A stretch of 64,000 nt of DNA from Auanema rhodensis (Eukaryota > Animalia > Nematoda): contig OZ059898.1 in NCBI GenBank assembly GCA_964057225.1, positions 14,880,001-14,944,000 on the forward strand. The letters are read 5' to 3'. The notes under the pieces were generated by a model. That model was not told the DNA's origin, searched no databases, and saw only the letters and a list, made by a program, of their open reading frames with translations. Every line of letters begins with the position of its first letter. Within the stretch, counting starts at the first letter, position 1. The translations under genes were made by a program, and so were the position numbers. Shown here one piece after another: positions 1 through 64,000 of the stretch.

Positions 1-36
1 TATGGAAATTGAGAAGAGAAGATGCCAAAAGATGGC

Positions 37-108
37 TTCCCATGCCGGGAATCGAACCCGGGCCGCGTGGGTGAAAACCACGAATCCTAACCACTAGACC
101 ACATGGGA
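37..108 (-). tRNA. tRNA-Glu(TTC): Representative tRNA-Glu(TTC) copy (first in window)
   Basis: 72-nt cloverleaf; TTTT terminator at 27-30 on the minus strand. Confidence 0.97.
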
Positions 109-3100
109 CACGTTAACTGTTCTAATGATACTACTTCTTCTATCATTTACCTGAAGGAAGTGAGTAAACAACAAGGGAAGTAACAACGATGAATCGGCCC
201 CGTATTAACTTCTAACAAAACGATTAAATGCAGAAAAGAGATTTAGAAGAGAGCTGAATTCAAAATATGGAAATTGAGAAGAGAAGATGCCAAAAGATGG
301 CTTCCCATGCCGGGAATCGAACCCGGGCCGCGTGGGTGAAAACCACGAATCCTAACCACTAGACCACATGGGACACGTTAACTGTTCTTATGATACTACT
401 TCTTCTATCATTTACCTCGAGGAAGTGAGTAAGCAACAAGGGAAGTAACAACGATGAATCGGCCCCGTATTAACTTCTAACAAAACGATTAAATGCAGAA
501 AAGAGATTTAGAAGAGAGCTGAATTCAAAATATGGAAATTGAGAAGAGAAGATGCCAAAAGATGGCTTCCCATGCCGGGAATCGAACCCGGGCCGCGTGG
601 GTGAAAACCACGAATCCTAACCACTAGACCACATGGGACACGTTAACTGTTCTTATGATACTACTTCTTCTATCATTTACCTCGAGGAAGTGAGTAAGCA
701 ACAAGGGAAGTAACAACGATGAATCGGACCCGTATTAACTTCTAACAAAACGATTAAATGCAGAAAAGAGATTTAGAAGAGAGCTGAATTCAAAATATGG
801 AAATTGAGAAGAGAAGATGCCAAAAGATGGCTTCCCATGCCGGGAATCGAACCCGGGCCGCGTGGGTGAAAACCACGAATCCTAACCACTAGACCACATG
901 GGACACGTTAACTGTTCTAATGATACTACTTCTTCTATCATTTACCTGAAGGAAGTGAGTAAACAACAAGGGAAGTAACAACGATGAATCGGCCCCGTAT
1001 TAACTTCTAACAAAACGATTAAAAGCAGAAAAGAGATTTAGAAGAGAGCTGAATTCAAAATATGGAAATTGAGAAGAGAAGATGCCAAAAGATGGCTTCC
1101 CATGCCGGGAATCGAACCCGGGCCGCGTGGGTGAAAACCACGAATCCTAACCACTAGACCACATGGGACACGTTAACTGTCCTTATGATACTACTTCTTC
1201 TATCATTTACCTGAAGGAAGTGAGTAAACAACAAGGAAAGTAACAACGATGAATCGGACCCGTATTAACTTCTAACAAAACGATTAAATGCAGAAAAGAG
1301 ATTTAGAAGAGAGCTGAATTCAAAATATGGAAATTGAGAAGAGAAGATGCCAAAAGATGGCTTCCCATGCCGGGAATCGAACCCGGGCCGCGTGGGTGAA
1401 AACCACGAATCCTAACCACTAGACCACATGGGACACGTTAACTGTTCTTATGATACTACTTCTTCTATCATTTACCTCGAGGAAGTGAGTAAGCAACAAG
1501 GGAAGTAACAACGATGAATCGGCCCCGTATTAACTTCTAACAAAACGATTAAATGCAGAAAAGAGATTTAGAAGAGAGCTGAATTCAAAATATGGAAATT
1601 GAGAAGAGAAGATGCCAAAAGATGGCTTCCCATGCCGGGAATCGAACCCGGGCCGCGTGGGTGAAAACCACGAATCCTAACCACTAGACCACATGGGACA
1701 CTTTAACTGTTCTTATGATACTACTTCTTCTATCATTTACCTCAAGGAAGTGAGTAAGCAACAAGGGAAGTAACAACGATGAATCGGCCCCGTATTAACT
1801 TCTAACAAAACGATTAAAAGCAGAAAAGAGATTTAGAAGAGAGTTGATTTCAAAATATGGAAATTCAGAAGAGAAGATGCCAAAAGATGGCTTCCCATGC
1901 CGGGAATCGAACCCGGGCCGCGTGGGTGAAAACCACGAATCCTAACCACTAGACCACATTGGACACGTTAACTGTTCTTATGATACTACTTCTTCTATCA
2001 TTTATCTCGAGGAAGTGAGTAAGCAACAAGGGAAGTAACAACGACGAATCGGCCCCGTATTAACTTCTAACAAAACGATTAAAAGCAGAAAAGAGATTTA
2101 GAAGAGAGTTGATTTCAAAATATGGAAATTCAGAAGAGAAGATGCCAAAAGATGGCTTCCCATGCCGGGAATCGAACCCGGGCCGCGTGGGTGAAAACCA
2201 CGAATCCTAACCACTAGACCACATGGGACACGTTAACTGTTCTAATGATACTACTTCTTCTATCATTTACCTGAAGGAAGTGAGTAAACAACAAGGAAAG
2301 TAACAACGATGAATCGGCCCCGTATTAACTTCTAACAAAACGATTAAAAGCAGAAAAGAGATTTAGAAGAGAGTTGATTTCAAAATATGGAAATTCAGAA
2401 GAGAAGATGCCAAAAGATGGCTTCCCATGCCGGGAATCGAACCCGGGCCGCGTGGGTGAAAACCACGAATCCTAACCACTAGACCACATGGGACACGTTA
2501 ACTGTTCTTATGATACTACTTCTTCTATCATTTACCTCGAGGAAGTGAGTAAGCAACAAGGGAAGTAACAACGATGAATCGGCCCCGTATTAACTTCTCA
2601 CAAAACGATTAAATGCAGAAAAGAGATTTAGAAGAGAGCTGAATTCAAAATATGGAAATTGAGAAGAGAAGATGCCAAAAGATGGCTTCCCATGCCGGGA
2701 ATCGAACCCGGGCCGCGTGGGTGAAAACCACGAATCCTAACCACTAGACCACATGGGACACTTTAACTGTTCTTATGATACTACTTCTTCTATCATTTAC
2801 CTCAAGGAAGTGAGTAAGCAACAAGGGAAGTAACAACGATGAATCGGCCCCGTATTAACTTCTAACAAAACGATTAAAAGCAGAAAAGAGATTTAGAAGA
2901 GAGTTGATTTCAAAATATGGAAATTCAGAAGAGAAGATGCCAAAAGATGGCTTCCCATGCCGGGAATCGAACCCGGGCCGCGTGGGTGAAAACCACGAAT
3001 CCTAACCACTAGACCACATTGGACACGTTAACTGTTCTTATGATACTACTTCTTCTATCATTTATCTCGAGGAAGTGAGTAAGCAACAAGGGAAGTAACA

Positions 3101-6100
3101 ACGATGAATCGGCCCCGTATTAACTTCTAACAAAACGATTAAAAGCAGAAAAGAGATTTAGAAGAGAGCTGAATTCAAAATATGGAAATTGAGAAGAGAA
3201 GATGCCAAAAGATGGCTTCCCATGCCGGGAATCGAACCCGGGCCGCGTGGGTGAAAACCACGAATCCTAACCACTAGACCACATGGGACACTTTAACTGT
3301 TCTTATGATACTACTTCTTCTATCATTTACCTCAAGGAAGTGAGTAAGCAACAAGGGAAGTAACAACGATGAATCGGCCCCGTATTAACTTCTAACAAAA
3401 CGATTAAAAGCAGAAAAGAGATTTAGAAGAGAGTTGATTTCAAAATATGGAAATTCAGAAGAGAAGATGCCAAAAGATGGCTTCCCATGCCGGGAATCGA
3501 ACCCGGGCCGCGTGGGTGAAAACCACGAATCCTAACCACTAGACCACATTGGACACGTTAACTGTTCTTATGATACTACTTCTTCTATCATTTATCTCGA
3601 GGAAGTGAGTAAGCAACAAGGGAAGTAACAACGATGAATCGGCCCCGTATTAACTTCTAACAAAACGATTAAAAGCAGAAAAGAGATTTAGAAGAGAGCT
3701 GAATTCAAAATATGGAAATTGAGAAGAGAAGATGCCAAAAGATGGCTTCCCATGCCGGGAATCGAACCCGGGCCGCGTGGGTGAAAACCACGAATCCTAA
3801 CCACTAGACCACATTGGACACGTTAACTGTTCTTATGATACTACTTCTTCTATCATTTATCTCGAGGAAGTGAGTAAGCAACAAGGGAAGTAACAACGAT
3901 GAATCGGCCCCGTATTAACTTCTAACAAAACGATTAAATGCAGAAAAGAGATTTAGAAGAGAGCTGAATTCAAAATATGGAAATTGAGAAGAGAAGATGC
4001 CAAAAGATGGCTTCCCATGCCGGGAATCGAACCCGGGCCGCGTGGGTGAAAACCACGAATCCTAACCACTAGACCACATGGGACACTTTAACTGTTCTTA
4101 TGATACTACTTCTTCTATCATTTACCTCAAGGAAGTGAGTAAGCAACAAGGGAAGTAACAACGATGAATCGGCCCCGTATTAACTTCTAACAAAACGATT
4201 AAAAGCAGAAAAGAGATTTAGAAGAGAGTTGATTTCAAAATATGGAAATTCAGAAGAGAAGATGCCAAAAGATGGCTTCCCATGCCGGGAATCGAACCCG
4301 GGCCGCGTGGGTGAAAACCACGAATCCTAACCACTAGACCACATGGGACACGTTAACTGTTCTAATGATACTACTTCTTCTATCATTTACCTGAAGGAAG
4401 TGAGTAAACAACAAGGGAAGTAACAACGATGAATCGGCCCCGTATTAACTTCTAACAAAACGATTAAAAGCAGAAAAGAGATTTAGAAGAGAGCTGAATT
4501 CAAAATATGGAAATTGAGAAGAGAAGATGCCAAAAGATGGCTTCCCATGCCGGGAATCGAACCCGGGCCGCGTGGGTGAAAACCACGAATCCTAACCACT
4601 AGACCACATGGGACACGTTAACTGTTCTAATGATACTACTTCTTCTATCATTTACCTGAAGGAAGTGAGTAAACAACAAGGGAAGTAACAACGATGAATC
4701 GGCCCCGTATTAACTTCTAACAAAACGATTAAAAGCAGAAAAGAGATTTAGAAGAGAGCTGAATTCAAAATATGGAAATTGAGAAGAGAAGATGCCAAAA
4801 GATGGCTTCCCATGCCGGGAATCGAACCCGGGCCGCGTGGGTGAAAACCACGAATCCTAACCACTAGACCACATGGGACACGTTAACTGTCCTTATGATA
4901 CTACTTCTTCTATCATTTACCTGAAGGAAGTGAGTAAACAACAAGGAAAGTAACAACGATGAATCGGCCCCGTATTAACTTCTAACAAAACGATTAAATG
5001 CAGAAAAGAGATTTAGAAGAGAGCTGAATTCAAAATATGGAAATTGAGAAGAGAAGATGCCAAAAGATGGCTTCCCATGCCGGGAATCGAACCCGGGCCG
5101 CGTGGGTGAAAACCACGAATCCTAACCACTAGACCACATGGGACACGTTAACTGTTCTTATGATACTACTTCTTCTATCATTTACCTCGAGGAAGTGAGT
5201 AAGCAACAAGGGAAGTAACAACGATGAATCGGCCCCGTATTAACTTCTAACAAAACGATTAAATGCAGAAAAGAGATTTAGAAGAGAGCTGAATTCAAAA
5301 TATGGAAATTCAGAAGAGAAGATGCCAAAAGATGGCTTCCCATGCCGGGAATCGAACCCGGGCCGCGTGGGTGAAAACCACGAATCCTAACCACTAGACC
5401 ACATGGGACACGTTAACTGTCCTTATGATACTACTTCTTCTATCATTTACCTCGAGGAAGTGAGTAAGCAACAAGGGAAGTAACAACGATGAATCGGCCC
5501 CGTATTAACTTCTAACAAAACGATTAAATGCAGAAAAGAGATTTAAAAGAGAGCTGATTTCAAAATATGGAAATTGAGAAGAGAAGATGCCAAAAGATGG
5601 CTTCCCATGCCGGGAATCGAACCCGGGCCGCGTGGGTGAAAACCACGAATCCTAACCACTAGACCACATGGGACACGTTAACTGTTCTTATGATACTACT
5701 TCTTCTATCATTTACCTCGAGGAAGTGAGTAAGCAACAAGGGAAGTAACAACGATGAATCGGCCCCGTATTAACTTCTAACAAAAAGATTAAATGCAGAA
5801 AAGAGATTTAGAAGAGAGCTGAATTCAAAATATGGAAATTGAGAAGAGAAGATGCCAAAAGATGGCTTCCCATGCCGGGAATCGAACCCGGGCCGCGTGG
5901 GTGAAAACCACGAATCCTAACCACTAGACCACATGGGACACGTTAACTGTTCTTATGATACTACTTCTTCTATCATTTACCTCGAGGAAGTGAGTAAGCA
6001 ACAAGGGAAGTAACAACGATGAATCGGCCCCGTATTAACTTCTAACAAAACGATTAAATGCAGAAAAGAGATTTAGAAGAGAGCTGAATTCAAAATACGG

Positions 6101-9100
6101 AAATTGAGAAGAGAAGATGCCAAAAGATGGCTTCCCATGCCGGGAATCGAACCCGGGCCGCGTGGGTGAAAACCACGAATCCTAACCACTAGACCACATG
6201 GCACACTTTAACTGTTCTTATGATACTACTTCTTCTATCATTTACCTCAAGGAAGTGAGTAAGCAACAAGGGAAGTAACAACGATGAATCGGCCCCGTAT
6301 TAACTTCTAACAAAACGATTAAAAGCAGAAAAGAGATTTAGAAGAGAGCTGAATTCAAAATATGGAAATTCAGAAGAGAAGATGCCAAAAAATGGCTTCC
6401 CATGCCGGGAATCGAACCCGGGCCGCGTGGGTGAAAACCACGAATCCTAACCACTAGACCACATGGGACACGTTAACTGTTCTTATGATACTACTTCTTC
6501 TATCATTTACCTCGAGGAAGTGAGTAAGCAACAAGGGAAGTAACAACGATGAATCGGCCCCGTATTAACTTCTAACAAAACGATTAAATGCAGAAAAGAG
6601 ATTTAGAAGAGAGCTGAATTCAAAATATGGAAATTCAGAAGAGAAGATGCCAAAAGATGGCTTCCCATGCCGGGAATCGAACCCGGGCCGCGTGGGTGAA
6701 AACCACGAATCCTAACCACTAGACCACATGGGACACGTTAACTGTCCTTATGATACTACTTCTTCTATCATTTACCTGAAGGAAGTGAGTAAACAACAAG
6801 GAAAGTAACAACGATGAATCGGCCCCGTATTAACTTCTAACAAAACGATTAAATGCAGAAAAGAGATTTAGAAGAGAGCTGAATTCAAAATATGGAAATT
6901 GAGAAGAGAAGATGCCAAAAGATGGCTTCCCATGCCGGGAATCGAACCCGGGCCGCGTGGGTGAAAACCACGAATCCTAACCACTAGACCACATGGGACA
7001 CGTTAACTGTTCTTATGATACTACTTCTTCTATCATTTACCTCGAGGAAGTGAGTAAGCAACAAGGGAAGTAACAACGATGAATCGGCCCCGTATTAACT
7101 TCTAACAAAAAGATTAAATGCAGAAAAGAGATTTAGAAGAGAGCTGAATTCAAAATATGGAAATTGAGAAGAGAAGATGCCAAAAGATGGCTTCCCATGC
7201 CGGGAATCGAACCCGGGCCGCGTGGGTGAAAACCACGAATCCTAACCACTAGACCACATGGGACACGTTAACTGTTCTTATGATACTACTTCTTCTATCA
7301 TTTACCTCGAGGAAGTGAGTAAGCAACAAGGGAAGTAACAACGATGAATCGGCCCCGTATTAACTTCTAACAAAAAGATTAAATGCAGAAAAGAGATTTA
7401 GAAGAGAGCTGAATTCAAAATATGGAAATTGAGAAGAGAAGATGCCAAAAGATGGCTTCCCATGCCGGGAATCGAACCCGGGCCGCGTGGGTGAAAACCA
7501 CGAATCCTAACCACTAGACCACATGGGACACGTTAACTGTTCTTATGATACTACTTCTTCTATCATTTACCTCGAGGAAGTGAGTAAGCAACAAGGGAAG
7601 TAACAACGATGAATCGGCCCCGTATTAACTTCTAACAAAACGATTAAATGCAGAAAAGAGATTTAGAAGAGAGCTGAATTCAAAATACGGAAATTGAGAA
7701 GAGAAGATGCCAAAAGATGGCTTCCCATGCCGGGAATCGAACCCGGGCCGCGTGGGTGAAAACCACGAATCCTAACCACTAGACCACATGGCACACTTTA
7801 ACTGTTCTTATGATACTACTTCTTCTATCATTTACCTCAAGGAAGTGAGTAAGCAACAAGGGAAGTAACAACGATGAATCGGCCCCGTATTAACTTCTAA
7901 CAAAACGATTAAAAGCAGAAAAGAGATTTAGAAGAGAGCTGAATTCAAAATATGGAAATTCAGAAGAGAAGATGCCAAAAAATGGCTTCCCATGCCGGGA
8001 ATCGAACCCGGGCCGCGTGGGTGAAAACCACGAATCCTAACCACTAGACCACATGGGACACGTTAACTGTTCTTATGATACTACTTCTTCTATCATTTAC
8101 CTCGAGGAAGTGAGTAAGCAACAAGGGAAGTAACAACGATGAATCGGCCCCGTATTAACTTCTAACAAAACGATTAAAAGCAGAAAAGAGATTTAGAAGA
8201 GAGCTGAATTCAAAATATGAAAATTCAAAAGAGAAGATGCCAAAAGATGGCTTCCCATGCCGGGAATCGAACCCGGGCCGCGTGGGTGAAAACCACGAAT
8301 CCTAACCACTAGACCACATGGGACACTTTAACTGTTCTTATGATACTACTTCTTCTATCATTTACCTCAAGGAAGTGAGTAAGCAACAAGGGAAGTAACA
8401 ACGATGAATCGGCCCCGTATTAACTTCTAACAAAAAGATTAAATGCAGAAAAGAGATTTAGAAGAGAGCTGAATTCAAAATATGGAAATTGAGAAGAGAA
8501 GATGCCAAAAGATGGCTTCCCATGCCGGGAATCGAACCCGGGCCGCGTGGGTGAAAACCACGAATCCTAACCACTAGACCACATGGGACACGTTAACTGT
8601 TCTTATGATACTACTTCTTCTATCATTTACCTCGAGGAAGTGAGTAAGCAACAAGGGAAGTAACAACGATGAATCAGCCCCGTATTAACTTCTAACAAAA
8701 CGATTAAATGCAGAAAAGAGATTTAGAAGAGAGCTGAATTCAAAATATGGAAATTCAGAAGAGAAGATGCCAAAAGATGGCTTCCCATGCCGGGAATCGA
8801 ACCCGGGCCGCGTGGGTGAAAACCACGAATCCTAACCACTAGACCACATGGGACACGTTAACTGTTCTTATGATACTACTTCTTCTATCATTTACCTCGA
8901 GGAAGTGAGTAAGCAACAAGGGAAGTAACAACGATGAATCGGCCCCGTATTAACTTCTAACAAAACGATTAAATGCAGAAAAGAGATTTAGAAGAGAGCT
9001 GAATTCAAAATATGGAAATTCAGAAGAGAAGATGCCAAAAGATGGCTTCCCATGCCGGGAATCGAACCCGGGCCGCGTGGGTGAAAACCACGAATCCTAA

Positions 9101-11768
9101 CCACTAGACCACATGGGACACGTTAACTGTTCTTATGATACTACTTCTTCTATCATTTACCTCGAGGAAGTGAGTAAGCAACAAGGGAAGTAACAACGAT
9201 GAATCGGCCCCGTATTAACTTCTAACAAAACGATTAAATGCAGAAAAGAGATTTAGAAGAGAGCTGAATTCAAAATATGGAAATTCAGAAGAGAAGATGC
9301 CAAAAGATGGCTTCCCATGCCGGGAATCGAACCCGGGCCGCGTGGGTGAAAACCACGAATCCTAACCACTAGACCACATGGGACACGTTAACTGTCTTTA
9401 TGATACTACTTCTTCTATCATTTACCTGAAGGAAGTGAGTAAACAACAAGGAAAGTAACAACGATGAATCGGCCCCGTATTAACTTCTAACAAAACGATT
9501 AAATGCAGAAAAGAGATTTAAAAGAGAGCTGATTTCAAAATATGGAAATTGAGAAGAGAAGATGCCAAAAGATGGCTTCCCATGCCGGGAATCGAACCCG
9601 GGCCGCGTGGGTGAAAACCACGAATCCTAACCACTAGACCACATGGGACACGTTAACTGTTCTTATGATACTACTTCTTCTATCATTTACCTCGAGGAAG
9701 TGAGTAAGCAACAAGGGAAGTAACAACGATGAATCGGCCCCGTATTAACTTCTAACAAAACGATTAAATGCAGAAAAGAAATTTAGAAGAGAGCTGAATT
9801 CAAAATATGGAAATTCAGAAGAGAAGATGCCAAAAGATGGCTTCCCATGCCGGGAATCGAACCCGGGCCGCGTGGGTGAAAACCACGAATCCTAACCACT
9901 AGACCACATGGGACACGTTAACTGTCCTTATGATACTACTTCTTCTATCATTTACCTGAAGGAAGTGAGTAAACAACAAGGAAAGTAACAACGATGAATC
10001 GGCCCCGTATTAACTTCTAACAAAACGATTAAATGCAGAAAAGAGATTTAGAAGAGAGCTGAATTCAAAATATGGAAATTCAGAAGAGAAGATGCCAAAA
10101 GATGGCTTCCCATGCCGGGAATCGAACCCGGGCCGCGTGGGTGAAAACCACGAATCCTAACCACTAGACCACATGGGACACGTTAACTGTCCTTATGATA
10201 CTACTTCTTCTATCATTTACCTGAAGGAAGTGAGTAAACAACAAGGAAAGTAACAACGATGAATCGGCCCCGTATTAACTTCTAACAAAACGATTAAATG
10301 CAGAAAAGAGATTTAAAAGAGAGCTGATTTCAAAATATGGAAATTGAGAAGAGAAGATGCCAAAAGATGGCTTCCCATGCCGGGAATCGAACCCGGGCCG
10401 CGTGGGTGAAAACCACGAATCCTAACCACTAGACCACATGGGACACGTTAACTGTTCTTATGATACTACTTCTTCTATCATTTACCTCGAGGAAGTGAGT
10501 AAGCAACAAGGGAAGTAACAACGATGAATCGGCCCCGTATTAACTTCTAACAAAACGATTAAATGCAGAAAAGAGATTTAGAAGAGAGCTGAATTCAAAA
10601 TATGGAAATTCAGAAGAGAAGATGCCAAAAGATGGCTTCCCATGCCGGGAATCGAACCCGGGCCGCGTGGGTGAAAACCACGAATCCTAACCACTAGACC
10701 ACATGGGACACGTTAACTGTCCTTATGATACTACTTCTTCTATCATTTACCTGAAGGAAGTGAGTAAACAACAAGGAAAGTAACAACGATGAATCGGCCC
10801 CGTATTAACTTCTAACAAAACGATTAAATGCAGAAAAGAGATTAAGAAGAGAGCTGAATTCAAAATATGGAAATTGAGAAGAGAAGATGCCAAAAGATGG
10901 CTTCCCATGCCGGGAATCGAACCCGGGCCGCGTGGGTGAAAACCACGAATCCTAACCACTAGACCACATGGGACACGTTAACTGTTCTTATGATACTACT
11001 TCTTCTATCATTTACCTCGAGGAAGTGAGTAAGCAACAAGGGAAGTAACAACGATGAATCGGCCCCGTATTAACTTCTAACAAAACGATTAAATGCAGAA
11101 AAGAGATTTAGAAGAGAGCTGAATTCAAAATATGGAAATTGAGAAGAGAAGATGCCAAAAGATGGCTTCCCATGCCGGGAATCGAACCCGAGCCGCGTGG
11201 GTGAAAACCACGAATCCTAACCACTAGACCACATGGGACACTTTAACTGTTCTTATGATACTACTTCTTCTATCATTTACCTCAAGGAAGTGAGTAAGCA
11301 ACAAGGGAAGTAACAACGATGAATCGGCCCCGTATTAACTTCTAACAAAACGATTAAAAGCAGAAAAGAGATTTAGAAGAGAGCTGAATTCAAAATATGG
11401 AAATTGAGAAGAGAAGATGCCAAAAGATGGCTTCCCATGCCGGGAATCGAACCCGGGCCGCGTGGGTGAAAACCACGAATCCTAACCACTAGACCACATG
11501 GGACACGTTAACTGTTCTTATGATACTACTTCTTCTATCATTTACCTCGAGGAAGTGAGTAAGCAACAAGGGAAGTAACAACGATGAATCGGCCCCGTAT
11601 TAACTTCTAACAAAACGATTAAATGCAGAAAAGAGATTTAGAAGAGAGCTGAATTCAAAATATGGAAATTGAGAAGAGAAGATGCCAAAAGATGGCTTCC
11701 CATGCCGGGAATCGAACCCGGGCCGCGTGGGTGAAAACCACGAATCCTAACCACTAGACCACATGGGA
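37..11768 (-). tRNA. tRNA-Glu(TTC): 45 tandem tRNA-Glu(TTC) genes at 37+265k..108+265k (k=0-44)
   Basis: Reverse complement TCCCATGTGGTCTAGTGGTTAGGATTCGTGGTTTTCACCCACGCGGCCCGGGTTCGATTCCCGGCATGGGAA. 7-bp acceptor stem, A box, anticodon arm CGTGG-TTTTCAC-CCACG (TTC), B box GGTTCGATTC, T4-T6 run a few nt downstream. Confidence 0.97.
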
Positions 11769-11866
11769 CACTTTAACTGTTCTTATGATACTACTTCTTC
11801 TATCATTTACCTCAAGGAAGTGAGTAAGCAACAAGGGAAGTAACAACGATGAATCGGCCCCGTATT

Positions 11867-12116
11867 TATGGCGTTATACCACAAGTGTATAGTATGGTTG
11901 GAAGTAAAACACAAAGCGAATATGTAAAAAAGGGTTTATTGATGAATTAACAAGACAAGCACGGAATAAAATCACTGACTGCGAACGTTGAAAATGTAAG
12001 ACTGATCTCTTCTCGTGGGCGGTCGTCAGCCTGAAACAAAGAGTTAGTCATGCCACATGTATAACACAACATGTGGTATGGATAAAAATTACTTAGGAAG
12101 TTAGAAGAAAGAAGAA

Positions 12117-12181
<65 letters not shown>

Positions 12182-12245
12182 AGAAACGAATAAAACAATT
12201 GTTGAAGATAAAAAAATTATACAAACTCACTCGCTTATCGCGACA
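11867..12245 (-). repeat. 3' LTR (379 bp) with (GA)29 microsatellite
   Basis: Identical to 21305-21669 except for GA repeat number. Minus-strand AATAAA at 11935-11940; element-sense termini TGTCGCG...CGCCATA. Confidence 0.96.
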
Positions 12246-12256
12246 CTCCCGGCAAT
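12246..12256 (-). other. Polypurine tract (ATTGCCGGGAG|TGT)
   Basis: Short CGGGAG tract abutting the TGT start of the 3' LTR, the form typical of nematode BEL/Pao elements. Confidence 0.75.
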
Positions 12257-12275
12257 GCGGGAATGAGAAGAAGGC

Positions 12276-12782
12276 CTACAAAGGTCTTTTACGTTTTATA
12301 TCTCCACAAACCACTCCATGATGCGTATCCGCCTTACATCTATAGCAGGATACCTCGCATATCGCTGGATGTTTTTGATTCAAACATCTGATGCATAACC
12401 CCAGTTCATGAAGACGGAGAGTGCGTTCCGGTGAGGAAGGATAAATCGGACAGGCCGCAGTACGGTGCCCATCAGCTGTCGGTTTATTGCAGAATACACA
12501 TGAAGCTTTAGGAGCAGTCTGAATGGTCAAATTGTCTAGTTTCAGATTTAACGAATGTTGAATATTGTCCAGTCGTTCGGATAGATGGTTCACCGCGCTA
12601 GCTAGGTGCTCGTAGAGCCTCTTTTCAAGCACAATTAGTTGCCTCAGATTGGCAGCAGTGTTAGGTAGATGGGAATATTTTTTGAGCTCTTCCTCAAAGG
12701 AAGCATTCTCAATTATATTCGAGACAATATCTTCCATTTTCATGGAATATAGGAAAGACATGAGCTGCATCCTTATATACAT
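12276..12782 (-). CDS. Accessory ORF2 of the retroelement: putative coiled-coil plus three Gag-like Cys/His zinc knuckles, basic C-terminus (~168 aa)
   Basis: CVFCNKPTADGHRTAAC, CIRCLNQKHPAIC and CYRCKADTHHGVVC parallel the element's own Gag knuckles; ends KRKRPL. First ATG at 12782; same strand as the polyprotein. Confidence 0.85.
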   Translation of the reverse strand: MYIRMQLMSFLYSMKMEDIVSNIIENASFEEELKKYSHLPNTAANLRQLIVLEKRLYEHLASAVNHLSERLDNIQHSLNLKLDNLTIQTAPKASCVFCNKPTADGHRTAACPIYPSSPERTLRLHELGLCIRCLNQKHPAICEVSCYRCKADTHHGVVCGDIKRKRPL

Positions 12783-13084
12783 GTTCACATCTGGACTTTA
12801 AACGCTGATTATCATCTATTAGTTCATTGTACAATGGTGTGTTTAGGTTATCTTGTTACAGATACAATGAATTTTAGAGCCTGTACAAAAGGTTATGTGT
12901 TATGTAACTGAGTTGGATAAAAGAAACTTGATACTACCATAAATTGAAAAGAAAGAAAAACTATGATATTGTTTTATTACAATGGTTATATTCGTACATA
13001 ATGCTTTCTTTTTCTTTTGTTTCATTATTATTTCAATTTTTAATTTTAAATTTTATCTCCACAAGAAATTCTTCTCTTATGCTT

Positions 13085-14575
13085 TTAAAATCTTTGATCC
13101 AGAAATAAGGCTTTTGATTTTATCCACAGTGTGAATATCCTGGTAGCTATCCATTTTGTGGTTAAGACTGTATTCAAAACTACACAGTACATGATGGGTG
13201 TACATGCCACATATCCTATGGTGGCGGTTATTGCAACGCCTATCAATATGATTCCCAACTTTGATAAAATTAACTTGAAGATTGGGGCAAAGTCAATGGA
13301 TTTGGATTCTGTACCCTTACTTGAGTCACTTTCGTTTATTTCATCTATGCTTGCTATGTGATGTAATATTCCTTTAATAATGATCTTAATTTTTTTATTG
13401 TCGCATGTGGTATAGCATAATTCATCAATCTGAGAATTTTCTCTTTTCATTGTTACTTTTGTGATTGCTACTTTTGGAGAGCATTTTATCATGAAAACTT
13501 CTTTTTGACATTCGATAGAAATCCATGTTTCTTCTGCCGTAAGGCATTGGAATTCTGCGAATGCACCCTGCCCGCAGGAGTAGCAACCTGATAGTTTTGT
13601 CAGGGCAGGTGCGCAAGGCAAATTGTTGGAGAAAATCACTGAGTTTAAGAATAGGGATGAATCGACCGTAACTAAATTTTCGTCTAAATTTGTAGAGAAT
13701 GATAACGTGTTATCTTTAGTTTTAAAGTTTTGGTTAGGAGATGTTATGTCTGATGTATTGGACATTTTTTCAAAAGTAGGGGTATCACACCTACATTTTA
13801 TTTCATCAAATCTATTGAATGTGCAAGGGCAGAATGAGGATACTGTACAGTTATTAAAATGTTTTAATGCGGCTTCCTCTGTTGCACATTGAATTATTCC
13901 CTTTGTGTGTATATCCGTAATGTACGTGTTTTCTTTGGAGGAAAAAAATAATTTTGTGTACATTTCTGGAGGAGGTTGTGATTGTGATAACGTTGTTATA
14001 TTGAAAAGTTGTTCACGATTTTTCGTGTAAGGTTGTAGAGTGATATTGTAATTATTTTTCTGCTGGAGTAATGTTGTTTCTATATTAAATACGGTTTGGG
14101 TGGACCAACTATCACAAGTATAGACTTCGTATACTTCCTCAGTGACGGGTATATGCTCTATTTTGTAGAAAAGGCACGGATCTGTCCAAATCATAGGACA
14201 TGTGTAAAATCTCGCTGACGATGTGAAGCAACCTGATTGTGAAGGGAACGTATATGGTTGTAGTTCCTCGATTTTATTATGAAGCGAGTTAGTTTCACAT
14301 GTTCCGTCACACGAGCCCCGGTGACGGCATCGTAATATGTTCAATATGTTGACGGTTGTCTGTCTAGTGAAGTATCTAGTATTCTTCTGGCAGACATGTT
14401 CAGTATATAGTTTAGTTATTTTAAATTGACCAATTTCATGATTAGAATGCGTTATGGTAATGCATAATTGTTTTGTTCCGGGAGAAAATATGATATCTTG
14501 ACTGTATTCGTGATAACAAGCTAAGTTGTCATCGCATCGTATGTTAACGAAGTGTTGAACGTGAACATCGGAACA
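13085..14575 (-). other. Phlebovirus Gc (G2)-like class II fusion glycoprotein domain (~497 codons)
   Basis: Follows an internal signal peptide (LLAIILALCIGSCSS|CSDV); motifs CRHRGSC and LSGCYSCGQGA; C-terminal TM. Matches the known env type of nematode BEL/Pao elements. Confidence 0.85.
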
Positions 14576-17500
14576 TGAACTGCAGCTTCCAATACATAAA
14601 GCCAAGATGATTGCCAGTAACGATGGTAAAGATGTTTGCGACCCTCTAGTAAAGAGAGAGAATTTTGGTGGCTTTCTCGTATGGTTTAAAATAGGGTAAA
14701 TATGCTTTTGAAAGGTTTCATGATCCACAATATTAGCGTCTTGTGTGTTCGTTTGTTTTAATTGCAACGTATCATTGTGGTCTTCTGTTATTTTTTGATC
14801 AGTTTCATGATCTTCTTGTTCGGAGATTGTTTTATGTTTTAATTTCATGATGTTGAGCATGGTTTGAGTGTTTATGGACCATGTCTTATATCTATATTGG
14901 CTGTAACCCATGCGGCATAGACAAGAGACTATGAGGGTAACGGCCATAATGGTTATTATCACTGTCCATGTTGCCATTTCTGGGGAGCAATGAGGATTCG
15001 CTATAAGTTTTGTGGTGAACATGTTAGAGTCCTTGCAACTATTGATTTCTTCGGCATATGTCGAAGTTATTATAATCGGTAAGGAAAGCGCTTTCATTAT
15101 GTCAGCTGCTACTTTTGGGTTTATTTTATTTTTTCTTTGGTGTGTAGCATAGGACATTTTTAGTGGGAAGGCTTTTATAATTTCCTTCTCAGTGACATCA
15201 TCTTGTTCTGTATATTTTGCTGTTTTTACTGCTGATTGTTTTGTCTTATTTTGAGGTCGATCATTTGTGGCATCCTCATTATTCTCTGTTTCTGGAGTGT
15301 ATGTATTATCATGTTGCGAGTTATCTGATTCATATGCAATATCGTAATTATGGCTAACATCATTTATGTTATTATTCTCATGTATTGTTTGATCTGTATG
15401 TTCTATAGGATGATCGAAAAGTATATTGTCTAATACAATATCAGTATGTGGGGTTCTATCTGTTGAGCTATTATTTTCTTGAACTATGTGTGAGTTGTCT
15501 TCTATGATTTTGTTACTGTTAGTGTTGCATCTTATCTCTAGTGGATAGAGCTGATTAATGGATCGAATAATTATGTTTCCATTGCTTGTTGCGACTTTTG
15601 CTGAACGTATGTTGCCATCTGAACTAGTGATTGTTTCAATGATGCGACCTAGTTTCCATGTTCCTCGTGGCAACATGTCGTTTTGTATCAATACTATTTC
15701 ATCTGGTTGGGGGAAGATGTTTGTGTGATTTTTTCTATGGTGTTTATGCTTAAATATATCTTTTAAGCTTGTTAGATATTCTTCTTGAAATCGTTTCCAA
15801 AATTTAGATGCTGAGTCTTCTGATAATTGAAGCGCTTCTAGCGCTTGCTCTGTTGATTGAATCGTTTGAATATCGCTATGGATATCAAATATATGAGTAT
15901 CCGCGTTGTTTTCAGGTAATGAAAACTTTATGGCTGATGTTAAAAAGTCAATTGGCCTTATGGGTAGAGTATCTAAATTATCTGGGTGTGGATGGGTGAG
16001 TGGGCGTGTATTAATTATAGCTTCTATTTTTACAATGGCTGTGTGTAAGTCATCCAGGGACATTCGACTAGGAATGAAACATTTTTTGAGTGAAGCTTTG
16101 GTTACACCTACTAAACGTTCCCAACATCCACCTTTCCAGGGTGATAATGGAGTGTTGTATATCCATTTAATTTTTTGCTGTGCTAGTGTGTTTAGTAAGC
16201 TTCTTTCGTTGTAATCCGAGGTTTTTTCAAGGGTTTCTAATATTTTTGAGCTCAGAATAAAGTTTCCTGCGCAGTCACTGCGCATAATTTCTGGAGTACC
16301 TCTGCGTGATATAAATCTATTAAATGCATTCATAAAGGCAACTGTGGATTGATTGGTGACTACCTCTAAGTGAATTGCTCTAGTTGTCATGCATGTAAAC
16401 AGACAAATATGGACTTTAGACCCATTTCGAAGGGTGAAGGGGCCCATAAGATCACACCCTGTTGAAAAGAATGCTCTTGTAAGAATCGCTCTATCTTTTG
16501 GTAGCGATGGCATATCTGGTAATTCATAAGGGTGTGATTGAAATCTTTTACATGTCACACAGTTTTTCAATGTTTGTCTGATGACTCCGGTTATTTTTGG
16601 TATGTAGAATTTTTGTCTCAATTGAATAAGCGTGAAATGTTTGCCTTGATGATTATTGTCTTTGTGTATTTTGTTGATCAGTTTTTTAACTATGGGGTTT
16701 GTTTTAAGAAGGAATATAGGGTTTTTCGTCTCTTCGGGAAGAAGAGTATTTTGTAAACGGCTTCTTACGCGATAAATATCCCATGTATCTTTGAAGAATT
16801 TTAGATTTACATGTCTTTGCTGTAAGTCATCAAGGCTCATATTAGATTGACTGTTACTGATCAAAATTTTTTCAATAATGTTGATGTCTTCAACAGTGTG
16901 CGTGTCTGTTGATGTGAGATGTTTTGTTTTTTGCAACTTGTTGGCGTTGTTAGGATGGACTTTAAGAAACCATTTTTTGAATAATTTTCCTACGGTTGTC
17001 ATTGTTTTGATCACATCATCATAGTTTTCACGAATGTTCCAAATATCATCGGTTGGAAGATTGTCTATAATTATGTGGACCACATTGTGATGCTCCGATT
17101 CTGATTCTGCGTTATTCCTGTTAGAGTTCTTAGGCGAGCCGAATGATGTCAGAGGGTTATGAGCGGAAAGTTTAGTTAACCAATGTGGACCCTTTATCCA
17201 GTCGGAATCTTGTAGTTTCTCGATGTCTGCACCTCGGGATCCGATGTCTGCAGTATTGTACGAGGTTTGTACATGATGTAATTCTACATTGCAGCATACT
17301 TGTTTGATTTGGTGTAGCTGTTTATTTATAATGTTTGTTTGATTTTTAATGAACAGTGGGAGGGATTTTAGAGAAATAATCCATGATAGCGCGATGTTGC
17401 TATCGCTTACAATGTTGACTTTTGCCACTTTCGGGCATATGGTTACAATAGCTAATGCCATTCGTACTGCTAAGCGGATGGCTAATAATTCTAATCGAGG

Positions 17501-20500
17501 AATTGTGGTCTTATTTTTGGGTGCTATGCGGGATTTACCGTTGAGCAGAGAACTAATCTGCTCGTTTGTTTGGAAATATGAACATGCGGCCATGGCTTGG
17601 TTGCTTGCGTCAGCAAAGACCCATAACTGTGTTGTATGTTCAGAGAATTTAAAATATCTTCTCATGGTCAATTGCTGATTGTTAATGTGATTAATATGTT
17701 GTTCCCATTGTTTGATATTATCTGATTCAATGGGTTGGTCCCATGATAATTTTGTGTTTATGATTTCTCGCAAGATAAGTTTGAGAGGTAACAGTAATGG
17801 TGCTGCTAATCCAATGGGATCAAATATTGAGTGTAGCTGACTGAGTAGAATTCTCTTGGTGTAACTTGTGTGAGTCGTTGTTATTTTTATTGGGATAATG
17901 AAGGAGTCGTGTTCTTTATTAAAAGATATGCCAAGTATTTTGGTTGTCATGTTCGGATATCTGTCTTCTTCAGGAAGGTTCTGTATTACTTGTTCGTCGT
18001 TTGACAAGAATTCGCGAACATGCATGTTTATTTCTGTGAATAGTTTTTGGGTTTCTTTACATTTCTTTATAGCTTCTGCTGTTGTATTTGCTGTAAGAAT
18101 GATATTGTCAACGTATAAGTTGTTCAGTATTTCCATAGCTAATGGGTTGTCTACTTTTGATTCTAAGAACCATTTTATGCCCATGTTCAATACGCTGGGG
18201 GATGCAGTGATACCGAACGGTAATCTGTTGAATCGAAGGGTTATGATATTGTTGTGAGATATTGGGTATTCTTTGTTTTTTATCCAAAAGAATTTGCATA
18301 GATTTTTGTGATTCTCTGTCAGTTGTATTTGTAAAAATGCGGCTTTGATATCGCATGTTATTAATATTGGTCTTGTTCTGCAGGAGATCATGATGTCGTG
18401 TATATATGTGATAAATGATCGTCCTGTGTGTATTATCTCATTCAACGACGGGCTGTCTTTCTGTTTAGCGGAGGCGTCAAAAACGATTCTGAGAGGGTTA
18501 GCCTTGCTGGGCTTCCAAACCCCATGGTGGGGCATATAAAACTCTAAAGGCTCCTGGTGATTGTTGGGAATTTGTTCGACAATGTTATCTTTGAGGTAAC
18601 TTTCAATGGTTGTAGTATAGTGTGAGAGCATTTCTGGATTGTGCAGTAACTTTCGCCATAGGGATACGAATCTATGGTACGCGGGCATTTTGTTGTTTTT
18701 AAGATTTTTGAAGTTATTTTTTAACGGGAACGGTGCAATAATACGGTTGTTCTCAATTTTTATATCTTTTGAGTATTCTTCATAGTAATCAATAGTGCGG
18801 TCTGCGTTGGCATTTTCTGTATTGATGCCGATAGAATCCAGTTCAAACAGATTAGTGAGGAGTTCTTTATGAGAGGTTTCTTTTGTTATTTCTTCTACTG
18901 TAGAGCATAATATTACTTCTTGTTGTGTATTATCATCGGGAAGAGGAGCTTCTCCATGTATCATGTGGCCGAATACCGAATTTTTCAATCTCATACGTGA
19001 GGGGAGTTCGGTTTCTTCGTTTAAATGCATGAACAGTTTGTATCTATCCATACCTATCAGTATATCCGGAGTAAATGATTCTCCGTTTGTTTGTGGATTG
19101 GCTAATTTTATTTTTCTTGTCTTTATAAATTTCAAGTCTTCTTTAGATAGTTTTGGACAACGTATGGGTGTGGTTAACATGGGTTTGGTGAATAGTTTTG
19201 TTACGATAAGGGATCCACTTGAGGTTCCAATAATTACCTTTACGTCCTGAACTTCGTGCGTTTCGGACAATGCTCCGATACCGTAAAAGGTTTTCTTTTG
19301 AGAACCAAGGATGGGCAATCCTAACTTAGTGGATAAGTCCTTGGATATAAAAGATCTCATGGATCCTTCATCTATGAGCATGCGTACTTGCTCATATTTT
19401 TTACTATTGTGGTTGTATATGTTTGCCATTGCTGTTCGTAATATTACTTGACTTTCTTCAATATTATGGGTGTCGGCAATGTGATTAAGCGATACTGGTG
19501 CATTAAGTGCCTCAGTAGGGATTCGATTATTAGTGTCAGAGTCTTGTTTATATTCTGTTGTTTTTTTATTCAATAATTCTTCTGTGGTGATCAGTAAAGC
19601 CTGATCTTTTTTAATTGTGGGAGTTTCTTTATCTTTTTGGATATTTTGTACACTTTTTCTTCCTTGTGAGCACAAGGCGGAATTATGATCTCCTTGGCAA
19701 TTGCGACATTTTTGTTTTCTGCATTCCGAACTTTTGTGTTTATCGGAAAAGCAAATCCAACAGATGGCCTTTCCGCGAATGCGGTACCTTCTTTTCTCTG
19801 GTGTTTCAAATGTGGTGCATTGATAAAAACGATGCTCGGATGAGTCGCAAAAGACACATGGCCAAGTTTGGGTTTTCCGTTGTTCTGCAGTGCTGTCTTT
19901 ATGTGAAACAGATGTGACATTGTCTTTGTGATTTCGAAACTTTTGTTCATGACTATTTCTTGTTTGTTCTTTTAGAATAAACGAATAGATTTTATGGTCT
20001 ACAGCTGCCAGCATTTCTTTAGTAGAATGGTAGTTGTTTGGATGAATTAGAATGTCTTCCACGATGTGGTATGGGAATTTGTTGAGAATCATCGCGGTAC
20101 ACATTTCGCGGGATACTGTAGCTCCGGCTGCTTCAATTTGCCTGATAAGTGCCTTGGTTTCTCCAAATGTTTCTTTGCATGCTTTTGCATTATTGCTTGC
20201 AAATCTCAAATTACGTAGTTGTGTTAAAAGAGAGTTGATATCCGACGAATAGTCTCCAAATTCAGAAACTAATGCTTCACGCATGAGCTCATAATTTTGA
20301 GCAGAGGGTTCTATTCCTCTGATTGCTATTTGTGAATTGCCTTTGAGGCTTTCACAGAGTAGGTTTACCTTTTCTAAGGTTGTAAACTGTTCATTATCAT
20401 GAACAAGTCTATCAAAACGGCCCCAGAATGATTTGAAGTTCTCTGGTTTGCCATCAAATGTAGGTAGCGACATCGCTGGTTTTTGGATGCTAGTTTGTTG

Positions 20501-21016
20501 GATGTGTAGGAATGACTTGATAATTTCCAGAAATTGATCATTCGATTTGTTTTCTGTTTCATTGTTTTCTGTTGAGCAATTGCTGTTGTGCTCAGATTCA
20601 TTCTTATGAAGCGTTTTTCTCAGCTTTCTAAGTATGCGTTCGGCTTTCATGATGTGTTCGTCAAGCTCAATAATGGCGTTTTGAACCTTTTTAATGTTGG
20701 GTTCAAAGTCTTCATCGGATGTGAAGGCGATGTACTGTTCGTCTAATGCTTTACGAAGCGTTTTGTCTGATGCTTCGTAAAATTTTTGGAATTTTTTCTC
20801 GTTATCTTGATGATTTTTTAACGATTCTTTGAATTGGTGTTGGACTTTTGTCCAGCGAATGATAAGGCAAGAGAGGGTTTCCTCTTCTTCCTCAGTGTGG
20901 AAGTCGCAATCTACCAGAATACCAGGAAGGTCCTTCACTTCCATCTCGTATCGTGTAAGCAGTTCTCCAAGAAACTGGTTAGATTGTTTGATATGATTGA
21001 CAAAAAGGAGTGACAT
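13085..21016 (-). CDS. Gag-protease-RT-RNaseH-integrase-envelope polyprotein (2643 aa)
   Basis: Gag LPTFDG..FWGRF and three CCHC knuckles; protease LIDEGS; RT LRIVFDAS/CDIKAAF/RLPFG/YVDN; RNaseH FADAS, TIPRLEL; integrase HHCC plus CDLMGP/SDCAGNF/WERL; Cys-rich glycoprotein with a C-terminal TM. Confidence 0.97.
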   Translation of the reverse strand: MSLLFVNHIKQSNQFLGELLTRYEMEVKDLPGILVDCDFHTEEEEETLSCLIIRWTKVQHQFKESLKNHQDNEKKFQKFYEASDKTLRKALDEQYIAFTSDEDFEPNIKKVQNAIIELDEHIMKAERILRKLRKTLHKNESEHNSNCSTENNETENKSNDQFLEIIKSFLHIQQTSIQKPAMSLPTFDGKPENFKSFWGRFDRLVHDNEQFTTLEKVNLLCESLKGNSQIAIRGIEPSAQNYELMREALVSEFGDYSSDINSLLTQLRNLRFASNNAKACKETFGETKALIRQIEAAGATVSREMCTAMILNKFPYHIVEDILIHPNNYHSTKEMLAAVDHKIYSFILKEQTRNSHEQKFRNHKDNVTSVSHKDSTAEQRKTQTWPCVFCDSSEHRFYQCTTFETPEKRRYRIRGKAICWICFSDKHKSSECRKQKCRNCQGDHNSALCSQGRKSVQNIQKDKETPTIKKDQALLITTEELLNKKTTEYKQDSDTNNRIPTEALNAPVSLNHIADTHNIEESQVILRTAMANIYNHNSKKYEQVRMLIDEGSMRSFISKDLSTKLGLPILGSQKKTFYGIGALSETHEVQDVKVIIGTSSGSLIVTKLFTKPMLTTPIRCPKLSKEDLKFIKTRKIKLANPQTNGESFTPDILIGMDRYKLFMHLNEETELPSRMRLKNSVFGHMIHGEAPLPDDNTQQEVILCSTVEEITKETSHKELLTNLFELDSIGINTENANADRTIDYYEEYSKDIKIENNRIIAPFPLKNNFKNLKNNKMPAYHRFVSLWRKLLHNPEMLSHYTTTIESYLKDNIVEQIPNNHQEPLEFYMPHHGVWKPSKANPLRIVFDASAKQKDSPSLNEIIHTGRSFITYIHDIMISCRTRPILITCDIKAAFLQIQLTENHKNLCKFFWIKNKEYPISHNNIITLRFNRLPFGITASPSVLNMGIKWFLESKVDNPLAMEILNNLYVDNIILTANTTAEAIKKCKETQKLFTEINMHVREFLSNDEQVIQNLPEEDRYPNMTTKILGISFNKEHDSFIIPIKITTTHTSYTKRILLSQLHSIFDPIGLAAPLLLPLKLILREIINTKLSWDQPIESDNIKQWEQHINHINNQQLTMRRYFKFSEHTTQLWVFADASNQAMAACSYFQTNEQISSLLNGKSRIAPKNKTTIPRLELLAIRLAVRMALAIVTICPKVAKVNIVSDSNIALSWIISLKSLPLFIKNQTNIINKQLHQIKQVCCNVELHHVQTSYNTADIGSRGADIEKLQDSDWIKGPHWLTKLSAHNPLTSFGSPKNSNRNNAESESEHHNVVHIIIDNLPTDDIWNIRENYDDVIKTMTTVGKLFKKWFLKVHPNNANKLQKTKHLTSTDTHTVEDINIIEKILISNSQSNMSLDDLQQRHVNLKFFKDTWDIYRVRSRLQNTLLPEETKNPIFLLKTNPIVKKLINKIHKDNNHQGKHFTLIQLRQKFYIPKITGVIRQTLKNCVTCKRFQSHPYELPDMPSLPKDRAILTRAFFSTGCDLMGPFTLRNGSKVHICLFTCMTTRAIHLEVVTNQSTVAFMNAFNRFISRRGTPEIMRSDCAGNFILSSKILETLEKTSDYNERSLLNTLAQQKIKWIYNTPLSPWKGGCWERLVGVTKASLKKCFIPSRMSLDDLHTAIVKIEAIINTRPLTHPHPDNLDTLPIRPIDFLTSAIKFSLPENNADTHIFDIHSDIQTIQSTEQALEALQLSEDSASKFWKRFQEEYLTSLKDIFKHKHHRKNHTNIFPQPDEIVLIQNDMLPRGTWKLGRIIETITSSDGNIRSAKVATSNGNIIIRSINQLYPLEIRCNTNSNKIIEDNSHIVQENNSSTDRTPHTDIVLDNILFDHPIEHTDQTIHENNNINDVSHNYDIAYESDNSQHDNTYTPETENNEDATNDRPQNKTKQSAVKTAKYTEQDDVTEKEIIKAFPLKMSYATHQRKNKINPKVAADIMKALSLPIIITSTYAEEINSCKDSNMFTTKLIANPHCSPEMATWTVIITIMAVTLIVSCLCRMGYSQYRYKTWSINTQTMLNIMKLKHKTISEQEDHETDQKITEDHNDTLQLKQTNTQDANIVDHETFQKHIYPILNHTRKPPKFSLFTRGSQTSLPSLLAIILALCIGSCSSCSDVHVQHFVNIRCDDNLACYHEYSQDIIFSPGTKQLCITITHSNHEIGQFKITKLYTEHVCQKNTRYFTRQTTVNILNILRCRHRGSCDGTCETNSLHNKIEELQPYTFPSQSGCFTSSARFYTCPMIWTDPCLFYKIEHIPVTEEVYEVYTCDSWSTQTVFNIETTLLQQKNNYNITLQPYTKNREQLFNITTLSQSQPPPEMYTKLFFSSKENTYITDIHTKGIIQCATEEAALKHFNNCTVSSFCPCTFNRFDEIKCRCDTPTFEKMSNTSDITSPNQNFKTKDNTLSFSTNLDENLVTVDSSLFLNSVIFSNNLPCAPALTKLSGCYSCGQGAFAEFQCLTAEETWISIECQKEVFMIKCSPKVAITKVTMKRENSQIDELCYTTCDNKKIKIIIKGILHHIASIDEINESDSSKGTESKSIDFAPIFKLILSKLGIILIGVAITATIGYVACTPIMYCVVLNTVLTTKWIATRIFTLWIKSKALFLDQRF

Positions 21017-21289
21017 TTTTGTTGTAGATGTAGGAATAATGCTTATATTCCTTTTTTGTTTTCTTTTTTCTTTGTTTGTTTGGTGATCACAGTATATGTG
21101 AACGTAAGGAAATTCAAACCTCTGTTTCTAATTTCAGAGTTTGCTTATTGTTCAAGTCTGTTTGGTGTGACTTGACGTGGACTTATGATCGCCACGATTT
21201 TTATTAAGTATGTTTTTTGCTCAAACACGCTTGGTTCGAGTTGTATCTCACCTGCCACGCGGGACTTAAAGCGGCTAAGATCTAAACTA

Positions 21290-21301
21290 GCCGATGCACC
21301 A
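21290..21301 (-). promoter_or_regulatory. Primer-binding site TGGTGCATCGGC, complementary to the 3' end of tRNA-Gly(GCC)
   Basis: Lies 3 nt inside the 5' LTR; + strand reads GCCGATGCACCA, the tRNA-Gly(GCC) 3' end including CCA (consensus from memory). Confidence 0.88.
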
Positions 21302-21304
21302 ATT

Positions 21305-21554
21305 TATGGCGTTATACCACAAGTGTATAGTATGGTTGGAAGTAAAACACAAAGCGAATATGTAAAAAAGGGTTTATTGATGAATTAACAAGACAAGCAC
21401 GGAATAAAATCACTGACTGCGAACGTTGAAAATGTAAGACTGATCTCTTCTCGTGGGCGGTCGTCAGCCTGAAACAAAGAGTTAGTCATGCCACATGTAT
21501 AACACAACATGTGGTATGGATAAAAATTACTTAGGAAGTTAGAAGAAAGAAGAA

Positions 21555-21605
<51 letters not shown>

Positions 21606-21669
21606 AGAAACGAATAAAACAATTGTTGAAGATAAAAAAATTATACAAACTCACTCGCTTATCGCGACA
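21305..21669 (-). repeat. 5' LTR (365 bp) with (GA)22 microsatellite
   Basis: Direct repeat of 11867-12245; adjacent to the PBS. Confidence 0.96.
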
Positions 21670-24600
21670 GTATTAACTTCTAACAAAACGATTAAATGCA
21701 GAAAAGAGATTTAGAAGAGAGCTGAATTCAAAATATGGAAATTCAGAAGAGAAGATGCCAAAAAATGGCTTCCCATGCCGGGAATCGAACCCGGGCCGCG
21801 TGGGTGAAAACCACGAATCCTAACCACTAGACCACATGGGACACGTTAACTGTTCTTATGATACTACTTCTTCTATCATTTACCTCGAGGAAGTGAGTAA
21901 GCAACAAGGGAAGTAACAACGATGAATCGGCCCCGTATTAACTTCTAACAAAACGATTAAATGCAGAAAAGAGATTTAGAAGAGAGCTGAATTCAAAATA
22001 TGGAAATTCAGAAGAGAAGATGCCAAAAGATGGCTTCCCATGCCGGGAATCGAACCCGGGCCGCGTGGGTGAAAACCACGAATCCTAACCACTAGACCAC
22101 ATGGGACACTTTAACTGTTCTTATGATACTACTTCTTCTATCATTTACCTCAAGGAAGTGAGTAAGCAACAAGGGAAGTAACAACGATGAATCGGCCCCG
22201 TATTAACTTCTAACAAAACGATTAAAAGCAGAAAAGAGATTTAGAAGAGAGTTGATTTCAAAATATGGAAATTCAGAAGAGAAGATGCCAAAAGATGGCT
22301 TCCCATGCCGGGAATCGAACCCGGGCCGCGTGGGTGAAAACCACGAATCCTAACCACTAGACCACATTGGACACGTTAACTGTTCTTATGATACTACTTC
22401 TTCTATCATTTATCTCGAGGAAGTGAGTAAGCAACAAGGGAAGTAACAACGACGAATCGGCCCCGTATTAACTTCTAACAAAACGATTAAAAGCAGAAAA
22501 GAGATTTAGAAGAGAGTTGATTTCAAAATATGGAAATTCAGAAGAGAAGATGCCAAAAGATGGCTTCCCATGCCGGGAATCGAACCCGGGCCGCGTGGGT
22601 GAAAACCACGAATCCTAACCACTAGACCACATGGGACACGTTAACTGTTCTTATGATACTACTTCTTCTATCATTTACCTCGAGGAAGTGAGTAAGCAAC
22701 AAGGGAAGTAACAACGATGAATCGGCCCCGTATTAACTTCTAACAAAAAGATTAAATGCAGAAAAGAGATTTAGAAGAGAGCTGAATTCAAAATATGGAA
22801 ATTGAGAAGAGAAGATGCCAAAAGATGGCTTCCCATGCCGGGAATCGAACCCGGGCCGCGTGGGTGAAAACCACGAATCCTAACCACTAGACCACATGGG
22901 ACACGTTAACTGTTCTTATGATACTACTTCTTCTATCATTTACCTCGAGGAAGTGAGTAAGCAACAAGGGAAGTAACAACGATGAATCGGCCCCGTATTA
23001 ACTTCTAACAAAAAGATTAAATGCAGAAAAGAGATTTAGAAGAGAGCTGAATTCAAAATATGGAAATTGAGAAGAGAAGATGCCAAAAGATGGCTTCCCA
23101 TGCCGGGAATCGAACCCGGGCCGCGTGGGTGAAAACCACGAATCCTAACCACTAGACCACATGGGACACGTTAACTGTTCTTATGATACTACTTCTTCTA
23201 TCATTTACCTCGAGGAAGTGAGTAAGCAACAAGGGAAGTAACAACGATGAATCGGCCCCGTATTAACTTCTAACAAAACGATTAAATGCAGAAAAGAGAT
23301 TTAGAAGAGAGCTGAATTCAAAATATGGAAATTGAGAAGAGAAGATGCCAAAAGATGGCTTCCCATGCCGGGAATCGAACCCGGGCCGCGTGGGTGAAAA
23401 CCACGAATCCTAACCACTAGACCACATGGGACACTTTAACTGTTCTTATGATACTACTTCTTCTATCATTTACCTCAAGGAAGTGAGTAAGCAACAAGGG
23501 AAGTAACAACGATGAATCGGCCCCGTAATAACTTCTAACAAAACGATTAAAAGCAGAAAAGAGATTTAGAAGAGAGCTGAATTCAAAATATGGAAATTCA
23601 GAAGAGAAGATGCCAAAAAATGGCTTCCCATGCCGGGAATCGAACCCGGGCCGCGTGGGTGAAAACCACGAATCCTAACCACTAGACCACATGGGACACG
23701 TTAACTGTTCTTATGATACTACTTCTTCTATCATTTATCTCGAGGAAGTGAGTAAGCAACAAGGGAAGTAACAACGATGAATCGGCCCCGTATTAACTTC
23801 TAACAAAACGATTAAAAGCAGAAAAGAGATTTAGAAGAGAGTTGATTTCAAAATATGGAAATTGAGAAGAGAAGATGCCAAAAGATGGCTTCCCATGCCG
23901 GGAATCGAACCCGGGCCGCGTGGGTGAAAACCACGAATCCTAACCACTAGACCACATGGGACACGTTAACTGTTCTTATGATACTACTTCTTCTATCATT
24001 TACCTCGAGGAAGTGAGTAAGCAACAAGGGAAGTAACAACGATGAATCGGCCCCGTATTAACTTCTAACAAAAAGATTAAATGCAGAAAAGAGATTTAGA
24101 AGAGAGCTGAATTCAAAATATGGAAATTGAGAAGAGAAGATGCCAAAAGATGGCTTCCCATGGCGGGAATCGAACCCGGGCCGCGTGGGTGAAAACCACG
24201 AATCCTAACCACTAGACCACATGGGACACTTTAACTGTTCTTATGATACTACTTCTTCTATCATTTACCTCAAGGAAGTGAGTAAGCAACAAGGGAAGTA
24301 ACAACGATGAATCGGCCCCGTATTAACTTCTAACAAAACGATTAAAAGCAGAAAAGAGATTTAGAAGAGAGCTGAATTCAAAATATGGAAATTCAGAAGA
24401 GAAGATGCCAAAAAATGGCTTCCCATGCCGGGAATCGAACCCGGGCCGCGTGGGTGAAAACCACGAATCCTAACCACTAGACCACATGGGACACGTTAAC
24501 TGTTCTTATGATACTACTTCTTCTATCATTTACCTCGAGGAAGTGAGTAAGCAACAAGGGAAGTAACAACGATGAATCGGCCCCGTATTAACTTCTAACA

Positions 24601-27600
24601 AAACGATTAAATGCAGAAAAGAGATTTAGAAGAGAGCTGAATTCAAAATATGGAAATTCAGAAGAGAAGATGCCAAAAGATGGCTTCCCATGCCGGGAAT
24701 CGAACCCGGGCCGCGTGGGTGAAAACCACGAATCCTAACCACTAGACCACATGGGACACGTTAACTGTCCTTATGATACTACTTCTTCTATCATTTACCT
24801 GAAGGAAGTGAGTAAACAACAAGGAAAGTAACAACGATGAATCGGCCCCGTATTAACTTCTAACAAAACGATTAAATGCAGAAAAGAGATTTAAAAGAGA
24901 GCTGATTTCAAAATATGGAAATTGAGAAGAGAAGATGCCAAAAGATGGCTTCCCATGCCGGGAATCGAACCCGGGCCGCGTGGGTGAAAACCACGAATCC
25001 TAACCACTAGACCACATGGGACACGTTAACTGTTCTTATGATACTACTTCTTCTATCATTTACCTCGAGGAAGTGAGTAAGCAACAAGGGAAGTAACAAC
25101 GATGAATCGGCCCCGTATTAACTTCTAACAAAAAGATTAAATGCAGAAAAGAGATTTAGAAGAGAGCTGAATTCAAAATATGGAAATTGAGAAGAGAAGA
25201 TGCCAAAAGATGGCTTCCCATGCCGGGAATCGAACCCGGGCCGCGTGGGTGAAAACCACGAATCCTAACCACTAGACCACATGGGACACGTTAACTGTTC
25301 TTATGATACTACTTCTTCTATCATTTACCTCGAGGAAGTGAGTAAGCAACAAGGGAAGTAACAACGATGAATCGGCCCCGTATTAACTTCTAACAAAACG
25401 ATTAAATGCAGAAAAGAGATTTAGAAGAGAGCTGAATTCAAAATATGGAAATTGAGAAGAGAAGATGCCAAAAGATGGCTTCCCATGCCGGGAATCGAAC
25501 CCGGGCCGCGTGGGTGAAAACCACGAATCCTAACCACTAGACCACATGGGACACTTTAACTGTTCTTATGATACTACTTCTTCTATCATTTACCTCAAGG
25601 AAGTGAGTAAGCAACAAGGGAAGTAACAACGATGAATCGGCCCCGTATTAACTTCTAACAAAACGATTAAAAGCAGAAAAGAGATTTAGAAGAGAGCTGA
25701 ATTCAAAATATGGAAATTCAGAAGAGAAGATGCCAAAAAATGGCTTCCCATGCCGGGAATCGAACCCGGGCCGCGTGGGTGAAAACCACGAATCCTAACC
25801 ACTAGACCACATGGGACACGTTAACTGTTCTTATGATACTACTTCTTCTATCATTTATCTCGAGGAAGTGAGTAAGCAACAAGGGAAGTAACAACGATGA
25901 ATCGGCCCCGTATTAACTTCTAACAAAACGATTAAAAGCAGAAAAGAGATTTAGAAGAGAGTTGATTTCAAAATATGGAAATTGAGAAGAGAAGATGCCA
26001 AAAGATGGCTTCCCATGCCGGGAATCGAACCCGGGCCGCGTGGGTGAAAACCACGAATCCTAACCACTAGACCACATGGGACACGTTAACTGTCCTTATG
26101 ATACTACTTCTTCTATCATTTACCTGAAGGAAGTGAGTAAACAACAAGGAAAGTAACAACGATGAATCGGCCCCGTATTAACTTCTAACAAAACGATTAA
26201 ATGCAGAAAAGAGATTTAGAAGAGAGCTGAATTCAAAATATGGAAATTCAGAAGAGAAGATGCCAAAAGATGGCTTCCCATGCCGGGAATCGAACCCGGG
26301 CCGCGTGGGTGAAAACCACGAATCCTAACCACTAGACCACATGGGACACGTTAACTGTCCTTATGATACTACTTCTTCTATCATTTACCTGAAGGAAGTG
26401 AGTAAACAACAAGGAAAGTAACAACGATGAATCGGCCCCGTATTAACTTCTAACAAAACGATTAAATGCAGAAAAGAGATTTAAAAGAGAGCTGATTTCA
26501 AAATATGGAAATTGAGAAGAGAAGATGCCAAAAGATGGCTTCCCATGCCGGGAATCGAACCCGGGCCGCGTGGGTGAAAACCACGAATCCTAACCACTAG
26601 ACCACATGGGACACGTTAACTGTTCTTATGATACTACTTCTTCTATCATTTACCTCGAGGAAGTGAGTAAGCAACAAGGGAAGTAACAACGATGAATCGG
26701 CCCCGTATTAACTTCTAACAAAAAGATTAAATGCAGAAAAGAGATTTAGAAGAGAGCTGAATTCAAAATATGGAAATTGAGAAGAGAAGATGCCAAAAGA
26801 TGGCTTCCCATGCCGGGAATCGAACCCGGGCCGCGTGGGTGAAAACCACGAATCCTAACCACTAGACCACATGGGACACGTTAACTGTTCTTATGATACT
26901 ACTTCTTCTATCATTTACCTCGAGGAAGTGAGTAAGCAACAAGGGAAGTAACAACGATGAATCGGCCCCGTATTAACTTCTAACAAAACGATTAAATGCA
27001 GAAAAGAGATTTAGAAGAGAGCTGAATTCAAAATATGGAAATTGAGAAGAGAAGATGCCAAAAGATGGCTTCCCATGCCGGGAATCGAACCCGGGCCGCG
27101 TGGGTGAAAACCACGAATCCTAACCACTAGACCACATGGGACACTTTAACTGTTCTTATGATACTACTTCTTCTATCATTTACCTCAAGGAAGTGAGTAA
27201 GCAACAAGGGAAGTAACAACGATGAATCGGCCCCGTATTAACTTCTAACAAAACGATTAAAAGCAGAAAAGAGATTTAGAAGAGAGCTGAATTCAAAATA
27301 TGGAAATTCAGAAGAGAAGATGCCAAAAAATGGCTTCCCATGCCGGGAATCGAACCCGGGCCGCGTGGGTGAAAACCACGAATCCTAACCACTAGACCAC
27401 ATGGGACACGTTAACTGTTCTTATGATACTACTTCTTCTATCATTTATCTCGAGGAAGTGAGTAAGCAACAAGGGAAGTAACAACGATGAATCGGCCCCG
27501 TATTAACTTCTAACAAAACGATTAAAAGCAGAAAAGAGATTTAGAAGAGAGTTGATTTCAAAATATGGAAATTGAGAAGAGAAGATGCCAAAAGATGGCT

Positions 27601-29560
27601 TCCCATGCCGGGAATCGAACCCGGGCCGCGTGGGTGAAAACCACGAATCCTAACCACTAGACCACATGGGACACGTTAACTGTTCTTATGATACTACTTC
27701 TTCTATCATTTACCTCGAGGAAGTGAGTAAGCAACAAGGGAAGTAACAACGATGAATCGGCCCCGTATTAACTTCTAACAAAACGATTAAATGCAGAAAA
27801 GAGATTTAGAAGAGAGCTGAATTCAAAATATGGAAATTCAGAAGAGAAGATGCCAAAAGATGGCTTCCCATGGCGGGAATCGAACCCGGGCCGCGTGGGT
27901 GAAAACCACGAATCCTAACCACTAGACCACATGGGACACGTTAACTGTCCTTATGATACTACTTCTTCTATCATTTACCTGAAGGAAGTGAGTAAACAAC
28001 AAGGAAAGTAACAACGATGAATCGGCCCCGTATTAACTTCTAACAAAACGATTAAATGCAGAAAAGAGATTTAGAAGAGAGCTGAATTCAAAATATGGAA
28101 ATTCAGAAGAGAAGATGCCAAAAGATGGCTTCCCATGCCGGGAATCGAACCCGGGCCGCGTGGGTGAAAACCACGAATCCTAACCACTAGACCACATGGG
28201 ACACGTTAACTGTTCTTATGATACTACTTCTTCTATCATTTACCTCGAGGAAGTGAGTAAGCAACAAGGGAAGTAACAACGATGAATCGGCCCCGTATTA
28301 ACTTCTAACAAAACGATTAAATGCAGAAAAGAGATTTAGAAGAGAGCTGAATTCAAAATATGGAAATTCAGAAGAGAAGATGCCAAAAGATGGCTTCCCA
28401 TGCCGGGAATCGAACCCGGGCCGCGTGGGTGAAAACCACGAATCCTAACCACTAGACCACATGGGACACGTTAACTGTCCTTATGATACTACTTCTTCTA
28501 TCATTTACCTGAAGGAAGTGAGTAAACAACAAGGAAAGTAACAACGATGAATCGGCCCCGTATTAACTTCTAACAAAACGATTAAATGCAGAAAAGAGAT
28601 TTAGAAGAGAGCTGAATTCAAAATATGGAAATTCAGAAGAGAAGATGCCAAAAGATGGCTTCCCATGCCGGGAATCGAACCCGGGCCGCGTGGGTGAAAA
28701 CCACGAATCCTAACCACTAGACCACATGGGACACGTTAACTGTCCTTATGATACTACTTCTTCTATCATTTACCTGAAGGAAGTGAGTAAACAACAAGGA
28801 AAGTAACAACGATGAATCGGCCCCGTATTAACTTCTAACAAAACGATTAAATGCAGAAAAGAGATTTAGAAGAGAGCTGAATTCAAAATATGGAAATTGA
28901 GAAGAGAAGATGCCAAAAGATGGCTTCCCATGCCGGGAATCGAACCCGGGCCGCGTGGGTGAAAACCACGAATCCTAACCACTAGACCACATGGGACACT
29001 TTAACTGTTCTTATGATACTACTTCTTCTATCATTTACCTCAAGGAAGTGAGTAAGCAACAAGGGAAGTAACAACGATGAATCGGCCCCGTATTAACTTC
29101 TAACAAAACGATTAAAAGCAGAAAAGAGATTTAGAAGAGAGCTGAATTCAAAATATGGAAATTCAGAAGAGAAGATGCCAAAAAATGGCTTCCCATGCCG
29201 GGAATCGAACCCGGGCCGCGTGGGTGAAAACCACGAATCCTAACCACTAGACCACATGGGACACGTTAACTGTTCTTATGATACTACTTCTTCTATCATT
29301 TATCTCGAGGAAGTGAGTAAGCAACAAGGGAAGTAACAACGATGAATCGGCCCCGTATTAACTTCTAACAAAACGATTAAAAGCAGAAAAGAGATTTAGA
29401 AGAGAGCTGAATTCAAAATATGAAAATTCAAAAGAGAAGATGCCAAAAGATGGCTTCCCATGCCGGGAATCGAACCCGGGCCGCGTGGGTGAAAACCACG
29501 AATCCTAACCACTAGACCACATGGGACACGTTAACTGTCCTTATGATACTACTTCTTCTA
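21670..29560 (-). repeat. 265-bp tandem array, right arm (30 tRNA-bearing units)
   Basis: Unit starts at 21734+265j up to 29419; similarity ends abruptly at ~29560. Confidence 0.99.
21770..29526 (-). tRNA. tRNA-Glu(TTC): 30 tandem tRNA-Glu(TTC) genes at 21770+265j..21841+265j (j=0-29)
   Basis: Same 72-nt gene as in the left arm; last copy at 29455-29526. Confidence 0.97.
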
Positions 29561-31957
29561 ACACCATGCTTTGTTCCATTTTTTTTTGTTTTTATCGTTT
29601 CCTTTATTTTGTGTATTTCAAATTGTACTTCGCGACACGCATTTCTATATCGTCATCGTTAATATCGAAAAAACAATGTACCTCAACCCGAACCTTAACG
29701 GATTATAGACGATCTATAGTTTGTTGAAATTGTTAAACAGGTAATAAAGCATTCTACCACTGATTATCTGTTCTATCGATCCTCAGCGGAATACCGACAA
29801 GGAAATACCTTCGCCAAAGCGACAATATGTCTAGATTAGAAAAAGGAATTTGTATCAAAGGGAAATCAATACAATTATGTTATATGAGATGTGAAAGATC
29901 TAATGAGAGAGATTTCCTTAATATAGATGAATGTGATAAAAATAAGGTGGTTGCCAGCTATACAGATTGACTGTCTTGTATTTCTCCGATAGTAGGAAAG
30001 GCAATTAATCATCATATATCTTATATGGATATTATTCCAATATACTTTTATATTCTTAATGTTTTCTGTTAGAAAGATATTAAATATGTGAAAGATATCG
30101 CTCATCATTTTAGTGAAATAAAACGATTTTCAATATTTAAATCTTGTTTTTATTTCTAATTATTCACAGTTTTATAACTTTCTATTCTATTTTCATTTTG
30201 TTGTGTATATATTAGATCAATTGTGTGTATTCATCAGGTCATAGTAGAAACTTTCAGAAATGCATGCAGTGGATTACATGTATATTATACCTGCAAATGA
30301 TTATTGACAAATCGACATGATTATCGACTTCAGCTAAATTAGATAATCGAATTGTTTTTTATGAGTCTTATAGTTGTAGTTTGCCTGTTAAGCTTACATT
30401 TCCTATTCATCAGCAATTAATTATGAGAAACAAATACGACGCTTATATTGAACATATACGCTCTTCAACATGATGAAAAATGCTTCTTTCAATGTAAAAA
30501 ATGTTCACAAGTACACCGATTGTGGCTCGAGAACTATGCCGAAAACCCATGAACGCTCGAAAACTATGCTGAAAACTCGATAATTGAAAAATAGTAGATA
30601 ACATACATAATTATCTTTTCCTTTCCGTAAAGTATAACATATATGTATATTCAATGTATTTATTGTATTATGTATTTTTTTTCATATTTAAGTTATATTA
30701 AATATATAATTTGATATGTATAGTAGAACACTTTACTACCTCCTCATATTTTTGACCCAGTTTACACTATATTTTACTCTCATCTCTTGTCCGTTCCAGA
30801 CTGATATCGAGAGCGGTAGAAGGTGGATTCTCGAATCTTATAGTCCTCAAAAAGAATACTTTAAACTACCAATAACCGATTTCTTTAGAATTTTTGCAAT
30901 TTCATGTAGCATATATTCAAAAAAATGTGTGTTAATATATTTTCCTATTTTTATAACTAGTGTTATTGACTCTTTTTTTTAAAGCGCGTAAAGTTTTTTT
31001 CTGAAGAATAGCCTCAGACAGTTTCCATATCTGGATCTTGTTGAATAACTATGAAGAGAAGAGACTTGGTCGACAGATCACTACATTCTTCAAGTTCAGA
31101 CAAAAAGACGTTCAGTATACTCCATGAAGACAAGAAAACCATTATGGCTAAAGTGTTGAAAAAAGTTGTAAAATCCAAGCCAGAAGATTTTGAACATTTC
31201 GTTCATCTACCGCTAATACTTTCAAACATGATTGTTTCGATTTTTTTCAATTCAAAAACCTTTTTGTAGTAAAAAGATCTGAGGTTTCTAAAGATTGTTA
31301 TTATTAGTTTTTATATATTTAAATAAATATCGATCAATGATTACGCACATCTATGAATGAAACAGAAGTGGTTTAATCTACCTTCATATAATATTTACCC
31401 AAATTGCATCTATAGATGACATAGCCTCTGAATGCAAATATAGTACTATGACCTGCACTTGTTTTAATTTTCCTATGCTTAATATGCATTCTAACCAGGA
31501 TACAATCTCATTTTTGGATATCACCTCTATGATTGTTTTTCAAGAACTTCAAATTTTAACTTTTCCTCTGAAGATTGTAATTTCACAAAAGCTATAATAG
31601 TTTAATTCTGACACTAACTGTTGTTCATCGTTTTCCTTCAAAACTAATATTTTCTTGACCTGTAATAAATAAGATTGCTGTTCAGTTCTTTATCAAAGCT
31701 CAAAAACTTTACTTTTCAAGATTTTCTTTATTGATTTGAGTCATTCAATAAGATTTTAGAAATTTTGTATTTCAAATTTTGTCTGCAAGTTTCTTCCAGT
31801 TGTCTGGAAATAACTATTAGATGTGAATATATAGTGAAACATTACTTTATTACTTTTTTACTTTTTTTCATGAAGTTATACAGATGTATATAACTGAATA
31901 GTTCTCATCTTCTTGATCTAATCCATTAATGTATGATTGAAAAATATAGATTCAGAT

Positions 31958-32436
31958 ATGACTTCTAGACCAATTGGCATTCATGGAGTGATCATGCGAC
32001 TGGTGGCTTTCATGTTCTCACAGAAATGGCCAGAAGAATTGGAAAAACCTAATCTTCAATGGGTGGTATGGGTATGAATATCTTACAAAAATTTATGAAC
32101 ACAAACAACTATTTATAGTTTATGGAAGAAGTTAAAGCTTATATCAATCAATGGAATCCAGAACTAGAATCAAGTATGGAAGGATTAGAAGGAAGAATGA
32201 AAAGACTCACATGCCCTCGTTTGGGTTTGGGTAAACACATAAGCAATCACAACTACAAAGTTCATTGTCAGGGAGGAATACAATGTGTGCGAACTCATTG
32301 TGTAGGTACAGCTCCAGAATCCGTTTTTTATGAAATCACGGATGCTTTAACACCAATCTTTAGTAAATGGGTCATTATTGCTCCCGGATTAAGATCATAC
32401 CAAATTTTCCATAAAAAAAACCATAAAATAGCATAA
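31958..32436 (+). CDS. Putative small 2-exon protein of unknown function (~143 aa)
   Basis: TTCAG acceptor 2 nt before the ATG at 31958. Exon MTSRPIGIHG...NLQWVVW, then a 47-bp GT-AG intron (32072-32118) joining in frame to FMEEVKAY...HKIA*. Could also be the last exons of a longer gene. Confidence 0.5.
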
Positions 32437-32641
32437 TATACGAATAAATATTAAATAGCTTTTTTTTGTTTCTTAGCTAAGCAAACTCCTCGTTTCTTTG
32501 TCTGAAATATAAAATTTTGCTTTCTTTTGGCTTCTTCTCTCCTGCATTTTATCATCTTAGATTTCTGCTTCTGCAACTCTGTGTTGTTCAATCAGACAAA
32601 ATGTTGATAGAAGGAATAGTGTAAGATGGTCAGCTAACGTG

Positions 32642-32713
32642 TCCCATGTGGTCTAGTGGTTAGGATTCGTGGTTTTCACCCACGCGGCCCGGGTTCGATT
32701 CCCGGCATGGGAA
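32642..32713 (+). tRNA. tRNA-Glu(TTC): tRNA-Glu(TTC)
   Basis: Perfect consensus copy, followed by GCCATCTTTT. Confidence 0.96.
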
Positions 32714-32906
32714 GCCATCTTTTGGCATCTTCTCTTCTGAATTTCCATATTTTGAAATCAACTCTCTTCTAAATCTCTTTTCTCCTTTTAATCTTTTTGT
32801 TAGAAGTTAATACGGGGCCGATTCATCGTTGTTACTTCCCTTGTTGCTTACTCACTTCCTCGAGGTAAATGATAGAAGAAGTAGTATCATAAGAACAGTT
32901 AAAGTG

Positions 32907-32978
32907 TCCCATGTGGTCTAGTGGTTAGGATTCGTGGTTTTCACCCACGCGGCCCGGATTCGAAACCCGGCTTGGGAA
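32907..32978 (+). pseudogene. tRNA-Glu(TTC) probable pseudogene
   Basis: T-arm/B box altered (CCGGATTCGAAACCCGG), acceptor mismatch (CTTGGGA), and the first T-run terminator is broken. Confidence 0.75.
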
Positions 32979-33171
32979 GCCATATCTTGGCATCTTCTCT
33001 TCTGAATTTCCATATTTTGAAATCAGCTCTCTTCTAAATATTTTTTCTGCTTTTAATCTTTTTGTTAGAATTTAATACGGTTCAAATTTATTATTGTTCC
33101 TTCCCTTGTTGCTTACTCACTTCCTCGAGGTAAATGATACAAGGAATAGTGTAAGATGGTCAGCTAACGTG

Positions 33172-33243
33172 TCCCATGTGGTCTAGTGGTTAGGATTCGT
33201 GGTTTTCACCCACGCGGCCCGGGTTCGATTCCCGGCATGGGAA
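33172..33243 (+). tRNA. tRNA-Glu(TTC): tRNA-Glu(TTC)
   Basis: Perfect consensus copy with TTTT terminator. Confidence 0.96.
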
Positions 33244-33505
33244 GCCATCTTTTGGCATCTTCTCTTCTGAATTTCCATATTTTGAAATCAGTTTTCTACT
33301 TCAACTCTTTTTTACTTTTAACTTTCTGGTAGAACGTTACCCCTTTTCTGATTTTTTGCATTTTGAGTTGATGTTTCTTAAGAAATGTCGAAACTTTATT
33401 AAAATAAAATAGACTAACGACAAAATTTTTATTTGAAGTATAAATGTTTTATAGTAGATCAAGTATTTCAACGAATGTGTAAATTCATTTTTTATTTTTT
33501 TCAAA

Positions 33506-34324
33506 TTATACATCATCTGGATCAGATGTAGCAACAATTCCTTTTTGATATCCTGGACATATGGTTCTATCATTTTCATTATAACATTTATATGTTTTCC
33601 ACATAACATACCATGAATATGAAAATACGAAAATTTGAAAAATCAAGAAAAAAAGCATTGTTGATGAGACAATAGTTTGAGCTGAAAAAAACATGCAATG
33701 AATAATAGCAAATATCAACTTTGTAACAAACTTACTAGTTTCATCATCTGGATTAAGACTATGCATTTTGTATAATGAACGTAATGGTTTACTATCTATA
33801 TGGTGATTATAGATAACATTAGTAAATGCTCCAAATAATGCAAAGCATGTTGTTATGAATAAAAGAATAAAAGCAAGGATTCCCTATATAGAGTAATGAT
33901 GATGAAAATATAGTGTTCTAATTTACCTGAATGAATAGGAATGGTACTAAAAATGATTTTTTTTCCAAAAATACACCGTACATTACAGTGATTGAGTATA
34001 CCGTTAAGAAGGAACAGAATAAGCTAAATCTAAAAAAAAGAAATAGAGCTCAAAAGAAGTTTATAAGCTTGGTAGATTACCCAGCATGCTCAAAGCCAAA
34101 TGCAAAAAAGTTGATTCCTGATATAAGTAAACATAGAAGAAAGAAGTAAAATGAGAAAAACTTCGCTGCACTCTGAAATCAATAAGATTCGTCTCTATCA
34201 TTCATTTCAGTTTCAGTTGAAACACAGATCTATAACTTACAGTAGCATGATAAAGACCACAACATATTTGAAAATCCGGATTAGGTTCTATTATTCCATG
34301 TGGGCTATAACTTCGAACTGTCAT
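33506..34324 (-). CDS. Small four-transmembrane protein (LAPTM-like nematode family), 5 exons
   Basis: TTTCAG-C-ATG start. Spliced read MTVRSY...FQICCGLYHAT|SAAKFFSFYFFLLCLLISG..|..VMYGVFLEKKSFLVPFLFIQ|GILAFILLF..|..FLIFQIFVFSYSWYVMWKTYK..DDV*; short GT-AG introns. Family assignment is by motif recall. Confidence 0.75.
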
Positions 34325-48401: not shown

Positions 48402-50070
48402 GGCGGGAGTGTTCGTCCGGAATGTTCTGAGGTTTTTGGAATTTTGCCAAGTTTTTCGTTGACTTGCACTAGATAGCACAACGCGAACCTGGCATAGACC
48501 TGAAGACATACTTTCCCCTTCTTTCCCTATTTTGCCTTATATGGGTTCCACAGCCTAGACTAGTATCTAATGGATTGTTTTGGCGAGTCGCGCGTCCGGT
48601 CGGCCGCGTCGCTTTCCCATAGCGGCAGGTGCTAGTGGGCGTGGCTTGGCAGTGGACACTGGTCATTACTCGACTCACCATTGGTCAGCTGCAGCCGCGT
48701 CCATTGCCGCTCGCCTCGTCAGTTGCCCTTTCAGCGTCCCTCGTGGCTCCCGTCCCAGCCATTCCTCTCTCCTACACCACCCAGATGTACGGCTTGGGTC
48801 CTTGCTGCTGCGGCTCCGTGGAGCTACCTCTCGCAGTTAGTCGTCCCCTTCCCCTTTCCCTACATATACCGATTCCGGTCCAACTCCCACACATTTCATC
48901 TGCTTTCAGATTGCAGAATAGCGCTCACGAAAAGCAATCGAGGAATACACTCGGCTATCGAGTGCTATGTTCTGATTAAGTTTATCTCGAGGCTTGTTTT
49001 CTTTATTAGTTTCCCTTTTCCATTGTTTTGAATTTTGTGGCCCGAGCTATGCATTCCGAGTACACTCATAAGGTTGTACCCGTAATGTACATAGCTTGGG
49101 TCACATGATTCGCTATAAATATAATACATATGATATATAAATCCCCTACATCATTCGGATCTATTGAAAGAAATGACTCGAGAATTTTCTCTGCACGGGA
49201 TCGCGTGGTCGCTTGTAGGCCGCTCCGCGTGACCGGTGACTATGCCTTGTTTACGCGACCAGACACGTCTTATCGACCGACCTCACCCATTGTAGTGCAC
49301 CACGTCGACCGCCAGGCGTCTATACTATATTTTTCTGTTCTTATTGTATTTTGTCTTTACGATTCCTGTAAAGTTAGGATCATTACGTTAGGGCATACAC
49401 GTATCTGAGTGTACCCGTAATGATAATGATTCCGATTTTGCAGGGATTTACTTGTACGATTTGAGTAATATATGCAGTTATATGAACATAGTTTGAAATA
49501 AATTATTTGCTATACTTTATATTAATATTATATTGTGAAACAAAATACGATTGGAAATGTGGACCTCCCTGCCAGCACTACTTTATTTTAGTACAAAACC
49601 AATTTATTTTTACCGAAGTAACGAACCGAAGCATATCGTTTGCGATCTTACTGAAAGGCCAGCCAGGATAGATAGTTAGGGAGAGGAGCAATGAACAATT
49701 GTTAGAGGGGCAGGGGCAAATACGTAGTACAGCTATAGGGTGGGGGTGCTTTGAAAAATCGATGCGAACGACGAAGAACCGACGCTGTGTTACAATCAAT
49801 CGGTGGTGTTCTGATGAGCCAGGGACTTTCAATAACTTAATCTTTCTGAAAAGTGCTATCCCCATTATCGGTGTAATATGTTGATGGTGTTATACTGAAA
49901 GAGCGTCCTTTCATATCAGTATTGGGCAGAGTAAAAGCGACCTCGGCGTCTGTTTCCTCCCTTTCTCGTGAGAGCTAATATACGAACACAAGACGATGAT
50001 GTGTTTTCGCGGTGACCTGACCCTGCCAACGAGCCATATAGATAAACAAGGCTATGGTCACTGGTAGAAG
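48402..50070. mobile_element. Cluster of degenerate LTR/TE remnants
   Basis: PPT-like GGCGGGAG|TGTTCGT at 48402-48416 with inverted ACGAACA at 49982-49988. Direct repeat TGTACCCGTAATG at 49075 and 49410; inverted similarity between 49232-49251 and 50044-50065; GC-richer than flanks. Confidence 0.4.
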
Positions 50071-50972
50071 ATTTTAGAGGCGATGATGAGAATACTAAAT
50101 GATGGCTATCTATCTACTTCTAGGCCAAAAAGAGGTCGAATGAGGGCCCTCATAAAGCCTCTGCTTTCATAATGTATATACCACGTGATAGGTCATATGC
50201 TGTATTGATTGGTTTGCTTTCGATGTATAGGGAATAGAAAAGAAAACCCAAAGAAACTGCAGCTTCTGGATAACACGAAAAACGAACAGATTCTGGTTTT
50301 AATTTCATCGAATGGGAGTCTCTATTTTGCCGATGAACCAAATCATAAATTGCAAAAGGAATTACAGTAAATAATTCGGTAAGTACGACCTTATAGTCAA
50401 TTTAATCGACAGAATATAGTCCGAAATCTTCTGAATATGAAAAGTAATTAAGAAATCTGCGACTCATTAATTTTTATTCTCGTTGACAACTTTAATAAAA
50501 CTCACAGGCATATCTTTAAGTACAAATTAAAGGGCGATATGAATTTCCAGAAGATTTCTTTGGTAGACTGCAATAGGTGTAGCGTATGGTATGGCCAGGA
50601 TTTTGTTTGTCTCATGCCGATCATAAAAAATTTCGAAATATTGGCCAATCATTGTTATCAACATTAAACTTATTGGTTAGAATACATTCAAAGTTCATAT
50701 ATTTTGCTGTTACTCAATGGGAAAACGCCATTAGTTTAGATAAAAATGTTTTTATATTGTTTTAGCCATCTTTTTTGTATCTCTAAAGGTCAATAAAACC
50801 ATTACTATTTATTGGTTTCCTTATTTTTTAAATTTATGTTACGATTGAATCGCTTATTAACTTCCACGAGTGCTTAGTTTAAATATTTAATAATCGTCCT
50901 GTACTTAAAGAGTCACATCTCGCTAAATTTTTACATTGTAACAACTGTTACTCTTCCAGATAAAAGCATCAT

Positions 50973-53900
50973 ATGCGTTCTAGTGCTAGGGGAAATCAAC
51001 CAGAAACTGTAGAAAATAAAAGGTTTTTACAATTCAAATCGGAAACTTATTAGTATATATGTATCGTACGTTTTAGAGAATGGATGGGCATTCTTTTTGG
51101 AAAAGAAGTTTTAAAGTCTATAGATTTTAGTTGTATTAGGTAGAACTTATTTCGAGTTTTATACAAAATTATGAATAAATTTCAGAAACTGTTTTTACCT
51201 TTTCAAAGAAACCCTTGGCACTTACTTAATTTTAAACGAATCTCCTACAGATTTGATATATTGCTTAGATGTGTCAGAGGTTAGCGTTATTTTCTAAAAA
51301 TATATTCGTTAATTATTTCGAATATATAATGAGTGTTATTTTCATGAGATTCAAATTAGGCTTAATATTTGTAAAGTTTCAAAATTGGGATGATTGTAGA
51401 CGAGAAGAAAAGTTTCAAAGTACTACAACCAAAATATTCGACCTCTTCCCATAATTATTTTGATTGACGATGGTATATTCGTTCAAACTTCTTAATTAAC
51501 ATTTTTCATATTGAAGCTGAACGGTCAGAGTTTTCTATACAAGATGAGTTAGCTCAACAAGTTAGAAATTTTGCATATATTTTAAAAGTTACTGGTTCTG
51601 AACTGCTTTCGATGGTGCAAACAAATGATTTTTCGGAATTTGGGTTAGTTCTCCTTATACTCAATATGGTACCCGATGGTTCTTTCGGAGATTAACTTAA
51701 TATATTTATGATTAAAACAATGAGTTCTTCAGCAATTGGTGTGAAGAATTTGTAGAGGTTGTGATGGTAGATGTTGATTTAGCTGAAATTCAAGTTAGAA
51801 AAGCTCATGTGCTAAAGGATGATTCTCAAAAAAATAGGAGGTAAACAGAGATTATAGCGAAATTATGAAAAACCTGTGGTTAATGTTTCAATTATAAAAA
51901 TCTTTTAGTGAGTTATATTATTCTGAAACTATGGAGCCTGGGGGCGAATCTATGCATGCCGTTGATATTGAAAGCATTTTAGAAGTAATTGATCAACATA
52001 ATGGAATGAATTATAATGATTTTGTGGGTCTTTTTAACATATTTCTTTTTTTAATTTTTTTTTGTTTTTGAGGTGTTTATGATTGCCATAGAGAAATTTC
52101 ATAACCGAATAGAATTGATGTTTTCATATTTTCTTGATAATGTTCAACTCCTGAAGATACTACGCATAGTATTTGATGTTCGTGATCATATAACTACGAG
52201 GACGGAAACTTTGCTGAACGAAGTTTTAAATACTATGGTTAAAACTGAGTTCGTAAAATGCAATTTCCATCTAAGTAACCTGAAAACTTAGGTTTATCAT
52301 GAAAATGTGCAAAGAAATTGAAACAGAAATCTTCAATGGAGATGTGTCTATTGAAGTTTTATGGTGGTGTTTAGAGGATATTATGTATATTTTCCTGTCC
52401 CTCAAAATGTTTTTGAATGATATGATACCTGTAAGAGCAATAGTATGTTAAACTTTTCAAAATGATTAAACAAACTTTCTATTTTTTCAGAAGATTTCCT
52501 GGGATATATACTGTGATTTTCTTCATATCATTCCTGATGGTTTTTGGAAAGAAATTCCTGAACACCTTATTGAATGGTTAAAGAATAAGGTCGATACATA
52601 TACGGTAAATAGCTAATCTGATATTCGGATAATGAAATGTGTTCTATAGGGAGAAGAACATCACCCGAAACAATATCGTAAACAAGAACATCAACATGTC
52701 TTAAATGATAATATTCCAAATCGAACAATTAATAATAGAACCCATGAAGAAAGGCCGAATAATATACCTAAAACAAGGAGGTTCATTTATATCATCACTT
52801 TGATTAAATGCAGAATTGTCTATTCTAGGGTTGTGAACGTATGGGAAGAATGTGAGAATAGACCTCCACCAAATGACTTCAGGGTAATTAATGAAATCCC
52901 ATGCAAAGCAGATATTCTAGCAATTGGTAAAAGTGATTATTCTATGTGCTTCAAATTGTAGTGCAATCTAGAACCTCCCTATTTGCGTAGAGCTATCATT
53001 GATAGTTCCTATAAGAATTCAAACCATTATCTTGATGTGGTTTTCCGATTAACTAGGGAAGACCTGCTTTCACCTCTCAGGGATGGATTACATGTATATC
53101 GTTCTAATGGTAATTGCTGAAGATATATGTTGAACATTCCGGTGATTTTGTATTACAGGAAGTACACGTTGGAATAGTTCATCTGAGGGTGCAACAAGTA
53201 CTATTGCAATATATCAAGTAAATAAAATAAGAGGTATTCAAATCAAGTTCCAAGATGGTTTGGAATTTCGCTACGTCTCAATTAGCGTAAGGCTTTACCT
53301 ATTTGAAATTTACTACAACTTATATATTAGAACATAAACTATGAAGAACGTGGTACAAACAATAGAAGTTTAATGTTTGGCCAAATAGTATGCTTATCTA
53401 ACGATAATTTTGTAGAAGATTTAAATTTGGCATTAATAGTAGAACGTTCTGAGCAGGTAAATCTTTTTATTTTATTTTGAAATATGTTTTTATGTTCAGG
53501 ATGGACTAATGCTAGGACTTTCATTTTTTGAGCGTTTTACTCCTGATGATAGTAAAAGTTATATTCTTGCTGAACCAGCAAGTTATTTGGAAGCGTATCA
53601 ACATGTTCTTAAAGTTTTCAAGGTAAATTTGAAGTTTGATATACAAAATACCTTGAAATAACGGCTTTTCTGTTCAGGGTGTAAGTCGTTTCCGAAGTTT
53701 TCCTATGGAACGTTATATTGTATATGGAAAAACAAATATGTATAAACCGCTCTATATGCGTGTAAAAGGTGATCCTGGTTTTGAGGATTCAGATGATCCT
53801 GATATTAAAGTAAGCTCAGATACTTGTAATCACTATTTATTCTTAATTCCAGAGCTTTTATGTTGAAATGCGTTCCAGTACAGAACAACGACTATGTTGT

Positions 53901-56900
53901 ACTGTTATTGATGATCCTGATTTTAATGTTCAAAAAGTGTATGTCATAACTGAACGTTTGGTAAACCTTCTGCTTTAAGTAAATTTATTTTAGAAACAGC
54001 TCAACCTATTTTTCCTAAGCGACAAGCTGCTGTAAATGAGCAAGGTAAGATTATTTTGAATACATGACCAAAAATGAAGATTTAATATTGTTTAGATAAA
54101 AAAAATATTAAAATCTATGGAGAGTTGTATGATATTGAGACACTAGAACAAAAGTTTCGATCTGATAATCTTGATCCTAGTCAGAGAACAGCTATGATAT
54201 CTGCACTAACACAAGAGCTTTCTTTAATTCAAGGTCCTCCGGGAACAGGTGGGCTCTAATACAGAAGAGATAACTATAAAATGTTTTTAGGAAAAACGTT
54301 TATTGGTGTTGAAATTGTTAGAACGATTCTGGCTAATCGTGTTCGATTCTCGAATATAAAACCTATACTCGTTGTTTGTTATACGAATGCAGCATTAGAT
54401 CAATTTTTAGAAAAACTTTATAGCAAAGTATCATATTTAAACATTATTATTGTTAAACTGGAAATATATTCTAGATTTGTCAGGACTGCGATAACAAAAT
54501 TATTAAACATGAAGGCCCTATAGCTGTTCGATTAGGAAGTAAGAGTGAGAGTAATTTTCTGGATAGGTTGTAGCTTTTGTTCAAGTTTTTATTTGGAAAA
54601 TGTTTTATAGCATGCGACTCATGAAGCAACAAGTAGTATCTGATTATAAATTCCAATTGGCAGAAAACGAGAACGTATGGAAGAAGATATTTTAAGATAT
54701 TTTGAATAATCAGCAAGCTTTATTACAGGGAAAACTTGGCAAATGCTTCGGTCAAAAACGTGCTCAAGCTAAAGAGTTATGCACATTCAATGCTATTATT
54801 AAAAATTCACAAACGTTTGTTCTATATTCTTACTATCCTAGTGATAAATTTATCTTCTCTTTCAGAAAACTTTTATGTTTTGAAATTATTAAGCAAGTCA
54901 TGTCTTCGTCGCATTTGCAACAATTCACGCAGTATCATCAGACGATGTGTTCGGGATTTAATGTAAGATTTTCGTTTCTTATATAATTTTCACATTATTA
55001 TCAGAAGGATGAAGCATTTGCTTATTGGCTCTTGGATAAGTCTGTAGAACCCAACACGACTAAAAGTATGAAAGCTTTTGCCGAGAATAAGGATGACAAT
55101 GATTTTGAGAAGCGAACATTACAAAACGCTGATAGCGTAGATGAGGAGATGTCTCTGGAACAATTATTTGCCAATTTGAATGTAATTTGTTTTTCACTAT
55201 TTATATATTTGTAACCAATAATTTAAGATGAGCTGTCAATCGACAAAGCTTGATGCTGATCAATCCGAACCTGAGAAATCTGATTATGAAGTTACCTCTA
55301 ATTAGTTGTGAAATGAGTAATATCGTATTTCCAGACAGATTTCAACTGGGATTTGGAAGAACAAGTATCTCAATATTCTGTTGAGTTGTTTGGGAAGAAA
55401 TTCGAACACCGAAAACAAATCGACGTATCTTTCAGCTTGTGCTTTGTATTTTTCTAATTTCCATATTTAGTATGATCCATATATTGTGGAAATCACAACT
55501 GAAATGGAACCACATATTATGAAGGTTTACCTTGTTTACCCAATATTATAAGATGCTCAATTATAGACGATTCCTCTGAGTTTAGCTGAAAGCAATGATA
55601 TCACTTCAATTCTTACAATCACTAAAGTTCGTCGATGGGAATTGTATAACTTTTGGGCAAAAACATTGGTAGAGTTGACTATTTTCTAGATTGATGAGTA
55701 TCGTATCGAATTTAGAGAACGCTCGTAGTCTCAAAGTTTCCTACTGAAATTGAAAAATTTAAAACTGTATGTAGAGAAACAAATAATGCCCAAATAGCTC
55801 TTGATGTGAAAGTCCTAGAAAGATCCTTGGTATTAATCAGAGTACAAGTTGATTCAGCTCACGATTTCATAGATTATAGGAGCAACAACTACTGGTGCTG
55901 CAAAAGCTCATGACATGTTACAAAAGATTGGATGTAAAGTTCTAGTAGTTGAAGAATCTGCTGAAGTGCTAATAATTTTGTATCGTTCTCATGAAAAAAA
56001 TTTACTTTAGATATTTGAAGCTCATAATTTTGCGGGTATCACTCAGTCTATAGAGCATGTAGTTCTTATTGGAGATCATCAACAATTACGGCCAAATCCT
56101 AGTATGTTTATAATAATTTGAATGAGAGTTTTTAATTCAATTTCAGGTGTTTATGAGCTTGCTAAACATTACAATCTTAATATTTCTATGTTTGAGCGTC
56201 TTATACTAAATAAAATGCCTTATAATACCCTTTTAACGCAACATAGAATGAACCCCATTATCACATCAACGATGATAAAGCCATATTTCTATCAAAAGTT
56301 AGTAAAAATATTAATATTAAATAAATATTAAATAAAAGGGAACAATATAATATTTAAGCTTACAAGATCATAGCAGTGTTTCCGAATATCCTCCTGTGGT
56401 TGGAATGGAAAAATCTTTGTACTTCTGGTCACACAAAGGTCAGGAGAGCTTTGTTGGCAACTCTTTTGTCAATAATCATGAGGTAATAGTTCTATATTAT
56501 TCACATTTTCAACTTTCTTTTAGGTTGAAATGGTACTATCACTACTGAGGTACATTTTGAAACAAAATGCATACAGTCCCCCAGAGATTTCGGTATTAAC
56601 AGCGTATTCTGAACAGCATTCTCTTCTAAAGAATGTATGTTGAAAAATCTATTATCTTATATACTCTTTTTTTCAAGGCAATTGAACATTCGTTCGGTTC
56701 ATCGTCTGAAATTGTTGTTGAAACAATTGATAGTTATCAAGGGAAGGTGAAAAATACTTAAGAAATTTGATATAATATTATATATATCTCAGGAAAACAC
56801 CATTGTAATTGTATCTCTCGTTCGATCTTTTGGTGACACAATTGGATTTCTTGCGGTTTGTTCTTATATCAATGTATTAGGCTTGATCTTTTTTTGTCAA

Positions 56901-59900
56901 CAGATTCCTAATCGCGTTTGTGTTGCTCTTACTCGAGCCAAACATGGTCTCTACATTATTGGTAATATTCATCATCTTCAAGCAAAATCTAATTTATGGG
57001 CTAATATCATGAATTCGTTAGTTCAGAAATTTTTATTCATTAATATTCAATAGAATTTAGATTACTTACTCAGGATATGGTTCAATTTTTTATTCCTTTG
57101 AAATGTCGCACCCACGGCTTTATTACAGTGAATATTGTTATAAAGAACATTTTATAATGCATGCTTTCGTTCAGGAGATTTATGATCCCAAAGATTTTCA
57201 AGAACTTGCTCCAGACGGTGGTTGCAAAGAGATATGTGGCTCAGTTCTAGATTGTGGGCATACTTGTCAACGAAAGTAAGTTCAAGTTGTTGTCTCTTTT
57301 TAACACCTTTCTAAGATGCCATCCTGGTTCTGATCACTTGGAAGATGGAGTTTGTAGGCTAAGGTGTTTGAAAGTTTGCGAGAATTCCAAGTATAATCAT
57401 CAATGTGGTAACAATTGCGGTGAGGTATGTATAGGTCAACCGTTTTGTGATTAGTCCCAAGTAGAAATGAATACGTGTCAAGCGTAAATCATTCAATACC
57501 AAGTAAAATTAACGTCAGATGATTCATTAAGGTGTGTGGAAAATGCTATCAGTTAGAATCAGTTACATTGAGTTGTGGTCATAAGGCCTACGGTGCTTGT
57601 TACTCTTTGCTTAACTTAAAATGTAAAGAACGGTAAATATATATTTCACATAAATTTTATTTCTATATAAGTTTGGTTCTAGATGTTCGAAACATTTGAA
57701 ATGTGGTCATCAATGTGCTATGAAGTGTGGAGAAGAATGTACTACAGAATGCTTAGAGGTATTTACCTATATTTTTTAATGTATTTCCTTTATACTATTC
57801 TTATAGCTGATGCCGTTCTCTCAGCCTTGTGGCCATGTAGCTCAATATCTTTGTTCAAATCCTGAAGTTGGTAATTGTACTTACGCATGTAGTGTGATTC
57901 TCAGCTGTGGACACGAATGCCAGAACTTTTGCTCTCAGCCATGCACAGACATGTGTTTACAAGTAATTATGTTCATATTTGTTTATCTCCTTTGTTTTTT
58001 TAGCTCGTCGAGCGATATTTACCATGTGGTCATTTAGCAAAAATACCTTGTTCAAGCTCTGCTGATAATTACCCATGTCCGGTGAGATTTATTTCTGCTG
58101 TTATTTATCTTTTTGTATGTTATTTAGATCCCAGTGGAGATCTTCTCAGAGTCGTGTGGCCATACCATCAGTTCCATCTGCTCTGCGGATCCGCAAACGT
58201 TATTCTGTTCTGCAAGATGCTTGCAGCCCTTAGACTGTAAGCATTTTTGCAATCGACAATGTGGTATTTGCAAGAAAGGTTTGCTTACATTTTTTCTATT
58301 TTTCATTTGGAATTATCAATTTAAGAAGAGAAGCATGTTTGTGATGAAATATGTAGCATTCCAATGAAATGTGGACATCCCTGTCTTGATCGGTATGAGG
58401 ATTGAACCTGTTTTCAAAGGAGATTGATCTTTATATCTTTCAGTTGTGGTATTCCTTGTGGTCCTTGTAAGGCAGATTGTTTAACATCTTGTACCCACCA
58501 ATCATGTGGCTCTACTTCTGTTACTTGCAAGACCGGAATCGTAAGAAAATTTTTGTCCTTCTCTCTAGTTTTTCAAACTTTGCAGTCGTTTGGGAGACTT
58601 TGCTCCGAAATCTGCGTTTTATGTTCCAGATCTTGTGATAATTATTGCGAACATCGTGGTTGTACTTTAACGTTTGTTGAAATTTAATAATATTTCGTTA
58701 TCAAAGGTTTACAGCTGTTGGGAAGTATGTGATGTAAAACCTTGCGAGGTACTTTGCTCGAAGAAATTACCATGTGGCCATGCTTGTCTTGGGATGTGTA
58801 ATGAAGCATGTCCAAGTATAGTATTATGCTTATATCATACAAAATCTGGATTATTTTTAGCTGTATGTGGCAGTTGTAATCAGAAGAAATACCTTGAAAT
58901 CGTGAATGTTCTTAACGAATTTTATACAAAGACTAGGGTTTACAGATTGCTGTCTTTACCAGCATGTGGGCACACCTTTCCTGTTCAGGTATCTCATACG
59001 CTTTTCTCTTTATATATGATAAGTTTCAGTATTTGGATGAAATATTTACTGATTGCAAGCAGAATCTGGTTTGGCCAAGGTGTCCTGCGCAGGGATGCGG
59101 CAGAGCAATCGTTGGTGTTCTTCGCTATTCTCGTATTATCAAAGAAATTGTTTTGAAACATTATCAGGTAATCACTTTTTTTCGAACTATGCCATATAAA
59201 TTACTTTAAATTGTTTTTTATAGATTGCGGAAAAAAAAAGAACCTTAAAAAATCCTATTCTCAAGACATATAACTTTGAAAAATACAAAGCTGAGCTGAA
59301 AGAGTGTTTCAAAACAATTGACAAAGCTGTTTTAGTATCAAAAGTATGTTTCCCAAATATGATTTATCATTTTATCAGAGAAACCGTTATCTTTCGATTT
59401 TTTGTTTGAAGGCACCACAAACATGAGAATGGATACAACTTCATGTTTTGATTCCTTATTTAAAGGAATGAAAACTAATTACTTTATTGTTATTGTCAAC
59501 TGAATTTTCATATATTGCAGGTTAGAAAAAGACGACATGAAATGCTCAAACCTATTAGAGAAATATGGTTAGGGTCGGCTCTACCTTCCTTCCTCTTCGA
59601 TATTAATAGGTGATTCTTATTCTCAATAGGTTTCATAGTTTTTTTTAGATCCTTCTCAGCTTTCTCTCACTTATATCTGCTTTACGTAGGTTTAATAGAA
59701 AAACTTCCAAATAAAATGACATTTGGACCAAACTTACAACGTGTTTGCGGCTTTCTAGCCAGTGGAAGTATTAAGTCATCATTGGTAACAAAAAAAAATT
59801 ACTCGTTTTCATTAGTAAAATGGATTATTAGGACGATCTACTGGACACTATAATTAATTGGTTCATAAAGCAAATGAATATTGGTGTAAGCGGAGTATTT

Positions 59901-60269
59901 ATGCCAACCATGAACAATTTGCTGTATAAACTAGCTGTTTATTTAATTGTGAATATTTATGCTCTAATAGAAAACTGATTTTTTTCATTTTTTAGATCTG
60001 TAAATTGATCGTAATATGTTTGCGAAAAGACATTGATCTCGATGTTGCACAAGCACAAAGGTTGTCAACATTATCAGCACGCGTTAGAGATACCGGTTCG
60101 AATCATAGAATTGATGATTTACTAAGTAAATTTATTTTCCTCTTTCTACTACTTTTTTATTATGCTTCCAGACAAAATTATTGATTTTATCCGAAGTTGC
60201 AAGTTATTAGAAGAAAAAGATATGAGTGAATGGAAGCAATTTTTTGAGACTCCATTCCCGAAATATTAA
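50973..60269 (+). CDS. znfx-1: NFX1-type zinc finger-containing protein 1 (SF1/UPF1-like RNA helicase), many short introns
   Basis: Exons give [87 protein letters not shown] and [11 protein letters not shown], then NF-X1 CGH..C repeats and a RING-like segment. Stop at 60267-60269, AATAAA at 60329. Start codon less certain. Confidence 0.92.
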
Positions 60270-60716
60270 CAATTTTGATTTATTTTTAGAAAAATATGAA
60301 AATTTTAAACCTGTATAATTAACATCTGAATAAAAGTTTTTCTGAAGCTATTACCAATTTTATTGGTCCCGACACGAACAGCATGAGGATCAATCGTAGC
60401 GTCAGTTGAGTTTATCAGCGTTCAATACAAACGTTTTTGCTTAAACATTTGAATTTTTCTTAATAAGCATTCTTATGTTAAATTTTCTTTGTTATTCTGA
60501 TTTAGTATGAAAAAATCTTTATTATTTCAAACTTGAAGCGTTGATAATTGATTTACATTATGTTTCTGCAATATGTTCTCGAATTGGCAAAGTTGCTAAG
60601 TCTCGAAATATATTTAAATTTACTGCATTCTTATCCACAAAAAATTATTTTTTGAATATTTATTCAGGTTTTCGAAAGGATGTTGTGATTTATTTGAAAT
60701 TCGGGTATAAGAAACG

Positions 60717-63700
60717 ATGTCTGTCGAAGTACAACATCGACTTCTTATGAAGCTCAATGTTAAGGATGTAAGTCAAGCATATAGTAATATTTCATGCATT
60801 TATTATTTGAGATATTGAGTAATCGTCTTGATTTTTCCGCTGCTGTTCGCTCTGAATTCAAAGAGGAGATTCCTAGTAACTATCATGGTATATTTATTTT
60901 TTGGAATAATGTTTTTGCAATTTGTTACTTACAGTATTGTTACCCGACAGACAGAGAGGTAGTTCTTCATTCGGTAGTCCTTGTACATCGAATGGCGATC
61001 GCTTAACAAGTTGTCATAGCAGTACATATGATAGTGCTTCTTCAAGCCCGTTTTCTATTACAAAGGTATTAAATGAAATTTATTTTTTATTCTTATATCT
61101 ATTTTAGGAATTGACCAATGTTGGCAGCCCCTTGACTCCTTTATCAGATAGTATGTTTTATTTTTTAGCTCATTGAGTAGTTACATTTTATAGTTTCGCG
61201 TTCAAAATCGAAAAGTCCGATACGTGCTCAATCCTTTTTAGCTGAAAAAAGTAATTCTCCAATCATATCTGTCGATAGGTATTTGATATTCTTATAAAAA
61301 TCCTATTTCTTGTCTTTAGTCAAAAGGAGGAAGATACTAAGTCTTCTGATCGTACGGTGATTTCTCCAGCCTCTAGCTCAGATGGGTCGGTAAAGAAAGA
61401 TGGAAAGAAAAAGGTATTTTTTCCAGTTCGCGCTCTTTTTATTATTTAATTTCTCTGAAGAAAAAGAAGAAAAAGGATAAGAATGGTAAAAGCTCAAAGA
61501 AGTCTGAAGAACGTCAAGATAGCTCGTAAGTGCACTATTTGCTTGAGTTTAAATTATATTTTTCTTAGTTCATCTCCCTTGTCTTGTGACACGCCTGATA
61601 CTATCACAAAAAATTGTAGTTTAACAGAGGTATGTTAAAAGTTAAATTTTGATGTATTTTATTGGTTTTATTTAGTCGCCTGTTCTTAACCGTGTTAGTC
61701 CTATTCGCTTGAAAAAACCAGAGGGTGGCTTTTCGTCGTCAACAGCGAAAGCAATAACTTTCCGAATAGGATCGGAAGTTCTTTCTCGTGCTCCCCTTGT
61801 TTCTTATGATGTTAGTGACAACGAGTCTAGTTCTGGTGAAAAGGAGGAAGATGAATTTAGCGATGATACCGAACAATTGCTGAAGGTATGATTATTTTAT
61901 TCTTCTATTATTTATGTTTTTATTATCTAGGAAATTAACAAAGATCGACGAAAAGTTGACGTCATAATAGGTCCCTTAAAGCCTGGTCACGAATCTAATG
62001 TACAGAAAAAAGAAACACCTAAAAATGGCATAAGGGAGCCGGTTTTAGAAAAAAGGAAAGCAGCTCTTCCTGATGGTATGCTCATCTTTTTTCTGTTTGT
62101 TTAAATGTTGAGTTTAGGAACACCTGGAGGAAAGCGAAAACGGTTGCTCTCTGAACGAGCCGAGAAAGAAATGGCGTATCCTGTTATGGACAAGGATAAT
62201 GTATCTATTTGGAATTGGAAAGATTTTCGAATGATTGTAAAACACACGATCATATCTCTATTTTCAACATATATTTTTGCAGAAAGGCCGAAATTGTGGT
62301 GTTGGACTTTATAATAATTCAAATGATTGTTTTTTAAACGCTATTCTTCAACTTATAACTCATACTGCACCTCTTGCCCGTTTCATTGTTGAAAAACATA
62401 ATACAGATAATTGTGAGTTTCTATTTCTTAATACTTTTGAATAATACAAATTACAGGTTATCGCCCACAAGGCCAATGTTTATGCTGCTCTATGCGAACA
62501 CAACATTTCAATCGAGTTTTCAATGCCCAAAATCCTTTCACAGCATCCTGGATTAGACCTCACTTAAAACGTAGATATTTGGGTTACTAATGTGTTAGAT
62601 TTGTTACTTTTTTAGGTATTTTCCCTTCCCATATTCATGGTATGCAAGAAGATGCTCATGAATTGTTATCCCTAGTGTTAGATGCTCTAGACCCCCCTCC
62701 TGGACACAATAAGAATTCTGGAGCTCCATCTGGAATGTGAGTGAAAATATCACGAACTGGTAAAATTAACATTTCTATTACAGCTTACCGAAATCTTCGA
62801 CTCCTATTGAGCAAATATTTGGTGGTACGCTTCGTAATCAAAGTAAGCATTTATATTCCCTTTCGTTATATATACTGTTTTTTTCAGTTACGTGTACTTC
62901 TTGCCGTACACCATATATTAATTATGAGCGAATTAGAGAGCTTAATTTGGCTATCAGGTACGAGACAATGTTTGAATAAGTTTGTAGACAAAAATATTTC
63001 CAGGAAAATGGAGGATGGCGAGCCTATTAGAATATCTAGTTTAATGGATATATATTTCCGTGATGAAAATGTTTCAAGCTTTGATTGTAAAAAGTATGCG
63101 TTTTTCAAAATTGTGACTTTCAACATCTTCCTTTAAGATGTGGTAGAAAAACAATAGCTAATAGAGTAACAAGGATATTACGACCACCTGCTGTTTTACT
63201 TGTCCAACTGAAACGATTTAATGCTTTTGGAGGCAAAATTCGGCTTCCGGTCACAGCAGATGTAAGAGTCAATTAATTTCTCCGATTTATATTTCAAAAT
63301 CTATTTTTTTATAGATGGGTGTTGATTTAATGAGGTTTTTGTTTGATGGAAATTCATCCACATCATCTGCTAAATATGTTTTGACGTCTGTAGTAGAGCA
63401 CTTGGGAGCTGGAGTTGACCATGGACATTACATTTCTTATGTTCGTGGATATGATGCCCAAAAATGGTTTTTATTTGACGATGAACAAGTACAGAAAAGA
63501 GTTTATTTCATCATTTTAAACATGTGTTCTTTTCAGATATCTAACATTTCTGCAAATAAAGTAGAGGACAGTAACCCATATTTATTGTTATACAGGTGTT
63601 TATTTCTTTTCTTCGGTTATTTATGAGTGATTTCAGTCGACAAACCGACATTCCGGCTTTTCCCAAATCTCCTGAAACAAGTCGTTCTTTGTCTGTAGGG

Positions 63701-63893
63701 AACAAGCAGAATAGTTTTTCAAAAATCAATCATTCCCCGTTTAATAGGTAAGCACTGCTATTTTGAAATATTCTTTTAAACATGTATTGTTAGAAACGGC
63801 GCTAGTTACGGATCAAGCAATGGGTTCAATAAAAAATATTCTAACGGCGGTACCCCCTATAACATGCACAAATGGAAACCAGGCTTGATCTAG
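60717..63893 (+). CDS. Ubiquitin-specific protease (peptidase C19), USP36/USP42-like, multi-exon
   Basis: Cys box GLYNNSNDCFLNAILQ, MQEDAHELL, QIFGGTLR, QLKRF, His box VEHLG..DHGHY, WFLFDD, PYLLLY. Ser/Lys-rich N-terminal region; TTCAG acceptor ending 60667; stop at 63891-63893. Confidence 0.9.
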
Positions 63894-64000
63894 CCTAACA
63901 ACCATTACATCATAGACGTCATAGCTCAATGTTTCACTTTTCATGATGTTTTTTGTAAATAATGTCTTTCTTTGAAGAGACAAGTGTTTTTCTATTTTGT

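What the first reader, a model, noticed from the sequence alone, without database searches (positions are those of the whole stretch)
11862..21674. Very young, intact enveloped belpaovirus (candidate active nematode endogenous virus)
Seen: LTRs identical apart from microsatellite length, perfect 5-bp TSD, uninterrupted 2643-aa ORF with catalytic motifs, intact second ORF, PBS and PPT. Known: some nematode BEL/Pao elements carry phlebovirus-like glycoproteins. Inference: currently mobile and possibly able to form enveloped particles.
Basis: partly seen in the sequence, partly recalled or inferred. Interest (0 to 1): 0.8.

Follow-up and report, generated by a model that had tools for sequence, protein, structure and literature searches.

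The report
Intact Atlas-like nematode endogenous virus
This is a complete, very recently inserted copy of a known kind of nematode retrovirus-like element that carries a phlebovirus-type fusion protein; it is an ordinary member of that kind except that it lacks most of the companion envelope protein and has an extra small gene.

Summary
A 9,803-bp LTR element lies on the minus strand at 11867-21669. It has a 5-bp target duplication, and neighbouring copies of the host repeat show the empty site. The LTRs (379 and 365 bp) have no substitutions and differ only by seven AG units. One uninterrupted 2,643-aa ORF encodes Gag, protease, RT, RNase H, integrase and a phlebovirus Gc-like fusion protein. 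All conserved catalytic residues are kept.

This architecture is already described for Atlas virus and other nematode belpaoviruses. The best solved-structure match is Atlas Gc, and the RT is sister to a Necator americanus element. Identity to any relative is at most 36%.

Three corrections or additions:
- The envelope gene is fused into the large ORF. The "second ORF" (170 aa) is a helical protein with three zinc knuckles, like a Gag nucleocapsid. It has small relatives in Auanema and strongylid nematodes.
- The Gn-like ectodomain found in relatives (about 300-480 aa, cysteine-rich) is almost absent here (about 28 aa).
- The insertion sits in a spacer of an array of 75 tRNA-Glu genes.

Recent insertion is well supported. 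Current mobility and enveloped particles are untested, and the missing Gn ectodomain weakens the second claim.

The parts
11862..11866 (.). Target-site duplication, left copy (GTATT)
   Evidence: the same 5 nt occur once in each intact neighbouring satellite unit.
11867..12245 (-). 3' LTR (379 bp); contains the (AG)n microsatellite at 12120-12178
   Evidence: identical to the other LTR except for 14 bp of microsatellite.
12246..12250 (-). Short purine run abutting the 3' LTR (weak polypurine tract)
   Evidence: 5-nt purine run; only 8 purines in the last 15 nt.
12276..12788 (-). ORF2, 170 aa (first ATG at residue 3): N-terminal helices plus three Cys/His knuckles at residues 97-161
12789..13084 (-). 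A+T-rich spacer between the polyprotein stop and ORF2; it contains several ATGs
13085..21016 (-). Single Gag-Pol-Env ORF, 2643 aa, no stops or frameshifts
20063..20458 (-). Gag capsid-like domain (DUF1759, residues 187-318); residues 1-186 upstream have no detectable relatives
19670..19858 (-). Gag nucleocapsid, three zinc knuckles (residues 387-449)
19226..19390 (-). Aspartic protease core (residues 543-597; conserved Asp 549)
18017..18409 (-). Reverse transcriptase (RVT_1, residues 870-1000; YVDN at 968)
   Evidence: motif as quoted in PMC9094657.
16697..17860 (-). Peptidase_A17 family match and RNase H region (residues 1053-1440)
15539..16690 (-). Integrase: H2C2 zinc domain, rve core, DUF5641 (residues 1443-1826)
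14576..15526 (-). Linker and Gn stub (residues 1831-2147). Order: acidic/polar low-complexity stretch, weak hydrophobic stretch 1973-1983, about 28 aa with 2 Cys, TM 2012-2039, 87-aa Cys-free tail, signal-like 2127-2151
13088..14575 (-). Gc-like class II fusion protein (residues 2148-2643): Phlebovirus_G2 and G2_C domains, 28 Cys, C-terminal TM 2574-2618
21290..21301 (-). Primer-binding-site-like motif beginning TGG, 3 nt after the 5' LTR
21305..21669 (-). 5' LTR (365 bp); (AG)n at 21558-21602; TATA-like and poly(A)-signal-like strings present
21670..21674 (.). Target-site duplication, right copy (GTATT)
11697..11768 (-). Host tRNA-Glu(TTC) gene; its 5' end is 98 nt from the insertion
21770..21841 (-). 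Host tRNA-Glu(TTC) gene; its 3' end is 100 nt from the insertion

Best explanation
A full-length, recently integrated provirus of an Atlas-like belpaovirus (a BEL/Pao LTR retroelement with a phlebovirus-derived envelope), in what is most likely a rhabditine nematode.

Shown:
- Two LTRs without substitutions, a clean insertion with a target duplication, and one open 2643-aa Gag-PR-RT-RNase H-IN-Env frame with all conserved catalytic residues.
- A Gc-type class II fusion module whose closest solved relative is Atlas Gc.
- An RT that is sister to a Necator element, inside a clade of env-bearing nematode elements.

Inferred mechanism:
- Transcription starts in the 5' LTR.
- The leader has no ATG, so one polyprotein is translated.
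- The protease cuts Gag and Pol.
- The envelope part enters the ER through its internal hydrophobic segments. This yields a membrane stub (TM plus an 87-aa tail, laid out like a phenuivirus Gn anchor and tail but with almost no ectodomain) and a signal-led Gc anchored by its C-terminal TM.
- Reverse transcription is primed by a tRNA at the TGG motif, and integration produces the 5-bp duplication.
- ORF2, a helical protein with three nucleocapsid-type knuckles, is most likely an accessory nucleic-acid-binding protein made from a separate (spliced or trans-spliced) mRNA.

With identical LTRs the copy is young enough that its intactness needs no selection. It shows recent retrotransposition by the lineage, not that this copy or its envelope is active.
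For: - LTR identity and microsatellite difference.
- Empty-site paralogues and exact array phase.
- ORF and Pfam domains (DUF1759, Peptidase_A17, Integrase_H2C2, DUF5641, Phlebovirus_G2 at 2.3e-41, Phlebo_G2_C; RVT_1 and rve on pieces).
- Conserved catalytic residues.
- YVDN and three Gag knuckles, both named as belpaovirus hallmarks in the two Atlas papers.
- Best PDB hit is 7a4a (Atlas Gc), E 1.3e-20 over residues 18-418 of Gc, followed by bandavirus and phlebovirus Gc chains.
- Relatives are nematode polyproteins (Necator, Haemonchus, C. brenneri).
- RT tree places it sister to Necator in 100 of 100 bootstraps.
- The TM-tail-signal-Gc-TM layout is shared with relatives P0004-P0006.
- ORF2 homology to nucleocapsids and to a full-length 182-aa Auanema protein. 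Model pLDDT 76.
Against: - Only one copy was seen. There is no other copy or solo LTR in the 64 kb, and nothing above 36% identity in the protein collection, so there is no sign yet of a family of young copies.
- The PPT is weak and the LTR ends TG...TA rather than TG...CA.
- The PBS tRNA is unassigned.
- The Gn-like ectodomain is nearly absent.
- The Gc structure prediction failed (pLDDT 38.9), so the class II fold rests on sequence homology alone.
- Expression of ORF2 is unsupported: several ATGs lie upstream of it and its base composition differs from ORF1.
- The host is not identified.
Confidence: 0.88

Rival explanations
1. The element is an intracellular retrotransposon only. The lineage moves within the germline without leaving cells, and the envelope module is a decaying passenger. 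The Gn ectodomain is already lost, and Gc is intact merely because the copy is young.
For: The linker between integrase and Gc is 317 aa, against 508, 635 and 1417 aa in relatives. Only about 28 aa with 2 Cys lie where relatives have 309-479 aa with 10-23 Cys. PMC9094657 notes that env is not needed for intracellular spread and is often the first part lost. Identical LTRs mean the open frame need not reflect selection.
Against: Gc keeps 28 Cys, both Pfam Gc domains, its leading signal-like segment and its C-terminal anchor. The Gn-type TM and Cys-free tail are also retained in the same layout as relatives. That pattern looks like a tidy domain-level absence rather than random decay. Atlas Gc alone showed fusion activity in PMC9094657.
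Confidence: 0.35
2. The insertion is old and its LTRs are kept identical by gene conversion or array homogenisation, so the copy is not evidence of recent activity.
For: It lies in a tandem array whose units are kept 97-100% alike by concerted evolution. That shows recombination is active in this region.
Against: A 7.9-kb frame with no stop and with every conserved catalytic residue would not survive long without selection. The LTRs still differ in microsatellite length, which conversion would tend to erase. Unequal exchange in an array would tend to remove a 9.8-kb interruption (inference).
Confidence: 0.07
3. Part of the element is co-opted by the host, for example Gc as a cell-cell fusogen or ORF2 as a host RNA-binding gene.
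For: ORF2-like small proteins are annotated as separate genes in several nematodes. ORF2 composition differs from the rest of the element. The Atlas authors raise co-option for Gc.
Against: ORF2 and Gc lie between two identical LTRs with a fresh target duplication, so this locus is a new insertion rather than an old fixed gene. Several of the small relatives are named as Gag or protease fragments and may be pieces of elements.
Confidence: 0.05
4. Assembly artefact: an element misjoined into a repeat array.
For: Long, nearly identical tandem arrays are hard to assemble (general knowledge).
Against: Both junctions are base-exact, with a duplication of the target and preserved array phase. A misjoin would not produce this.
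Confidence: 0.02

Closest known systems
Atlas virus of Ancylostoma ceylanicum and the 'Atlas clade' of nematode belpaoviruses (PMC9094657; bioRxiv 10.64898/2026.03.22.711591)
   Same: - LTR element of about 9-10 kb with identical LTRs.
- One Gag-Pol-Env polyprotein without stops or introns.
- YVDN in the RT and three zinc knuckles in Gag.
- C-terminal phlebovirus Gc-like class II fusion protein of about 500 aa with a single C-terminal anchor.
- Atlas Gc (7a4a) is the best solved-structure match.
   Different: - 2643 aa against 2828 aa; LTRs of 365/379 bp against 271 bp.
- Atlas has a 421-aa Gn-like region, while this element has only a stub.
- Atlas is described with a single ORF, while this element has a further 170-aa ORF before the 3' LTR.
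- The Gc match is distant (77 bits).
- Gag found no PDB match, and residues 1-186 have no relatives.
Necator americanus RB195_023306 (P0001), C. brenneri CAEBREN_32653 (P0006) and unnamed env-bearing polyproteins P0004 and P0005
   Same: They form the same RT clade, with Necator as sister at 100/100. They share Peptidase_A17, RVT_1, integrase and Phlebovirus_G2 domains, and the same TM-tail-signal-Gc layout.
   Different: RT identity is 45% to Necator, overall identity is at most 36%, and Gc identity is 20-24%. They have long Cys-rich ectodomains ahead of Gc. None has an ORF2-like part after Gc.
Gn-Gc glycoprotein precursors of Phenuiviridae
   Same: Gc homology (Pfam PF07245 and PF19019; PDB Gc chains of bandaviruses and phleboviruses at E 4e-10 to 2e-7). 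The order anchor, tail, internal signal, Gc, anchor is the same (the phenuivirus layout is as summarised).
   Different: There is no Gn ectodomain, and the module is the tail of a retroelement polyprotein rather than a product of an RNA-virus segment.
CERV of the C. elegans element Cer1 (PMC10309623)
   Same: A small accessory protein encoded at the 3' side of a nematode LTR element, with helical/coiled-coil parts and a Cys-rich putative RNA-binding part, made from a spliced mRNA. This is an analogy of role and position only.
   Different: Cer1 belongs to a different family of elements. CERV is 517 aa and shares exons with gag. No homology was tested here, because its sequence was not fetched.
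tRNA-gene-associated LTR elements such as Ty1/Ty3 of yeast and DGLT-A of Dictyostelium (recalled from general knowledge, not tested)
   Same: The insertion lies in a spacer between Pol III-transcribed tRNA genes and disrupts none of them.
   Different: A single insertion about 100 nt from either gene gives no evidence of targeting. The array fills nearly half of the window, so a chance hit is likely.

Membership tests
Belpaoviridae (BEL/Pao LTR retroelements) | LTRs flanking gag-pol in the order PR-RT-RNase H-IN | tested here: met
   LTRs are present; domain order is DUF1759, protease, RVT_1, Peptidase_A17/RNase H, integrase, DUF5641.
Belpaoviridae (BEL/Pao LTR retroelements) | RT groups with BEL/Pao elements | tested here: met
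   All 39 relatives carry the BEL/Pao Pfam set. The NJ tree of 36 RTs places it inside a nematode BEL/Pao clade. No outgroup families were included, so this is placement among BEL/Pao rather than a test against other families.
Belpaoviridae (BEL/Pao LTR retroelements) | Three CCHC-type knuckles in the Gag nucleocapsid (hallmark named in the 2026 preprint) | tested here: met
   knuckles at 387-400, 419-432 and 437-449; for the criterion.
Nematode belpaoviruses with atypical Env (Merchant et al. 2022) | YVDN in place of the usual RT polymerase-site motif | tested here: met
   YVDN at residue 968; for the criterion.
Nematode belpaoviruses with atypical Env (Merchant et al. 2022) | Single Gag-Pol-Env polyprotein with a phlebovirus Gc-like C-terminus | tested here: met
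Nematode belpaoviruses with atypical Env (Merchant et al. 2022) | Gn-like region ahead of Gc (421 aa in Atlas) | tested here: not met
   no family, relative or PDB match for residues 1831-2147; about 28 aa with 2 Cys where relatives have 309-479 aa. Only the anchor, tail and Gc signal are kept.
Atlas clade as defined in bioRxiv 10.64898/2026.03.22.711591 | More than 70% coverage of the Atlas polyprotein, and more than 50% identity with more than 70% coverage to the Atlas CA core | not tested
   Indirect evidence: Gc matches Atlas Gc only distantly (77 bits), and the capsid-like domain is 24-32% identical to the relatives it hits. The CA criterion is therefore probably not met.
Phenuivirus-type class II fusion protein (Gc) | Three-domain class II fold with a fusion loop and many disulfides | tested here: inconclusive
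   Sequence homology covers Atlas Gc residues 21-434, and there are 28 Cys against the 30 implied for Atlas. The AlphaFold model had pLDDT 38.9, so no fold comparison was made.
Active or recently active LTR element | Identical LTRs, intact target duplication, open frames | tested here: met
Active or recently active LTR element | Insertion polymorphism, transcripts, further young copies | not testable with these tools
   Only this window is at hand. There is no second copy in it, and DNA of related proviruses was not fetched.

The most novel reading that the evidence does not exclude
This element represents a separate lineage of nematode belpaoviruses with two fixed differences from Atlas. First, the envelope has been reduced to a Gn membrane stub plus Gc, a class II fusogen that works without a companion ectodomain. 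Second, a conserved 3' accessory gene (helical region plus three nucleocapsid-type knuckles) has been added. The small homologues of that gene in Auanema, hookworms and trichostrongyles would be the same accessory gene of related elements, possibly serving genomic-RNA handling in the way CERV does for Cer1.
Probability: 0.25. Interest if true: 0.6.

Novelty: new variant of a known kind. Interest (0 to 1): 0.45.

Why it matters
Atlas-type elements are the clearest case of a retrotransposon that captured a fusion protein from an RNA virus. A new, divergent and fully open copy widens the set that can be compared.

Two points go beyond another family member. A Gc kept without a Gn ectodomain bears on whether class II fusogens in these elements need a companion protein. 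An extra nucleocapsid-like gene with relatives across rhabditine nematodes suggests an unrecognised accessory function in this group.

The position inside a large tRNA-Glu gene array is a convenient, precisely datable insertion for population surveys. If the copy turns out to be a lone insertion with a vestigial envelope, it remains a well-annotated but ordinary young retrotransposon.

Tried and rejected
- Word search with the envelope part alone (684 aa) found nothing. It sees only proteins of 376-1197 aa that share exact words, so it says little.
- Word search with ORF2 found nothing. The exhaustive search then found 63 relatives.
- AlphaFold of Gc with a 4-row alignment gave pLDDT 38.9. The model was discarded and no fold search was run on it.
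- Foldseek of the ORF2 model against the PDB gave nothing below E = 3.
- PDB sequence searches with Gag, with the linker/Gn stub and with ORF2 gave no meaningful match.
- Pfam on the linker, on residues 1-186 and on ORF2 found nothing.
- blastn and tblastn of the element against the rest of the window found no other copy, solo LTR or fragment.
- PBS against the flanking tRNA-Glu gave 4 nt of complementarity, so that tRNA is not the primer.
- Rfam on the element found only the two flanking tRNAs.
- Host identification failed. The family scans give no organism.
- Two literature searches, on tRNA-array targeting in nematodes and on belpaovirus primer tRNAs, gave nothing usable.
- Rejected idea: that ORF2 is the env. 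Rejected idea: that the 5-bp duplication is a chance match; the empty-site paralogues settle it.


Full report
**What is there**

The window's first 29.5 kb is a tandem array of a 265-bp unit. Each unit carries a tRNA-Glu(TTC) gene on the minus strand: 75 genes, with units 97-100% alike. The array is interrupted once, by the element of the finding.

Direct-repeat search and a base-by-base comparison give two LTRs, 11867-12245 (379 bp) and 21305-21669 (365 bp). They have no substitutions. The only difference is the length of an (AG)n run, 29.5 against 22.5 units.

GTATT flanks the element on both sides (11862-11866 and 21670-21674). Eight intact neighbouring units show that string once in the same context, so the empty site is visible in the window itself. 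In-register satellite copies on either side are 10073 nt apart. That equals 265 + 9803 + 5, so the insertion added exactly the element plus the duplication and removed nothing.

One caveat applies to the duplication. The three bases between the 5' LTR and the primer site equal the first three bases of the duplication. Formally the duplication can therefore be read as 2 to 5 bp, and 5 bp is the usual reading. In the sense orientation the LTR begins TG and ends TA rather than CA.

**Coding content**

The element is on the minus strand. A single frame, 13085-21016, is open for 2643 codons from an ATG, and the 288-nt leader holds no other ATG. Pfam places the following domains along the polyprotein:

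| Domain | Residues | E-value |
|---|---|---|
| DUF1759 (Gag capsid region) | 187-318 | 5.9e-15 |
| Aspartic protease | 543-597 | 7.3e-4 (piece scan, below Pfam's cut-off) |
| RVT_1 | 870-1000 | 2.5e-9 (piece scan) |
| Peptidase_A17 | 1053-1206 | 7.3e-40 |
| Integrase_H2C2 | 1443-1494 | 1.7e-9 |
| rve | 1530-1625 | 2.2e-5 (piece scan, below Pfam's cut-off) |
| DUF5641 | 1730-1826 | 1.1e-16 |
| Phlebovirus_G2 | 2148-2437 | 2.3e-41 |
| Phlebo_G2_C | 2468-2617 | 9.6e-6 |

- **Conserved residues.** I aligned each enzyme domain with up to 39 relatives and looked at columns at least 90% conserved among them. The element keeps 3 of 4 such columns in the protease, 17 of 19 in RT, 17 of 19 in RNase H and 29 of 29 in integrase.
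- **Catalytic residues.** Those kept include the protease Asp, the RT Asp residues, two RNase H Asp residues, and the integrase His-His-Cys-Cys and Asp-Asp-Glu.
- **Breaks.** The polyprotein has no stops and no frameshifts. ORF2 has none either.
- **Hallmarks.** The RT carries YVDN at residue 968 and Gag has three zinc knuckles. The two Atlas papers name both as hallmarks of nematode belpaoviruses.

**The envelope part**

The envelope is not a second ORF. It is the C-terminal fifth of the polyprotein.

- **Gc homology.** The Gc-like part (residues 2148-2643) finds Atlas virus Gc (PDB 7a4a) as its best solved relative. The E-value is 1.3e-20, aligned over residues 18-418 against 21-434 of the chain. 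Bandavirus and phlebovirus Gc chains follow.
- **Gc features.** It has 28 cysteines, a signal-like hydrophobic segment directly ahead of it (2127-2151) and a C-terminal anchor (2574-2618).
- **Upstream region in relatives.** Relatives P0005, P0006 and P0004 have, ahead of Gc, a cysteine-rich stretch of 309-479 aa with 10-23 Cys. This is followed by a membrane segment, a cysteine-free tail of 51-92 aa, and the Gc signal.
- **Upstream region here.** This element keeps the membrane segment (2012-2039), an 87-aa cysteine-free tail and the signal. Only about 28 aa with 2 Cys lie between a weak hydrophobic stretch (1973-1983) and the membrane segment. The rest of the 317-aa linker is acidic and polar low-complexity sequence.
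- **No Gn signal.** No family, relative or PDB match was found for this linker.
- **Reading.** I read this as a Gn anchor and tail without a Gn ectodomain. The topology is inferred from hydropathy alone.
- **Fold not checked.** A structure prediction of Gc from a four-row alignment was too poor to use (pLDDT 38.9). The class II fold is therefore inferred from homology, not modelled.

**ORF2**

ORF2 lies between the polyprotein stop and the 3' LTR, at 12276-12788. It is 170 aa under table 11 and 168 aa from the first ATG. The chance of such an open frame, given the local base composition, is about 7e-6.

- **Knuckle half.** The C-terminal half is homologous to the three-knuckle nucleocapsid. 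It is 28% identical to the element's own NC and up to 41% identical to NCs of other BEL/Pao elements.
- **Relatives.** The word search was blank, so I used the single exhaustive search on ORF2. It found 63 proteins at E up to 0.001, and most are 110-260 aa. The best is a 182-aa protein of Auanema sp. JU1783. It aligns at 35% identity from near the N-terminus to near the C-terminus of both proteins.
- **Distribution.** Other named relatives come from Ostertagia, Nippostrongylus, three Ancylostoma species, Haemonchus and Cylicocyclus. Some carry Gag or protease domain names and may be fragments of elements.
- **Conservation.** All eleven invariant columns in a nine-sequence alignment are the knuckle Cys/His residues plus one Pro and one Leu.
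- **Model.** The predicted structure (pLDDT 76) has helices at 3-38 and 45-91 followed by the knuckles. It has no significant fold match in the PDB.
- **Composition and expression.** ORF2 is less A-rich than ORF1. Several ATGs lie upstream of it, so a separate message would be needed.
- **Function.** An accessory nucleic-acid-binding role is my inference. CERV of Cer1 is an analogy only.

**Relatives and placement**

- **Identity to relatives.** Full-length relatives are at most 36% identical: Necator americanus (a truncated 1530-aa model) 36%, Haemonchus contortus 30%, C. brenneri 27%.
- **No near-identical protein.** The search returned no near-identical protein.
- **RT tree.** A neighbour-joining tree of one contiguous RT stretch (36 sequences, 344 columns) puts the element sister to the Necator protein in 100 of 100 bootstraps. 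It lies inside a group with the other env-bearing nematode proteins and next to Haemonchus; insect and arachnid elements lie outside.
- **Gc identity.** Gc is 20-24% identical to the three relatives that have a full Gc.
- **Host.** A nematode host, probably a rhabditine, is inferred from these relatives and from the ORF2 family. The species was not identified.

**Comparison with the known**

Merchant et al. 2022 describe Atlas virus as follows: 9204 nt, identical 271-nt LTRs, one 2828-aa Gag-Pol-Env polyprotein, a 421-aa Gn-like region and a 498-aa Gc. It is one of nine such elements in A. ceylanicum, and some are transcribed. A 2026 preprint defines an 11-member Atlas clade by coverage and by more than 50% identity in the capsid core.

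The present element has the same overall design, so the kind is known. It differs in sequence (a distant lineage), in the missing Gn ectodomain and in the extra ORF. I could not test the clade's capsid criterion. The indirect evidence suggests the criterion is not met.

**Age**

There are no differences in 365 aligned LTR positions. The microsatellite difference may have arisen during reverse transcription or later by slippage. From general knowledge of nematode mutation rates (a few per billion sites per generation), zero changes puts the insertion within roughly a million generations. This is an inference, not a tool result.

**What is and is not shown**

- **Shown:** anatomy, intactness, youth, family placement, Gc homology, absence of a Gn-sized ectodomain, and the ORF2 family.
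- **Inferred:** replication cycle, membrane topology, ORF2 role and host clade.
- **Not shown:** transcription, current mobility, particles, or any preference for tRNA arrays (one insertion only).

- That rules out look-up of encoding contigs, the search for related loci, collection scans and the accessions printed in the papers. As a result, copy number outside the window, the genomic context of ORF2 relatives and the host's name remain open.

- I stopped, used them in no tool, and assign no primer tRNA.
Their hits are reported only as "-like".
- Searches were slips of size, frame or format. Three of them (32, 43, 62) were corrected and re-sent to the same tool. For one search the search was re-run with different terms.

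Noticed in passing
window 1-11866 and 21670-29560; also 32605-33339: A tandem array of 75 tRNA-Glu(TTC) genes in 265-bp units, all on the minus strand and 97-100% alike. A short inverted array of three further copies (87% unit identity) lies 3 kb beyond its end. This is an unusually large single-isoacceptor tRNA array.
   Followed up: partly
window 11867 / 21669 relative to tRNA genes at 11697-11768 and 21770-21841: The element sits mid-spacer, 98 nt from the 5' end of one tRNA gene and 100 nt from the 3' end of the next, in the same orientation as the tRNA genes. It disrupts none of them. One insertion cannot show targeting.
   Followed up: partly
window 36264-36365 (+): A full-length U6 spliceosomal RNA gene (Rfam 110 bits, E 4.5e-28) lies in an A+T-rich stretch beyond the arrays.
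   Followed up: no
window 63315-63626 (+); 54281-54523 (+); 57810-59156 (+): Host gene exons: a ubiquitin C-terminal hydrolase exon (Pfam UCH, 3e-14), a weak AAA_11 helicase-like exon, and several short Cys-rich exons separated by short gaps.
   Followed up: partly
window 12279-12788 against 13088-21016 (sense strand): ORF2 has a different base composition from the polyprotein frame (A 0.30 and G 0.21, against A 0.385 and G 0.15). This hints at a separate origin or history.
   Followed up: no
window 21302-21304 and 11864-11866: The three bases between the 5' LTR and the primer site repeat the first three bases of the target duplication, so LTR identity runs 3 nt further than the 5-bp reading allows. 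The LTR ends TG...TA rather than TG...CA.
   Followed up: partly
window 21262-21301 (sense strand): The sequence just after the TGG-initial primer motif looks, by eye, as if it could form a short hairpin overlapping the end of the motif. It was not folded.
   Followed up: no
window 37233-37315 and 43754-43835: Long dinucleotide microsatellites, (CT)41 and (GA)41, of the same kind as the run inside the LTRs.
   Followed up: no
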